Part shown: piece after piece, positions 1-53,003 of the stretch
How positions within the stretch are numbered: position 1 is the stretch's first letter
Layout of the letters: the number at the start of each line of letters is the position of its first letter
IMG/VR virus record: IMGVR_UViG_3300010396_000052
Span: 1-53,003 of that record
Direction: 5' to 3' (one strand)
Length of the DNA stretch: 53,003 bases
DNA from: a virus
Lineage: Duplodnaviria > Caudoviricetes
The notes under the pieces: generated by a model
The model's database searches: none
What the model saw: the letters and a program-made list of their open reading frames with translations, nothing else
What the model was told of the DNA's origin: nothing
Made by a program: the position numbers and the translations under genes

Positions 1-704
1 AAAGCGTGACGCTTATCAGGCGTCGCGGCTCTGTGCGGATGTTTTGGATGAAACCTGTTATGGGCTGCTACCGCACGTAGCGCCCGCTTTAGGTTTAATC
101 GTTTAGTTCTATAAATTGGATCAGGTTGCGCATCTTTTATTATTGGAGTTCGGGACTTCCGAGGCGAGGGTTTCCCCTTGCATATACCAAACAGCCTCTC
201 CGGGCTGAGTGTGTTTCGCATGAATCCCCCTAAACATATTTACGGCCTAAGTACACGCTTAATCCTGCAAATACACCTATCCAAAATCCAAACCAGTACG
301 CTTATCACCAGATAGGCCGGTGACAGTATTAACGCTACGCCTGTCAGAACGTAGGCTACAGGTTTAGATACCATATAACACCAAGACAAACTAATAGAGC
401 CGCTGCTAGTAATGCTGTGACAACCGCCATTGCGAATAAAATATCCGCCAAAAGATGCAGAAGATCGTTCGCAGTTACCATAAAGTTCACCGCTTTCGAT
501 AGTGTCGATACTCCGCTGCGACCCCGCGCAGAAATAGCAGGGACAACACAATACTTGAAGCTGCGACTATTACTTCTTTAATAATCACGGACTGCGAGCC
601 TTTGCCCCATTTCTCGGGCTGCGAACAGTTTAACCGTTTATCCCTAAATTGCGGGCTGCGATCATTTTTCGATTCCGCTGCCCGTTCTTCCATTCTACAC
701 AACC

Positions 705-733
705 ATTATAACATAATATGTGCTTATTGTCAA
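705..733 (-). promoter_or_regulatory. sigma70 promoter, perfect consensus, leftward
   Basis: Minus strand reads TTGACA-17 nt-TATAAT, with TG in the extended -10 position; small leftward ORFs lie downstream. Confidence 0.9.
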
Positions 734-804
734 GTTTCTGGTTTGGTGTATTGCTAGGGTGGTGTTGTAGTTGACTATATCACCGCAACGCAACATTTAA
801 GGAC

Positions 805-841
805 AAAAAAAGACCCTAGCCGGAGCGAGCCAGCTAGGGTC
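805..841 (-). terminator. Rho-independent terminator after the 901-1863 gene
   Basis: Minus strand GACCCTAGC(T)GG...CC(G)GCTAGGGTC stem followed by T7. Confidence 0.85.
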
Positions 842-900
842 AAAAGGCCGACGGTGCGGGAGAATCCGGGGGGGGATTCAAACCGTCGGCTAGGGGACGT

Positions 901-1863
901 TTACTTCCGCTTCCGCTTCGGGTTGGGCTTGCCATTCTCCGCGGTCTGTCGCGCAGTCTCGGCAGCGTTGTCACGCTCCAAGGCCTCCGCGGCCTCCGCG
1001 TCTAACTCGGCATTTCCCGTTGTGGCTTCGGCCACCGCTGGATGCGCTTTGATCCAATCCGCATGCATGGTTGCCATGCTATTGGAGAAAGCTTTGATTG
1101 CCTCCACCGCGCGGGGCGCCTCCTCTGTGCTGAACGTCGCGAACACTGCCGCCAGATGCCCGAGAGCGACCGAAATATCGGTATGCATGCCGCGCTCTAC
1201 CAGCGCAAGCTGCAGTTTCTTTCCGGTCGGATCTTTGGTGCCTTCCTGACGATTGCCGCGGCCTTGGTCAGCGCCCGGCTTATCCTTGCCAGCCTTCCGG
1301 TAATCCGCTGCCGTGCTGAACACGAAAGCGTCACCGGCATCGCGCCGCAGAGGATTCAGGTCCGGATTCGTCGCAGCCTTCTGGAGAGTCTTGAGACAGT
1401 CCGACTTGTATGTGCTCCAAGTCGGGCATATCTCGGAAACAGGCTCTTCCTTCAGGCCGTTGGTGTCTTCCTTGTACTTCGATTTCATCGTGTCTTCGGC
1501 TATCTTCAGGCCGACGATGGCGTACCCGTAGGCGTACCGCATATCGTTCCCTGCCTGTTCGACTGCCGCGCGGATGACCCTCAGAACACAGTCGCCCGCG
1601 AGTCCTTTCTTGCTTTCGAGACGGTCGGCCAGTACTCCGATACCGTCTACCTTGTCGAACTGCAGCGCATAGGCCGCTGCACCTTGCTGCTGAGCGAGGG
1701 TACGATAGGCAGGTGTGACCTGCTCTTCCGTTACCTTCACTTCCGGTTCGCTACCAGCACGGCCATTTGGCAGTACCTTCGCGGACTTGACAGCAGGTCC
1801 GTTACCGTCGCCGGCCTCAGTCGCCAGCGCTGCACGGAACTTTCGATCTATGTGAGTGAACAT
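901..1863 (-). CDS. Hypothetical early protein (~320 aa), apparently under LexA control
   Basis: Long ORF; ATG at 1863 follows a GAAGGA RBS; has its own promoter and terminator; no family recognised. Confidence 0.8.
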   Translation of the reverse strand: MFTHIDRKFRAALATEAGDGNGPAVKSAKVLPNGRAGSEPEVKVTEEQVTPAYRTLAQQQGAAAYALQFDKVDGIGVLADRLESKKGLAGDCVLRVIRAAVEQAGNDMRYAYGYAIVGLKIAEDTMKSKYKEDTNGLKEEPVSEICPTWSTYKSDCLKTLQKAATNPDLNPLRRDAGDAFVFSTAADYRKAGKDKPGADQGRGNRQEGTKDPTGKKLQLALVERGMHTDISVALGHLAAVFATFSTEEAPRAVEAIKAFSNSMATMHADWIKAHPAVAEATTGNAELDAEAAEALERDNAAETARQTAENGKPNPKRKRK

Positions 1864-1938
1864 AAGTGGATTCCTTCTAAATGGTTGACGCACCTATCCC
1901 GCGCCCCGTAGATTTGGGACTCGGTTTCGGTGCGCTAG

Positions 1939-1951
1939 TTGTTAAAGAACG
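1939..1951 (-). promoter_or_regulatory. boxA-like antitermination element
   Basis: Minus strand CGTTCTTTAACAA versus rrn/lambda boxA GCTCTTTAACA, in the 5' leader of the 901-1863 gene. Confidence 0.55.
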
Positions 1952-2034
1952 CTCGACAGAATCACGACAGCGGACCGGGGTCCTACCTTGCCGACTACTA
2001 AGTAGGGGTATCGCTTAGGAAGCGACTGATTCCC

Positions 2035-2054
2035 TACTGTTCATGCAACCAGTA
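2035..2054. promoter_or_regulatory. LexA (SOS) box overlapping the -10/+1 of a leftward promoter
   Basis: TACTGT-TCATGCAA-CCAGTA, i.e. CTG-N10-CAG with TA flanks. Confidence 0.7.
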
Positions 2055-2079
2055 TACGCGCATACATGGTCATTGTCAA
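2051..2079 (-). promoter_or_regulatory. sigma70 promoter, leftward
   Basis: Minus strand TTGACA-17 nt-TATACT. Confidence 0.85.
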
Positions 2080-2159
2080 ATTTCACTTGAAACAATTAGA
2101 ACGTGTCGAGAAGTTAAACGGTTAAGGTTTTGGAATGAGTTTAATAATGTAAGTTGTGG

Positions 2160-2175
2160 GCAAGAGGCGTGCCAG
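2160..2175 (-). promoter_or_regulatory. sigma54 (-24/-12) site 1
   Basis: Minus strand CTGGCACGCCTCTTGC = TGGCAC-N5-TTGC. Confidence 0.7.
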
Positions 2176-2189
2176 ACGGCTAAGCACCA

Positions 2190-2206
2190 TGCAATGTGCG
2201 TGCCAG
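2190..2206 (-). promoter_or_regulatory. sigma54 (-24/-12) site 2
   Basis: Minus strand CTGGCACGCACATTGCA; 31 bp from site 1. Confidence 0.75.
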
Positions 2207-2224
2207 ACTGTACAGATATACAGT
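2207..2224. promoter_or_regulatory. LexA (SOS) box abutting sigma54 site 2
   Basis: ACTGT-ACAGATAT-ACAGT = CTGT-N8-ACAG. Confidence 0.75.
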
Positions 2225-2328
2225 GCAAACGGCGATCTTTCTTTCTTGGGGGTTAGGTAGCGGGTATCGGGTTAACGGTTTATACGCCCTCCTATTGAGT
2301 CCTAGGCGTATGTACGCACATACAGATA

Positions 2329-2344
2329 TGGCACAGAATATGCA
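2329..2344 (+). promoter_or_regulatory. sigma54-like site, rightward
   Basis: TGGCAC-AGAAT-ATGCA (one mismatch at -12), preceded by the degenerate SOS box ATGT-N8-ACAG at 2310-2325. Confidence 0.5.
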
Positions 2345-2540
2345 TGCTCGATTCCTTATCTAAAAAACACGCCCAAGTGTCGCATTTAGGTATTGCATCT
2401 TGCGCGCATCGTGCTAGGGTGTGCATGCGACCCTGAGACCCGTAGTAGCTTAGGCGTACGGTATGGCGTTCGCGGGAAAGGCAGCACGGTAGACAATCCG
2501 CGCCCTAGTACCGAAACACTATCAAATAAAGGAGGATTTT

Positions 2541-2873
2541 ATGTTTTACGCGATTGTCCACGTAATGGATACCAACGGGGCATTTCTTGCTACCGTCGAG
2601 TGTTCGAGTCCGCAGTCTTTGGATAGCACACGGGAACGTATGCTCTCTTTGGACTACGTAGGCTCTGTCACTGTCGAGTATCCGGACCCGAGTGAGTACC
2701 TGTCAGATGCACAGATTGACAGTATGATCCGACTCGGCCTAGCGCGGACCTATCACGCGCCCATGTCGGGAGGCATCTTGCCTTTGAGTGGGAGTATCCC
2801 GTTGCCGCTGTATAACGCGCTACGCGCCCTTGCGTCGCGGGTATGGCATAGGGAGGTGGGTTATGGCGAGTAG
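2541..2873 (+). CDS. Hypothetical protein
   Basis: 110-aa ORF with a strong AAGGAGG RBS. Confidence 0.7.
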   Translation: MFYAIVHVMDTNGAFLATVECSSPQSLDSTRERMLSLDYVGSVTVEYPDPSEYLSDAQIDSMIRLGLARTYHAPMSGGILPLSGSIPLPLYNALRALASRVWHREVGYGE

Positions 2874-3087
2874 CGTCACCTGCCTTACGTGCAAGCGGCA
2901 CAAGCCTATCCACGCGTATCAGTGTCCGCACTGTGCTCCGCGTCCGCGGTACATCATGCGCGACTGGCGTGACCGTGCGGAGGCACGGAGCGTTAGGGTA
3001 CGGGAGCGGGTAGCGGTCTACATGCTGACCATTGGAGCGGTGCTTGTAGGCTTGCTATGCTTGGGCGTCATGCTGGCAGTAGGCTAG
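2863..3087 (+). CDS. Small Zn-ribbon plus transmembrane protein
   Basis: CLTC...CPHC and a C-terminal hydrophobic helix; GGAGG upstream of the ATG. Confidence 0.55.
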   Translation: MASSVTCLTCKRHKPIHAYQCPHCAPRPRYIMRDWRDRAEARSVRVRERVAVYMLTIGAVLVGLLCLGVMLAVG

Positions 3088-3579
3088 GCTAGGGCGTACG
3101 GGTCTCCAACGGATTGGGGACCTATACGCCCCCTCTGCAATAAGCGCGCCAAGCTGGAGTTGTAGTATTTTCGCAACAAATGGTGGGGCAATTTGCCATA
3201 ATCCCGGCATTTAGGGACCGAAAACCCCCTAGAAATAGGATCCAAGTTCAGGGATCCCGTCTGTACGCCGAGGGCCAAAAAGTGGTTACAGACCTACCGT
3301 GGTTACGGGCAACGTTGGTTTGGGGGCCAATTAGCGCAGTAAGGTACAGTGTAATAAAATCAAGGACTTAGGAAGCGTTTCCTTGCTTTGAAGGAAACGG
3401 TGAAATATATTTTCAAAATAGGGGAACTTTTTCGATTTTGAGTTGTCTAAGTAAACATTATTTTAGTTAAAACTTAACTTTACGTTAGTAATAGTTAAGG
3501 TTAGCTAAGCCTGTAAAAGGTTTAGATAACTAGTGTTGACTTACTGGAATATACCCTAAATTTACCCCCTTATAAGTTA

Positions 3580-3813
3580 TTGATTAATATGGGAAATGTG
3601 GTAGTCCTAGTACCCAAGCAAAGGGTGGATAGGACAGCCTTGGAAGCCAATCTACGGAAAGTAGAGAAAACTATGCCCTTTTTAAGGCGTCACCTTAAAG
3701 AACTGGCGGATAACCCGACTAAGCTCCACTTGGATCAAGTTAAGGCTAGTCTGGACCTAGTAAGACAATCCCTAGACTACATACAGTACACAATAAAGGA
3801 TCTCAAAGTATGA
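3580..3813 (+). CDS. Hypothetical helical protein, first gene of the late arm
   Basis: ORF after the AT-rich region; ATGA overlap with the next gene. Confidence 0.6.
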   Translation: MINMGNVVVLVPKQRVDRTALEANLRKVEKTMPFLRRHLKELADNPTKLHLDQVKASLDLVRQSLDYIQYTIKDLKV

Positions 3814-4049
3814 CCGACCCTACTCCTGCTCCCGATGCAGTTGCTCAAGCAGCCCCTAAGGTGGAAGCCAAGGCAGAGGCTGCCGTAGCTACTGTGGCCG
3901 CGGATGCTAAGGCCGTAGGTTCCGCAGTTAGCGGGGCTTGGGCTACCGTCAAGAAGTACGCTCCCCACGTAGCCACCGCGTCGGCGGGATACGTAGCCGG
4001 GCACTATACCGGGGCTATCGTCTTCGGAATTATCAAGCACATCGTCTAA
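3810..4049 (+). CDS. Ala-rich small membrane-associated protein
   Basis: Ala-rich N-terminus, hydrophobic C-terminus. Confidence 0.65.
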   Translation: MTDPTPAPDAVAQAAPKVEAKAEAAVATVAADAKAVGSAVSGAWATVKKYAPHVATASAGYVAGHYTGAIVFGIIKHIV

Positions 4050-4165
4050 GGTATGTGCCCGTTCTGCAGATTCATAAGGAATCTGGTAGGACTCCCCACC
4101 GTTAAACAGACCCCGGAAGGGTGGTACTGTTCACTACACGGGGACTTCAAGTCCCGGACCGATAG

Positions 4166-4366
4166 ATGCCCAAGTTGCAAACCCTTACCCGAGATAAGGT
4201 AATCGAATTCTATAGCTGCTCCCACGGGGACCTAGGAAGGCTCCTCCGGGACAAGCTTATGCCATTGCCCGTCCGGATTGAAGGGGAGATCCTCTGGTAC
4301 TTAGATGAACTAGAGGCTAGTAGGGAGAAGGTCTCGAAGATACTCAATTACCGGAAGAAGCACTAA
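4166..4366 (+). CDS. AlpA/Xis-like winged-helix DNA-binding protein
   Basis: LLRDKLMPLPVRIEGEILWYLDELE resembles the AlpA FPxPvkiG...W...Ev pattern. Confidence 0.55.
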   Translation: MPKLQTLTRDKVIEFYSCSHGDLGRLLRDKLMPLPVRIEGEILWYLDELEASREKVSKILNYRKKH

Positions 4367-4369
4367 CCT

Positions 4370-5398
4370 ATGCTGTTGATGACTAGTACCTCTGACCTAG
4401 TTCAGGTCGTTACAGGCTCAGCAGGGGCTATTGGGGTCCACGCTTCTTTCATGGATAATAATGCCGGGACTATCACCCCCGGACGTACGGATACAGCTAG
4501 TATTAGTACAGCTACCACTACTACGGTAGTAGCCTCCCCCGGAGCTAGCGTCCAGCGTAACGTTAAAGTCCTTAACATATTCAATACCCACGCCTCGGTA
4601 TCTAACCTTATTACGGTTAAGCACACCGACGGTACGAACCCCGAGACTCTCTGGCAGGGCACCCTCCTAGCCGGGGAATCAGTAGTTATGGATGAGGCTG
4701 GTGTCTGGACTAAGTACAGCGCAGCTGGAGAGCCTCAGATCGTAGGACTCCCGATCACTACCAAAGGGGATGTGATAGGATTCGATACTGCTCCTAATAG
4801 GATAGCAGTAGGTACGGATGGTCAGGTTCTCACCGCAGCCGCTTCCGCCACAGCAGGGGTTAAGTGGGCTACTCCAGTACTGGTTAACGCCTCTACTTCC
4901 ACGGTTTCTGCCTCCTTTGCCTCAGACACCTACCTAGCAGGGTCTAGCATCCTAATGCCGGCAGGCGGGCCAATAGCTAAAAGTATGTACCACTGCGTCT
5001 TTGATATGGTCAAGACGGCAGCAGGTACAGCAGCCTTCACGGTCAATCTTCGTTTCGGTACGGCGGGTACTACAGCCGATACCAGTCTAATTTCTTGGGC
5101 CTTCGCCGCTGGTACAGCCGCAGCTGATACTGGTATGTTCGAGGTCCGAGTCCATTTCCGCACCGTAGGTTCAGGAACCTCGGCGGTGGTTGTGGGCACC
5201 ATATTCTGCTCACACGCTCTAGCCGCGACCGGCCTCATCAGCACGGGGGCGTCAGGTTTCGGCCAGATCACGACCGTGTCGAGCGGATTCAATTCCACCA
5301 CAGCTAATGCCATTCTCGGGTTGTCCGTTAATGGTGGAGCTTCCTTCTCCGGCACGAACACTATCGTTCAGGCGAAGACCCTTAACCTGAGCATCTAA
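4370..5398 (+). CDS. Putative virion fibre/structural protein
   Basis: Thr/Ala/Gly-rich beta protein with a TTKGD...RIAVGTDGQVLTA...GVKW fibre segment. Confidence 0.65.
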   Translation: MLLMTSTSDLVQVVTGSAGAIGVHASFMDNNAGTITPGRTDTASISTATTTTVVASPGASVQRNVKVLNIFNTHASVSNLITVKHTDGTNPETLWQGTLLAGESVVMDEAGVWTKYSAAGEPQIVGLPITTKGDVIGFDTAPNRIAVGTDGQVLTAAASATAGVKWATPVLVNASTSTVSASFASDTYLAGSSILMPAGGPIAKSMYHCVFDMVKTAAGTAAFTVNLRFGTAGTTADTSLISWAFAAGTAAADTGMFEVRVHFRTVGSGTSAVVVGTIFCSHALAATGLISTGASGFGQITTVSSGFNSTTANAILGLSVNGGASFSGTNTIVQAKTLNLSI

Positions 5399-5399
5399 G

Positions 5400-6131
5400 A
5401 TGGCCTTCGGTGGCTTCGCAGTCACGTCCGCCACGGGCACCACCCTCGCTCTAAATGGGGTCACTGCTGGAGCTACTATCTGTGTACTCCCAGTAGATCT
5501 AAACGGGAATGCCACCAGCTTCGGAGCTACCGAGAATTCAGGAGCGGTAGTTTATAGCACTAGAGGTCCCACCTTTGGTACTTCGGGAGATACGAACTCC
5601 CAGTTGCTAATTCTCACGAATGCAGCCGGCGGCAACAGGACCATATCAGTTACCGCAGCCGGGGATACTGTAGAGGGCTTACTAGCTTTTTGGTACACCG
5701 GGGTGGGGGACGTAGACAACTCCCTTACAGCTTTAATCACTTCTCAGCCCACTATGAGCGCCGTAAAGAATAACGGTACTAGTGGGAACTTTACTCCGAT
5801 TACTCAAGGTTCTACGATTATCGGAGTAGCGATTAATCTCGTTAGTACTACAGCCCCGACTACTGGAACATCACCGTACGCATTTACTAGCCAATCCAGT
5901 GGTAATATCTCAGGCATTAATGGCTATTTAATAGAAGATGCTACTTGGATTAAGGGAACTACTAACGCCGCCTTCCAATACGGAGCAGGTTCTAATGCAA
6001 CCGGAATCGTTGGATTCGCCCTCCAGAATACTGCCCCCGGTGCTAGCAATATAATTACTCCGACCTATCCTCGTAAGAAATCGAGGCAGGGCGGATTGAC
6101 GATGGATCTCAATTTGACTGAGTGGTATTAG
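5400..6131 (+). CDS. Putative virion structural protein
   Basis: Thr/Gly/Ala-rich beta-type composition within the structural cluster. Confidence 0.55.
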   Translation: MAFGGFAVTSATGTTLALNGVTAGATICVLPVDLNGNATSFGATENSGAVVYSTRGPTFGTSGDTNSQLLILTNAAGGNRTISVTAAGDTVEGLLAFWYTGVGDVDNSLTALITSQPTMSAVKNNGTSGNFTPITQGSTIIGVAINLVSTTAPTTGTSPYAFTSQSSGNISGINGYLIEDATWIKGTTNAAFQYGAGSNATGIVGFALQNTAPGASNIITPTYPRKKSRQGGLTMDLNLTEWY

Positions 6132-6134
6132 GCC

Positions 6135-6908
6135 ATGAAGGACCTGATACTCCAAAAATGGTTCGATTGGGACCTAAATGCTCCGGCAGGGGGTACATTT
6201 ACCCTCAACGTAGCAACTGGGACCTTCGTTGAGACAGGGTTCTCAGCTACATTCAACGTCGGGCTTCCAGCAGCCTTTGGGACTTACGTCCTCACAGGTG
6301 AGATAGCCTTAGTAGGTGCTGGAGATAACGAGTCGGCGGGAGTTTATACCCTAACCGGCGAAACAATCAATTTTGCATTTGGGCTGCTGACCGCCTCCAC
6401 AGGTGTATTCACCTTAACTGGCGAAGCTGTTACTCTAAGTACTACTAGCAACCCAAGCCTTAATGTAGATTTTGGATCATTCTCACTAGCTGGTGAGAAT
6501 ATCACCTTCGGTAATGGTGACAAGGAAGCATTCGATACTTACGCTCTTTCCGGGCCTAGCATCCTAGTGGGAGCCGGAGATAACGAAGCTCGGGGATCCT
6601 ACACCTTAACTGGGGAATCAGTTATCTTCGGATTCAGCCTTAGCTTAGCTACAGGTTCGTACTCCCTAACTGGTTTCGATGCCACTCTCACAGCAGCTAG
6701 TGGCTCAGCATTCCTTCTCCAAGTAACTCCGGGTCTCTTCACCCTAGTTGGAGAACAAGAAGATTTATTCGCTACCGGAATCATAACGTCTGGTGGTGGA
6801 CGAAAGCGAAAGAAGAAACGCAAGTACACGATGGAAGAGATCGAGGCCCGAGAGGAACTCCTAGAACTCTGGGCTAATGGTGAGATAGAGCTAAAGGAAA
6901 AAGAATGA
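6135..6908 (+). CDS. Repeat-containing virion protein (about nine ~20-aa GxF/YxLxGE repeats)
   Basis: Repeats visible in the translation, followed by a basic patch and an acidic helix. Confidence 0.7.
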   Translation: MKDLILQKWFDWDLNAPAGGTFTLNVATGTFVETGFSATFNVGLPAAFGTYVLTGEIALVGAGDNESAGVYTLTGETINFAFGLLTASTGVFTLTGEAVTLSTTSNPSLNVDFGSFSLAGENITFGNGDKEAFDTYALSGPSILVGAGDNEARGSYTLTGESVIFGFSLSLATGSYSLTGFDATLTAASGSAFLLQVTPGLFTLVGEQEDLFATGIITSGGGRKRKKKRKYTMEEIEAREELLELWANGEIELKEKE

Positions 6909-7255
6909 GTTGTGGATTAGCTTGTACGGTTCCCGAGGACAAGGATCTTCCTGTCAATGTCGAGGACCAGTCTAAGAATTTCAGCGGTGCTGATACCCAT
7001 TGCAAGGTTACTTACTTTAAGGCCGGGCAGCAAGGAGTTCAGCATTCCCATAAATACGATCACCTTAGCGTCCTTTTGGATGGTGTGGTAATCGTTAAGG
7101 CCGGAGAACGACAGATGATTATGAAGTCGGAACCCGGCGAGCCTTGCTCCATAGTGGTCAAGGCAGGCGAGGAGCACGTTGTGATTGCGTTAACCGATGC
7201 AATCTGGATGTGCATTCACAATACACTTAACGAAGGGGAGATCCCTCTTGAGTGA
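6905..7255 (+). CDS. Cupin-domain protein
   Basis: QHSHKYDHLSVLLDG...AGEEHVVIALTD metal-binding cupin motifs. Confidence 0.8.
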   Translation: MSCGLACTVPEDKDLPVNVEDQSKNFSGADTHCKVTYFKAGQQGVQHSHKYDHLSVLLDGVVIVKAGERQMIMKSEPGEPCSIVVKAGEEHVVIALTDAIWMCIHNTLNEGEIPLE

Positions 7256-7374
7256 ACCAGAAAAGAAATATCCCGAGAAGCCCGAACAGGGCCACTATGG
7301 GATAGTTGCAGAAATGGGGAAGATGGTTCCGTTATTTGTCTTCCCGCCTAAAAAGAAAGAGGAAACTAAATCTA

Positions 7375-7692
7375 ATGGCTAACCCTACCCAGTTTAATTG
7401 GGTTGTCCCTACTACGAATACTGACGGCACGGCCATCCCTGCCGGCGAAATTACTGGCTACACCATCGGTGTAGGTGCAGCTTCGGGCAAGTATACGATT
7501 ATGACTTCGGTCAGCAATCCGGCTGCCACTAGCGAGCCTATTGCGGATTTGAGTGCAACCCTTGCTCCGGGAACCTACTTTGCGGCTATTCGCGCCGAGT
7601 CTACGGGGGGCCCTTCGGCCTTCTCGAATGAAGTCTCGTTTGCGATTGCTGCTCCGATTCCGAATCCTCCCACGGGTTTTACTGTCGCCTGA
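7375..7692 (+). CDS. Fibronectin type III-like (Ig-fold) virion protein
   Basis: W..P...DG....ITGYTI...LAPGTYFAAIRA....SAFSNEV pattern; GAGGA RBS upstream of ATG 7375. Confidence 0.7.
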   Translation: MANPTQFNWVVPTTNTDGTAIPAGEITGYTIGVGAASGKYTIMTSVSNPAATSEPIADLSATLAPGTYFAAIRAESTGGPSAFSNEVSFAIAAPIPNPPTGFTVA

Positions 7693-7768
7693 TACGGATG
7701 CTCTGCAAGCTCATGTGTATCTTTGGGGGTTGCAGGAACTGTACTCAGTGCGTTAAATGCGGATTCAA

Positions 7769-7936
7769 ATGCCACTAAATAAGAGCAAATCAAAGAAAGC
7801 TGTCTCCGAGAATATTAAGACGGAAATGGCGGCTGGCAAGCCTCAGAAGCAGGCCGTCGCTATAGCCCTTAGTACTCAGAGGCGTGCAGAAAAATCAAAG
7901 CGGGATTCCCGCTACGTTAAATCAGGTAAATATTAA
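7769..7936 (+). CDS. Small basic phage protein (not in ORF track)
   Basis: MPLNKSKSKKAVSENIKTEMAAGKPQKQAVAIALS..., a motif type often seen near head genes. Confidence 0.75.
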   Translation: MPLNKSKSKKAVSENIKTEMAAGKPQKQAVAIALSTQRRAEKSKRDSRYVKSGKY

Positions 7937-7937
7937 C

Positions 7938-8120
7938 ATGAAGAAATCTGGATATACTGTGCCCGAATCTAAGGGCCAGCACTCGGAAGGTCGTAAGGGC
8001 GTAGCCCCCAAGACGGCATCGCCTGCGGCTGGGCAGTGTGATAGCGGCGGATCGAATGAACTCGCTTCGGCTGCGGCTCGGATTAATTCGCCCAAGTCGG
8101 GCGGGGCTCCGGGCGTCTAA
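7938..8120 (+). CDS. Small hypothetical protein
   Basis: ATG 1 nt after the previous stop codon. Confidence 0.55.
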   Translation: MKKSGYTVPESKGQHSEGRKGVAPKTASPAAGQCDSGGSNELASAAARINSPKSGGAPGV

Positions 8121-8122
8121 TA

Positions 8123-8332
8123 ATGGCGAAGCTAAACGCCGCTGCTAGGAAAAAGATTCCATCCAGCGAGTTTGGCGAACCGGGTTCTCGGAAGTATCCG
8201 ATGCCCGATAAAAGCCACGCCGCTAATGCTAAGGCTAGGGCTACCCAGCAATGGGAAAGAGGTCATATCTCCTCAGCTGAGCGAGAAAAGATCTTCGCTA
8301 AAGCTAACGCAAAATTAAAAGGGCGTAAGTGA
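8123..8332 (+). CDS. Small basic conserved phage protein
   Basis: RKKIPSSEFG.PG.RKYPMPDKSHAANAKAR motif. Confidence 0.7.
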   Translation: MAKLNAAARKKIPSSEFGEPGSRKYPMPDKSHAANAKARATQQWERGHISSAEREKIFAKANAKLKGRK

Positions 8333-8396
8333 TAATCGTACGGGTTCGATCTAGCAAGATCCACGTGGTCATGCGGCCCAATCAGGCTCGGCCCAT

Positions 8397-8768
8397 ATGA
8401 CAATAAATAGCCGAGGTCTAGCTGGGCAGCCTATTCTGCCCTATATAGATTATCGTGCCTATACAGGTACAGATGTTTATCTAGACCTCACTTTCCTTGA
8501 CCACACAGGGGTCGGGAATATTCCCCAGTCTATTAGCTATCAGATAGATGATATGACTAATTCGGTGAATATGGTGCCTATGACCAGTGTGCCTGTAACA
8601 GGGTATCAGCAGACCCTCCAGATACCTGCTAGCGTGTTGACGATGACTCGCCAGTTCCAAGGTAGTCAAATCTGCCAAGTATTAATTACGGCATTGTTGG
8701 GCGATGGCTCCAACGTGTCCACTGTAACCGTTATCGAACTCTGCGCCATCCAGACTCCAAATGGTTAA
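8397..8768 (+). CDS. Hypothetical beta-sandwich structural protein
   Basis: ORF in an operon with overlapping stop/start codons. Confidence 0.6.
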   Translation: MTINSRGLAGQPILPYIDYRAYTGTDVYLDLTFLDHTGVGNIPQSISYQIDDMTNSVNMVPMTSVPVTGYQQTLQIPASVLTMTRQFQGSQICQVLITALLGDGSNVSTVTVIELCAIQTPNG

Positions 8769-9019
8769 TGAAGTTCCCAATCAAGCTGATTGAGGATCTA
8801 GTAGCTATAACTTACGTACCCCAAGAATCTAAGATCAAGATGCCAGATTGGGCTAAGATCTTAAAGGGGCAAGTAATTGCTAAGGGTCCTAAGGTGAGTG
8901 ATGAAGTTCAGATTGGTGATACCGTTACCTTCGGCGCAGCCAAGGGTATCGAAGCATCTTGTCATGGCTTCTCCGCTCGTATTTTAAGGGAAGATAATCT
9001 AGATGCTGTGTTACTATGA
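8768..9019 (+). CDS. groES: GroES-like co-chaperonin 1
   Basis: IKLIEDLVAI...KGQVIAKGP...VQIGDTVTF...ILREDNLDAVL follows the Cpn10 pattern. Confidence 0.75.
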   Translation: MKFPIKLIEDLVAITYVPQESKIKMPDWAKILKGQVIAKGPKVSDEVQIGDTVTFGAAKGIEASCHGFSARILREDNLDAVLL

Positions 9020-9480
9020 ACTTATCCGCCAAATTAAAGAAGATCTCTCGCAAGGTAAAACCTCTGGGGGATCGGTTGCTGATAAAACGTCTAGAGTATC
9101 AACACCCTGTCCTTGCGGTTGTGGGAATTACACTCCAGAAGGGTATCGTAATAGCGGCTGGACCGGGAAAGCGCCAACGTCGAAAAATCAGATTTGATAA
9201 GGCTATAGGTCACTTATCTAGTGATGGGGCTTTATATTTTGAGGATGGCGAGGAAACAGGCAAAGTATACCCCATGCCTTGCAAAGTTGGGGATATAGTC
9301 GAATTTAGTCCCAGACTCCAAACGGAGTGGGATATTGATGGTGAGAATCTTGTGTGGATTTCGGCTAAGTCGATCTACGGGCTTAGTGATGAAGATACCT
9401 CGAATTCCCTTCTCCACCAAGAATCAGCAGGCCATGATAGGCACGGAAACTTTATGCCCGGTGCTCCGGGAGTAGGATGA
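9016..9480 (+). CDS. groES: GroES-like co-chaperonin 2, with a long roof insertion and terminal extensions
   Basis: VKPLGDRLLIKR...KGIVIAAGPGK...PMPCKVGDIVEF...IDGENLVWI. Confidence 0.8.
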   Translation: MNLSAKLKKISRKVKPLGDRLLIKRLEYQHPVLAVVGITLQKGIVIAAGPGKRQRRKIRFDKAIGHLSSDGALYFEDGEETGKVYPMPCKVGDIVEFSPRLQTEWDIDGENLVWISAKSIYGLSDEDTSNSLLHQESAGHDRHGNFMPGAPGVG

Positions 9481-10523
9481 CAGAAGTCACTGCATTAATA
9501 GATGTCGGTCCTCTAAAAGACGGGAAGCCAGACCTCTATAATCACATGCCTAATAGGCTTGTGCCCCTCGAAGAGGCTAAGAAGAACGAGTGGACGTACT
9601 TTTATGAAGCGCAGCTTTGTCGGTATGGTCATCAAGCTCCTAGATTCGTGTCTAATCCTCGTCTCTGCGTTGACTGTCACCGCGCTAAGCGTGGTAAGCC
9701 TCCTATTACTGCCGGGACTGCTACTGCTATGGCTGAGTACAAAGCTAAGCCGTATACTGAGAGAAAAGGCACAAACGTACCAATAGAGCCAGATAACAAA
9801 GAAAAGCACTTTCTTGGCATCTATGCACGCGAAAAAGACCTCAAAAAGGCCGCAAAACTGGCCGGATTGAGCGAATCTCAGATCCACTCACGACTTTCTT
9901 GGAGTAAAGTCTTCAAAGAGGCTTTTGAGGCTCTAGAAGACCGCTTAGGGATCAAAACTGTCGTCGAGCCCATCGGAAAATACCGCTGGACTAAGGAAAA
10001 ACGTGAAAGATTCATCGAAATTTTCGTTGATACTGGAGATGCAGCTACAGCCCGCGATTCCATCGCCGTCACTCCAAGTGAATACTTCAGGGAAATCGAG
10101 CGTAATGCTGATTTCGAGGCTGCCGTACTTGCTGCCACTCCCCTTGCCGCTAAAGCACTAGAAGAAAAGGCCATTCAGATGGCCTTAGCAGGTAACGATA
10201 AGTTACTTACTAAGGTTTTGTCAGCAAAAATGCCCGAATATCGAGATCGGGTTAATGTTGATATGAATGTGACGGAAAAACTGGATGATAGACAACTCAA
10301 TTCAAGACTCCTTAGGCTCCTTGGGAAGTTCCAAGGAAGCATTGTCGAAGGAGATTTCCAAGTTATCTCGGAAAGAGAAGATGGATCTTCTGGAGACGCT
10401 GGAAGAGTTGGACAAGAGAGAGTCTCAGAACCAAATCAAGAATTACTTCACTCTGGAGGGACCCTTTCGGAGGGATCTGTACCCGAAACAGTTGGAGTTC
10501 TTCCGTCTAGGGAAGAATCATAA
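9477..10523 (+). CDS. terS: Terminase small subunit (long form)
   Basis: Directly upstream of TerL; two HTH-like repeats, then an LEEKAIQMA...DKLL..VL...MPEYRD oligomerisation-type segment. Confidence 0.65.
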   Translation: MTEVTALIDVGPLKDGKPDLYNHMPNRLVPLEEAKKNEWTYFYEAQLCRYGHQAPRFVSNPRLCVDCHRAKRGKPPITAGTATAMAEYKAKPYTERKGTNVPIEPDNKEKHFLGIYAREKDLKKAAKLAGLSESQIHSRLSWSKVFKEAFEALEDRLGIKTVVEPIGKYRWTKEKRERFIEIFVDTGDAATARDSIAVTPSEYFREIERNADFEAAVLAATPLAAKALEEKAIQMALAGNDKLLTKVLSAKMPEYRDRVNVDMNVTEKLDDRQLNSRLLRLLGKFQGSIVEGDFQVISEREDGSSGDAGRVGQERVSEPNQELLHSGGTLSEGSVPETVGVLPSREES

Positions 10524-11064
10524 CGAACGTGCGCTATTGGGCGGCAATAGATCCGGCAAGACTGTCGCCGGAGGTTATGAAATGGCGTGCCACCTTACCG
10601 GTATATACCCGGATTGGTGGGAAGGCAAGAGATTTGACCACCCTATTGATGCGTGGTCTTGCGGCGATATCGCGAAGAACGTCCGGGATATTAACCAGAG
10701 GCGGATGATTGGCCCAGTAGGCTCTCAGGGCACCGGGATGATTCCCGGAGACATGATAGAGCGTTGCACCGTTAAGCATGGTATAGCGGATGCAGTAGAG
10801 TCGTGCTTCGTCAAGCACATTGCTGGCGGAAACTCCATGCTCCAATTTAAGAGCTATGACCAAGGTCGTGAAGCGTTTCAAGGTGTTTCTTGTCATGTCA
10901 TTCATCTTGACGAAGAATGCCCTATGGAGATTTACACAGAGTGTCTTCTCCGTACAATGACAGTTGACGGTATCTTATACCTCACAGCTACTCCACTCCT
11001 TGGGTTAACAGATATTATGCTGGCCTTTTTGCCGCATCTGGCCCCAGCGCCGGAAGTTAATTGA
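10285..11064 (+). CDS. terL: Terminase large subunit, N-terminal ATPase part (start uncertain, 10285-10381)
   Basis: YPKQ adenine-binding motif, Walker A GGNRSGKT, Walker B IHLDEE, coupling motif TATP; P22 gp2-like. Confidence 0.92.
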   Translation: MIDNSIQDSLGSLGSSKEALSKEISKLSRKEKMDLLETLEELDKRESQNQIKNYFTLEGPFRRDLYPKQLEFFRLGKNHNERALLGGNRSGKTVAGGYEMACHLTGIYPDWWEGKRFDHPIDAWSCGDIAKNVRDINQRRMIGPVGSQGTGMIPGDMIERCTVKHGIADAVESCFVKHIAGGNSMLQFKSYDQGREAFQGVSCHVIHLDEECPMEIYTECLLRTMTVDGILYLTATPLLGLTDIMLAFLPHLAPAPEVN

Positions 11065-11792
11065 AGGCCACAGTATTAGTCGGGTGGGACGATGTCCCTC
11101 ACCTGTCTAAGGATAAGAAGGACACCATTCTAGCATCTACTCCGCCTTGGCAGAGGGATGCGCGTACAAAGGGAATCCCGGAACTTGGTAAGGGTGCAGT
11201 TTTCACCATACCGGAATCTGACATTGTCGTTACCGGGTTCGATATCCCCAAACACTGGCCGAGAGCATATGGATTGGATGTTGGCTGGAACCGGACCGCA
11301 GCAGTATGGGGAGCCATCGACCGAGACACAGGCTCTGTGTATATCTACGACGAGTACTACCGGGGTCAGGCGGAACCCAGTGTCCACGCAGCTGCTATTA
11401 AATCCCGCGGTGATTGGATACCGGGAGCTATTGACCCAGCCTCACGAGGGCGTACTCAAACGGATGGTGCGCAGCTTCTCGAACTTTACACGCAGCTTGG
11501 GCTGCACGTTGATATTGCTTACAATGTCCGTGAAGCGGGTATTTACACGGTCTGGGAAATGCTCAGCCAAGGCCGATTGAAGATTTTCAACCACTGCAAG
11601 AATGTAATGGCTGAGTACCGAATCTACCGCAGAGACGAAAAGGGACAAGTCGTCAAAAAGAACGATCACCTTATGGACGCTCTCAGGTACTTCGTAATGA
11701 CAGGAATGGAAATAGCTAAGGTCCAGCCCACAGGTCGTGCGGATGGTAGACCTTGGTGGTATTGGTCCCCGCCAGAAGTGTGGGCCGGGTGA
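11061..11792 (+). CDS. terL: Terminase large subunit, C-terminal lid and RNase H-like nuclease part
   Basis: WDDVPHL, RDARTKGIP, GLDVGW and NDHLMDALRY; TTG start overlaps the upstream TGA. Confidence 0.92.
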   Translation: MKATVLVGWDDVPHLSKDKKDTILASTPPWQRDARTKGIPELGKGAVFTIPESDIVVTGFDIPKHWPRAYGLDVGWNRTAAVWGAIDRDTGSVYIYDEYYRGQAEPSVHAAAIKSRGDWIPGAIDPASRGRTQTDGAQLLELYTQLGLHVDIAYNVREAGIYTVWEMLSQGRLKIFNHCKNVMAEYRIYRRDEKGQVVKKNDHLMDALRYFVMTGMEIAKVQPTGRADGRPWWYWSPPEVWAG

Positions 11793-11804
11793 GAAAGAGA
11801 AATT

Positions 11805-12011
11805 ATGGCAACTAGCGTAGTTATTAAAAATTCAAACGTCCGAAACTATCTAAAGATTGTGTCACAGGTCCCGGATACCAACAAGGTTGGTGTTAAGGTG
11901 GCTGGCAAGTGGAAGGATTCGGGCGCGGATAAGTTTGTTCCTCCGGGAGAGGTAGCTGAGATCTGGGTAGCAGCAGAACAGCGCTTTCTCATCGAGGAAA
12001 TGCCGACGTAA
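11805..12011 (+). CDS. Hypothetical protein
   Basis: Small ORF between TerL and portal; TAATG coupling to the portal gene. Confidence 0.65.
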   Translation: MATSVVIKNSNVRNYLKIVSQVPDTNKVGVKVAGKWKDSGADKFVPPGEVAEIWVAAEQRFLIEEMPT

Positions 12012-14320
12012 TGGATCGAACTCCGCCGAATCTATCTCCTCCAGACAATGAGACCTTAATCCAGCCGGATAAGGAGAATCTCATTGATCCAGAGGAGCTA
12101 CTCTCTCGTGTACGAGCAAGATACGATGATGGAGTAGGGGCGTTTGAGGAAAATCGGAGAATGCACTCCGAAGACCTCAATTTCGTCTATAATTCGGAGG
12201 CGATGGGTCAATGGGACCCAGTTGTTCTAGAAGCTCGTAGAGGCAAGCCCTGCTATACATTCAATAGGGTACTTGGACCTGTTAACTTAGTAGTTGCAGA
12301 TATGCGGCAGACCAGACCTGATATCAAGGTCCGGCCGGCATCCAAAGCAGCTAGCGAAGCAGTAGCGGATATCTTTGAAGGATTGATCCGGAGTATCGAC
12401 CAAGCCTCTAGAGCATCAGTTATTTATAAGAACCAGTTCAAGTTCGCTGTAGCTGGTGGATTTGGAGCTTGGCGAATCCTGCCGGAATATGCAGGAGAAG
12501 ATACCTTCGATCAGGTGCTTAGGATCAGGGATATCCCCAATCCTCAGACTGTGATTTGGGATCCAGAGTGCAGCGATGCCTGCGCCGGTGATGCGATGTG
12601 GTGCATCATTGGGGATCGTATCTCCAAAGAGAAGTACCGGACCTTATACCCGGATGCAGATTCAGAAAGCGCATTCCAGATCTCCCGCGACTCCTATGGT
12701 TGGTTTACCGACAAGGAAGTTCGCGTAGTCGAGTACATGGAACGTGTGCCGTTCAAGAAGATGATTGCGCTCTTGGACGATGGTCGAGTCGTAGATTACG
12801 ATTCTAAGACTAAGGCAGCAGCTGAACATATGGCTGATGCCCCCAATTCTCCCAAGATTATCAGCACTCGTGAAGTCCTTAAGTGGAGAGTAATGTGGTG
12901 TAAAGTGGATGGCGGACAACTATTAGAAGGCCCCATTTACTACGATTGGAAGCGTATTCCAGTTGTCCGAGTTCCCGGCCGATATATCAATATTGAAGGC
13001 CGTAAGAAGCTTCAATCCTTGGTGCGTCACACCAAAGATGCCCAGAGAGACTACAACACGATGCGGTCAGCAATGATCGAACGTGCTGCGATGATACCGA
13101 AAGCGCCCTACCTAGTTACAGAAACTATGGTTAAGGGCTATGAGTCCGAATGGGCTCAATCGAACACTTCTCCTCGTCCGTACCTGCCGTTTAATGTAGA
13201 TCCCAAGGCCAGTGAAATGGGCCGCGGGGGTCCAGAACGTGTCCCGCCTATTGACGTTCCTCAAGGCTCTATTGCCTTGGTTGAGCAGTCGGCGCAGGAC
13301 ATTCAGGCTACTATTGGATACTTCGATCCCGCAATGGGCAACGCGGAGGATATGAACCGCGTCTCGGGTAAGGCTCTCGTTCAACATACACGTCGTTCTG
13401 ACCTAAGCTCCTTCGAGTTCATCGACGGCTTAGGGGATGCCTTACAGCTTACCGGGGAAATGGAACTTGATATGATTCCCACCATTTATGTGGGAGAGCG
13501 TATTGAGCGCATTGTCAGCGGGGATGATATTGAGAAACTAATCACCATCAACCAGCAACAGGATGATGGCCAGATTGTTAATGATTTAAAAGCTGGTGCT
13601 TACGATTGTTCGGTTAATATCGGACCTAGCTACCAGACGGCACGTCAGGAAACCCTCCAGACCCTCATTGATGCGGCTGGAACTATACCGATGATTGCCC
13701 AAGTGGCTCCGGATCTCATTGCCAAGAATATTGATTCCCCGGATGCAGATGAACTGTCTCGTAGACTTCGTATCCCTCTAATCCATAATGGGATCATTAA
13801 GCCTACTGAGGAAGAGGCCAAGAATATGCCTCCTCCGCCTCCGCCTGATCCCCTCCAGCAGGCTGAGACAGAGCGTATGCAGGCTCTAGCCAAGCGTGAT
13901 GGCGCTAATGCTATTCTTGCTCAGAATGAGGTTCAGAACCTCCCACTTAAGAATAACAAGTTACTGTATGAGACCGCAGGGAAGCACTTAGATAACCTAA
14001 AGACTGGGGCTGATATGGGCAACTCTCAGGCTGCTGCACAAGCGGAAGCCCAGCAGGCCCAGCAGGAAGCCCAACAGAGTGCCCAGCAGCATCAACAGGA
14101 TATGGCTCAACAGCAGTCCGAAGGTGCTCAAGGTCTAGCTCAACAGACTGTCCAAGGCGCGATGGATCTCCATCAAGCCAATCAGCAACACAATGCTGAA
14201 ATGACTCGTACTGAACAGAAACACAAACAAGCAATGCAGCATGCCGAAGAGAAGCATGCTCAAGCTCTCAAACATGCCAAAGCCTTAGCTGCGGCAAAGC
14301 CTAAATCCACTTCTAAATAA
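12011..14320 (+). CDS. Portal protein, P22 gp1-like
   Basis: GQW, RPDIKVRP, GGFGAWR, LVRHTKDAQRDYN, SGKAL and YDCSVNIGPSYQTARQE motifs; Gln-rich C-terminal coiled coil. Confidence 0.93.
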   Translation: MDRTPPNLSPPDNETLIQPDKENLIDPEELLSRVRARYDDGVGAFEENRRMHSEDLNFVYNSEAMGQWDPVVLEARRGKPCYTFNRVLGPVNLVVADMRQTRPDIKVRPASKAASEAVADIFEGLIRSIDQASRASVIYKNQFKFAVAGGFGAWRILPEYAGEDTFDQVLRIRDIPNPQTVIWDPECSDACAGDAMWCIIGDRISKEKYRTLYPDADSESAFQISRDSYGWFTDKEVRVVEYMERVPFKKMIALLDDGRVVDYDSKTKAAAEHMADAPNSPKIISTREVLKWRVMWCKVDGGQLLEGPIYYDWKRIPVVRVPGRYINIEGRKKLQSLVRHTKDAQRDYNTMRSAMIERAAMIPKAPYLVTETMVKGYESEWAQSNTSPRPYLPFNVDPKASEMGRGGPERVPPIDVPQGSIALVEQSAQDIQATIGYFDPAMGNAEDMNRVSGKALVQHTRRSDLSSFEFIDGLGDALQLTGEMELDMIPTIYVGERIERIVSGDDIEKLITINQQQDDGQIVNDLKAGAYDCSVNIGPSYQTARQETLQTLIDAAGTIPMIAQVAPDLIAKNIDSPDADELSRRLRIPLIHNGIIKPTEEEAKNMPPPPPPDPLQQAETERMQALAKRDGANAILAQNEVQNLPLKNNKLLYETAGKHLDNLKTGADMGNSQAAAQAEAQQAQQEAQQSAQQHQQDMAQQQSEGAQGLAQQTVQGAMDLHQANQQHNAEMTRTEQKHKQAMQHAEEKHAQALKHAKALAAAKPKSTSK

Positions 14321-14362
14321 CCGTCCTCGTCAAGACGTTAACTCGACGTATTGGAGAAAGTA

Positions 14363-15373
14363 ATGGCTTTTACTCGTGAAGATCTGGCTGCCTATGAAGC
14401 GCAGCCTGTCGCTACCCCGGAGGCGTCAAGTCCGGAAACTGAAGCTGAGCCAGTTGTTGAAACTCAGCCTGAGGCCGAGGCATCGTCCACCACGGAAACT
14501 CAGACGGCGCAGACCGAACCTGCAAGTGACGGTTCTCAGGTCGAACAGGTAGAAGCGACCACTACCCCCGCTGAACTTGACAGCGAAACGCAACCCACTG
14601 AGGAAACTAATGACGGTTCTCCTCGCAAGGGCTCTGCTCAAGAACGCATTGAAGAGCTTGTTACTGAGCGCAATGCACTTAGGAAGTATGGAGAGTATCT
14701 CCTAGACCAGCTTAAGGTAAAGCCAGCACCGGCGGTTGAAGCCCCGGCTAAGGCTCCAGAGGAAGCGAAGTCTACTCCCCCGACCTTGGAGGAGCATAAC
14801 TACGATCCCGTTGCCTTTAATAAGGCTTTGGTTGAGTGGAATGATAAGGAGATTGATCGTCGAGTTGCAGCCAAAGTTCAGGAAGTTGAGGCTAAGCGCT
14901 CAGATCAGAATGTGCGTGAGGCTTTTGAATCTCGTACCAATGAGTTTCGTAAGCAGCATTCAGACTTTGATTTGATAGTGTCTAATCCTTCTCTCCCAGT
15001 TCTTGGGCAAGATGCAGCGATGGCGATTGTGAAATCTGAGAATGGCCCGGCCATCCTTTACCATCTAGCCAAAAATCCGGACCTTGCTGTGAGAATATCA
15101 CGCATGGACCCGGATATGAAGAAGATGGCACTAGGACGGGTTGAAGCTCAGATTACCGCCCCAGCACCTAAGCCTGTTGCTGTTAAGACACAAGAGACCA
15201 ATGTGAAAAGAACCGTTGCACAGGTACCTCCGCCGCCCCCGAAGCCAGTTTCGTCCACTGCTGCGCCCGTTAAGACCGGGCCTATGAATATGGATGAATT
15301 TGTGGCTCAGGAGCGAGCGAAGAAACTCGCAGAAAAAGAGGCGCGACAACGCCTCAGGAAATCTCTGCGCTAG
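14363..15373 (+). CDS. Scaffolding protein
   Basis: Between portal and coat; acidic disordered N-terminus, coiled coil, SENGPAILYHLAKNP motif, basic C-terminus. Confidence 0.85.
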   Translation: MAFTREDLAAYEAQPVATPEASSPETEAEPVVETQPEAEASSTTETQTAQTEPASDGSQVEQVEATTTPAELDSETQPTEETNDGSPRKGSAQERIEELVTERNALRKYGEYLLDQLKVKPAPAVEAPAKAPEEAKSTPPTLEEHNYDPVAFNKALVEWNDKEIDRRVAAKVQEVEAKRSDQNVREAFESRTNEFRKQHSDFDLIVSNPSLPVLGQDAAMAIVKSENGPAILYHLAKNPDLAVRISRMDPDMKKMALGRVEAQITAPAPKPVAVKTQETNVKRTVAQVPPPPPKPVSSTAAPVKTGPMNMDEFVAQERAKKLAEKEARQRLRKSLR

Positions 15374-15398
15374 CAGTTAGAAAAGGTTAATAAGCCAA

Positions 15399-16661
15399 AT
15401 GGCTAATTCTCTCTTAACGGCACAGTGGGTCGCCCGCAAGGCACTCATCCTGTTGCACGCTAAGTCTAATATGACGGGTCGCACGAACCGCGACTACCAG
15501 TCGCTACTCCCCGGTCCAATTCAGGGTGTTGCACTAGGTCAGGTTCTTAGCATCCGGCTGCCGTTCCAGTACGTGGGACGTAAGGGTAACTTGATGAACG
15601 CTGAAAACAGCGTCCAGCGCTTTACTCAGTTGAACGTAAGTAATCAGCGTGGTGTTGATATCAACTTCACCAGCGTTGAGCGTGCAATGCAGTTGAATAA
15701 CTTCGAGGAGCAGGTGCTTGAGCCAGCAATGGCCAAGGTCGCTGCTCTGCTTGAGATCGACGTGGCCTCTCTGGTCAATCAGGTCCCGAAATTTGTTGGC
15801 ACGACCAGCACTTCAGTCTCTTTCAGCACGGTCCTCCAGTCCGAGCGGTTCTTGACGGAAGCTCTGGCCCCCGAAGACGACAAGCGTACGCTTACGGCAA
15901 ATCCGCAGGCTTCGTACGAGTTCGTCCTCGACAACAAGGCGCTGTTCAATCCTACGACCGAGATCTCCGATCAGTGGTTGGAGGGTGTCATTGCGGATAA
16001 GGTGGCGGGATACGTCGTCTTCCGTAATACGAAGCTGCCGGCTCATACCATTGGTGTCGTGACGGGTTCTACCCCGACCGTATCCGGTGCTGGGCAGGGC
16101 AATAGCGGCTTCGGCAACGCTTTCATCAGTTCAACGAGCCTCGTGACCAGCGGCTGGGCTTCTGGTGCTACTACCCTTCAGGCTGGAGACGTAATCACGA
16201 TCTCCAACGTGAATGATGTGGACCCGGAATCTAAGGTATCGCTTGGTCGTCTGAAGCAGTTCGTCGTGAATAGCACGGTCTCTGACACTGCCGGTGGAAT
16301 CACCGTCTCTATCAGTCCGGGCATTATGTACGGCGGATCGTATCAGAATGTGGACTCCCAGCCTGCGGCTGCTGCAACTATCACCGTGATGGGTGACGTG
16401 CCGGCCAACGTCTCGGGTGTGACGGTTAAGCAGTCTCTGGCTTGGTATCGCGACGCAATCGTGTTTGCCAATCCTCCGATGCTCGACCTGTCGCAGGTTG
16501 TCAAGTTTACCGCTCAGGAGAGCTTCGAGGGCTACAACCTTCGCTTTGCTCAACAGTGGGATGTGAACAGTGACCTGCTCCCGGCTCGCCTAGACACCAT
16601 TTCCGGTGAAACTCTTTCGTACCCCGAACTCGCGGTCCGAATGATTCATAAGCCGGCTTAA
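15399..16661 (+). CDS. Major capsid protein, P22 gp5-like
   Basis: MANSLLT, NRDY, IRLP, LEPAM, AGDVITI and RLD...G...YPELAVR motifs. Confidence 0.92.
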   Translation: MANSLLTAQWVARKALILLHAKSNMTGRTNRDYQSLLPGPIQGVALGQVLSIRLPFQYVGRKGNLMNAENSVQRFTQLNVSNQRGVDINFTSVERAMQLNNFEEQVLEPAMAKVAALLEIDVASLVNQVPKFVGTTSTSVSFSTVLQSERFLTEALAPEDDKRTLTANPQASYEFVLDNKALFNPTTEISDQWLEGVIADKVAGYVVFRNTKLPAHTIGVVTGSTPTVSGAGQGNSGFGNAFISSTSLVTSGWASGATTLQAGDVITISNVNDVDPESKVSLGRLKQFVVNSTVSDTAGGITVSISPGIMYGGSYQNVDSQPAAAATITVMGDVPANVSGVTVKQSLAWYRDAIVFANPPMLDLSQVVKFTAQESFEGYNLRFAQQWDVNSDLLPARLDTISGETLSYPELAVRMIHKPA

Positions 16662-16677
16662 TAGGAGGTAACTAACT

Positions 16678-16926
16678 ATGGCTGTTAATCAGCTTGGTGA
16701 CGGAGGCACGGACGGCGTTCTAGTTGGCGACGTTGGAACCCAGATTGGGTTTTACGGTATCGGACCTGTTTTGCAGCAGTCTGGTACTGGTAATACCTCG
16801 ACGGGTGCCGCGGGTGCGACTAGCACGGTGTTCCTCAATACTACCTTTACGGGTGGTAGTGCGGGCACAGCCTACACGATTGGCGATATCGTCAAAGCGT
16901 TGAAGGCTTACGGTCTACTCAAGTAA
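16678..16926 (+). CDS. Small capsid-associated (cement/decoration-like) protein
   Basis: Follows the coat gene with a strong GGAGG RBS; IGFYG...IVKALKAYGLL pattern. Confidence 0.6.
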   Translation: MAVNQLGDGGTDGVLVGDVGTQIGFYGIGPVLQQSGTGNTSTGAAGATSTVFLNTTFTGGSAGTAYTIGDIVKALKAYGLLK

Positions 16927-16995
16927 ACCAAAAAACTCTTTTGGGGTGGAGTCTAAACACCCCTCCTAATTCTAATAAAGATAGGTGAGACTATA

Positions 16996-17682
16996 ATGGA
17001 GCTTGACGACTTCAAGCACGTGATGGTGGCAACGCCGTCGTATTCAGGGGATGTGTGCATGGACTTTACTTGGTCCTTGCTCCAATCCCAAATGTTGTGC
17101 CTAGGACATAAGATCCTACTGGACCTCGAATGGGTCCAAAACCTCTCAATCGTAGAGGCTGCTAGGAACTATCTCCTATACGTCTTTCTTAAGAAGACTA
17201 AGTATACCCATATCATGTTTATTGATGGGGACTTGGGTTGGCAACCGGACGCCATTCACCGAATGGTCGAGCGCCAAAAATACGTAATTGGCGGAGTCTA
17301 TCCTCGTAAGAATGATAAAGCGGAGTATCCGTATGTTCCACTGCAGGATCACACGGACGTGGCTTTAAGGCTTCCTACCGGCTTTATGCTGTGCGCTCGT
17401 ACCGCTATTGAAGCAGTCTGCGAAGACGCTCCGCGCTTCAAGATGCCATACGATGGTGAGATACACGAAGTCCCAAGAATCTTCGAGTTCAAAATTGATG
17501 GGGAACGGAACTTAGTATCTGAGGATTACGTATTCTCAGACAAGCTCCGGGATGAGGGATTTAGGTTATTCGTTGAGCCTAATATTAACTTTGTACACTC
17601 CGGCCGTAATGGTTGGAGAGGCAATCTAGATAAGCAAACCATACCAGCAGTGTGGGAAGCTATTCGGAGGCCAAATGTATAA
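16996..17682 (+). CDS. GT-A fold glycosyltransferase 1
   Basis: VATPSY, ARN, THIMFIDGD (DxD), SEDYVF and terminal HSG motifs. Confidence 0.85.
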   Translation: MELDDFKHVMVATPSYSGDVCMDFTWSLLQSQMLCLGHKILLDLEWVQNLSIVEAARNYLLYVFLKKTKYTHIMFIDGDLGWQPDAIHRMVERQKYVIGGVYPRKNDKAEYPYVPLQDHTDVALRLPTGFMLCARTAIEAVCEDAPRFKMPYDGEIHEVPRIFEFKIDGERNLVSEDYVFSDKLRDEGFRLFVEPNINFVHSGRNGWRGNLDKQTIPAVWEAIRRPNV

Positions 17683-18187
17683 AGAATTACTCTTGGGGTG
17701 CGGCAACTCTCGTGAGAAGCGCATTGGACGATCCGGGGCAGTGTCTTGGGTTAATCTTACTACTCTGGACGTGGATCCTGATACTAAGCCCAATGTACTC
17801 CATGACCTGAATGTACATCCTCTCCCTTTTGCTGACAACAGCTTCGATGAGCTACATGCTTATGAAGTTCTTGAACACATTGGCAAGCAAGGGGATTGGC
17901 GGGCGTTTTTTGAAGAATTTACCGACTATTGGCGTATCCTTAAGCCCAACGGAATACTTTGCGCAACTTGTCCTTCTCGGAATAGTGTGTGGGCTTGGGG
18001 TGATCCCGGCCATGTACGAATTATTCAGCCTGAAACACTTATCTTCCTTTCCCAAAAAGCCTACGAACTTGGAATAGGCAAGACTCCGATTACCGATTAC
18101 CGACATATTTATAAAGCCGACTTTGAGCCTCTTCAAGGGCACGATGATGGCGAAAACTTTAGATTCATACTCAAGGCAGTTAAATAG
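17675..18187 (+). CDS. Class I SAM-dependent methyltransferase
   Basis: LLLGCG motif I, LPFADNSFD, VLEHI, WRILKPNG, DPGH. Confidence 0.88.
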   Translation: MYKELLLGCGNSREKRIGRSGAVSWVNLTTLDVDPDTKPNVLHDLNVHPLPFADNSFDELHAYEVLEHIGKQGDWRAFFEEFTDYWRILKPNGILCATCPSRNSVWAWGDPGHVRIIQPETLIFLSQKAYELGIGKTPITDYRHIYKADFEPLQGHDDGENFRFILKAVK

Positions 18188-18214
18188 GCTATGCCAGAAC
18201 CATTCCCTACCATT

Positions 18215-18292
18215 CTGGGCGTAGCTCAGTCTGATTAGAGCGCCCGGCCCGGAACCGGGAGGCCGTGGGTTTGAATCCTACCGTCCAGACCA
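18215..18292 (+). tRNA. tRNA-Pro(CGG), non-canonical
   Basis: Full cloverleaf, C1-G72, A73, encoded CCA, anticodon loop CCCGGAA; carries C33, A37 and A19/U56. Confidence 0.9.
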
Positions 18293-18297
18293 AATTT

Positions 18298-18373
18298 GCG
18301 TTATAGCACGCGGGTCGTGCCGCCAGCCTTCCAAGCTGTGTAGATCAGGGTTCGATTCCCTAATGACGCTCCA
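18298..18373 (+). tRNA. tRNA-Gly(TCC), irregular
   Basis: GCG/CGC acceptor top, U73, CCA, anticodon loop CTTCCAA, T-loop TTCGATT; irregular D arm and junctions. Confidence 0.8.
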
Positions 18374-18377
18374 AACT

Positions 18378-18498
18378 TGCTCAGTCGGATATCTCACCCC
18401 GACTAGCACTAGGTAACGGAACCTAGAGTTAACCCGTCGGGACCGTGACTTTTCGCACCTTTTCAGAGCAAAAGCCTGCGCTTATTTGGTGAGATATG
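18378..18498 (+). ncRNA. Candidate cis-regulatory structured RNA (multi-hairpin, loop-RBS pseudoknot)
   Basis: Hairpin loop ATATCTCACC (18389-18398) is the exact complement of GGTGAGATAT (18488-18497), which covers the RBS and start of the next gene; further hairpins lie between. Confidence 0.6.
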
Positions 18499-19251
18499 TC
18501 TAAGCCTAAAGCTCATATAATAACAGCAACCCCCACTTATACTGGGGATGTCTGCTGCGATTACGCAAACTGCCTCTCTCTGGCTGGAATGCACTGTATT
18601 TTACGCAACGTGTGGATCGAGCCTCGCTTCGCAGCTGGGTTCTCCCTTGTAGAGTACGCCCGAAATTGGCTGGTAGCTGAGTTCCTTCAGAATAAGGCAG
18701 CAACCCACCTATTTTGGATAGATTCCGACCTCTTCTTCCAACCAGATGCCGTCTATAAGATGGTTGCGAGAGGAAAAGATGTAATTGCTGGTGTTTACTC
18801 AACTAAACACGAGACTAGCCCAGTATTCCCCTATACCGCACTCGGTCCAGTAGTGGACGGATTGCAGGAAGCTGAGAGGGTCCCCGGTGGATTCCTCTGT
18901 ATGACTAGGAAAGCCGTTGAAAAGGTCGTTTCGACCTGTGAATGGCACGAGATCGACCACAACGGGGAGCAACGAATGTCTCCGAGGTTCTTCGATTTGC
19001 GATTAGATGGGAAACACTTAGTCGGTGAAGACTACATAGCCTCCGAGCGGCTTCGGAAGGCTGGTTTCAAGATCTACGTTGAAACAGATATTTCTTTCAA
19101 GCATTATGGCCGCAAGGCTTGGAATGCGAATCTAGCTAAGACTCTCCAAAAAGAGAAAGAGCAGGGATTCGAGGGCCAAGGCAGCGATACCGCTTGGGAG
19201 AAAAATGCAAAAGTGGCAGAGAATCCTGCCTTACTTGATAAACTTTACTAG
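18496..19251 (+). CDS. GT-A fold glycosyltransferase 2 (paralogue of 16996-17682)
   Basis: ITATPTY.GDVC.D, ARN, THLFWIDSD, GEDY, HYG. Confidence 0.85.
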   Translation: MSKPKAHIITATPTYTGDVCCDYANCLSLAGMHCILRNVWIEPRFAAGFSLVEYARNWLVAEFLQNKAATHLFWIDSDLFFQPDAVYKMVARGKDVIAGVYSTKHETSPVFPYTALGPVVDGLQEAERVPGGFLCMTRKAVEKVVSTCEWHEIDHNGEQRMSPRFFDLRLDGKHLVGEDYIASERLRKAGFKIYVETDISFKHYGRKAWNANLAKTLQKEKEQGFEGQGSDTAWEKNAKVAENPALLDKLY

Positions 19252-19269
19252 AAGGTAAAATAAAGACAA

Positions 19270-19698
19270 ATGGCTTCTTTTAATAAGTTCCAGATCTTTG
19301 TGCAGAACCTCGCAAACGGTGTGCACAACTTAGGTTCGGACTCTCTGAAGATCGCGCTTACGAATACTGCTCCGACCGCTACCAATACTATTTTCTCGAA
19401 TATTACCGAGATCGCGGCTGGTAACGGATATACGGCCGGCGGTGCAACTGTTACCGTCACTACGTCTACGGAGACTTCGGGCACCTACAGCCTCATCGGC
19501 TCCGCTGCGAATCCGACGTGGACTGCATCTGGCTCGGTTGGTCCGTTCCGATATGTGGTTCTCTACGATTCAACTCCCACTACTCCGCTTAAGCCTTTGA
19601 TTGGGTATTGGGACTACGGCTCAAATCTCACCCTCTCGACTGGTAACACCTTCACGGTTGCTTTCGACGCTGTAAACGGCATTATTCAGATTAGTTAA
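19270..19698 (+). CDS. Conserved small virion structural protein
   Basis: LKIALTN...EI.AGNGYTAGG...TWTA...FRYVVLY...LIGYWDYG pattern typical of phage fibre/collar subunits. Confidence 0.7.
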   Translation: MASFNKFQIFVQNLANGVHNLGSDSLKIALTNTAPTATNTIFSNITEIAAGNGYTAGGATVTVTTSTETSGTYSLIGSAANPTWTASGSVGPFRYVVLYDSTPTTPLKPLIGYWDYGSNLTLSTGNTFTVAFDAVNGIIQIS

Positions 19699-19710
19699 GG
19701 CCATATATAA

Positions 19711-19887
19711 ATGGCCGCCAGTAACTTTCTTATAGTTGCTGCGCCTACTCTAGTAAATGTCGTAGGTGCGAAATCGACAAGCGACCTACAGCTTGATGCT
19801 GCTAAGGGCGCAGTTGGACTCGCTGGAAAGACTGTTGTCTTCCCGGTTAAGATTCCGGCTGCGCCCTTAAATTTTAGAGTTGGATAA
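19711..19887 (+). CDS. Small structural protein (58 aa, not in ORF track)
   Basis: MAASNFLIVAAPTLVNVVGAKSTSDLQLDAAKGAVGLAGKTVVFPVKIPAAPLNFRVG fills the gap exactly. Confidence 0.6.
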   Translation: MAASNFLIVAAPTLVNVVGAKSTSDLQLDAAKGAVGLAGKTVVFPVKIPAAPLNFRVG

Positions 19888-21084
19888 ATGGCCCATCGGA
19901 TCAATATAGGATTTGGTGTGACCCCGCTTACATTGCAAACCTCTCCCGGAAAATTCTGGACAGCTGGTCTAGGAACTCCGGGCGGTAGTCAGGGGTCGGG
20001 GTTCAATCCAGTTCCCGGAGTGACCTTTACAGGTAATTTCGCGGATGGCCAGACGATGACTATTAATCTCTTAGGTGGAGGTTTAGGAGCCAGAATTAAT
20101 CCTTTACCTTTAGTTTATTATCCTTTTGAGACAGATTTTTCGACACACCCAACTCTTTCTAGAACCGCGAACACAATGATCGGTTCTACACCGAATACTA
20201 AAATTCAATCGACTATTATGCCGGCGAACGCCGCTGGATCCGTGGCATATATTCCTGTGTCGGGAGTCAATCCTAAGAGTTCTGCGTTTAGCGCCAACGG
20301 CTCAACAGGTCAACCTCTTTGTGACCTGAATTCTACTGGTGCTGGTTTTACTATGTACTCATTCCAAAAGCGGTACTACGGCTTCGCCAGCAATCCCAAT
20401 AATGACAAGATGTTTCGTATCTGGGAGATCCCTTCCTCAGGCGGCTATCCGAACTGCTATTTCGGATTTCTGTCTGTAAGCGGCCATATTGGAAACGTGG
20501 AGAATGACCAAGGTACGGATCGTGCAAACTTAGGGGGAGGCGGAGTTGTAGGCGGGAATAGTAATAATTGCGGTCCTATGCCGGGTCCTGAAATAAATAC
20601 TTGGCACACAGATGAATTTTATGGACGGGAGGCTACGGTAGATACCATAGATGGTATCTGGAATTGGGCCAGACAAGGTTCTTTTGCGTACGCACTCGCG
20701 GGACGATGGACGATGAATTCTACTACAGTGCTGGGCGTCAGCGGTCAGTCACAAAACAATAATTGCTTCCGGGGTTGTTTTCTGGATGAGGTAACTAATA
20801 GTCCTCCGGACGGTATAAGCGATACAGGTTATACTGGAATAACAGTTGTTGATGACTCATGGCTGCAGCTGATTATTACAGATGAGGCTGGCACATATAG
20901 TTGGGGACAGTCTGGTACGCCACAGGCGGTCGTTGCTAGTCGCGAGTGGCAGCCCCAATTATCGCGTAGTGATACTTCCATAAAATTCAAGGTTAGACAA
21001 GGCTCCCATACTAGTTTAGTCGGGAAGAGTCTTATTGCTATCACTGGATATGGTACTAGTGTGAATTTAGGAGTGGGCTTTTAG
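19888..21084 (+). CDS. Putative receptor/glycan-binding virion protein A
   Basis: Trp/Gly/Asn-rich, jelly-roll-like; paralogous to the next gene. Confidence 0.65.
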   Translation: MAHRINIGFGVTPLTLQTSPGKFWTAGLGTPGGSQGSGFNPVPGVTFTGNFADGQTMTINLLGGGLGARINPLPLVYYPFETDFSTHPTLSRTANTMIGSTPNTKIQSTIMPANAAGSVAYIPVSGVNPKSSAFSANGSTGQPLCDLNSTGAGFTMYSFQKRYYGFASNPNNDKMFRIWEIPSSGGYPNCYFGFLSVSGHIGNVENDQGTDRANLGGGGVVGGNSNNCGPMPGPEINTWHTDEFYGREATVDTIDGIWNWARQGSFAYALAGRWTMNSTTVLGVSGQSQNNNCFRGCFLDEVTNSPPDGISDTGYTGITVVDDSWLQLIITDEAGTYSWGQSGTPQAVVASREWQPQLSRSDTSIKFKVRQGSHTSLVGKSLIAITGYGTSVNLGVGF

Positions 21085-22251
21085 TTGGCTCATAAACTAA
21101 ACGTTGGCTTTGCATTGGTCCCTACAACTCTCCAAGCTTCTGTGGGAAAAGTGTGGACTTATGGATCGTCTACCGCTGGAAATAATAATGGCGGATTTGC
21201 CCCAAATTCCAACCTTAGCATAACTGCTAGTGGAAATTTTGCAAACGGCCAGACCATGACTGTTAATCTGCCGGGAGGAGGGTTGGGAGCCCGCAGTCAG
21301 GCTAAGCCTCTGTATTACTTTCCGATGGGCGAAGATGGTACTACGCACACCCATACCGACAATACTATTAGCCGAACCAATGCTACGTTAACTCCCTTTA
21401 ACGCTAATACCTTTATCCAAAATACAGTAACACCTGTGAATGCTTTAGGAGCTTGCACAGCTACTCCTCAAGCGGGTATAGGAAATCCAGCCCAAGCATT
21501 CCAAAGCCCCGGTCAACCTTGGTTCACTTTAGCCCCTAATCCGGATAATGGATTGAACCAAGCGTACGTTTGGAGCAAACGAGCCCAGTTTTTCGCAGCC
21601 CAGCCTGATAACGTTAAGTTCCCTAGGTGGTGGCCTGCTAGCATAGGAAGCCTGCCTGACGCATTTATCGGATATGTAGGGACTCCGTCTTTCGAGTTCG
21701 TCATTAAATCCGCGAGTGGAGACGCCGGTAATATCCACCAAACAGGTATAGCAGATACTTTCTGGCCGTGCCCATCTACCTTAAATACTTGGTTCACCGA
21801 TGAACAATGGTGGCAAGAAGGTACAACGGATAATATCGACGGCATCATAAACGCTGCCCGTAATTCTGGAATGGCTGTGCCTTGGGCTGGTAGGTGGGAA
21901 ATGGGGACAACCGCCAATCCGGGTCCTATGCACAATTTGGTCTTGGATGAATATAGTTCTGGAGCTACCGGGAGTCCTAATGGAACTACTGATAGACTCT
22001 ATTATGGGGCTATGTTCGTGGATGATAGTCCTCTACAGCTTGTGATTACTGATGAAGGTGGGACTTTCCAAACAGCTTTATGGTCCGGCGCCGCTGCGAG
22101 CCATAATAGAGAAATACAATTGCAAATATCGCGTTCCGACACATCTGTAACTTTTAGAGTTCGTCAGGGTAGCCACGGGTCCTTGACTGGTAAGCATTTG
22201 CTAGCCTATACTGGCTATGGGACTGCTATTGATTTAGGAGTTGGGACGTAA
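21085..22251 (+). CDS. Putative receptor/glycan-binding virion protein B
   Basis: Shares GNFAxGQTMTxNLxGGGLGAR, NTWxTDE, VDDSxLQLxITDE and SRSDTSxxFxVRQGSH with protein A. Confidence 0.65.
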   Translation: MAHKLNVGFALVPTTLQASVGKVWTYGSSTAGNNNGGFAPNSNLSITASGNFANGQTMTVNLPGGGLGARSQAKPLYYFPMGEDGTTHTHTDNTISRTNATLTPFNANTFIQNTVTPVNALGACTATPQAGIGNPAQAFQSPGQPWFTLAPNPDNGLNQAYVWSKRAQFFAAQPDNVKFPRWWPASIGSLPDAFIGYVGTPSFEFVIKSASGDAGNIHQTGIADTFWPCPSTLNTWFTDEQWWQEGTTDNIDGIINAARNSGMAVPWAGRWEMGTTANPGPMHNLVLDEYSSGATGSPNGTTDRLYYGAMFVDDSPLQLVITDEGGTFQTALWSGAAASHNREIQLQISRSDTSVTFRVRQGSHGSLTGKHLLAYTGYGTAIDLGVGT

Positions 22252-22253
22252 TT

Positions 22254-22616
22254 ATGGCTCCAACGAATCTATTCGGACGAAAAAAGTACGACGTTGCGTC
22301 CACTATAGTTAATGTGCCGAACGGCGCTAGCATCGCACGCATAAGTTTTTCTAGACATTGTACTGCTAGTCCTACTGGATGGAATGACCCCAAAGATGAA
22401 TTGACTTGGAAAGTAGAACAGTTCTCGAATAATGCATGGATACTTTTGGGATCATCCACCACGATGGGTGGGATTATAACTGAGCCCACGGGAGAAGAAA
22501 ATACAATTAGTTGGGACGAGACTCCGCTACTTCCGGGCGGTGATCGAAGACTAAGAATTAGTCTCCGTCCTAATGGTATGCCTGTTGATACCGAAGGCTT
22601 TATTGAATGGCTTTAG
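22254..22616 (+). CDS. Hypothetical protein
   Basis: ORF in the structural operon with a GGAG RBS. Confidence 0.6.
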   Translation: MAPTNLFGRKKYDVASTIVNVPNGASIARISFSRHCTASPTGWNDPKDELTWKVEQFSNNAWILLGSSTTMGGIITEPTGEENTISWDETPLLPGGDRRLRISLRPNGMPVDTEGFIEWL

Positions 22617-24094
22617 TACAATCAGCCTTTAAATCTGCTGGAGCAGTAACCAGCTCGACGCTAGCTTTCCCGAGTGCAGTTGTCGGCGGGCACGCCAAAT
22701 TTTGCATATTATTTATTGGGCAAGGCACAGCTACTGCAGCAGCTTCTGATAATTTAGATGGCTCGTATTCAGTTGATGTTTCATTAGTTGCTAGTAGCAC
22801 CGAAGCTGCTATTGCCTCAAAGCTTAATGCAACTGCTGGTTCAACTACTGTAACTGCTACTCAAACTAGCGGCGCGGGGCAGTTGCGCTTCATTATTGCT
22901 GAGCGCGATGATATCGCCACTTCAGCAGCATTAGACCAGACTGCCAGCGCTACTAACACTTTCGCTTCCGTATTTCAATGTGGTACTACAGCTACTACTA
23001 CTTTCGCCAGCGAAATAGGCATAGTTGCAGCTTTATTCAATGCTTCTCCCGCCGCAGTAACGCCGTCGTCCGGTTGGACCATTGATCCTACTAGTAATAC
23101 TAAAGTTTGGGCAGCTTATCAGACCTTTACTAGCACAGGTGCCCAGACAGCCTCGTTTACGATTACTCCACCGCCCAGTACAGTAGCCGGTCCCGGAGTT
23201 ATCGCCACTTATAAGTCTATATCAGCTACTCCTCCCACACTTACCGCCGGGGTGGGTACTTTCGCTTTATCAGGCGAGATTGCTACTCTTTCAACAAGTA
23301 ATGGGTCTTTTAGCCTGCCGCTGGCTGTAGGCAGTTTCTCCTTTGTCGGGGAAAGCGTCACCCTAATACAGACGGGCAGTTTCACTATAGTCGCCCAGCC
23401 GGGATCTTTCGATTTAATCGGAGGTTTGGGAAATAGTGATTACGCAATTGATGCGTCAGTAACTTCTTTCGCACTATTTGGTCCTCCGGTAACTCTAACT
23501 GGCCCCAGTGGTACTGTATTCTCTCTTACTACGTCTCCGGGACTTTTTGGAGTCTCTGGTTTTAGCTCGACAGGCTCTCAGAGCATACAGTTCTCCTTAG
23601 TCCTCCTCGGGCAAACTTACAGCACTTTAGGGTTCGATATCTCAGGATCGCTGCAAAGCGGCCAATGTGTAGGGGGCATCCCGCTTCCGGGACAGTTACT
23701 CAACATAGAAATCATTACCGATGCTTTCCAGAAGATTGGTATTGTGGACGAGACTTCCGTACCGTCCGCGGAACAAGGAGCTAACGGACTGCGAATCCTA
23801 AATGATTACTTACTTAATCAAGCAGCGGACGGCCTTCGCCTTGGGTGGTTTAAGCAGACAGATCTTTCAGCTATAGCGCCCCTTAGGCAAGAAGATGTAT
23901 TTGGAGTCAAATTGCTTCTGGCTAGACAGTTAGCTACTCACTACGGCATAACTGTTCAGGATCCAATTCTTCTTCAGAATATGGAAGAAGCAGAACGTAT
24001 GCTGACTAAGCGCTCTCTGGCTTACTTCGAGAGTGATCTATCTGAACTCTCGCGGCCGCAAGGCGGACCGTGGGGCGGCCCAAACTGGTTCTAA
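22607..24094 (+). CDS. P22 gp4-like head-tail adaptor fused to an N-terminal beta domain and repeats
   Basis: C-terminal ~130 aa IITDAFQKIGI...GLRILND...LRLGW...LARQLATHYG match the gp4-like pattern. Confidence 0.7.
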   Translation: MALVQSAFKSAGAVTSSTLAFPSAVVGGHAKFCILFIGQGTATAAASDNLDGSYSVDVSLVASSTEAAIASKLNATAGSTTVTATQTSGAGQLRFIIAERDDIATSAALDQTASATNTFASVFQCGTTATTTFASEIGIVAALFNASPAAVTPSSGWTIDPTSNTKVWAAYQTFTSTGAQTASFTITPPPSTVAGPGVIATYKSISATPPTLTAGVGTFALSGEIATLSTSNGSFSLPLAVGSFSFVGESVTLIQTGSFTIVAQPGSFDLIGGLGNSDYAIDASVTSFALFGPPVTLTGPSGTVFSLTTSPGLFGVSGFSSTGSQSIQFSLVLLGQTYSTLGFDISGSLQSGQCVGGIPLPGQLLNIEIITDAFQKIGIVDETSVPSAEQGANGLRILNDYLLNQAADGLRLGWFKQTDLSAIAPLRQEDVFGVKLLLARQLATHYGITVQDPILLQNMEEAERMLTKRSLAYFESDLSELSRPQGGPWGGPNWF

Positions 24095-25189
24095 ATGCCT
24101 CGTAGACTTAATATCAATTTCGGCGGCGCTCCGATTACCTTTCAGGCTTCAGTCGGCAGATCGTGGGTACAAGGCGCTCCTCAAGCCCTTTCTACTACTC
24201 AACCCGCTAGTGCTTGTAATCTAGCTACCCCGCTGCACACAGTTACTGCTAATAATGGTGGGGCTCACGCTTTCGATTACTTTGGCCCCTTTACAGGAGT
24301 CCAAGGACCAACTGCGAAGTACACAGTCCAGATTGATGACTGGGGTCCCATTACCGGACCGTTGACTCTCAACTGTAACGACCATACTTGCTGGAATTCT
24401 ATCATTACCCTGACTTCAGATCAGGGAACTAGTTGCTATCCTGACGTTACTCGTGGTTGGACTTTCAATAGTCAAATCATGTTGGACAACTCCACGTCTG
24501 GTAATAACTGGACTACCCTATCAGGGATGGGAGTTCAAGTTTCAGCGCTGACTAAGTGCCACATTAAGTGGGGCATGACAGTTCCTACAGCGGTTAATAC
24601 TAATAATAAAGTCCACCGCTGGGATGCCTTAATAGACACTTATCTGCACAATACACAGACTCCGAGTGCTGCTACTAATCCTATTACTGATATCCAGATT
24701 ATGCAGACTCTATCCGACCAGCCTTTGGCCGGCCAGCCTGCGAACCAGTCCGGATTCTGGGCATCCTCTCTAGCCACTTCTCATGGTTTCCTAAAGACCA
24801 TTGGAGGAGTCCAATACGCTATGGCAATTGATATGTCAGGGACTTCAAGTTTCGTTGCCGCGGGTGGGCATGTTATGACCTTATTCCCAACGCCCACCAG
24901 CTGGAGTTCTAGTAGTGGCATTAGTGGAACCTTCTGGGGTCAACAGAATCTAGTCCACGATATGGACCAGATCATTGCGTACTTCAATTCTTCTAACCCT
25001 ACGGACGATAATGGCACTCCTATTAAGAACGCAGCGGGAACCACGATTACTAGTCCGTTAATTGCTTCTACTCAGTTCCTTACGGCTGTGAACGCTGGAT
25101 ATGAATTAGACTTCGGATCGGCCGGCAACTTTACTTGGACCACCAATAGTTTTGGTGTAGCCATGCAGAATGAGCCCGATAACTTTTGA
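24095..25189 (+). CDS. Virion protein C with a glycoside hydrolase family 12-like domain
   Basis: YTVQIDDWG, SCYP...GW, DALIDTY, TIGG and LTAVNAGYE occur in GH12 motif order. Confidence 0.55.
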   Translation: MPRRLNINFGGAPITFQASVGRSWVQGAPQALSTTQPASACNLATPLHTVTANNGGAHAFDYFGPFTGVQGPTAKYTVQIDDWGPITGPLTLNCNDHTCWNSIITLTSDQGTSCYPDVTRGWTFNSQIMLDNSTSGNNWTTLSGMGVQVSALTKCHIKWGMTVPTAVNTNNKVHRWDALIDTYLHNTQTPSAATNPITDIQIMQTLSDQPLAGQPANQSGFWASSLATSHGFLKTIGGVQYAMAIDMSGTSSFVAAGGHVMTLFPTPTSWSSSSGISGTFWGQQNLVHDMDQIIAYFNSSNPTDDNGTPIKNAAGTTITSPLIASTQFLTAVNAGYELDFGSAGNFTWTTNSFGVAMQNEPDNF

Positions 25190-26640
25190 AAAAGCAAATT
25201 AAATTAGCCCTACCCACCGGCTCTTATCAGACTAGAGATCCTAGGGCTAGTTCTAAGCGTTTGATTAATGCCTTTAGCGAGATCCAGCCGCAAACCGCGA
25301 TGATGGATCTCAAGCAGATTATGCCGCCGATCACCATTCGTAGGATGGCCGGCATTACTGAATTTTGTGACGATGGTACAGGTAATCCCCTTCGCGGTAT
25401 TTGGGAAATGGCTGGCAATGTGTACGTTGTTATTGGACCTACCTTATACTACGTTACTCCCTCTGGGACTCTACAACAGGTAGGTACAGGCATAACTGGA
25501 ACCAGCTTTGTCCGCATGTCGGACAATACAGCTTGCTTATTTATACTAGTACCCAACAGTTCATCGGCATGGGTTTACACGGCTCAAAATGGATTCTCAC
25601 AATTCACCGATCCTACGTTCTTACAGAACGGGGCCATAGATGTTTGGTTCCTAGATTCCTATTTCGTCTTCTTAGCCCTCACAGGTAGAACATTTTATAA
25701 CGACGACGGCCAAGTTGTCTCGGGGCAAGGATATCCCACGTTCGTCTCCGGCGCTGAGTTCCCTAGAGAATTCGGCACCGATCCTTTTGTAGGATTCTGT
25801 ATAGACCACAGAGAGGCGCTATTCTTCGGTAGGTATACTTCGGAGGGATTCGTTAATGCCGGGAATCCTGCCTTTAGCCCTTTCGGTAGTGCTCCTGATA
25901 GTTTTATGCAGATTGGTTGCCATCCCGATTGCGCCTATACAATTGCGCTCCAAGACCAGTCCGTATTCTGGGTAGCAAACGACAGAACAGTGCGCAGGCG
26001 CAACGGACAGACCCCAATGCGAGTATCGAATTCGGGCATCGAGTCTTTATTAGAGACCGCTGATCTAACAGGTTCCTACGCTCTATGTCCTACGATTGCC
26101 GGCCACGCCTTATGGGTGCTCACAATGCCGCAAGAAGGCAAGAGTATCGCCTACGATTGCCTAACCACCGAGTGGTTTGAGCTTTCTAGTTTTAAACTAG
26201 GATACTGGAGACCACTAGCCTACAAGAACGTGCTGGGTAAGCAATTTGTGGGGGATTCTAAGTCCGGTAAATTAGGGTTCCTAGATACCACGGTGTTCAC
26301 TGAATTTGGGGAAACGATAGCTACCGAGTTTGAGACCCAATCCGTATATGAAGACCACAACCGCATTACTCATAGAAGGGTAGAAGTTGTTATGACTGCC
26401 GGTAGTGGTTCTGATTTAACCACCCCTACTAGAATTACGTTGCTTAGTTCGGATGATTCTGGAGTCACTTTCAGGGCTAATGCGCCTAAAGATTTAGGCT
26501 TACCGGGAGAACGAGTGACTAGGGCTGTATGGACAAACTTAGGGCAGAGCAGAGATCGAGTCTACAAGGTCGAAATCAGCGATCCCAGCGTCTTGTTCGC
26601 AGTAGATATAACGGCTGAGATAGATGTCAATTATCACTAA
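25186..26640 (+). CDS. Tail hub / DNA stabilisation protein, P22 gp10-like
   Basis: Size and position; beta-propeller-like repeats, YDxxTxEW, SDDSGVTF...WTNLGQSRDRVY. Confidence 0.82.
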   Translation: MKKQIKLALPTGSYQTRDPRASSKRLINAFSEIQPQTAMMDLKQIMPPITIRRMAGITEFCDDGTGNPLRGIWEMAGNVYVVIGPTLYYVTPSGTLQQVGTGITGTSFVRMSDNTACLFILVPNSSSAWVYTAQNGFSQFTDPTFLQNGAIDVWFLDSYFVFLALTGRTFYNDDGQVVSGQGYPTFVSGAEFPREFGTDPFVGFCIDHREALFFGRYTSEGFVNAGNPAFSPFGSAPDSFMQIGCHPDCAYTIALQDQSVFWVANDRTVRRRNGQTPMRVSNSGIESLLETADLTGSYALCPTIAGHALWVLTMPQEGKSIAYDCLTTEWFELSSFKLGYWRPLAYKNVLGKQFVGDSKSGKLGFLDTTVFTEFGETIATEFETQSVYEDHNRITHRRVEVVMTAGSGSDLTTPTRITLLSSDDSGVTFRANAPKDLGLPGERVTRAVWTNLGQSRDRVYKVEISDPSVLFAVDITAEIDVNYH

Positions 26641-27107
26641 TGGGCACTAAACTACAAGTCAAGCCGGGCCTTAGTGCCCCCCAAGTAACAAGCATCCCAG
26701 ATAAATGGGACCCACAATGGTTCCGAAGATTCATTACTAATTATCTTGGGGCTCAAGCTGGAACTGTCTCTATAACTGGGGGAGGGTTTAGCCCTGTGCC
26801 CACGGGGGTATTAAATTATACTTATGTCCCCGGAGCTTTCGCTATCGTTAATCTTGGTTTATTTGGCACCAGCGCTGCTAATACTTTCACGTTGAGTCCA
26901 TTACCCAATTATTTAATACCTAAAACTATGTCTACTCAGACTATGCCTGCCTTAATTGAAGATAATGGGGTGGAGGTTGTTGGGGGGGCTTTAGGGGTAA
27001 GCGCAGGAAGTAATATAATAACTATGTTTCTCAACGGCAGTACTACTGGTTGGACCCCCTCTGGTGCTAAAGGAATGGATGGTAACTATGTTTGGCTTCT
27101 CACATGA
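26640..27107 (+). CDS. Tail needle/tip-like protein
   Basis: Follows the gp10-like gene; PQWFRRF N-terminal motif. Confidence 0.5.
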   Translation: MGTKLQVKPGLSAPQVTSIPDKWDPQWFRRFITNYLGAQAGTVSITGGGFSPVPTGVLNYTYVPGAFAIVNLGLFGTSAANTFTLSPLPNYLIPKTMSTQTMPALIEDNGVEVVGGALGVSAGSNIITMFLNGSTTGWTPSGAKGMDGNYVWLLT

Positions 27108-27340
27108 TATATCTCGATGACCACCGTCCGGCCCTACTGGCTACCGGAGCTTCCTTAGGAACCGCAGCAATACACTCAATGCTTACTTCCGATATTCCAC
27201 ATAATTTAGAAATGCTGCGCTTTTGGTTAGGCGTTGGCGGGCAGGTTGCTGGTATCCTTTCAGGTCTTGCTGCTTTAACTTGGTATGCCTACAGTATATA
27301 CAAGAAGAGTAAAGATAATGGATCAGAGACTGATCAATGA
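27104..27340 (+). CDS. Putative holin
   Basis: Small membrane protein with a charged C-tail, overlapping the endolysin start. Confidence 0.55.
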   Translation: MIYLDDHRPALLATGASLGTAAIHSMLTSDIPHNLEMLRFWLGVGGQVAGILSGLAALTWYAYSIYKKSKDNGSETDQ

Positions 27341-27761
27341 CGTACAGGCTGCAGAAGGACTACGTCTTAGGGCCTATCGAGATTCAAAAGGATTTTGGAC
27401 AATTGGGTACGGCCACTATTTGTTACCCCAAGATCGAGACTGGAGTAGCTACAGTATTTCCTCCGACGACGCTAACATTTTTCTGCAATCCGATTTACGG
27501 GATGCCTATCACGACGGACTTACCTTGCCTGAGTGGGGAAGTCTCGATACCGATTGCAGACAAAACTCAATCATCGAGTTAGTATTTAATTTAGGGTATC
27601 ACAAGTGGATACCGTTCAAGAAGACCCGAGCTTGCATCCAGATTCAGGACTGGCCGGGAGCCCACGACAATCTTCTGGACAGCGACTGGGCTACCGAAGT
27701 GGGCACAACGAGATCAAACCGATTAGCAAACTACTTACTAAAGGGTTCCTATCCAAGCTGA
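27318..27761 (+). CDS. Endolysin, T4 lysozyme-like (GH24)
   Basis: EGLRLRAYRDSKGFWTIGYGH (E-8-D-5-T triad), FNLG, S.WA.EVG.RSNRL. Confidence 0.92.
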   Translation: MDQRLINDVQAAEGLRLRAYRDSKGFWTIGYGHYLLPQDRDWSSYSISSDDANIFLQSDLRDAYHDGLTLPEWGSLDTDCRQNSIIELVFNLGYHKWIPFKKTRACIQIQDWPGAHDNLLDSDWATEVGTTRSNRLANYLLKGSYPS

Positions 27762-27931
27762 TGATCCTCGGTCTAATGACCGGAATGCATATCTCGGCTA
27801 CGGTATTCCTTTTCATGTACCCCACACCGGCTAATTTCTTAACTTGGTCTGGAGTCACCACAGCTATTATTGGCGTGGTCCACTATTTCTTAACTAGACA
27901 AGAGTGCCACGATGCTGACTCTAAGCCTTAG
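27761..27931 (+). CDS. Small two-TM protein (holin/antiholin candidate)
   Basis: Two hydrophobic segments; between endolysin and spanin. Confidence 0.5.
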   Translation: MILGLMTGMHISATVFLFMYPTPANFLTWSGVTTAIIGVVHYFLTRQECHDADSKP

Positions 27932-28367
27932 GGACTATCTATACCTAGCTATTATAGCAATAGTAGGTTTCTGTGCTTGGGATCTCTACCACCACGGAGA
28001 ATTAAAAGTAGAAGCCAAAGATAAGGCTTTAGTAGAAGCTCAAAAAGTTCATGTTGCTGAAGTCAAATCTCAAGTCCAAATTCAACTACAAAAGGCAATC
28101 GCCGACTATGAAGCTGCTCACTCTACTCCCATTGTCGATCCTCCTAGCCTCGTGTGCCGCGTTTCAGCGCCCCGTAGTAGCACCGTGCCCCACGATGGAA
28201 GCTCCTCCAGCAAAGGCAATGGAGGAACCTCAGTACCAGACGAGAGTACGGTCCCATTTAACCCCGCCCCAGCCGTCCTCGAAGACGGACGAGACGCAGA
28301 CGCCCAAGTGAAGCTTCTACAGGACTATATTAGAACTTGTCAATCAGTAGGGATATGTAAGAAATGA
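27912..28367 (+). CDS. Inner-membrane spanin (Rz-like)
   Basis: N-terminal TM, coiled coil, DADAQVKLLQDYI C-terminal motif. Confidence 0.8.
   Translation: MLTLSLRDYLYLAIIAIVGFCAWDLYHHGELKVEAKDKALVEAQKVHVAEVKSQVQIQLQKAIADYEAAHSTPIVDPPSLVCRVSAPRSSTVPHDGSSSSKGNGGTSVPDESTVPFNPAPAVLEDGRDADAQVKLLQDYIRTCQSVGICKK
28108..28311 (+). CDS. Outer-membrane spanin lipoprotein (Rz1-like), nested in the +1 frame
   Basis: MKLLTLLPLSILLASC lipobox followed by a Pro-rich chain, fully inside the Rz-like gene. Confidence 0.82.
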   Translation: MKLLTLLPLSILLASCAAFQRPVVAPCPTMEAPPAKAMEEPQYQTRVRSHLTPPQPSSKTDETQTPK

Positions 28368-28996
28368 TGGAGCATATCTACCACAAGGAGGGCCAAGCTG
28401 GAGTCCTTCACATGCGAGAAGTAGGGGCTATCCATCCTATGACTTTAGCCGAGATTAATCACGAACTGGACCAGCATCCCGAATTATGGAACGAGTACCG
28501 ATACCGCACAGAGCACAAGCTTAGTCCGCATCGGGAAGCGGACGATATCTGGTTCCGTTACAACGATATCAAGAATTTAGATCCAGAGAACCCAAAAGCT
28601 TTTAATGACGAACACGTGGCTGTCTGGTATCCCAATATAGAAAAATGCCCCTCAGTCCGGCTGCTAGTGGAACAAGTAGCCTTCGAACTGGGGGCAAATA
28701 CAATCGGTGCAGTTTTAGTGACTAGGGTGCCTGCATATAAACAAATCTATTGGCACGCGGATGCGGGCTGGCACGCAGAAGCCCACCGAAAATTCCTAGT
28801 CCTTATTCGGGGCAATAAAGAGCAAAGCTTCGAGTTCGAAGATGAACAGATGTTTGCTAATCAAGGGGATTGTTTCGAGTTCCAGAACGAATTCCCTCAC
28901 AGAGTCCTTAATCCTACAGATCAGGAAAGGATCTCATTAATCATCTGTTTAAGAGATTTCAATAAGGAGAGTACAGTATGCCATGGGGCGCACTAG
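28364..28996 (+). CDS. Aspartyl/asparaginyl beta-hydroxylase-like 2OG-Fe(II) oxygenase
   Basis: IYWHAD (HxD)...PHRVLN...RISLII. Confidence 0.8.
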   Translation: MMEHIYHKEGQAGVLHMREVGAIHPMTLAEINHELDQHPELWNEYRYRTEHKLSPHREADDIWFRYNDIKNLDPENPKAFNDEHVAVWYPNIEKCPSVRLLVEQVAFELGANTIGAVLVTRVPAYKQIYWHADAGWHAEAHRKFLVLIRGNKEQSFEFEDEQMFANQGDCFEFQNEFPHRVLNPTDQERISLIICLRDFNKESTVCHGAH

Positions 28997-29934
28997 TTGG
29001 TGGTGCATTAGGCTTAGTCGGCGCGAGCATGCAGTCGTCGGCGGCCTCCGATGCTGCCAACGCGCAAACTCAGGCTAGTCAGAATTCAATAGCTGAGCAA
29101 GAACGCGAATTTAACCTCATTCAGCAGATGCTGGGTCCGCAAAGGAACCTAGGTTATGGTGCTATGGGGCAACTTGCTGGCCTATTTGGTCTGCCTAATC
29201 CAAACGCTACTTCTACGAATAGTTTATTCCCGGCCAATCCCTCTAATAGTATTGGCCCGCAGTCCGGTGGTGCATTTGGAAGTCCTTTAATGCAAGGTGG
29301 CTTCGGACCTCAGGCCGCGGCAGTTGCCGGGGGTGGCGGGGCTCCGGGAGGGGGATTTGGAATCCTTCATTCCCCGGCTTTGAAAGGTGCAGGTGGGACG
29401 GGCATTCTGTCTGGAAGCCCAACTCCAGCCTCGCCGTCAACTAATGGCGGACCAAACTATTCTAGCTTCTTTAACACTCCGGGATTTGGATTTACTCTCA
29501 ATACCGGCCTTCAGGCAATCAATAGGAATGCTTCCGCCAATGGCGGACTCTACACTCCCAATACAATGAATGCATTGGGCAACTATGCCGAAGGCGTAGC
29601 TAGCACTCAGTATAATAACTACGTAAACCAGCTACTTCAGATGGCAGGACTCGGCGGAGCGGCTGTCAGCGGTACAGCTGGGGCAGCGCAAGGGGTTGGT
29701 AATAATATTTCCAGCAATCTGCTCAGCGCCGGCAATGCGAATGCCAGCGGCATCCTCGGAAGTTCCAATGCTTGGGGTTCTGCCATTAAACAAATTGGCG
29801 GCAGCATTACAGCTGGAAACTTTAATGGACTCTTTAGCGGAGGAGGCGGTGGCGGCGCAGGATGGCTTGGAGCGGGAACCGGAGGTACTCCGGGAGCCGG
29901 GGATCCTAGCGCCTACGATGGAGGCTTCTCTTAA
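28978..29934 (+). CDS. DNA ejection protein 1 (P22 gp7-like position)
   Basis: Gly-rich hydrophobic N-terminus, PGFGF.L..G..A...ASA.GGL motif. Confidence 0.7.
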   Translation: MPWGALVGGALGLVGASMQSSAASDAANAQTQASQNSIAEQEREFNLIQQMLGPQRNLGYGAMGQLAGLFGLPNPNATSTNSLFPANPSNSIGPQSGGAFGSPLMQGGFGPQAAAVAGGGGAPGGGFGILHSPALKGAGGTGILSGSPTPASPSTNGGPNYSSFFNTPGFGFTLNTGLQAINRNASANGGLYTPNTMNALGNYAEGVASTQYNNYVNQLLQMAGLGGAAVSGTAGAAQGVGNNISSNLLSAGNANASGILGSSNAWGSAIKQIGGSITAGNFNGLFSGGGGGGAGWLGAGTGGTPGAGDPSAYDGGFS

Positions 29935-31823
29935 TGGCTGATTTACCAGTAACTCCTCTCGCTGACTTCGGGACACTGATGGGCAACGAACCGCAGACTA
30001 TGAGCGGTGCGGCCAATCAGTACGCCAATGTCAATGTAGAGAAGCAGCAGGCTCAGGGCTTGGCCCTACAAAACCAGTTTACTCGGATGAAGCTAGCTTT
30101 CTTGAATAGCCAGCTGGCCCAAATGCCGGGTCTAAACGATAGCGCGCCTCGTTATCCGGGTGCTCCGAATGATTACATCAATCCGGAAGGTACTACTTTA
30201 GAGGAAGCGGGTATTGATCCTCAGAGTATTGCAGCCCACGCTCAGCAGCAGTACGCTGTTAAAGAAAACTGGACTCCAGACGAAGAGCGCAAGCTACAGT
30301 TAGCTCCTATTTGGGGAGCTATGGGCGTGCCCGGACAAGACCAAGTTGCGATGCAGATGCATGCTGCTCGTATGGCTAATCTTAAGGGGCAAGCTCAACT
30401 CGGGGCAGATCAAGCTTACCAGTTAGCTGATAAGATCACTAAGCCCGGCGTGGAAGGTTCCTTTAGTAGACTGCAGTGGAGTAATCCTAAAGCTGCTGCT
30501 GCTCTACAGAATGTCGCTGAGAAAAAGGGAATGGATGAAAGTAAGCTAGACCAATTAGCTTACGAATATGCTGGAACCGTAGCCTCTTCGACTTGGCAAT
30601 ATGCTGGGCGTGAAGGCTACGTGGGCAAAGACGGTCAGCTGCGAGATAAATTGAATGATCGCGTAATCCCCAACGGCAACCCAGAAGGACTTAGCCCAGA
30701 ACAATATGCTAAAGGTCTGGATGATGCTAATTCTCCAGTCCAGAGATATATTAATGGTCAGCTAGTTACTAAGACTAAAGCTGAATGGATGAATATGAGT
30801 CCCGGCCATTATGTGGGGTATATGGCGCATCTTCAGAGAGTTGAACAGGCTAGGACAGCAGGAGTTCCGAGTCCTGACGATGAGCCCCAACAGGGCGCAC
30901 CGGGAACTCAGGGAGCTACACCGCCCCCAGTTCCGGGAAGTTCCCCAGCGACAGCGGGAAATCCGGGCGGAGGGATCGGTAGACCTCCAGCACCATTCGA
31001 CAATAGCCAGTTTACTCCGGATCAACAGAAGTTTCTTAACACTTCCACGAAAGATCAGCCTAATTTCCTGAATTCGGGTACAGGCGCCCCTAAGCCCGTT
31101 CAAGAACAGCAACAGAAGAAGTACGCAGATAAGTACGATGAACTCTACACTGAGTTTGGTAAGAATCAAGCTTTAGCTCGCCAGCAGATGCTGGATGTTA
31201 ACCGATCCTTAAACCTCATGGCTAAAAATCCTTATACGGGTCCGGGGTGGCAGGGATTAGCTAACATGCAGAATCTTGTTGCTAAAATGCTTCCTTCTTT
31301 CTTCAGCGATTCTTCGCACAGCATGGAAGACCAAGCGTCTATTATGCAAGCCTTAGGTAAAGGACTTAATCAGGACCAGCTTAAAAGTATTCTGATGCAG
31401 TTTCACAATGAGGGTGCTCAGGTTCGCCTAGGCGCCTATGAAACCCGCATTATTCTTAATGCTCTTAGCGCGAATCCTGAAATGGCTATGCCTGCGATTA
31501 AGCAACTTCTGACTTGGGAAGCCTCTGAGGCTAAGTACCAGTCGGATAAGGCTAATATGGGCACCCGCTATCTAGATATGGGCGGCAATCCTATGAACTT
31601 CGAGAATAAGTATGAATCGAAGTTTAAGCGTGACGAACTCATAGACTTTGATGTGGGTATAGGTAAGGAAGGCAGCAAACCTGCTGCGCAGGTTCCTTCA
31701 CAGAAAATGATGCCTGCTGATGATAAACTTCAGGCTTACGCAAATGCCCACCCTGAATTTGGTGGCGATAAAGAAAAGGCGAGGCAATTCCTCTTAAAGC
31801 ATGGCTACGCCCAGCAACAGTAA
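29934..31823 (+). CDS. DNA ejection protein 2
   Basis: Large helical Gln/Ala-rich ORF in the ejection cluster. Confidence 0.6.
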   Translation: MADLPVTPLADFGTLMGNEPQTMSGAANQYANVNVEKQQAQGLALQNQFTRMKLAFLNSQLAQMPGLNDSAPRYPGAPNDYINPEGTTLEEAGIDPQSIAAHAQQQYAVKENWTPDEERKLQLAPIWGAMGVPGQDQVAMQMHAARMANLKGQAQLGADQAYQLADKITKPGVEGSFSRLQWSNPKAAAALQNVAEKKGMDESKLDQLAYEYAGTVASSTWQYAGREGYVGKDGQLRDKLNDRVIPNGNPEGLSPEQYAKGLDDANSPVQRYINGQLVTKTKAEWMNMSPGHYVGYMAHLQRVEQARTAGVPSPDDEPQQGAPGTQGATPPPVPGSSPATAGNPGGGIGRPPAPFDNSQFTPDQQKFLNTSTKDQPNFLNSGTGAPKPVQEQQQKKYADKYDELYTEFGKNQALARQQMLDVNRSLNLMAKNPYTGPGWQGLANMQNLVAKMLPSFFSDSSHSMEDQASIMQALGKGLNQDQLKSILMQFHNEGAQVRLGAYETRIILNALSANPEMAMPAIKQLLTWEASEAKYQSDKANMGTRYLDMGGNPMNFENKYESKFKRDELIDFDVGIGKEGSKPAAQVPSQKMMPADDKLQAYANAHPEFGGDKEKARQFLLKHGYAQQQ

Positions 31824-33870
31824 CAATATAGATATTAGCGATCTGCCTAGTCCCTCTAGCAGTCCACCAGATATCAGTGATTTGCCAGATCCGGGTCCCC
31901 ATCCCGTAACTGCTGAACTCACTAGCCTTCTTACGAATGAGGCCAAAGCGCTGCCACGTAATATTATGACAGGTACTGGGCAGCTAGCTGACTTCGCTGG
32001 TAGCGTGTGGGATACGGCTTTCCACCCTGAAGGCGTTAACGATGGGGCGGATGATGGCACAAACTATCGCAGAGAGCCCGGCAAAGCTCCGGCTCCCCAC
32101 GAACATCCTATGTTTACGGCTATCGCTAACGAAGTTGCGGACAGACTAGGCTTACCTAAGGCCGAAGGTACTCCTCTGGAACGTAGCATGAGTGCTGGTG
32201 TCCGTGGAGCGGTAGGAGCAGTTCCTTTTGGTCCCGAGGCTGTGATTCCTTCTTTTGTGTCTGGAGTATCTCAGCAAGGAGCAGCTGAAGCAGGGTTTGG
32301 TCCAGTTGGACAAACTATTGCAGGGTTAGCGCCCCTTGGTCCGGCAGGAATTGCTGGAACCACTCGTAGACTCCTTAGAGGCCCTGCCGAAGTTAACGCC
32401 AATCTAAACGGTAATCTGGATATGTTTGAGCAGGCCGGAGTATCTCCGGAAATGGCTCAAGTGCAGGCCACTAAGAACCCAGTTACTGGTAAATATGAGC
32501 CGGGCCCTAGCGGAAATATGTCCTCACCCAAAGTACTTGGCGGGAGTCCGCTAACCAAAACTAGGGGTAAGCAGGCCGAACAAGCTCAAACTACAATTGA
32601 AGATGCCGCTCAGCAACAGGCTCCGGGAGTTCCTACTACCGCTTCCTTGAGCCCTACTACCGGAGGCGCAGCCCTTAATGATGCATTCCAAGTCCACAGA
32701 GCTAAGATGGCAGCTGATGAAAATGCTGTCTATGAAAGAGTCGGCGATTTAATAAACGCAAAAGGTCCAAATGGGGAGACAATATCTGCCCATATGGATG
32801 CTCCTAATTTTATGGGGACTCTCAAGGACGTAACGACCCCTACTGGTATCCCGGTAGTGGATCAATTCTTGACTAGCGCGAAGTCTAGAAAATTAGCAGG
32901 GGGAATAGGGTTTACTGCTGATATTAATGCCCCACCGCCCACAGGTCCTGATTTCACTTTTGACTCTCTCCGTCAAATGAGAAGTACTGTAGGTCAGAAT
33001 ATTGATTGGGGGCTTAGCCCTGCTAAACCGGGGCCTAATGGAGAACTCAAAAGACTTTATACAGCCTTAGGTCAGGATATTAGCCAAGGTGTGGCAAAAG
33101 TGGGCCCAGAAGCCCAGCAAGCATACTCCGAAGCTAATAATCTATATAAGGCCAATTCCATAACGCGTATGAGAATTGATCCTCTTATTGATAAAGACAA
33201 GCTGGGGGGACCCGAGGCAGTTTTTCAGGCAGCCACTAATGGCACGAAATTAGGTGCCACCAAACTCAATACTTTTTTAAATGCTGCTACTCCAGAACAG
33301 CAAGGAATTCTTAAGGGCGTAGTCCTTAACCGCATGGGGCATCCTAGCGGAGCCTTAGATAAACCTTGGAATGAGAATACATTTCTTGATAATTGGCAGT
33401 CGATGGATGGGGGGGCTAAAGATACCTTATTCGGTAAGGCTGGCACCCCACTCCGGGATCAAGTCAACGCTGTTGAAGGAGTCCTGCAACTCCGCAGAAA
33501 TCTTGGCTATTCGTCCAGTAATTTTGCTCAAGGCGTCGAACAAGGGACGAAGCATCTACATGGTGGGATAACAGCTACTGCCGGCGGAGCTATAGCTTTA
33601 GGATTGGATAAACTAGTTGAACATTTGGCTTCTAGCGAACATGGTATTACAGCGGGCGTAGTCGGCGGCATGGGCACCGCTGCTGGTATGGGCTATAACG
33701 CAGTAATGTCTAGAGTTATGACTAATCCAACCGCGCTACGATGGTTGGCCCAAACAACCAAAATGCCTAAATCCGCTGCTCCTATATTAATTAATCAACT
33801 TAGCCACATGGGCCAGCAGGGTAAAGATATTCAAGCAATGATTCAGGGACAAGACAATGGCAATCAATAA
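31801..33870 (+). CDS. DNA ejection protein 3
   Basis: Large Gly/Ala-rich ORF with an N-terminal DISDLP repeat. Confidence 0.6.
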   Translation: MATPSNSNNIDISDLPSPSSSPPDISDLPDPGPHPVTAELTSLLTNEAKALPRNIMTGTGQLADFAGSVWDTAFHPEGVNDGADDGTNYRREPGKAPAPHEHPMFTAIANEVADRLGLPKAEGTPLERSMSAGVRGAVGAVPFGPEAVIPSFVSGVSQQGAAEAGFGPVGQTIAGLAPLGPAGIAGTTRRLLRGPAEVNANLNGNLDMFEQAGVSPEMAQVQATKNPVTGKYEPGPSGNMSSPKVLGGSPLTKTRGKQAEQAQTTIEDAAQQQAPGVPTTASLSPTTGGAALNDAFQVHRAKMAADENAVYERVGDLINAKGPNGETISAHMDAPNFMGTLKDVTTPTGIPVVDQFLTSAKSRKLAGGIGFTADINAPPPTGPDFTFDSLRQMRSTVGQNIDWGLSPAKPGPNGELKRLYTALGQDISQGVAKVGPEAQQAYSEANNLYKANSITRMRIDPLIDKDKLGGPEAVFQAATNGTKLGATKLNTFLNAATPEQQGILKGVVLNRMGHPSGALDKPWNENTFLDNWQSMDGGAKDTLFGKAGTPLRDQVNAVEGVLQLRRNLGYSSSNFAQGVEQGTKHLHGGITATAGGAIALGLDKLVEHLASSEHGITAGVVGGMGTAAGMGYNAVMSRVMTNPTALRWLAQTTKMPKSAAPILINQLSHMGQQGKDIQAMIQGQDNGNQ

Positions 33871-34837
33871 CGTCGGCATTCTTTTCTATGGTCCTAGGGA
33901 CAAACCTACTTCAAGCCTAGGGGCATTTCAGGCGGGATGCTTCCGTCAGTTCTTCTTCTCACAAACTACCACTCTAGCTTCCGTTTACGGCGATGCTGGA
34001 CTAACTGCTCAGATCTCTAACCCAGTCTTTGCCGCGTCTGATGGTAGATTCCCTATCATCTATATGGATCCGAGTATCCCCTATAGAGTTCAGTTGCTAG
34101 ATAGGAACGGTAACTTACTAGAGGACACGGACCCGTATGTACTTCCCCCGACTATCCAAGCGGTTCAATTTGCTGTTGAAGCCGACTTTGCTAACCCTGC
34201 TAATAATTTTGGTGCCGATCTGGTGGCTAATGGAGTTAGGACTTATGATACGGTCGCAGATCTCAAAGCTGCTCCGGTCCCGATCTTAGCTACAGGAGAG
34301 ACCCGATCAGTTATCGTACAGGGCCTTACGGTGCCAAATGATAACGGCGGCGGGATATTTATGTGGAATCCTACCGTCGCAAACTTGGCGGATGATGGTG
34401 GCGTAACTACCATAATTCCTAATGCTTTAGTCGCAATTCCTGGATCTGCCGGTAGGTATCTTAGACAGTTTGCCAGTAGTTTGGGTACTTTTTCTATATC
34501 CTTTAACGGAGGCCCCTCAGGCAACGTCTCCTACACTCGGGTAGGTAATTTGGTAAATATATGGTCAAATGCCTCCATCGTTGGTAATTCTACCGGCATT
34601 GTATCCTCGTCTCCACTACCATCTTCTTTAGCGTGTAATACTATTAATCCTGTAGTGCCCTGTTATAGTCTACTTAACGGAGCAGGAGTTTTTAGGTCTG
34701 GACTATGCAGTATTAGCCAGTCCCTAAGCCTGTCATTACTCACTGTTACTGGCTCTAATGTGACTACTGGTAATTTTACTAGCTCAACTAATTGTGGAAT
34801 AGGACCCGGATGGACTATTACTTACTCTACCAATTAA
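33857..34837 (+). CDS. Tailspike/short fibre with a head-binding-like N-terminus
   Basis: NPV....GRF..IY....YRV.L.D..G N-domain and TVADLKA...DNGGGIF.W...DDGG module. Confidence 0.65.
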   Translation: MAINNVGILFYGPRDKPTSSLGAFQAGCFRQFFFSQTTTLASVYGDAGLTAQISNPVFAASDGRFPIIYMDPSIPYRVQLLDRNGNLLEDTDPYVLPPTIQAVQFAVEADFANPANNFGADLVANGVRTYDTVADLKAAPVPILATGETRSVIVQGLTVPNDNGGGIFMWNPTVANLADDGGVTTIIPNALVAIPGSAGRYLRQFASSLGTFSISFNGGPSGNVSYTRVGNLVNIWSNASIVGNSTGIVSSSPLPSSLACNTINPVVPCYSLLNGAGVFRSGLCSISQSLSLSLLTVTGSNVTTGNFTSSTNCGIGPGWTITYSTN

Positions 34838-34846
34838 AAGTGGACC

Positions 34847-35176
34847 GTGAGGATCCAGTCCTTAAAGCAGCTTTGGAGGCAATTGAACTCCGAATGCTTC
34901 GGGGATAAATTGACTGAGATTCCTATACTCATAACACGCGCCCGAAAGTATTGGGGACAATTCGAGTATCACCAATCAGGACTAAATACCGCAATATATC
35001 TAAGTGGTTGCTTGAATAAAACACCATCAGATTGGCGAGATAGTCTATTACACGAAATGGTTCATCAAAGCCTGCAAGAAACCGAAGGAAATCCGGATCC
35101 GGAACATGGCGAAGCTTTTCTTCGAGAAGCTCGTCGATTGAACTTGCGACTACATCCATACGATTCTCCCTGTTAA
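34847..35176 (+). CDS. SprT-like zinc metalloprotease
   Basis: LNSECFGDKL...LLHEMVH...HGEAF. Confidence 0.8.
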   Translation: MRIQSLKQLWRQLNSECFGDKLTEIPILITRARKYWGQFEYHQSGLNTAIYLSGCLNKTPSDWRDSLLHEMVHQSLQETEGNPDPEHGEAFLREARRLNLRLHPYDSPC

Positions 35177-35195
35177 ATTAGGTCCACAAAAAGCT

Positions 35196-35225
35196 AAAGG
35201 CCCGCAAATGCGGGCCTTTTTATTT
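35196..35225. terminator. Intrinsic terminator between the converging arms, probably bidirectional
   Basis: AAAGGCCCGC-AAAT-GCGGGCCTTT then TTATTT; A-rich on the other side. Confidence 0.88.
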
Positions 35226-35298
35226 CTACGTGTTTTTAAGTGGATGCGATAGTCCCCACCTTTACGGATTAATCGGAAATGGATTCAGTTGGCATCAC

Positions 35299-35640
35299 CT
35301 ACCTATTGTCTCCATTGCCACGGAGTACTCCCCTGTCCCTGCGAGAACTAAGCTTCTCCATGTTCGTTAAAATGATATCCTCTAAACTGATTCCGAAGTA
35401 GTTGGCAATCTTGGTCCAGTAAAAGATAACATCCCCTAGCTCCTTCTTAAGGGCATTCAGGTCCGGGAAGCCATCCCCACGGATATACTTCTTGATGATT
35501 TCTGTTACTTCTCCAGTCTCGCCAGCCATACCCAACTGGGCTACTGCGATACCAAGTTCTAAAGGCTTATCCTTGCCTGAAAACCACATTCGTTCCACAA
35601 AGGCAGTATATTCGTCTAATAGCTTAGGATCTTCGGTCAT
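35299..35640 (-). CDS. MazG-like NTP pyrophosphohydrolase
   Basis: LGMAGETGEV.E.IKK...KELGDV..Y...N.EKL..R..RG. Confidence 0.88.
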   Translation of the reverse strand: MTEDPKLLDEYTAFVERMWFSGKDKPLELGIAVAQLGMAGETGEVTEIIKKYIRGDGFPDLNALKKELGDVIFYWTKIANYFGISLEDIILTNMEKLSSRRDRGVLRGNGDNR

Positions 35641-35882
35641 GATAGATAAAGTGCCGTTGTAAGAGCTTTAAAGGAATTTAGGATTCTCTCCTGTCTCTGC
35701 CACTCTGGTAGTTTTTGGTAAAGTTTATCTACAATAACAGTCACTGCGCTGTAGACATATTCTTTCTTACACTGGTGATTGTCTGTGTGGCAAGTATAAC
35801 TCTCTCCGCAGAACTCGCACTTAATTAACGAATTTTGATACCCGTATCCGTTGGGGTATCCCACATACATATTATTACTCAT
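35637..35882 (-). CDS. Hypothetical Zn-finger protein
   Basis: CEFC...H.C; ATGA coupling. Confidence 0.55.
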   Translation of the reverse strand: MSNNMYVGYPNGYGYQNSLIKCEFCGESYTCHTDNHQCKKEYVYSAVTVIVDKLYQKLPEWQRQERILNSFKALTTALYLS

Positions 35883-36403
35883 TGTAGTCTAATACTCACT
35901 GTTGCTGCTTGTCTCCCGAGGTTCACTGGCGTCGTTCCCGCATCAGATATATGAGTAATATCGAAACTAGAGATACGATACTTACCGAACTTATAAGAGA
36001 GAATAAGATTATAGTTAGTGTGCGCACCGTTTAGTCTGTCCACGTCTTGGAGATATACAGCGCCCAAGCTAGCGCACAGATTCCCACGACAAGCACGAAT
36101 CCCACTATGCCAATCCCAATTATTAGCCCCACCACCTTTAGAACTGCCACCGCCCCATAACATAGTTCCTGCATAAAAATCTACGTCCTTAAGACCAGCG
36201 ATAGGATGATAGTAATTGATACCCAAAACAGGGCCAGAGCTATGCCCAAAAGACGCTCCTGCCACAGCGTCGATTTCATCGGCTTGAGCAGTGCTACAGT
36301 GAGAAATACAAAGGTACACAATAGCAATGAAGCTAAAGATACCGATAGTTGCTCCACGATTATTCCCTACTAGGGAGCCTAGCCATTTAAAGAACTTGCT
36401 CAT
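35879..36403 (-). CDS. PagL-like (lipid A 3-O-deacylase family) outer-membrane beta-barrel
   Basis: Signal peptide ending in AQA, amphipathic beta strands, C-terminal THISDAG...NLG resembling PagL HxSNAG...NxG. Confidence 0.65.
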   Translation of the reverse strand: MSKFFKWLGSLVGNNRGATIGIFSFIAIVYLCISHCSTAQADEIDAVAGASFGHSSGPVLGINYYHPIAGLKDVDFYAGTMLWGGGSSKGGGANNWDWHSGIRACRGNLCASLGAVYLQDVDRLNGAHTNYNLILSYKFGKYRISSFDITHISDAGTTPVNLGRQAATVSIRLQ

Positions 36404-36620
36404 TGCTCACCGTTGCACTGCCCTGCTGACCCGCCCCCGGAATAACTGTACCTTTAAATGGGTCAATACAGAAGCCCTTAAGCACCAAGTCTGGGTGCTT
36501 CTTCCTAGTATCATCAATTGCTTGAGTGCAATACTTGTAGTTCTGAAATAAAGCTACATCGTAGTTATCAATCTTATCGCCAGTAAAGGCGATCATCAGC
36601 AATATCCACACACCGTGCAT
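36387..36620 (-). CDS. Small hypothetical protein
   Basis: Hydrophobic N-terminus and two Cys; GGAGG RBS. Confidence 0.55.
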   Translation of the reverse strand: MHGVWILLMIAFTGDKIDNYDVALFQNYKYCTQAIDDTRKKHPDLVLKGFCIDPFKGTVIPGAGQQGSATVSNEQVL

Positions 36621-36755
36621 TAGAGGTCCTCCTCAACGCCTTGGAAGTTAATGAATTTCTTGTGGCCCTGCCGCCGCATTTCGTCCTTGATAAGCTCGTC
36701 CAGTTCCTTATCCGTCTTATTACGCACAAAATTGAGAGCTTGCTGCTCTTCTTCT

Positions 36756-37013
36756 TTAGTATAACTTGTCATCTTTTGTAATTCCTAAACATTCAATCAA
36801 TAGGCCATCTTCATCCCTATAGGGAATCTGATTGCCGCAGTCTACGGGCTGGTGGCCCTGTATATCAATCTCGTTCATCGGTCGGGATGGGAGATTTGTC
36901 TTTGCACACGAGGCAGCGGATGCGGCTATTACCAATATAGCCGTCATCGCAACCAATACAGTTACTTGATCCTTTCTTGTTTTCCGCTGTTCCATGTTCC
37001 GCACTCTTTGCAT
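36756..37013 (-). CDS. Putative lipoprotein (start uncertain)
   Basis: Basic N-terminus, hydrophobic helix ending AASC. Confidence 0.45.
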   Translation of the reverse strand: MQRVRNMEQRKTRKDQVTVLVAMTAILVIAASAASCAKTNLPSRPMNEIDIQGHQPVDCGNQIPYRDEDGLLIECLGITKDDKLY

Positions 37014-37681
37014 TGGAATCTTTGAATTCTAAAGCACTTCGTAAGGCGATGACCTCTAGACTCAAGGCGCGTGCTACCGCAAGCAAAACAACTACCAATA
37101 ACCCCTGAACAATTAGGGTGGTCATTAATAAGAGGTCTGATATCACGATATACTTCCTCTAACCCGAGAACATCATTCTCGTTGTACTTCTGCATCAACT
37201 TTAGAGACTTCGGGTGCCCATATCTAGCCAGCAAAATAGTCTCAGTATCTAGATGGTACTTCTTGTGTTTTACCTGAAAAATATCACATAAAGAAGCCAA
37301 CCTATTAGACTGGAGAGCCAAATTGTTGCGAGCGTAACGCCAAGTGTCAAGGAGCTTTGTAGGCGCGGGGGGAGCAATGCCGTGTACAAGAGCCCGAGTA
37401 AGTAGGAACCTGCGGTCAAAACGCTCACCATAATGAGCCACAGAAGCGTCAGCCTCGTTAAGAAGCTCCACAAGAGGTCGAACAATTCCTGCATCATACA
37501 TGTAGCTCTCAGGTGTTTCTCCGTAGCCCGGAGTTTCATCTATTCGCATAGAGAGTGCGAATTTGGGCTCGTTGAACCACTTAGCGGCGGCACAGATTAT
37601 AAACCCGTGGCTGGCCTTAAGATCGGTTGTTTCGAGGTCCCAAATTAGAATCTTACTATGTTCTTTATTCTTCTTTTTCAA
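36962..37681 (-). CDS. RNase H-fold DEDD 3'-5' exonuclease with a C-terminal Zn ribbon
   Basis: WDLETT, HYGERFD, YNENDV, CFACGS...CKECG. Confidence 0.85.
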   Translation of the reverse strand: MKKKNKEHSKILIWDLETTDLKASHGFIICAAAKWFNEPKFALSMRIDETPGYGETPESYMYDAGIVRPLVELLNEADASVAHYGERFDRRFLLTRALVHGIAPPAPTKLLDTWRYARNNLALQSNRLASLCDIFQVKHKKYHLDTETILLARYGHPKSLKLMQKYNENDVLGLEEVYRDIRPLINDHPNCSGVIGSCFACGSTRLESRGHRLTKCFRIQRFQCKECGTWNSGKQERIK

Positions 37682-37776
37682 GTATTTCCTTAGCTTGGAG
37701 CATTAGGTCCTCTAACTCCCAAGTTATTCCAACGTCGTCGTGTTTAATGACGTATTCTAGTTCTTCGACTAGTTCC

Positions 37777-38205
37777 TTAAGTTTTGACAATTCTTGTAGT
37801 TTTAGCTTTTCCATTTCTAATCAACAGTTCGAGTCTAGCAAGGGCGTTCCAAGCCACTTGTGCTGCGTGGTGAAATCCTGACTCCGGATCTAAGCCGTCC
37901 ACGTCCACGAACTCCCCGTTGAGGTGCCGTTCCAAGGCGTCACTGTAACGGTTGTACCCGTCTGGTACGCGTAACCAATTAACGTCGGAATAGACCAAGG
38001 AGTACTTGTCAAGACCGTATTTGGATACGTTTGCGACGGCTGTGAGGGCGTTTGGGAAATATTGTCTGAGTCCTTGGTAGAGAGGAGTTCTGCCACTGTC
38101 ATATTTCTTACCCGGATTTGGGCTTATTAAGCCACCTTCTTGGGATGGTTCCAACGGCGTAATCAAAGCCGTGTTTTGTGCACCAATCACTGTATCTTTG
38201 CTCAC
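37777..38205 (-). CDS. dATP/dGTP diphosphohydrolase-like (DUF5664-type) protein
   Basis: GKKYDSG...V..YG..KY...NW...RY.DAL.RHL...DPESG.HH.A..AWNAL. Confidence 0.8.
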   Translation of the reverse strand: MSKDTVIGAQNTALITPLEPSQEGGLISPNPGKKYDSGRTPLYQGLRQYFPNALTAVANVSKYGLDKYSLVYSDVNWLRVPDGYNRYSDALERHLNGEFVDVDGLDPESGFHHAAQVAWNALARLELLIRNGKAKTTRIVKT

Positions 38206-38557
38206 TATTCTTTTGTAGTTTATTATCTGTAGCGAAGTAGAGTACTATCTTTCGATCTGGATTAGATTCCCGCACTGCGAGCATCTTTGCTCGGTCGGAG
38301 GCGGTGAATCTCCCCTTGACTTCCATGATGATTCCGTTATCGAGGACGAAGTCTGGGGTGTAGGTCGCTTCTTTGTAGACGAGTTTGCTGCCACAAGTCT
38401 GACAAATTCCCTTGCGCACTCTCTTTTTAACCACAAGCCGAAGAGATTCATACTCGAATCCCACGGCTTTGGTCCCGAGAGTTTCTGCAACTTTCTCTTC
38501 GAGCCCACTGCGATATCCCGACTTCCGCTTCTTACCCCATTGCCAATTCCTTGGCAT
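38108..38557 (-). CDS. T7 endonuclease I-like Holliday junction resolvase
   Basis: YRSGLE, YTPDF.L.NGII.EVKGRF...DR.KM; Zn-ribbon insertion. Confidence 0.9.
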   Translation of the reverse strand: MPRNWQWGKKRKSGYRSGLEEKVAETLGTKAVGFEYESLRLVVKKRVRKGICQTCGSKLVYKEATYTPDFVLDNGIIMEVKGRFTASDRAKMLAVRESNPDRKIVLYFATDNKLQKNSEQRYSDWCTKHGFDYAVGTIPRRWLNKPKSG

Positions 38558-39039
38558 TAGGCGACGGCAGCCGTCGATGCCAATTGCGCAACCTTCTCTC
38601 CCTTATGATTGACAAGGTTTACGAACATACTATCGTGTACCATATCCAGCACTAATTCTGGAGTAATATCCAATAGCACCATAGTACCATTCGGCAGGAA
38701 GTCGATAGCCTTAAACTCGAACCCATTCAGGAGTCCAACCGTAGCTTCGAGCTTCGCTCCACGGCTACTAGTCCAGCGTGGCAGAAAGACGATTCCTCCA
38801 ATCCCACCGTCAGCGAGTAGCTTAACGTCCCGCGCAAGGAAATCACCCCACGACTTGTCTGACTTAGTGAGTATGCCATCGGTAGACTGGAGGGCCTTGC
38901 CCTTATCCTCCGAATCATCAATCTCAGCTGGGCTGACAATGTCATAACCCTTCTCACGTAGGAATGCTGCTGCCTTAAAGAACAGCGGGAAATTATACTG
39001 GGGGATACCCTGCATAGGACCTGCGAGGTAATACTTCAT
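38557..39039 (-). CDS. Nucleoside 2-deoxyribosyltransferase-like (DUF4406-type) protein
   Basis: YLAGPM.G.P.YN.P.F...SPAE...LP.W..SRGA.LE. Confidence 0.8.
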   Translation of the reverse strand: MKYYLAGPMQGIPQYNFPLFFKAAAFLREKGYDIVSPAEIDDSEDKGKALQSTDGILTKSDKSWGDFLARDVKLLADGGIGGIVFLPRWTSSRGAKLEATVGLLNGFEFKAIDFLPNGTMVLLDITPELVLDMVHDSMFVNLVNHKGEKVAQLASTAAVA

Positions 39040-39278
39040 CGGTAAACGTCTCCATTTTGCTTTAGTTTTGTATCTTCGTATCCGGCGACGAGTCTTCGGT
39101 AGAGTTCCAGTTTCGCAGACTCCAGAGCCCCCATCGCATCATTGAAACGACTGTAGTTAGGATTAGCACCAAGGTAAGCACCAACGACACGAGTAATAGC
39201 ATAGTTCAGTTGGCCTGTAGTCTTAGGTTGTCCTTCATATCGCAGTCCTTCTCGTTCATCCTTAGGAATGTATGGCAT
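39036..39278 (-). CDS. Conserved small phage protein
   Basis: MPYI...GQLNY...N...GALE.AKLE.YRR....YED.K...NGDV. Confidence 0.75.
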   Translation of the reverse strand: MPYIPKDEREGLRYEGQPKTTGQLNYAITRVVGAYLGANPNYSRFNDAMGALESAKLELYRRLVAGYEDTKLKQNGDVYR

Positions 39279-39466
39279 CTATTTATCTCCCAATCCCTTT
39301 AATGCTTTAGCATATTTCTTGCCCATTTTCTCAAAAATCTCTTGGTTTTTCTTAGATGGAGGGCGCTTCTGGTAAGGTCCCCAACCACAACAAGGCATGA
39401 AATGCCTCATACCCGGATTAGCGTGACATTCACAAGAGCAAACCTTTGGATCGACTTTACAGTTAA

Positions 39467-40207
39467 TCATTGTAATTCTATAGGTGCTTGAAAACTGTCG
39501 TTTTCCCGTCGGTGGATATAGACAAGATTGGCTTGTTCAAGGAAGTACCCTCTGGGGTCGCTGTGACCAGAAGCTTTATAGGCATTCCAAGCTCTCTGGC
39601 AAAGGTCACTACTGCTTTGCGCACCTTCAAGAAGTTCACTCGCCCCCGCCGGGCCGACTCCGTAGAGTCCTGGGATATTGTCTGTAGTATCTCCAGTAAG
39701 TAACTGGGTATACAACTTAAAGTCTCCAGCTTTTCGGGAGACCCATTGTGACTGATTTCTAACCCAATTGTGATGCCATCCCGATATCTGAAGGAGATCT
39801 TTGTCGATACTGACAACAACACTCCCTTGAGGATCTCTGGCAAGCCGGATTCCGAGTTCATCATCGGCTTCTCGTCCTTCGGTACTATATTTAGCTCCAT
39901 ATCTTTCTACTAGGTAGTCTTTTGCTTCTTGGAAATAGAGAGGTTTAGGTTGTCCTTCACGATTGCCTTTGTAAGGCTTAGTTGTGCTAAGAGCTTTCCT
40001 AAAACTGTCACTCGAACTGAGGATAAGTTCGCCGGGAGATTCCGGACTAAGTCCTGTAATGCTGTCGAGTGTGACATCAATAAACTCTCGTACGTGGTCA
40101 AATCCGAGGTCAACTTCTTCTTCATTTTTCCTTCTAGGATGCGCTGCCCAACAGCAGCGATAAACAATTACATCAGCATCAATTAACAGGTATTTTCCAT
40201 TAATCAT
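39467..40207 (-). CDS. 5'-3' exonuclease (T7 gp6-like)
   Basis: LIDAD, YKGNR, EADD, SIDKDL.Q, GD.TDNIPG..GVG. Confidence 0.92.
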   Translation of the reverse strand: MINGKYLLIDADVIVYRCCWAAHPRRKNEEEVDLGFDHVREFIDVTLDSITGLSPESPGELILSSSDSFRKALSTTKPYKGNREGQPKPLYFQEAKDYLVERYGAKYSTEGREADDELGIRLARDPQGSVVVSIDKDLLQISGWHHNWVRNQSQWVSRKAGDFKLYTQLLTGDTTDNIPGLYGVGPAGASELLEGAQSSSDLCQRAWNAYKASGHSDPRGYFLEQANLVYIHRRENDSFQAPIELQ

Positions 40208-40290
40208 AAATTTGGACAGCCTTTTTGGTGTTCTTACTGGAAAGGCTGAGTCCCATAACCAGATCAGCCGGGAGCTACCCGGATCATGCT

Positions 40291-40566
40291 TTAGTTAGTT
40301 TGAAGCTTGAGCAGATTATCTAGACTTTCAGCAGGACCTGTTTCGTCAGCCAGAACCACAAAGTGGGCCAACCACTCCTTAACAAAGAACAGATTCTCGT
40401 TGAAAAACTCGACAACCTTAGTATCCCGATTCATACACATATAGATCGGGAGTTCATCCTCCTTAGCTGATGCTATATATACGTTAAAGTTAGCCTTATG
40501 GCCGTCCCTCACATCTGTAGCAAGCTCTGCTACTTCACCGTAGATAATGGGCAGTTTAACTTCCAT
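40291..40566 (-). CDS. Hypothetical protein
   Basis: TAATG-coupled to the upstream SSB-like gene. Confidence 0.6.
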   Translation of the reverse strand: MEVKLPIIYGEVAELATDVRDGHKANFNVYIASAKEDELPIYMCMNRDTKVVEFFNENLFFVKEWLAHFVVLADETGPAESLDNLLKLQTN

Positions 40567-41111
40567 TAGGCCCAATCCTCCTCTTCGGTGCTAGTCTTAG
40601 GAGCCTCAAACGGGATCTCCGCATCGGCGTCCACAGGGGCACTTGACCCCATAAGCTTCTGGGTATACTTGTCCAGTACCTCCCAAAGGACAGCCTCTTT
40701 ATCGGCCTGCTTGGCCGGGAGCTTAATAGCCTCTGCCTTAAGCATTAGCTCGATAACTGCGATAGCCGTATTACGGCTGGCGCCTAGCTCACGGAGAGCG
40801 TCATTACGGGCCTCTCGGGCTTCCTTGCGCTCCCAGTACCCCTTCTCCGAAGTCGTCTTAGGGGCTGCCTTAGCGACGCTGGCAGACTGGGGCTCTCCGT
40901 CCGTCTTGTACTGGATGGTCTTGGTATTGACCTCAAGATAGCCCTTATCGTTGGGCTCAGCCTCGAACTCTACCGTAGCACCCGTAGCCGGGGGCTTCTT
41001 GATACCAGTATTGAAGAAACCATCCTGTCCGGACAGCGTAAACGAGTAGAAAGTCTTATTGCCCCAATTCTTATCAAAATGGCGCTGAACAACGCCTGTA
41101 AACGTACTCAC
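40566..41111 (-). CDS. Putative single-stranded DNA-binding protein
   Basis: OB-like N-terminus, acidic/aromatic C-tail (EEEDWA); replication context. Confidence 0.55.
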   Translation of the reverse strand: MSTFTGVVQRHFDKNWGNKTFYSFTLSGQDGFFNTGIKKPPATGATVEFEAEPNDKGYLEVNTKTIQYKTDGEPQSASVAKAAPKTTSEKGYWERKEAREARNDALRELGASRNTAIAVIELMLKAEAIKLPAKQADKEAVLWEVLDKYTQKLMGSSAPVDADAEIPFEAPKTSTEEEDWA

Positions 41112-41117
41112 CTGTAG

Positions 41118-41378
41118 TTAACCCTTTAATTTTCTTATTCTTTTTATCATCCCGGCCGGAATGAAATGATGGCCGAGATATGTATCATCGTCGCAGCCTA
41201 CTGCAATACTTAGAGTGACCCCCCTTTTATCTTTTTTAGCTAAATAACCTATTGATTTTACTGGGTATCCTTTGTTATGCTGCTCCTCTATGTCTTTTAT
41301 ATCACACCATCTACTGCCGCTTGCGGCGTCTCCCCACTCGACTTCCACGATTGGGATTTTGGTTATTTTCGGTTTCAC
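41118..41378 (-). CDS. Conserved small phage protein
   Basis: V.VEW.DA...W...SIGYL...IP.GMI pattern. Confidence 0.65.
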   Translation of the reverse strand: MKPKITKIPIVEVEWGDAASGSRWCDIKDIEEQHNKGYPVKSIGYLAKKDKRGVTLSIAVGCDDDTYLGHHFIPAGMIKRIRKLKG

Positions 41379-41769
41379 CCTTATTAGACAACTCAGAGAC
41401 GGAAAAGTTCCGTGTTGGCTGAATATTTTTATAGGGTTCGCTAAGTCTTTGATTTATCTCATCTAATTCGTCACAGGAAGGACAAGTGCCATCCCGAAGA
41501 ATGGTCTCTCCACACTCGTCACAGCACTCCATAGTGCCCGCAAGTCTCAGGATCTCCATTTCATCAAGATTTTCGGTTAGCTTATTCACAAGCAACTTCC
41601 TCCGTCGCCTTCACACAAATCATAGGCAGCAAATGAAATCGTCAAAACACCAATCCCTATTACCAATCCTATAGCTACTCTAGGATGGTCAAAAATAAGC
41701 CACCCGAATCCGAAAACGGCAGGTACGAAGACTGCCCATCCTAAAATGATCCACCCGACGCATTTCCAA

Positions 41770-42999
41770 TTAACCTTTAACACATAGCACCTGTTTCAGT
41801 TCAGCTACGATTTCTACTAGGTCTGATTGATTGTCCATAACCTCTTGGATATCTTTGTACGCAGCGGGGATTTCGTCGATAACATCCTTATCTTTGCGAC
41901 ACTCAACGCCTTTCGTTTGTTCCTCCAAGTCTTGGACGGTGAATTGAGCTTTAGCAGAACCTCTAGACATTCTCCGGCCTGCACCGTGCGAGCAAGAGCA
42001 GAAAGAGTCTTCATTTCCCTTTCCTCGGACGATAAAGGATCGTGCTCCCATGCTACCGGGGATAATTCCGAGATCGCCCGTTCTAGCTCGTACCGCACCC
42101 TTGCGAGTAACGTAGATATTTCGGCCAAAGTGATTCTCCTTAGCCACATAGTTGTGGTGACACTCGATAGCAGTCTGGTCGGACCCTAAAGCTCGAATAT
42201 CAGTGTGTTCAGCGACTGCCTTTTTGGCTGCCTCCATCATCAGGTAACGATTCATTGCTGCGTAATCTTGGCACCACGACAAAGCATCCCAATAGTCCTG
42301 AAAGTATTGGGAACCTTCTGGCAAGTAAGCTAGGTCGGCATCGGGGAGAACAATGTGCCATCTCTCCATCTCTTCCTTGGCCTTCGTGATAAAGTAGCGT
42401 CCGATAGCATTCCCTATACCACGGGAGCCGGAGTGGAGCATGAGCCATACGTTGTCCTCCTTATCTAGACAAAGTTCAACAAAGTGGTTTCCCGTCCCCA
42501 AGGTCCCAAGATGATTCCCGGCTCGCTTGTGGCTGCGAGTCAAGTGATGATGCTTGGAGTCCAGCAGAGCAAAACGAGGATCTTCGGACAACCAAGTCCA
42601 CGTCTTGACTACCTCCTCGGGCATAGTTCCCCAAGCCCCGTGATCGTTCGGACCACCGTTGTCGGTTCTTCCATGAGGTATAACCTTCTCCAACGAAGAC
42701 CTGATTCCACTCAAGGTATCCGGAAGGTCCGAGGCACGTAATGTCAGCTTGTGAGCCGTCATCCCACACCCAATATCTACGCCCACACTGGCAGGTATAA
42801 TCGCCCGATAGGTGGGAATCACACTCCCCACGGTAGATCCTTGTCCCCAGTGCACATCCGGCATCACCGCTATGTGGTGATGGATAAAGGGGAGCGAAGC
42901 AACGTTCCTCAACTGCTCCATCGCTCCTTCTTCCACATCGGTAGTCCATATCTTCACCGGAGCCTTTCCTTCATCTTTGAAGGCTAGTTTGATAGTCAT
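41770..42999 (-). CDS. rtcB: RNA 3'-phosphate/5'-OH ligase RtcB
   Basis: MPDVH, VGVDIGCG, GTLGTGNHF, LHSGSRG, HHNY, RKGA, PGSMG, SHGAGR, DEIPAAYK. Confidence 0.97.
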   Translation of the reverse strand: MTIKLAFKDEGKAPVKIWTTDVEEGAMEQLRNVASLPFIHHHIAVMPDVHWGQGSTVGSVIPTYRAIIPASVGVDIGCGMTAHKLTLRASDLPDTLSGIRSSLEKVIPHGRTDNGGPNDHGAWGTMPEEVVKTWTWLSEDPRFALLDSKHHHLTRSHKRAGNHLGTLGTGNHFVELCLDKEDNVWLMLHSGSRGIGNAIGRYFITKAKEEMERWHIVLPDADLAYLPEGSQYFQDYWDALSWCQDYAAMNRYLMMEAAKKAVAEHTDIRALGSDQTAIECHHNYVAKENHFGRNIYVTRKGAVRARTGDLGIIPGSMGARSFIVRGKGNEDSFCSCSHGAGRRMSRGSAKAQFTVQDLEEQTKGVECRKDKDVIDEIPAAYKDIQEVMDNQSDLVEIVAELKQVLCVKG

Positions 43000-43173
43000 T
43001 AATGCACCACGTGTTCAACTAGCGGGTCTTGTAGTACAGGATACGGAGAATCACCTAATCCTGCCTCTCTCCACAAGCGTGTTCTATACGGGCAATCCAG
43101 CCCATATCCGTCTCCATTATCGTGGCATTGCATACACCACCGAAGATGGTGACAAAGATCTTCCAGTAGTTTG

Positions 43174-45066
43174 TTATGCCGCTTTAGCAATTGGATCGTA
43201 GTCATATTTACGCTCCTTTCCAGTGGACCAATGTGTTCCTACTTTCGTCTCTGCCCCGAGAGGACACACAAGATCGAGGTTATAGACCATACTAAGATAC
43301 CGAAAAACATCCACGGTAAAACATCGGTTTGCAAGATCTCTAAAAGCTTCTGATTCATCTTCTGGCAACTCCGCTATAACGGAATCGTGAACGGTATTAA
43401 CCAGAAACATCTTCAGCCCTTCGGCCTTAATCCTGTGCCAGAAGTAGACGATGGATATTGGTATAATATCCGCCGTAGCCAAGGACTGGACGGGATAATT
43501 GAAGATAGAAGTTCTATTGCGAATGTACCCTCTGCCATCGCGTGTGGGCTCGATTTGCGTATCGGGCCAGTAAAATATAAGTCCCGTCTCCGTTCGTAGT
43601 TTCTTTTCCTTAAGGACTTCATAGGTCCACCTTGTTTGAGTATCGTAGATAGCGCTATACCGCTTCTGGAAGAACTCAATATAAGCTCGTTCCTGTTTAT
43701 TTCCCGACATAGCTCCATATAGCGGCCTAAATGTATAGGGCTTTGCGAGACGGCGATCCTCCTTAGTAAGATCTTTCCGCGACTTTCCAGTACGCTCTTC
43801 TGCAGTCTGCCAATGAGCGTCAAAATCGGGGTTCCGTATGTCGGATAAAGCGACAGGATCCCGGCCAAGATGAGCTGCGACTCGAAACTCAAGTTGAACG
43901 CCATCTGCCTCACCAATGAGCCAACCAGCAGTTCTAGCTCGAAATAGTTTCTTAATAGTATTGTCAATGTTCTGGAACTGCACCTTGTGACGAAGTCCAG
44001 AACTGGATAAACGATGGGTTCCCGTAACGGCTTGGTTAAGCTTGGCATACAGGCGTCCATCATCTTCCTCAATACACTTAAGAAGTTTCTCTAAGTTCTG
44101 GTGTCTCTTCTCAAGCTTCTTAAATTCCTTGAATGTCTCAAGAAAAAGTGCTTGTTCCTTCGACTCTGCTCGGAGCTTACCAAGTGCTTCAGCGTCTGTA
44201 AGTCGTTGTCCCGTAGGAGTCCTAAGAGGATTTTTACCTTTTCGGATTTCAGAGAACCGGAGGCGGTCATAAAGGAACTGAGCCACTTGTTGTGGACTAT
44301 TCCAATTGATGCCTCCATCGGACGAACTAAGAGATTCACAACTTCTCTCCAAGTCAATAGCCGATTGCTCATACTCTTTCTTGACCTGCTCTGCGTCTAG
44401 CTGGACCCCGTGCATTTCTATGTCGGCGAGCACAGGTGTAAGCAGACACCGGGTGAACATTACGGGCAAAAGGCCCTCTGCCGCAAGAACCTCTCGTTGC
44501 TTCAAAAATACTTGATGACATAGGTTCGTGTCTTCTGCGCCATACTCTACTAGCCAATCCTTTGGGATCTCTGAAGGACATACACCGCTTTCTATTAGTT
44601 TTGAGACTAGACTCTTTTTGCCGGGCAATCCGTATCTGTAGGCTGTTCCTTCGAGGGACAAATCCCATCTTCTATTGCCAGCGAGGACGTACTCGGCGAG
44701 CATTGTGTCCCAAACAAGTAAAGTGCTGATTTCAACCCCAGCACGGAGGAGCCATTGAAGCTCAAACTTAGCGTGATGGGCGACAAGGAGTCCAGTACGG
44801 CCCAAAGAGTTCGCAATTTCTGTTTGGTGTAATTCGTCTCCCCATTTGTATGAAACACCATTATATAATTTCCGGGATCTACGCAGAGATACTTTGCCCT
44901 GCATTGGTACAGAACGTTCCAACCAAGTCCCAAGAACAATGCGATTTGCTCGGTTGAGAGCGGATCCTTTGTCTCGATTCGTAGTCTCAAAGTCGGCAAC
45001 CGTATATCCAAGGCTGTCATCGAGATACCTCTGAGGATTTGGATTCGTCAGGAATTCTGGTAGCAT
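43174..45066 (-). CDS. DNA polymerase, family A, with 3'-5' exonuclease
   Basis: Exo DFET and KFE; motif A DGVQLEFR; motif B RRLAKPYTFRPLYG (Phe at the 762-equivalent); motif C TVHDS. Confidence 0.95.
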   Translation of the reverse strand: MLPEFLTNPNPQRYLDDSLGYTVADFETTNRDKGSALNRANRIVLGTWLERSVPMQGKVSLRRSRKLYNGVSYKWGDELHQTEIANSLGRTGLLVAHHAKFELQWLLRAGVEISTLLVWDTMLAEYVLAGNRRWDLSLEGTAYRYGLPGKKSLVSKLIESGVCPSEIPKDWLVEYGAEDTNLCHQVFLKQREVLAAEGLLPVMFTRCLLTPVLADIEMHGVQLDAEQVKKEYEQSAIDLERSCESLSSSDGGINWNSPQQVAQFLYDRLRFSEIRKGKNPLRTPTGQRLTDAEALGKLRAESKEQALFLETFKEFKKLEKRHQNLEKLLKCIEEDDGRLYAKLNQAVTGTHRLSSSGLRHKVQFQNIDNTIKKLFRARTAGWLIGEADGVQLEFRVAAHLGRDPVALSDIRNPDFDAHWQTAEERTGKSRKDLTKEDRRLAKPYTFRPLYGAMSGNKQERAYIEFFQKRYSAIYDTQTRWTYEVLKEKKLRTETGLIFYWPDTQIEPTRDGRGYIRNRTSIFNYPVQSLATADIIPISIVYFWHRIKAEGLKMFLVNTVHDSVIAELPEDESEAFRDLANRCFTVDVFRYLSMVYNLDLVCPLGAETKVGTHWSTGKERKYDYDPIAKAA

Positions 45067-45255
45067 CTTCTTCTTGTTCTTCTATATGTACTAAATCTTC
45101 TAACTTGGTCTGATTCCCCAGTCCGCAGACCTCCGGATATGATTTACCGACTGCGAGCGCCTCGTCGCACAAACAGCGTTCAAATCTAGCATTCCACGGG
45201 CAACTAAGTAACTGTTCTGGCCTATACCCAGCCATAAGTAACGTAGTAGCGTCTA

Positions 45256-45525
45256 TCATACGTCCTCCCCTTCGGACGTATCTTCATACCCAGCACCTAT
45301 CCGACGGATATATGAATGTCCTCCATCCACACCAAATCGAAATGTCTCCTCACCACTAGGGACCAATTTATCTCCTTCCCATTTAAACCCCGGTTGTGGC
45401 TCTATCTTACAATAATGCACTCTGAAATCATGCACATGCCTTGATTCTATCTCCACTCCGCAAGCAGTGCATTTCGCGCTATTTCGAGTAATCATGCTGC
45501 TATTCCTTGCTGAGCTTTCTTCCAC
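45256..45525 (-). CDS. Small Zn-ribbon protein
   Basis: N.AKC..CG..IES.H.HDF...C...VDGG..Y.RR. Confidence 0.65.
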   Translation of the reverse strand: MEESSARNSSMITRNSAKCTACGVEIESRHVHDFRVHYCKIEPQPGFKWEGDKLVPSGEETFRFGVDGGHSYIRRIGAGYEDTSEGEDV

Positions 45526-46124
45526 TTACCACCATCATCCTTAAAGGTACGCTTATACAGCTGACGGGATGCTGTGTGGTAGATCACAATACCTTCCGGA
45601 TTCTTGTAGCCGGGAGCAATCACCGATCCTCCGGCATCTAAATCCCCCATCACCTTGTCATCGTCTACATTTTCCCCGAAGGCAAGGACCGGAACAACTC
45701 CACAACAGTCTGGTTTGTTGGGGTTATTGGGATTCCACCTGACTGTATTAAAAAGTGCAAATCGCTTATCCGGGAGATCATAGCCCCTCTGAATACCCAA
45801 TCCGTACCACTCGCCAAAGTGGGAGCCTTCTCCAAGTTTGAAGAGATCATCGGCGTGGGCAATGCACCAAGCGCGGAATCCGTAATTATCCGGACCTTCT
45901 CTTTGAATCCATCCCGTTCTCCGGCCACACAGAAGAGCCATTGCGATACCTTCCGGAGTAGTCTTCGTAAGAATGACATTAGGATCAGAACTAGTGAAGG
46001 CAATCTCCTGATCCAATGGAATAGGAACCCACTTAATCTGAGCATTAGTGCCGTCTACCTTCTCAGTAATAAACACAGTCCGCTTTAAGCGGGCTATCTT
46101 AGGAAACTCTTCAAATTCAAACAT
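45492..46124 (-). CDS. ATP-dependent RNA ligase-like nucleotidyltransferase (Rnl2-related, compact)
   Basis: Motif I TEKVDGTN, GEW.G.GIQ, FALFN, EGIVI and terminal K. Confidence 0.8.
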   Translation of the reverse strand: MFEFEEFPKIARLKRTVFITEKVDGTNAQIKWVPIPLDQEIAFTSSDPNVILTKTTPEGIAMALLCGRRTGWIQREGPDNYGFRAWCIAHADDLFKLGEGSHFGEWYGLGIQRGYDLPDKRFALFNTVRWNPNNPNKPDCCGVVPVLAFGENVDDDKVMGDLDAGGSVIAPGYKNPEGIVIYHTASRQLYKRTFKDDGGKWKKAQQGIAA

Positions 46125-46129
46125 AGTTA

Positions 46130-46537
46130 TTATTCCTTTACGAAAACCTTACGTGCTAAGCACGTCCAACATTCCCCGCAGGGTCCTATGGATAGATATT
46201 TATTGGATATTTCGCAATCCATACCAGCAATATCTTCAATAAAAGGCCGCGCCCTCTCCAACTGGTTTTCAAGACGCCGTAGCTCGATCTCGCGATCTTT
46301 AGCAGCCCCATCAGCTATCAGACCCTCGGTCATGTCGTTCAGCGTATCCACCCTCAGCAGCAGTGCCTCGTTGCTGCAACGGTGGAACGGTATCTGCGGG
46401 CACAGACAGGTAGGACATACCTGCTGTTTTGAGGACGGCTGCTCTAAGTGCCACGGGTTGCTGCAAATGGTCGGACGCTCATCGAAGCGTCCTTTGCAGG
46501 TGGGGCACCGCTGATCCTTGGACAGATGCTCAGTCAT
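46130..46537 (-). CDS. Cys-rich hypothetical protein
   Basis: Two CPTC...CSN units, a coiled coil and CGECWTC. Confidence 0.55.
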   Translation of the reverse strand: MTEHLSKDQRCPTCKGRFDERPTICSNPWHLEQPSSKQQVCPTCLCPQIPFHRCSNEALLLRVDTLNDMTEGLIADGAAKDREIELRRLENQLERARPFIEDIAGMDCEISNKYLSIGPCGECWTCLARKVFVKE

Positions 46538-47521
46538 AGCTGCAATGCATCCTTAAGCCGTCGTCGGTCTGCTGCCAGTAGCAGCAGTCATCCGCCTCTG
46601 TGCGTTGACACCCTGTCAGTAGAAGCAGGAAGCAAACTAGCACGAATGCGAACAAGACTGCGCGTAAGTCCTCACCGCGGGTGTCTTCCGCGCTAATCTT
46701 AGTAGTCGTCATACTCTGGTTCCTCGTCATCTTCCAGATAGTCTAGGTAATAATCGTCCCTAGTCTCGTCCCACTCCCATTGATCGTCGGCAACGGGCTC
46801 CTCGTGCCACACCAGATCAGATTCTCCCGGCCCACTCATGCTGCTTCTCCATCGTCCCAAGGAGGAGCAGAGTTCGACCACTTGCCGCACTTAATACAGA
46901 AAGCAGGCTTGGTGTCACCTGTCATTCCCAACCAAATCTCGTGACCGTACTCGTCCTTGCACTTGGAATCCTTAAGTTCTTGGTAGGTCTTGAATTTCTT
47001 TTTCATGTCCATTCCTTAAGTTGCTTTTGGATTTCATTCAATTTGTATTGGAGTTCAGCTATATACTCCATGTGACTATCATAGACATGTTTTATAGCTT
47101 GCGCCTTAGTGCTGCCCTCCCACCCGCAATCGTTGATATAAACTAAATTCCCCCATTCATCTTTGTTATCGTTGCGAAGATTACAAGGATAAACTTCTCC
47201 TATCGCGCGGCCTAAATAGTATACAGCCTCACCGAGACGATAAATAGGTTTGAACTTCTTCATACCTCTTTCCTCGTATCTACTTCCACGTACCAATTGC
47301 ACCCACAAGGACCACAGGTCTCGCACCAATCTGTTTCTTGGTCATGGCCGACTGTGATATTCTTTAGCGGAACCCCTAGCTCTTGAGAAAGCCAAATAAA
47401 GGCTGGCAATACCGGGAGGCCGTACATTTTCGTGTGGAATCCATTTTTAATTTCCTTGGTATTATTCGCTAATCCGCCTAGCCCCAAATGAAACTCGGTA
47501 TCCCAACGTTCTATAACTATC

Positions 47522-47878
47522 TTAAATTCCTTGAGGCTCATACTTCTCCGCCTCCTCAAAGAGAGTATCTGTCATTTCCAATAGATCTTCTGAGCAGCAA
47601 GCTTTTAGATCCTTTAAAGACTGTGCCCTATCTCCGTCCCAAGAGAAGCTCTCAAGAGGCCCATAACAAGAACAATGAGCCAAATGTTCCAGTTGCCACC
47701 TATTGTCCTTACGAATAAGCGCCTGCCCGTCACCTTCGTAATTACCGGCTGCGTACCAATAGATTATAAGATCTGCCCCAGCATTGAGCACGGAATCAAG
47801 TGCACACTCAGAACTTAATTCACTATCTTCATCACACCAAGTATAATCTGTTGGGGTTTTAACGTGAATAATTTCCAT
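47522..47878 (-). CDS. Hypothetical protein
   Basis: YEG.G...HCSCYGP motif; coupled to the helicase stop. Confidence 0.6.
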   Translation of the reverse strand: MEIIHVKTPTDYTWCDEDSELSSECALDSVLNAGADLIIYWYAAGNYEGDGQALIRKDNRWQLEHLAHCSCYGPLESFSWDGDRAQSLKDLKACCSEDLLEMTDTLFEEAEKYEPQGI

Positions 47879-49089
47879 TATCTATTCTCCACTACCATAC
47901 TTAATTGGGGGTCAATCGTTATTGCGATTGAATCGTGATCTCCACTAATTTTGTTCTTGGGGAACGATAAGGTTCGAACATTCATCTTTTCGTCCTCTTC
48001 AGTTCCACCCATACCGATCATTAGGTCCATCTGACCCGGAATTCCAACGTTACTTCCGTCAACGTCCCCCCGTGTGAGGATTCGCTTACCGCTGGCACTA
48101 TCCGCAGCTTGAGACACGGAAACCACGAGAAGGTTATTACGTTTGGCAAGGTTCCGGCCTTCCGTCGCTGCCTTCTCAAGTGCTTGAGTTCGGTGCTCAC
48201 TATCGACATCAATATTGCGCAACTGATCCAGCACAACCACCTTAGGTTCGTATCGACGAACCAGCCTGTCAATCGTCGTAAAGTTTCCGGGGGCGAGAGG
48301 AGCGAAAATGACGTTTTCATAGCCTCGTTTCTCTAATAGTTCTTGGGCTGCGTCGGGGTGGGCAAGTACCTGTGCCTTATTCATTAGGGTAAGGCGATTT
48401 ATGTACCGCATCATAAGGTCCTGCACCGGGTCTTCATTGCCGATGTACAAGACTCGCAGTTTGGCCTTTACCCACCCCGCCAGCATATTAATAACTAATA
48501 ACGTCTTTCCCATTTCGGTGGGGGCGAATACAAGAATGTGATGCCCCGGCCTAAGCCCACCACCAAGATGCTCATTAAGAGCCTTAGGAAGGACGGGGAT
48601 AAGTTGAGACTGGTCAAATGACTTTTCGACGAGATCTTTGACCTTGAACCGCTCAAAGACTTCATCACCAACTTCCTCCGTGGAAGGAATCGTAGTTGCT
48701 AGGTTCTGATACTCCCCCATTAAACGGAGCAGGGTCTGTGGTTCCTCCCCTTGTAGCAAAGATCCCGACAACTTGAGTCCAATATTGTGTAGCTTGACTG
48801 AAATGATCTCGGATGCGATGTTCTCCGGACTTACTTCCGGTAAATTCCGCAACACACCCTGTAGCATAGAGACGTGCTTCGGATTGGAAAATTTCCGACC
48901 AAGTGACGACCCAATTATATCCACATCCACACTGGCCGCTTTGGAATCCTTTTCGTAATACTCGGCTATAATTGACAATAGCGCGGCAGTGTCCGCACCT
49001 AATTCTGAGAGTTGTAAGTTCTCCGACAGTAGTTCCCACGCTTTGCGGGACTTCACTACGGCTGCGAGAATTTTGTTGTCTGCAATCAT
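47878..49089 (-). CDS. DnaB-like (SF4) replicative helicase
   Basis: Walker A APTEMGKT, GNED, VVLDQL, VSQA, DLMIG. Confidence 0.9.
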   Translation of the reverse strand: MIADNKILAAVVKSRKAWELLSENLQLSELGADTAALLSIIAEYYEKDSKAASVDVDIIGSSLGRKFSNPKHVSMLQGVLRNLPEVSPENIASEIISVKLHNIGLKLSGSLLQGEEPQTLLRLMGEYQNLATTIPSTEEVGDEVFERFKVKDLVEKSFDQSQLIPVLPKALNEHLGGGLRPGHHILVFAPTEMGKTLLVINMLAGWVKAKLRVLYIGNEDPVQDLMMRYINRLTLMNKAQVLAHPDAAQELLEKRGYENVIFAPLAPGNFTTIDRLVRRYEPKVVVLDQLRNIDVDSEHRTQALEKAATEGRNLAKRNNLLVVSVSQAADSASGKRILTRGDVDGSNVGIPGQMDLMIGMGGTEEDEKMNVRTLSFPKNKISGDHDSIAITIDPQLSMVVENR

Positions 49090-49094
49090 TCATA

Positions 49095-49481
49095 TCACCA
49101 CTTCCGCTTTGAGGCCATTAAAGCCTCTATTTGTTTCTTCTTAGCATTAAATTTCTTACGGAAGGGATTAGACGGTCTCCACATATATGCCTTAATCGTG
49201 AAATTCGGTGCGCTGTCGTTCATGTTTAGCGACCAAGGCGTTTCGTAAAGCTTCTCTCCCTGTTCCCGCAACCACGCAGCAAATGCGTGGGGACCACAAT
49301 CATCAGCTTTCTGCTCTCTATTGCCTGAAAATATAACTATTCCCGGTAGATTTGTGCTCTCATTGTCCCAGTTAATCCCCGCCATAATCGCTAAAGGATC
49401 ATCGCCGAGATAGCTCTGAAAGAAAGCATACTCCATCCCACAATTTCCTGTGGCCTGATAGGAGTAGAACATAGTCTTCAC
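49095..49481 (-). CDS. Hypothetical protein, paralogue family member 3
   Basis: NCGM...IVIFS...N...I.AYMW, shared with 51572-52081 and 52084-52677. Confidence 0.6.
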   Translation of the reverse strand: MKTMFYSYQATGNCGMEYAFFQSYLGDDPLAIMAGINWDNESTNLPGIVIFSGNREQKADDCGPHAFAAWLREQGEKLYETPWSLNMNDSAPNFTIKAYMWRPSNPFRKKFNAKKKQIEALMASKRKW

Positions 49482-50329
49482 TTTGCGTCCTCCACTATTT
49501 TTCTGATTCTTTCGTCGTCTTCGTATTTGAGGTCTTTATCCAATACGGCCACCCTGAAATCAGCATATAAACCCCACTCTTTGAGAAGCTTATAAGATTT
49601 GAGAGTGGCGTCTTGATCCAGCGCGATGACGATGATTTTACCTTCTTCGACAATCTCTTCAAGCTTCGCTCGGCCAAGATTTGTGCCGTGCAGACACGCA
49701 GAGGTATATGCCCTCGCCACCTTCGTAGCCGATAGCATATCTTCGACAACGACAACCCTCCTATCTCGTGTTCTTCTAGGGCGAAGAAAGGAACACGCGC
49801 CAGCAGCGCTTGTACAATAAAGTTTCGTTTTTCGTCGAACGTTTTCTCCATCCAAGTAGAATCTTCTAGACTTGAGTTCAGAACCCCTTCGTACCTCATT
49901 TCTATCGTAGAGAGGCAATACGAGGTCCCCAGTACCAGTATCCGTGCCCCATCCTTGCCTAATGTAATCACTGGGTGTAATACCGTACCTTCCGCTAAGG
50001 TGGGCTTGCCATGCGCCATCCACCGGGGCCGTGACACCAGTATACAATCTTTCAGGCGGCACTTCTCTTTGGTTGGTACTAGTATCACTTCGTCCCAGTA
50101 CAAAACCGCGCTCAGCCACCCGTCCAGACGCACCACAAGAGGCTCGGTGACAATGATAGAGCGCTTCATCCTCTGCCACGCGGGTAATTGAAAAGGAAGA
50201 CTCCCTTGTAAGACCGCCGCCGCAAAAGACACAAACCAACCCGTTTCGTGATTCACCCAAACGGAGTTCGGCAGCGATGGATCGTATCCCTGCAGTACGT
50301 CCCGGACTAGCTTTCCCATATGTCCTCAC
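49478..50329 (-). CDS. DNA primase (Zn finger plus TOPRIM)
   Basis: CVFC...CHRASC; VVVEDMLSA; IALDQDA; DLK. Confidence 0.88.
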   Translation of the reverse strand: MRTYGKASPGRTAGIRSIAAELRLGESRNGLVCVFCGGGLTRESSFSITRVAEDEALYHCHRASCGASGRVAERGFVLGRSDTSTNQREVPPERLYTGVTAPVDGAWQAHLSGRYGITPSDYIRQGWGTDTGTGDLVLPLYDRNEVRRGSELKSRRFYLDGENVRRKTKLYCTSAAGACSFLRPRRTRDRRVVVVEDMLSATKVARAYTSACLHGTNLGRAKLEEIVEEGKIIVIALDQDATLKSYKLLKEWGLYADFRVAVLDKDLKYEDDERIRKIVEDAK

Positions 50330-50733
50330 GCAGGTGCGCCGTATCTATTTGGATCTTCTGGGTCCCCTTGTTCTTCGGGGATTACCGGGGTAAAAGATAC
50401 GTCCACCACGGCGGGGAATATCTGCTGAGTTTTACGAGCCTGCCTACGAATCTCCTCAACCTCGCAGATATCAATAGCTTCTGCATCCAACTCGATTGCG
50501 CTCTTAGCTCCCGGCCTTTCAATTTGTTCATCCTCTACATCTTCTACGTCTTCTTCATCCAGACGTAGATCTACGACATTGTCCTGCTCGACGTAGTAGA
50601 ACCCCATTGGACCGAATAGGGGGATCTCTGCATTAAGCTCGTCTACCATTACAAATACTTCAGCATCATCCGGACAGAGGTCCAAGCATTCCCTCATCTG
50701 TCTCACTGTCATGGTCATCTTCGTACTCCCCAA
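50326..50733 (-). CDS. Acidic hypothetical protein
   Basis: MTV.QM.E.L...PDDAEV N-terminal motif and an acidic centre. Confidence 0.55.
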   Translation of the reverse strand: MGSTKMTMTVRQMRECLDLCPDDAEVFVMVDELNAEIPLFGPMGFYYVEQDNVVDLRLDEEDVEDVEDEQIERPGAKSAIELDAEAIDICEVEEIRRQARKTQQIFPAVVDVSFTPVIPEEQGDPEDPNRYGAPA

Positions 50734-51181
50734 TTATAACGGTGGAAGCCGGTTTATCGAGTGATCTCGCAAATTTGCACGTCCAGCAGCCGCCACTCTT
50801 GATATGTTGATCCCGCCTCTTCGTTGGTCGGCAGTGGTAGCAATAAGGAAACCTGAGACCTTGGTAGTCTTTGGGAAATGTGCGAACCGCAATGCAGAGT
50901 ACTTTATCAGCTGCCTGCGCAATCTGGATGTTCCTAAGGCGATAGCCTGTAGACCACTTGCGCTCTTTCGGCAGGTATATTCGAGAAGGTACTCCCATAA
51001 AGTCGGCATATTCAATGGCCCACGCATCTACTCCTCCTAAGTGGCAACCACCGGATATTACTTCCGATGGACTGTAGTCTTGAATCCACTCTGATATTAA
51101 CTGTCGAGCCGTAGCCTCAGTATTGGCATCGAATTTATCAGCAGCAGCCCCTACGATAGCTAATTTTAGCCCGTCGCTCAT
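50666..51181 (-). CDS. SLOG superfamily (YspA/DprA-like) nucleotide-binding protein
   Basis: LAIVG, VISGG...GVD.WA..YA, RN.QIA..AD, SGG.WT. Confidence 0.75.
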   Translation of the reverse strand: MSDGLKLAIVGAAADKFDANTEATARQLISEWIQDYSPSEVISGGCHLGGVDAWAIEYADFMGVPSRIYLPKERKWSTGYRLRNIQIAQAADKVLCIAVRTFPKDYQGLRFPYCYHCRPTKRRDQHIKSGGCWTCKFARSLDKPASTVIIGEYEDDHDSETDEGMLGPLSG

Positions 51182-51522
51182 AGTTCATCATCGTCCCACT
51201 CGGTAATGATCCCACTCTCGTTTAGCATACGATCTTGAGCCTGCAACTCTTCCAAATCTTCGTTAGCCAAAAGCTCTACGTCATCCGGGCCTAGGGGCTC
51301 TAAATCAGGAAGCTGATGGTCAAAATCATCCTCAAAAGTGTGGGCTTCGTATTCTCGCATCGCGTCAGTAAAATCTAGTTCTCCTTCAGGTACATCTAGA
51401 ATAAGGTCTTCTGAATCTTCCCCACCCACTGGATCATCACATACACACCACTCAGCAGGTTGGTGACAAGTATCACAGACTGATCCATCCATATCCTTAG
51501 CCTTTATATTAGTTATAGTCAT
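51178..51522 (-). CDS. Very acidic small protein
   Basis: About one third Asp/Glu and only 4 Lys/Arg; CxxC...CxC near the N-terminus. Confidence 0.65.
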   Translation of the reverse strand: MTITNIKAKDMDGSVCDTCHQPAEWCVCDDPVGGEDSEDLILDVPEGELDFTDAMREYEAHTFEDDFDHQLPDLEPLGPDDVELLANEDLEELQAQDRMLNESGIITEWDDDEL

Positions 51523-51571
51523 AGCCGTAATAAGGGGAAGAGGCCCCGGAGGGGGCCTCTCTTAGACATTT

Positions 51572-52081
51572 CTAAGCGGCAAAAGTTCCCTCAGAAAATG
51601 CATTATCTTGTACCTTATTGATTCCCTTGAGATTATTTTTATTTTGCTTGCAATACCAATCCCAGAGAGCCTCATTGTTAACGTACCACATCCAAAGGGC
51701 TATTGGGTTGTCTGTATTTGGGTTCTTGAAGGTACGCCCCTTCAGTACTTCCCCAAGCTGCAACCTCTTGATTAACTTAGCAAAATCGAAGCACCAATTG
51801 GAGTATGTCTTGCCCAGTTTTTCACGGTGGTCCACATTGGAGAACAGAATCAATCCTTTACGCGAACCCACAAACGGGTATGGTGGAGTTCCGTGCACCA
51901 CACCACAATTCTTGCACGAGCCCGCAGCGGCGCTGTAAGCCTCATGGTCTTTGTGGCGACCGGGATTATCCCAAAAACTCTTGCAGACCTCTAAAAGGGT
52001 CTGCTCTGCGTTGTGGCCATGCCCATCTTCATTATACAACTGCAGCATGCCACACGAAATTGGGGTAGTTACTAAGGCCAT
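51572..52081 (-). CDS. Hypothetical protein, paralogue family member 2
   Basis: SCGM...LILFS...LGEV...NPNT...I.LWMW.VN......WY. Confidence 0.7.
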   Translation of the reverse strand: MALVTTPISCGMLQLYNEDGHGHNAEQTLLEVCKSFWDNPGRHKDHEAYSAAAGSCKNCGVVHGTPPYPFVGSRKGLILFSNVDHREKLGKTYSNWCFDFAKLIKRLQLGEVLKGRTFKNPNTDNPIALWMWYVNNEALWDWYCKQNKNNLKGINKVQDNAFSEGTFAA

Positions 52082-52083
52082 GA

Positions 52084-52677
52084 TTAGGCTCCTACCGCGC
52101 CTGCGGCTACCGCTGCATCAGAGGTTACTGTCGGAGTAAGTTCCCAAGGAGTCTTGTACCACCCCTTATTCTCAATTTCTGGCACCCCGCGCTTAGCCAC
52201 TTCTGCCTTGTACCATGCCTCGAACTTTGGACGGTCAATAAGCCACGACCAGAAGCAGATATCCCTACTATTAGTGCAGGGATTGAAATATGGGCCTATA
52301 CGGTGCACAGACCCTAATTCGAGAGTCTCTACTTGCTTTTGTAAGGTGTCCCCCCACCCTCTCGGACCGGTGTGATCGCTCCAAATAATCAATGCCTTAG
52401 GACCGAGGTATTGGCCGTGATCCCCGTTGTAGTGGGTATACCCTTCTTTCAGAAAGCCATATCGGGCTGTGCCACCATTGGGCGGATATTGTGTTTCCTG
52501 AACAGTGCCACGATACTGAGTAGCGATGAATCCAATCGAACAAGTAGCATCGCCTTTTCTCGGAGCACGATAGATAGAGTGCGCCAACCCGAACAAAGGT
52601 GCCAAATTCTTCAACTCAAAGCTGCCAAACCCGGACAGTTCAGCTATGGAACAGGACATATACGAATGAGCTTGCAT
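52084..52677 (-). CDS. Hypothetical protein, paralogue family member 1
   Basis: SCSI...LIIWS...LGSV...NPCT...I.FWSW.ID......WY. Confidence 0.7.
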   Translation of the reverse strand: MQAHSYMSCSIAELSGFGSFELKNLAPLFGLAHSIYRAPRKGDATCSIGFIATQYRGTVQETQYPPNGGTARYGFLKEGYTHYNGDHGQYLGPKALIIWSDHTGPRGWGDTLQKQVETLELGSVHRIGPYFNPCTNSRDICFWSWLIDRPKFEAWYKAEVAKRGVPEIENKGWYKTPWELTPTVTSDAAVAAGAVGA

Positions 52678-53003
52678 TATCGAGACTCCTTTAGACGCAG
52701 TATTGCGTTTGCATATGCTTGAATTGTCTGGGTATTTTCCAGACCGGGACCAGTATTCACTTCACAGATACGGAAACCAGTTAAGTGTCTTTCAGCATCA
52801 AGGCAGGCAAGTATGTCCACAGCGCCGAAGTCAAGGCCAAGGCGGTCAATGCACTGTACACTAGCTTTGCCCATGTGCTGTACTGCGGATTGATCCACAT
52901 CGAGATCGCTATGAGCATGGACCCAGCCGTTAGCAAGACTACGCACAACTCGGTTAGCATTTCCATTTGGACCTCCTTTCAGCTTTTTCTGAGTAAAATC
53001 AAT
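52677..53003 (-). CDS. ATP-grasp enzyme, C-terminal part (truncated by the window edge)
   Basis: Frame is open to base 53003; LGLDFGAVDI...EVNTGPGL is the ATP-grasp C-terminal signature. Confidence 0.82.
   Translation of the reverse strand: MDFTQKKLKGGPNGNANRVVRSLANGWVHAHSDLDVDQSAVQHMGKASVQCIDRLGLDFGAVDILACLDAERHLTGFRICEVNTGPGLENTQTIQAYANAILRLKESR

Follow-up and report, generated by a model that had tools for sequence, protein, structure and literature searches.

Introduction

The question raised by this locus is whether a small region of an uncultured soil podovirus genome, about 350 bp, carries promoters for the sigma-54 (RpoN) RNA polymerase of the host with LexA-type boxes alongside, and so whether host stress regulators could have a part in the timing of phage gene expression. 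To our knowledge, accounts of early phage transcription almost always invoke either sigma-70 or a polymerase made by the phage, and we know of very few cases of sigma-54 promoters in phages. If the sites work, a virulent-looking phage would be reading both the enhancer-dependent stress signalling and the SOS state of its host using host proteins only, and would be doing so at the switch between its two gene arms. Infection timing would then depend on the physiological state of the host, and LexA acting on a sigma-54 promoter in nature would be a new form of regulation. Should the sites prove inert, they are an oddity of a single uncultured contig. A sequence-only reading of the DNA had described three sigma-54 sites in divergent orientation, two of them touched by an SOS-type palindrome, and had explained them either by joint gating through RpoN and LexA or by parked polymerase serving as a roadblock, decoy or DNA-entry handle. 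Here we examine the locus within the window, i.e. the whole stretch of 53,003 bp that was analyzed, and in related phages.

Results

The window is the contig of a podovirus with a P22-like portal and a T7-like replication module, a linear record that is 89% complete. A divergent control region of 650 bp (1864-2540) separates a leftward early arm from a rightward structural arm (Table 1). Read leftward, the early arm has a sigma-70 promoter and a BoxA leader, then a gene for a 320-aa protein, a terminator and a second sigma-70 promoter, and it runs on past the contig break into replication genes (53003-35299); the rightward arm terminates in structural genes. The cluster had been placed near the genome end, which is not upheld, as position 1 is a contig end and the homologous region of the complete relative G002 is mid-record, at about 33.2-34.0 kb of 60,967. 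The proposal of a DNA-entry handle depends on the same contig break and is unsupported.

Table 1. Features in and around the divergent control region, in order of position in the window
Feature	Position	Strand	Remarks
Second leftward sigma-70 promoter, TTGACA-17-TATAAT with TG	705..733	-	12/12
Intrinsic terminator-like hairpin and T run, past 320-aa gene	812..841	-	
First leftward gene, 320 aa, no assigned function	901..1863	-	Homologues only in G001 and G002, 25-29% identity
BoxA-type element, GTTCTTTAACA	1940..1950	-	Leader of leftward gene; hairpins on either side
Box L, TACTGTTCATGCAACCAGTA	2035..2054	.	14/20; CTGT-N8-CCAG, with CCAG in one arm
P_L, leftward sigma-70 promoter, TTGACA-17-TATACT	2051..2079	-	11/12; strong
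Site 1 (P1), TGGCACGCCTCTTGCC	2159..2174	-	11/12 positions of TGGCACG-N4-TTGCW; predicted start ~2148, leftward
Site 2 (P2), TGGCACGCACATTGCA	2190..2205	-	12/12 positions; repeat family D10; predicted start ~2179, leftward
Box A, GACTGTACAGATATACAGTG	2206..2225	.	16/20 against E. coli-type SOS consensus; exact CTGT-N8-ACAG core
Palindrome B, degenerate ATGT-N8-ACAG	2308..2327	.	11/20 only
Site 3 (P3), TGGCACAGAATATGCA	2329..2344	+	10/12 positions; predicted start ~2355, rightward toward gene at 2541
Two small rightward genes, both downstream of P3	2541..3087	+	
Site 4 (P4), TGGCGCGCTTATTGCA	3136..3151	-	11/12 positions; sigma-54-like, non-coding, ~800 bp from the others

The genes on either side offer few clues to function. 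The 320-aa protein had no match in Pfam, matched only unnamed viral clusters in the Atlas, and gave a weak small-terminase match against PHROGs (E = 0.0047). The first of the two small rightward genes encodes 110 aa behind a strong Shine-Dalgarno sequence, and the second 74 aa with a CxxC...CxxC motif and a hydrophobic tail; most small proteins of this phage fall in no family. An Rfam scan of positions 1-4400 returned a single sub-threshold match, on the terminator hairpin. Within P_L the block GAAATTTGACA is invariant among the window and the relatives G001 and G002, and the second sigma-70 promoter is 72% identical to the P_L region over 39 nt (D1). No sigma-70 promoter-like site directed rightward was found between 2100 and 2540. 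The BoxA element, with the predicted P_L start about 95 nt upstream of it, is an exact match to GYTCTTTAANA, the gamma-proteobacterial consensus, and it is kept in G002 as GCTCTTTAACA and in G001 as ATTCTTTAACA (a 10/11 match). Both P_L and the BoxA leader lie between the leftward sigma-54-type sites and their gene, and both had been overlooked in the sequence-only reading. The nearest cultured portal relatives have Gamma- and Betaproteobacteria as hosts; the BoxA fit and the hosts of these distant relatives are mutually consistent, indirect clues to host type.

The sigma-54-type sites as originally described are correct to the base: two leftward copies of TGGCAC-N5-TTGC, TGGCACGCCTCTTGC at 2160-2174 and TGGCACGCACATTGC at 2191-2205, both on the minus strand with starts 31 bp apart, and one rightward TGGCAC-N5-ATGC, TGGCACAGAATATGC at 2329-2343 on the plus strand. 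A further site, P4, had been overlooked. Scored against the extended sigma-54 consensus TGGCACG-N4-TTGCW, the four sites, which all fall in non-coding DNA inside a span of 1 kb, reach the values given in Table 1; TGGCAC-N5-TTGC is matched exactly by two of them and at one mismatch by the other two, with GG and GC 10 bp apart in every case. P1 and P2, the latter 31 bp upstream of the former, form a tandem pair that points the same way as P_L, whose -35 element is 81 and 112 bp downstream of them. Correctly oriented genes lie downstream of P1, P2 and P3 each. P4 has none, since it points left from the exact end of the gene block and converges on the plus-strand genes at 2541-3087, and the RNA downstream of it folds no better than shuffled sequences (z = -0.56).

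The two leftward copies are informative when compared with one another. Their 18-nt units agree at 15 of 18 positions, with all 3 differences at N positions of the consensus, and the 13-nt spacers that follow them agree at only 4 of 13. A recent 31-bp tandem duplication was rejected on the grounds that the spacers are unrelated; rather, likeness at consensus positions combined with unlikeness at N positions and in the spacers is a pattern of selection. Both copies have four further bases in common, GTC before TGGCAC and C after TGGCACG, which are absent from P3, P4 and the sites of the relatives G002 and G021. In a 98%-identical strain variant recovered from two soil DNA runs (X1 and X2) the sigma-54-type sites are intact. 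The distance from P1 to P2 is 30 bp instead of 31 in the X2 variant, indicating that helical phasing is not strictly maintained. The variant has a breakpoint at 3137, inside P4, with loose ends in X1 and X2. Among the sequencing runs listed as containing this phage, both were of soil DNA and none of RNA, and their alignment to the window revealed differences between strains and no transcript starts or ends.

Several counts address whether such a cluster could arise by chance. The pattern TGGCAC-N5-TTGC occurs exactly only twice in 53,003 bp, both times here, where ~0.1 would be expected from base composition. At no more than one mismatch there were 8 matches in the window against 2.90 +/- 1.53 in shuffled sequences, and 1 of 100 shuffles reached 8. 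In first-order Markov simulations, with sigma-54-like defined as at least 10 of 12 consensus positions, neither four sites within 1.2 kb nor three sites at 11/12 or better, both of which are present in the window, appeared once in 1000 sequences. The sigma-54 cluster is non-random, far beyond chance. Across ~1.03 Mb of related phage loci only 8 rows reached at least 11/12; three belong to this cluster and one is in the G002 control region, the other four rows (3 distinct sites) falling within coding sequence. At 10/12 or better, 0 of 17 sites were intergenic in G001 and G003-G005 together and 1 of 16 in 22 further loci, so that non-coding DNA per se is not enriched for sigma-54-like sites. The 11-nt half-motif GTCTGGCACGC at up to two mismatches gave 16 matches in the genome against 11.3 expected; it is not dispersed through the genome, which argues against a phage-wide operator.

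Patterns for the LexA-type boxes are less clear-cut. The perfect CTGT-N8-ACAG that had been placed 2 nt from site 2 is confirmed as the only exact one in the window (CTGTACAGATATACAG, 2208-2223), where about 0.8 are expected, and the degenerate ATGT-N8-ACAG lies 3 nt before site 3 as described (ATGTACGCACATACAG, 2310-2325). Box A and palindrome B have TGTAC-N4-ATACAG in common and abut the -24 elements of P2 and P3, respectively. Box A is centred at -37 of P2 and about -139 of P3 (-139.5), and palindrome B at about -37 of P3 (-37.5) and about -138 of P2 (-138.5). This symmetric -37/-139 geometry had been missed, as had box L, which overlaps the -10 hexamer and predicted start of P_L. No sigma-70 promoter was recognisable overlapping box A. 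The 20-nt SOS/LexA consensus used for scoring is the E. coli-type (beta/gamma-proteobacterial) one and may not be that of the host. In 1,025,867 bases of related phage DNA only box A and one other site, at 17/20 in the G021 control region, reached at least 15/20, and no LexA-like box was found in the control regions of G001 or G002. Over the whole window CTGT-N8-ACAG at up to one mismatch is not enriched (21 against 18.53 +/- 4.56 expected), a loose cluster of three within 300 bp at that stringency was reached in 20 of 300 simulations, and the LexA-like clustering is only marginal. A NifA-type identity of the palindromes, TGT-N10-ACA, was rejected because the spacing here is N8, no NtrC-type or IHF-type site fitted by eye in the region, and no enhancer (UAS) motif of any named activator was recognised. 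Within the accessible portions of the literature searched, no precedent was found for LexA boxes abutting the -24 elements of sigma-54 sites.

The absence of an enhancer-binding protein from the window, as reported in the sequence-only reading, agrees with a six-frame search for PF00158, which gave no match there; there was also none in the five near-complete relatives G001-G005. The sigma-54 DNA-binding domain (PF04552) was likewise without a match in the window or these five relatives, and no phage RNA polymerase or sigma factor was recognised in the window. Among the ORFs compared with Pfam or PHROGs, none matched a helix-turn-helix or any other DNA-binding family, and the phage had no recognisable CI-type repressor. 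Where a phage has no AAA+ activator, an enhancer-binding protein of the host would be needed for any open complex to form.

Sites of this kind do recur in relatives. The control region of G002 has two sigma-54-like sites, TGGCACACTTTATGCT and TGGTACGTTATTTGCT. Each is directed toward the 320-aa gene homologue, and the second aligned with site 2 in a MAFFT alignment. In G021 there is one, TGGCACACCCCCTGCA, 40 bp upstream of the first leftward gene; no other site reaches 10/12 among the 17,138 bases that were scanned (L006, the contig's 17,896 bases without the first 758). An array of at least 8 GTGGTGGCCAT iterons occupies the same region of G021, and its 17/20 SOS box is ~490 bp from its only sigma-54-like site. 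The seven sites in the three phages, which range from 47 to 58% G+C, have only the sigma-54-defining positions in common, and 6 of the 7 point along downstream genes. No sigma-54-like site was found in the control region of G001, despite its sharing the 320-aa gene, the sigma-70 promoter and BoxA, nor outside coding sequence in G003-G005, and the exact TGGCAC-N5-TTGC had 0 matches in the five near-complete relatives. Conservation therefore extends to the kind of site, with two in G002 and one in G021, and not to the exact pattern or to G001. Wider searches added little: positions 1-6000 had no megablast match among cultured phages, neither the 320-aa nor the 110-aa protein on its own found relatives among viral contigs and metagenome contigs, a search with the three aligned 320-aa homologues (A1) led back to G001 and G002 only, the A1 model found nothing in 30 further portal-related records, and a portal protein search of genome contigs found no relative. 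L105 proved to be an identical copy of G001.

Discussion

The reading we favor, to which we give an even chance of being right, is that the sites are real -24/-12 promoters of host RpoN that need a host activator and have LexA-type boxes alongside; this suggests that host stress regulators may help decide when phage genes are switched on. The three sites and P4 would be bound by host sigma-54 polymerase, with P1 and P2 firing leftward in the same direction as the sigma-70 early promoter and P3 firing rightward at the nearest genes, for which no good sigma-70 promoter was found. They would act as conditional inputs that supplement a constitutive sigma-70 route. For the SOS-type boxes the simplest view is that they are putative beta/gamma-proteobacterial LexA sites, and LexA bound at box L, over -10/+1, and at boxes A and B, against the -24 elements, would hold down early transcription until DNA damage. 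A host with rpoN, a suitable activator and an E. coli-type LexA is assumed throughout, and we infer from sequence patterns that RpoN and LexA bind and that the promoters are active, as well as the nature of the activator and of the host. For the joint RpoN/LexA gating proposed earlier, the sequence matches, the non-randomness and the recurrence in relatives hold up; the regulation itself is a reasonable hypothesis only.

Several observations count against parts of this reading. The leftward gene has a strong sigma-70 promoter as it is and does not need tandem sigma-54 sites for its expression. P4 faces convergent genes with no obvious product, G001 is without a site, and the exact pattern is absent from relatives. 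In the accessible part of the E. coli ChIP-seq study many sigma-54 sites are bound yet transcriptionally inactive (PMC4591121). For the LexA part, the phage looks virulent and hold-off by LexA is not expected of such a phage, palindrome B scores only 11/20, and the loose cluster was seen in 20 of 300 simulations.

An alternative explanation, unlikely in our view, is that sigma-54 holoenzyme binds here in stable closed complexes without making productive promoters, the sites being decoys, or insulators or roadblocks between the divergent arms. Sigma-54 is probably scarce in the cell, and this scarcity underlies a titration idea, in which 3-4 high-affinity sites on each of hundreds of replicating genomes would titrate sigma-54 and silence RpoN-dependent stress responses. 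Whether phages titrate scarce sigma-54 is a question the locus raises. Such binding would fit the lack of a recognised activator in the phage and its five near-complete relatives, the sigma-70 promoter that the leftward gene already has, and the placement of P4, which faces convergent genes exactly where the gene block ends. It would also fit the genome-wide E. coli map, where, in the part accessible, sigma-54 characteristically sits inactive at many sites (PMC4591121). Orientation and distance from a gene should be irrelevant to a decoy, however, and 6 of the 7 sites in the three phages are aimed along downstream genes, with the G021 site 40 bp from a start codon. It is also possible, though we consider it rather improbable, that another protein, i.e. 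a phage early protein of unrecognised fold or a host regulator besides RpoN and LexA, has its operators in the GTCTGGCACGC-N3-TTGC units and the TGTAC-N4-ATACAG palindromes, and that the likeness to sigma-54 and SOS sites is coincidental. The four bases that the leftward copies share beyond the sigma-54 core would be accounted for in this way, an unrecognised regulator is possible where most small phage proteins are familyless, and the iterons of G021 show that phage-specific repeats do occur in such control regions. Neither P3 and P4 nor the G002 and G021 sites have these extra bases, however; the three phages share exactly the positions that define sigma-54 sites, the half-motif is not above chance elsewhere in the genome, and the ORFs scanned against Pfam or PHROGs contained no DNA-binding family.

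Alternatively, the palindromes could be enhancer (UAS) sites rather than LexA boxes, each serving the opposite sigma-54 promoter from ~-139, for which we see only a slim chance. Enhancer distances of 100-150 bp are typical for sigma-54 promoters, and the symmetric layout of A and B together with their common TGTAC-N4-ATACAG would suit this arrangement; centred at -37, each is too close to act as an enhancer of its adjacent promoter. Against it, the palindromes matched no named activator's site, box A (16/20) and the G021 box (17/20) follow the LexA consensus including flanks that an unrelated protein would not need, and the G021 box is ~490 bp from the only sigma-54-like site of that phage. 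Finally, the cluster could be a functionless product of composition or local sequence history, given that every single element is short, that an exact CTGT-N8-ACAG is expected ~0.8 times per window, and that some simulations produced a loose LexA-like cluster (20/300). This we regard as very improbable, as the sigma-54 cluster was seen in 0 of 1000 simulations and two relatives have such sites in the homologous region, the other non-coding DNA of the clade being almost free of them.

Taken as host RpoN promoters, the sites resemble those of proteobacteria in having GG and GC exactly 10 bp apart, a fit of 10-12 of 12 positions, a non-coding location and genes downstream. They differ in being in a phage, without a nearby cognate activator gene or named enhancer motif, and in that two stand in tandem upstream of the sigma-70 promoter of the same gene and one is without a downstream gene. 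The divergent sigma-54 operon pair zraP/zraSR of E. coli has shared activator sites in its intergenic region; P2 and P3 are likewise back to back, separated by 123 bp that include two related palindromes, except that the palindromes here abut the -24 elements rather than lying centrally, and resemble LexA boxes. Precedent for phage use comes from Pseudomonas phage YuA, where the accessible portion of the report describes a sigma-54-like promoter, P015, beside sigma-70-like ones, with its start mapped by ONT-cappable-seq (PMC10914365). YuA is a siphovirus, not among the relatives found here, and has one named promoter of this type against four clustered sites here; in that portion of the report no LexA boxes are described, in contrast to the LexA-type boxes of this locus.

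A precedent for host LexA holding a phage silent is GIL01, where, in the accessible portions of the reports, it does so on SOS boxes at P1 (PMC4551915, PMC6182141). The present phage is similar in having SOS-type boxes at or beside the promoters from which its development would begin, and in having no recognisable CI-type repressor. GIL01, as described in those portions, differs in that it is a temperate tectivirus, its host is Gram-positive and its box is of another kind; the boxes here are of the CTGT-N8-ACAG (beta/gamma-proteobacterial) type, and two of them touch sigma-54 sites instead of sigma-70 promoters. A broader reading, and a doubtful one, is that the master control region of the clade is wired to two host stress circuits with no regulator of its own, LexA silencing and sigma-54 starting. 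By occupying the sigma-70 early promoter and abutting the -24 elements, LexA would silence an incoming or carried genome, so that a phage with a T7-like replication module would lie dormant without a repressor of its own, much as GIL01 does. A host enhancer-binding protein, possibly infection- or damage-induced such as the RNA-repair or envelope-stress activators, would start or boost development through the tandem and divergent sigma-54 promoters, and the multiplying sites would also drain the small cellular pool of sigma-54.

The early-operon leader has parallels of its own. BoxA, for which the accessible part of the source gives the consensus GYTCTTTAANA in Nus-factor antitermination (PMC5725501), is present here as an exact copy between hairpins, as in rrn operons and lambdoid nut sites, and a BoxA system here would need to read through the downstream intrinsic terminator. 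Unlike the case of lambda nut, no N-like protein was identified in this phage, and the hairpin-BoxA-hairpin order is closer to that of an rrn leader.

Sigma-54-type sites and layout of the divergent control region

The 650-bp non-coding gap between a leftward gene of 320 aa, with no assigned function, and the rightward gene at 2541-2873 is the sole point in the contig at which gene arms diverge, and it holds three sigma-54-type sites. These and two palindromes were all present where the sequence-only reading had put them, and a count of TGGCAC-N5-TTGC, suggested in that reading, returned the two leftward copies as the sole exact matches in the window. Against the extended sigma-54 consensus, TGGCACG-N4-TTGCW, site 2 scored 12/12, site 1 11/12 and site 3 10/12, and a fourth non-coding site absent from the earlier reading, TGGCGCGCTTATTGCA, scored 11/12. 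Eight sites in the window reached at least 10/12, four of them flagged non-coding; the one at 3136 was flagged coding merely via an unsupported 64-aa frame kept by a crude ORF picker. The cluster as seen was reached in none of 1000 first-order Markov simulations of the window, and related phage loci totalling about 1.03 Mb gave only eight rows of at least 11/12, three from the window cluster, one from the homologous region of the complete relative G002, and four (three distinct sites) all within coding sequence. Sites 1 and 2 are identical at the consensus positions and four flanking bases; all three N positions differ and the spacers downstream of them bear no relation to each other, which rules out recent duplication as their source. 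The 11-nt half-motif of these two sites was not dispersed across the genome.

Features of the control region and gene arms (positions in the window)
Feature	Position	Strand	Remark
Second sigma-70 promoter, perfect	733-705	-	after terminator hairpin
Terminator hairpin	841-812	-	after 320-aa gene
320-aa gene	1863-901	-	after BoxA leader
Structured leader with BoxA-type GTTCTTTAACA	1950-1940	-	between P_L and 320-aa gene
Strong sigma-70 promoter P_L, TTGACA-17-TATACT	2079-2051	-	downstream of sites 1 and 2
Box L	2035-2054		SOS-type palindrome
Site 1	2159-2174	-	sigma-54-type
Site 2	2190-2205	-	sigma-54-type
Box A	2206-2225		SOS-type palindrome
Palindrome B	2308-2327		SOS-type palindrome
Site 3	2329-2344	+	sigma-54-type
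Site 4	3136-3151	-	sigma-54-type
Large terminase, ATPase part	10285-11064	+	4-nt overlap with next ORF
Large terminase, nuclease part	11061-11792	+	
Portal	12011-14320	+	
Scaffold protein		+	structural arm
Major head protein	15399-16661	+	
Head-closure and adaptor proteins		+	structural arm
tRNA-Pro(CGG) and tRNA-Gly(TCC)	18215-18373	+	
RtcB; RNA ligase	among 41770-42999 and 45492-46124	-	replication arm
Family-A DNA polymerase	43174-45066	-	
DnaB-like helicase; primase		-	replication arm
Exonucleases; endonuclease I		-	replication arm

The BoxA-type element matches the gamma-proteobacterial consensus GYTCTTTAANA (PMC5725501) exactly. It is placed between hairpins in the leader (1864-2050), an arrangement that suggests Nus-factor antitermination, which would carry transcription of the early arm past the terminator. 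Both the BoxA and the promoter block GAAATTTGACA of the window are conserved in two near-complete relatives, G001 and G002, although G+C ranges from 41 to 49% among the three. The two sigma-70 promoters that flank the 320-aa gene are both near-consensus and 72% identical over 39-nt contexts. The contig is interrupted at position 1, its other end at 53003 cuts through an open reading frame, and in G002 the 320-aa homologue lies mid-record at the head of a 27-kb arm. The leftward promoters therefore most likely head the early/replication arm, and the placement of the cluster near the genome end in the sequence-only reading is a product of where the assembly broke. At 590-670, in non-coding DNA at the contig's left end, three (C)GGGCTGCGA-like repeats lie about 37 bp apart and could be an origin or packaging signal.

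Sigma-54-like sites in relatives

Homologues of the 320-aa protein were found only in G001 and G002, at 25-29% identity. The 840-bp control region of G002 has two sigma-54-like sites directed toward its homologue, TGGCACACTTTATGCT (10/12) and TGGTACGTTATTTGCT (11/12), the latter aligned with site 2 (MAFFT) and similarly far from the conserved sigma-70 promoter downstream. A further related contig, G021 (58% G+C, portal 65% identical), has TGGCACACCCCCTGCA as its single site of at least 10/12, 40 bp upstream of the first leftward control-region gene, in a scan of all but the first 758 bases of the contig (17,138 of 17,896). Sites of this kind thus occur in the homologous regions of G002 and G021, and the control region of G001 had none. 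Elsewhere the intergenic share of sites of at least 10/12 was 0/17 in G001 and G003-G005, the other near-complete relatives, and 1/16 in 22 further loci.

SOS-type palindromes

Box A matches the 20-nt E. coli-type SOS consensus used for scoring at 16/20 positions. The only other 20-mer of at least 15/20 in 1,025,867 bases of related loci was CACTGTATAGACATACAGTA (17/20), which lies in the G021 control region. The portal gene follows about 9.2 kb downstream of it there, and 9.8 kb downstream of box A in the window. Box L (14/20, one arm CCAG) overlaps the -10 hexamer and predicted start of P_L, a classic repressor position. It is box A, its G021 counterpart and the position of box L that argue for LexA. 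Palindrome B is weak (11/20), no SOS-type box was found in the control regions of G001 and G002, and on a looser count three CTGT-N8-ACAG-like sites within 300 bp were reached in 20 of 300 simulations. In G021 at least eight GTGGTGGCCAT / ATGGCCACCAC iterons in both orientations (locus L104, 1240-1560) end directly against that phage's SOS-type box. In G002 (locus L083, 800-830) ACTGTAT and ATACAGT arms, 14 nt apart, start 3 nt after the first sigma-54-like site; the half-site is that of box A and the spacing is not LexA's.

Proposed mechanism and alternatives

We put the chance that the sites are host RpoN promoters at about even. Sites 1 and 2 would then give the early arm an additional, activator-dependent input upstream of its constitutive sigma-70/BoxA one, and site 3 would be the best candidate promoter of the first rightward genes, for which a sigma-70 scan found none. 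Until SOS induction, the LexA-type boxes, which overlap P_L and abut the -24 elements of sites 2 and 3, would damp all these promoters. Neither an AAA+ activator domain nor a sigma-54 domain is encoded in the window, where the sequence-only reading had likewise recognised no enhancer-binding protein, or in the five near-complete relatives, and therefore any activation must be supplied by the host. A beta- or gamma-proteobacterial host, of a kind in which rpoN is usual, is indicated by the type of SOS box, by the BoxA consensus and by the bacteria that distant portal relatives infect.

The promoter reading is weakened in that sites 1 and 2 are not needed, site 4 is convergent, and such sites are absent from G001, which leaves room for two non-promoter explanations. 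Sigma-54 might bind without firing productively, as a decoy or insulator, which we consider unlikely, or the sites might be operators of another protein, which seems a little less probable again. The seven control-region sites of three phages have TGG, CAC/GC, TGC and then A/T in common and little else, as expected if their common reader is a universal host factor and not a phage-specific protein. A different role for palindromes A and B, as enhancer sites serving the opposite promoters, is prompted by their symmetric layout: with predicted starts at 2179 (site 2) and 2355 (site 3), box A is centred at -37 of the former and -139.5 of the latter, and palindrome B at -37.5 of site 3 and -138.5 of site 2. 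We regard this role as quite improbable, the more so than either non-promoter explanation.

Taken singly, sigma-54 promoters and SOS boxes are well-known elements. Pseudomonas phage YuA, the only phage case found in the literature search, is reported to have a sigma-54-like promoter whose start has been mapped (PMC10914365), and phage promoters held by LexA are reported in GIL01 (PMC4551915, PMC6182141). No description was found in the literature of consensus sigma-54 sites clustered both in tandem and divergently in the master control region of a phage, of the recurrence of such a cluster over a small phage clade, or of SOS-type boxes touching -24 elements. By analogy with Salmonella, where SOS, prophage, the activator RtcR and RpoN are linked (PMC9879122), such circuits can meet. 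The window phage encodes RtcB, but no direct tie to that circuit was found.

Strain variation and gene content

The contig is present in two soil metagenome DNA runs, and in one of them a strain variant (a 383-nt contig over 2035-2417 with four substitutions and two indels) leaves sites 1, 2 and the palindrome cores intact, alters site 3 at a position outside the consensus (2340) and shortens the spacing of sites 1 and 2 to 30 bp by a 1-nt deletion; the small number of changes makes this weak evidence in either direction. In both runs another contig matches the window rightward of 3137 and is unlike it leftward, which places site 4 at a mosaic junction. No contig in the two runs covered 2601-3000, and the pair of small genes at 2541-3087 may form a variable cassette with site 4 as its boundary.

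The window comprises an entire IMG/VR virus record (53,003 bp), classed linear and estimated 89% complete; full-length relatives measure 57-61 kb. Packaging and structural genes occupy the + strand from 2541 to about 35176 and a T7-like replication set the - strand from 53003 down to 35299, and the window ORFs that were scanned included no RNA polymerase, sigma factor, integrase or recognisable repressor. Portals 52-68% identical to that of the window occur in about 100 related viral contigs; of 109 candidate stretches, 99 were confirmed and 80 kept. No close cultured relative was found, the best portal identity being 35.5%, and cultured matches were P22-like portals from phages of Gamma- and Betaproteobacteria. 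The two adjoining large-terminase ORFs could reflect a split gene, a frameshift or a sequencing error. MazG, dATP/dGTP diphosphohydrolase N-terminal family (PF18909) and DUF4406 domains cluster at 35299-35640, 37777-38205 and 38557-39039 (-), a grouping that hints at a modified DNA base or at editing of the nucleotide pool. The two tRNAs together with RtcB and RNA ligase are a tRNA-repair kit of the type that counters anticodon nucleases.

Follow-up and report, generated by a model that had tools for sequence, protein, structure and literature searches.

A structured leader upstream of a putative phage glycosyltransferase gene, with a hairpin loop complementary to the ribosome-binding site and an apparent copy of a widespread phage RNA motif

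Results

Gene order at the locus

The window analysed here is a whole IMG/VR virus record (53,003 bases; completeness estimate 89), with P22-like portal, scaffold and coat genes at 12011-16661. The coat gene is followed on its 3′ side by an 82-aa ORF; a first glycosyltransferase gene, GT1 (16996-17682; phrog_1574); a methyltransferase gene (17675-18187); tRNA-Pro(CGG) (18215-18292, + strand); tRNA-Gly(UCC) (18298-18373, + strand); a gap of 122 nt; and GT2 (18496-19251, + strand; phrog_1574), which encodes a putative GT-A-fold glycosyltransferase of 251 aa. Both tRNA genes were called by ARAGORN; the Rfam tRNA model gives 57.1 bits for tRNA-Pro and does not report tRNA-Gly, at which the single Rfam match is tRNA-Sec with 26.9 bits against a threshold of 47. 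GT2 can be assigned to the GT-A-fold glycosyltransferases weakly: its family has weak Pfam matches (Anp1 in 19 of 40 members, GT2-type in 2-4 of 40), a match to STIV A197 at E 0.093, and an invariant W-I-D-x-D motif.

The interval between the coat and head-tail adaptor genes holds inserted genes in the window (16678-19251) and in two other contigs (L002:1264-3756 and L153:65-3480, − strand). The inserted set comprises a conserved small ORF (81-82 aa, beginning MAVNQLGDG), a methyltransferase gene and one or two phrog_1574 glycosyltransferase genes; L153 also carries a 332-aa ORF whose end, in our own reading, resembles sugar-nucleotide epimerases/dehydratases. The inserted genes look like a virion-glycosylation cassette. 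A GC-rich hairpin (GGGGTG...CACCCC) follows the 82-aa ORF at 16927-16995 and is itself followed by the ribosome-binding site (RBS) of GT1; it may be a stability or termination element, and the terminator scan does not call it as a terminator.

DNA nearly identical to the window, or to parts of it, occurs in Logan contigs from three soil metagenome runs, for which no variant letters are listed inside the leader; no RNA run is among those listed. Among 50,697 deposited phage records we found no close DNA or protein relatives, only tRNA matches and glycosyltransferase matches of at most 27% identity; a search of genome contigs for relatives gave no match, and metagenome contigs returned the L002 contig again and one chance match in a high-GC gene (L033).

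Elements of the leader

The 122-nt leader spans 18374-18495, between tRNA-Gly and the GT2 start, and all of its elements lie on the + strand. P1 (hairpin 1; 18378-18408) begins 4 nt after tRNA-Gly; its arms, 18378-18388 and 18399-18408 (11 and 10 nt), leave one bulged C, and its loop ATATCTCACC (18389-18398) is a putative mimic of an anti-Shine-Dalgarno sequence, being the exact complement of 18488-18497. S1 (hairpin 2; 18409-18426) pairs CTAGGT with ACCTAG around the loop AACGGA, inside a 19-nt run that is identical in the relative L002. Four bases of the S1 loop, ACGG (18416-18419), form strand S2a, which pairs with strand S2b, CCGT (18443-18446), and the latter is followed directly by a conserved GAC, which ends at 18449. 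Between the two strands, in the long loop L3, a small hairpin P3 (CCC-GUC-GGG; 18433-18441) is possible; it is weak and was placed by eye, as was CCUC...GGGG at the P3 position of L002. P4 (hairpin 4; 18454-18480) pairs CGCA..CTTTT with AAAAG..TGCG across an internal loop and has the loop CAGAGC. The Shine-Dalgarno sequence (SD) GGTGAGAT and the ATG of GT2 occupy 18488-18498, with the ATG at 18496.

An earlier note on this DNA, made from the sequence alone, had described hairpins 1, 2 and 4, all of which are present as it placed them; its hairpin 3 (AGTTA/TGACT) has to be given up, as it is not kept in L002 and competes with the better supported S2 pairing. The note had also called the region an unannotated structured RNA, which it did not recognise as a known riboswitch or ribozyme, and Rfam 15 indeed reports nothing in the leader region beyond the tRNAs. 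The pairing of the S1 loop with CCGU, and the link to the widespread motif described below, were absent from it.

No promoter-like or terminator-like site was found on the + strand at 18374-18495. Several other candidate features of the leader were considered and set aside. GTGACA/TTGACA could be read as a −35 box; no consistent −10 box is apparent by eye, and the scan gives no site on the + strand. A leader peptide starting at GTG 18445 and ending in the SD was dropped because the single SD-like sequence, GGGA, stands only 2 nt from the GTG. An outer closing helix, P0, appears in single folds (CCAAA/UUUGG in the window, using the CCA of the tRNA; UAGGG/CCCUA in L002; AAUCGG/CCGAUU in L034), and is not upheld in the broad family, where own pairs score no better than mismatched ones (5.89 vs. 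6.09). Kissing between the P1 and P4 loops would involve just 3-5 nt, judged by eye.

Complementarity between the P1 loop and the GT2 ribosome-binding site

The SD and the AU of the GT2 start codon lie within the 10-nt sequence GGTGAGATAT (18488-18497), which is the exact reverse complement of the P1 loop, as the earlier note had claimed. The 10-mer is present exactly twice in the window, the two copies being each other's partners, and the duplex energy is −14.1 kcal/mol. With the RBS segment (−18 to +3) held fixed, the fraction of dinucleotide-shuffled leaders (107 nt; 3000 shuffles) with a complement of at least 10 nt is 0.0003. By our own arithmetic, 53 kb of sequence should contain about 7-8 perfect inverted repeats of 10 nt whose halves lie within 150 nt, so a 10-nt repeat alone is unremarkable; the weight rests on its placement, a hairpin loop against an RBS, and on its recurrence in relatives.

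The minimum-energy fold of the leader computed with RNAfold (−40.7 kcal/mol; z −2.40; matched or bettered by 4 of 200 shuffles) contains the loop:RBS helix as a long-range stem, with hairpin 1 opened. Two fold states compete in the window, one in which P1 is closed and one in which the loop:SD helix forms alongside CCCGAC:GUCGGG. Since RNAfold opens hairpin 1 to form the loop:RBS helix, and since a loop of 10 nt is unable to form 10 bp with its own stem closed, the full 10 bp and the intact hairpin are probably alternatives rather than parts of one pseudoknot. A nested-fold model, which excludes pseudoknots, puts the cost of opening the GT2 RBS at 9.1 kcal/mol, 16th among the 57 window genes; this is an ordinary value, and the model gives no unusual occlusion of this RBS relative to other genes of the window. 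Seven nucleotides of the P1 loop are also complementary to the SD of GT1, as previously noticed: GGTGAGA is present at 16984-16990 (+ strand).

GT2 leaders in relatives

Searches from GT2 returned nine viral loci with eight distinct sequences (GT2 identity 41-66%), L042 and L043 being counted as one as they are identical over the stretch compared. Four relatives carry a leader of the same layout (L002, L034, L038 and L040; GT2 orthologues 44-66% identical); in L039, L041 and L042/L043 the upstream gene abuts GT2 with no leader. The leaderless orthologues L041 and L042, whose starts could be placed, have other SDs, and the start in L039 is unclear. The comparison set is therefore five GT2 leaders, representing about four independent lineages. 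It had been suggested that tRNA processing creates the 5′ end of the leader; as a conserved feature this fails, ARAGORN finding no tRNA at the four homologous leader loci, and the tRNA next to the leader is incidental and specific to this phage.

The window and L002 leaders share identical runs of 19 nt and 11 nt, whereas over 753 nt of GT2 coding sequence the longest such run measures 11 nt and 42% of synonymous third positions are identical. Their P1 and P4 stems are written in different letters (in P1 both sides are changed), and the pairing is kept. The upper P1 stem, TCAGTCGG...CCGAC, is identical in the window and L040, and a hairpin with AGAG in its loop stands at the P4 position in all five leaders (loop CAGAGC in the window, CAGAGA in L040 and AGAGAGAA in L002).

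For each of the five leaders, it is the P1 loop that contains the longest Watson-Crick complement to the RBS segment. The loop/RBS pairs, with the chance that a random loop-sized piece does as well, are ATATCTCACC/GGTGAGATAT in the window (10 nt; 0.0000), CTCACCTC/GAGGTGAG in L040 (8 nt; 0.0000), CCCTCAC/GTGAGGG in L034 (7 nt; 0.001), CCTCAC/GTGAGG in L038 (6 nt; 0.008) and TTCTC/GAGAA in L002 (5 nt; 0.054); the L002 complement alone is not significant, and 0.91 of shuffled leaders do as well. By these comparisons the leader is conserved. The pairs share a core CUCAC:GUGAG with lineage-specific extensions and different flanking letters. When every loop is compared with every RBS in a 5 × 5 table, each of the five rows has its maximum at the own pair, with ties in three: L002 (with the window RBS), L038 (with three others) and L034 (whose loop is the same as that of L038).

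The P1 loop resembles the 3′ tail of 16S rRNA (...CUCACC...), and so it can pair with a strong SD; the L040 loop contains CUCACCUCC, which is also close to that tail. An SD of the GGTGAGA type precedes two genes of the L040 contig, in one case with no P1, and therefore looks like an ordinary strong SD; the loop match may be one that could fit any such strong SD. In two relatives a small local hairpin presents the SD GUGAG(G) in its loop (L038:2475-2494, ATCACT/AGTGAT; L034:1354-1370, TCTTCT/GGAAGA), so that contact with the P1 loop could there be loop-to-loop kissing.

A putative pseudoknot in the core

In each of the five leaders, 4-5 nt of the S1 loop pair with the segment immediately 5′ of the invariant GAC: ACGG/CCGT in the window and L002, ACGTC/GACGT in L038, ACGCC/GGCGT in L040 and AAGC/GCTT in L034. 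The S1 stems across the leaders are CTAGGT/ACCTAG, GCGT/ACGC, CCGT/GCGG and GCGC/GCGC, with 6 bp in the window and L002 and 4 bp in L038, L040 and L034. Together S1 and S2 would give an H-type pseudoknot, followed by P4 with its AGAG loop. The pseudoknot is firm just where S1 is strong, that is, in these five leaders; in the broad family described next, S1 reaches at least 4 bp in 58 of the 96 instances listed, vs. 17, 42 and 44 of 96 in slid controls, which is weak.

A widespread S2-GAC-P4(GAGAGA) motif

The module in the L034, L038 and L040 leaders belongs, in canonical form, to a phage motif that is widespread. Three short blocks of the L038 and L040 sequences (GTGAACG, CGTGAC and AGAGAC) were combined into a search pattern, which matched at least 120 stretches of viral contigs, with 96 unique instances among the matches listed. 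Pair 4 of S2 is canonical in 89 of these 96 (CG 56, UA 20, UG 6, AU 4, GC 3) and pair 5 in 67; P4 has at least four contiguous pairs in 73, and about 13 instances with 0-2 pairs look like chance matches. The near-invariant blocks of the family are imposed partly by the search pattern, so that conservation is overstated.

A covariance model, R1, was built from 38 listed instances; its building set is 96.3% paired, a figure that is partly so by construction because these instances were chosen for a 5-bp P4. Outside the building set, 59 R1 matches in 52 other loci have 95.8% of cells paired, compared with 15-52% in slid controls, and 0 of 500 shuffles reach the observed covariation; these loci come from the same pattern scan, and their alignment was fitted to R1. 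The two helices of the motif, S2 and P4, covary strongly. R1 scores L040 at 1.5e-16 (51.1 bits), L034 at 2e-13 (42.6 bits) and L038 at 5.5e-12 (38.7 bits), L034 being found though it lies outside the search pattern.

Rfam 15 assigns the canonical copies to no family: 12 loci gave no match at gathering thresholds, raising the limit to E 5-10 brought none either, and the Rfam covariance models of known self-cleaving ribozymes give no match. A literature search with motif strings returned unrelated papers only. The portion of PMC10690425 that was available holds no match to the motif, and its supplementary tables, with more than 10,000 candidate phage RNAs, may list it; what was available of a preprint (10.64898/2026.09.22.753630) concerns an array of a different kind, tied to a reverse transcriptase.

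The core of the window appears to be a diverged copy of this motif. It carries the S2 pairing that defines the family (ACGnn with nnCGU directly before GAC) as ACGG at 18416-18419 and CCGT at 18443-18446. A canonical P4 is a hairpin of 4-6 bp starting 1-2 nt after GAC, with the loop GAGAGA, whereas that of the window is a longer, interrupted stem starting 4 nt after GAC, with the loop CAGAGC. R1 misses the window and L002 leaders (best scores 2.9 and 1.6 bits, respectively). We call the window core a diverged copy because it occupies the same position as the canonical cores, directly upstream of the GT2 orthologues of L034, L038 and L040; because its upper P1 stem is as in L040; because the order of elements is the same and the loops are similar (CAGAGC vs. 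CAGAGA); and because a structural descriptor gives one match in the window, at 18416-18474, vs. 0.05 per shuffled window, this descriptor having been relaxed after the window was seen and recovering 61 of the 120 listed family instances. Membership thus rests on synteny, manual alignment and a post hoc descriptor.

Genomic context of the motif

A same-strand ORF ends within 300 nt upstream of the motif in 80 of 96 listed instances, at distances of −4 to 287 nt, and in 59 of 96 the start of an ORF with 70 codons or more lies no further than 80 nt downstream. The distance to the start codon has its mode at 19-24 nt, with another class at 8 nt without an SD. In 6 of 97 listed instances a tRNA begins 3-9 nt beyond P4; none of the 97 has a tRNA within 80 nt upstream of the motif. 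The downstream genes are mutually unrelated and encode, among others, portal, head-tail adaptor, SSB, ParB-like/methyltransferase and glycosyltransferase-methyltransferase fusion proteins. The fusion is a 410-aa protein (L121:111-1343, − strand), with a phrog_1574 glycosyltransferase and a methyltransferase-like domain, that stands 32 nt downstream of a canonical copy. Starts at 8 nt from P4 with no SD between occur at L084:957-1030, L092:7320-7392 (− strand), L063:3205-3275 and L072:704-770; they belong to conserved ORFs (portal, a 115-aa family), and the sole SD-like letters there are GGAG at the top of P4.

Five viral records have 1-4 clustered copies each, and two contigs have tandem arrays: L154 with 4-5 units in one 480-nt spacer (13000-13490) and L115 with four (2300-2690). 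In both arrays the stem sequences differ between units, and some units have no S2 half. In L080, a record of 132,754 bases classed as a provirus, motif copies stand among 31 tRNA genes and a tmRNA gene in 12.5 kb.

In one subfamily (32-34 of the 120 loci listed) the motif is flanked by a small capsid-module gene on one side and a 144-aa gene on the other, and the P1 loop CCCUCACC is constant in about 30 loci of this capsid-to-adaptor arrangement, with an SD complement of 4-5 nt. L034 and L038 are members in which GT2 is inserted after the motif: they keep the loop CCCUCACC, and their SD reads GUGAGG(G), with a complement of 6-7 nt. The loop:SD match of the GT2 lineage is accordingly longer (6-10 nt; 5 nt in L002) than that of the parent subfamily. 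Another canonical copy in the L040 contig, this one lacking P1, stands between a small capsid-module ORF and a methyltransferase gene, and ACCC-U-run-GAGGUGAG follows both copies in that contig, the one before the methyltransferase gene and the one before GT2. Across the broad family the SD lies outside the conserved fold, and the complement between own loop and RBS (mean 3.33) is no better than that of mismatched pairs (3.09). A comparison of flanking proteins up to about 7 kb on either side found none common to the 120 listed loci beyond the structural genes of the one subfamily (at most 34 of 120).

Discussion

The pairings described here are present in the sequence and reappear, spelt differently, in relatives, and across the broad family there is covariation in the core helices; the comparison supports the view that the leader is an unannotated structured RNA under selection. 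We infer that attenuation of GT2 translation in cis would be the simplest account. Specifically, we propose that the leader is a conserved folded RNA in the phage late mRNA whose P1 loop would restrain GT2 translation in cis, and we give this reading, the most likely of those considered, a probability of about 0.45, slightly short of an even chance. The P1 loop would compete with the ribosome for the SD of GT2, either through a loop-to-SD pseudoknot of ~6-7 bp or through an alternative long-range helix of 10 bp; the compact core between P1 and the SD, formed by S1, S2, GAC and P4 and sitting directly 5′ of ribosome-binding sites or tRNAs, would bring loop and SD close together; and GT2 translation would be held down relative to the neighbouring structural genes. 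Several results weigh against this reading: R1 misses the window and L002 leaders, the L002 complement is short, own loop:RBS pairs do no better than mismatched ones in the broad family, the SD GAGGUGAG also follows a motif copy lacking P1, and the nested-fold cost of opening the GT2 RBS is ordinary.

The match between loop and RBS could instead have no function of its own, with P1 retained in some other role (a hairpin for RNA stability behind the capsid genes, for instance) and its C/U-rich loop simply fitting purine-rich SDs. The constancy of CCCUCACC in about 30 capsid-to-adaptor loci where just 4-5 nt complement the SD, the likeness of own and mismatched pairs in the broad set, the complement of just 5 nt in L002 and the occurrence of the SD GAGGUGAG after a motif copy without P1 all fit such an account; we nevertheless consider it quite unlikely, as the best complement falls in the loop in five of five leaders, extending over 7-10 nt in three with lineage-specific flanking bases. 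Another reading, which we hold to be doubtful, makes the loop-SD match secondary and lets the widespread core define or protect RNA ends, as a self-cleaving ribozyme, as an RNase site cut 3′ of P4, or as a 5′ stabiliser or insulator that travels with the RBS. The 3′ edge of the motif stands at a short distance from the next start codon (59 of 96 listed instances) or tRNA (6 of 97), whereas the upstream stop codon stands anywhere from −4 to 287 nt away; the downstream genes are mutually unrelated; L154 and L115 have arrays of 4-5 units; and L040 repeats the motif with ACCC-U-run-GAGGUGAG before two genes, like a portable unit. About 20 near-invariant bases in ~60 nt together with a pseudoknot, as seen here, are typical of small ribozymes. 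However, no Rfam ribozyme model matches even at E up to 5-10, the near-invariance comes partly from the search pattern, and the tight spacing to start codons could reflect compact phage genomes. The core, especially P4, may also be the binding site of a phage or host protein, either a translational repressor or activator or an antitermination factor. A covarying stem with a constant loop is the usual signature of loop-specific protein recognition, and P4 combines a covarying stem with a constant GAGAGA loop and constant flanks (GAC-A, A-C); clustering of 1-4 copies per viral record, tandem copies and a resemblance to boxB (5-bp stem, purine loop) point the same way. This has a slender chance in our estimate: beyond the structural genes of one subfamily no protein family is common to the flanks, up to about 7 kb on either side, of the 120 listed loci, and the extra conserved S2 helix exceeds the needs of a simple hairpin operator.

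The earlier note had favoured a switch sensing, for example, a nucleotide sugar or SAM, to which nothing in our analysis points. In such a riboswitch a small molecule bound by the pseudoknot core would decide if the SD is masked by the P1 loop. For an aptamer, an H-type pseudoknot that has conserved junction bases and adjoins an SD is a common layout; the window has two competing fold states (P1 closed, or the loop:SD helix with CCCGAC:GUCGGG), and glycosyltransferase and methyltransferase genes lie alongside. Yet canonical cores precede portal, adaptor, SSB and ParB-like genes as well as tRNAs, and therefore show no single metabolite theme; arrays of 4-5 units are unlike known riboswitches; the SD lies outside the conserved fold in the broad family; and no Rfam riboswitch matches. 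A ligand-sensing riboswitch is accordingly the least favoured reading and very improbable. The placement of the core, its arrays and its tRNA neighbours fit a processing, stabilising or insulating module, or a protein site, at least as well as a sensor. A bolder and, we think, unlikely proposal is that the core represents a new catalytic or sensing class of RNA in many soil phages, which would cut 3′ of P4 to free mRNAs or tRNAs, or act as an aptamer for a global signal, the glycosyltransferase lineage having gained the anti-SD hairpin as an expression platform.

If attenuation of GT2 translation in cis is true, the masking of an RBS by a mimic of the 16S tail ~90 nt upstream, retained in diverged phages, would offer a simple means of setting the level of an enzyme within a late structural operon. 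The motif itself, which no Rfam family represents, combines very strong covariation with common occurrence in contigs of uncultivated (soil-type) phages; should it process RNA, recruit ribosomes or bind a factor, it would be a general part of phage gene expression not yet described, and it could serve as a portable 5′ module.

Sequestration of the SD by an upstream anti-SD is known from the operator pseudoknot of E. coli rpsO/S15, the leader pseudoknot of T4 gene 32, and the preQ1-II and SAM-II riboswitches. The GT2 leader is like them in that an upstream pyrimidine-rich segment pairs with the SD and start, a pseudoknot lies beside the RBS, and the proposed effect is on translation in cis; it differs in having no Rfam match and in carrying its anti-SD ~90 nt upstream, in a separate hairpin loop. 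In the mom gene of phage Mu, a translation-inhibiting stem is opened by the Com protein; there, as we propose here, the RBS of a phage modification-enzyme gene is masked by leader structure in a late transcript, although the structure of the GT2 leader is different. The lambda N-boxB pair consists of an antitermination factor and an RNA hairpin. P4 recalls the boxB of lambda and P22 nut sites in its short covarying stem, its constant purine-rich loop and the conserved box just 5′ of it; unlike boxB, it has a loop of 6 nt (GAGAGA) rather than a GNRA-like pentaloop, it is accompanied by the extra S2 helix, and the motif sites lie in late/structural regions and beside tRNAs. With the pistol, hatchet, twister-sister and HDV-like "theta" ribozymes the motif shares a size of ~60 nt, a pseudoknotted fold, many constant bases and a phage intergenic location, sometimes beside tRNAs or in tandem; it matches no Rfam model, and in our own reading its helix order, S1a-S2a-S1b-S2b-P4, does not fit the double pseudoknot of HDV. 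Finally, Cluster K mycobacteriophages have start-associated sequences just upstream of several start codons, and these resemble the motif as a conserved element repeated upstream of the start codons of unrelated genes; they are short boxes without reported covarying helices, whereas two helices covary in the motif described here.
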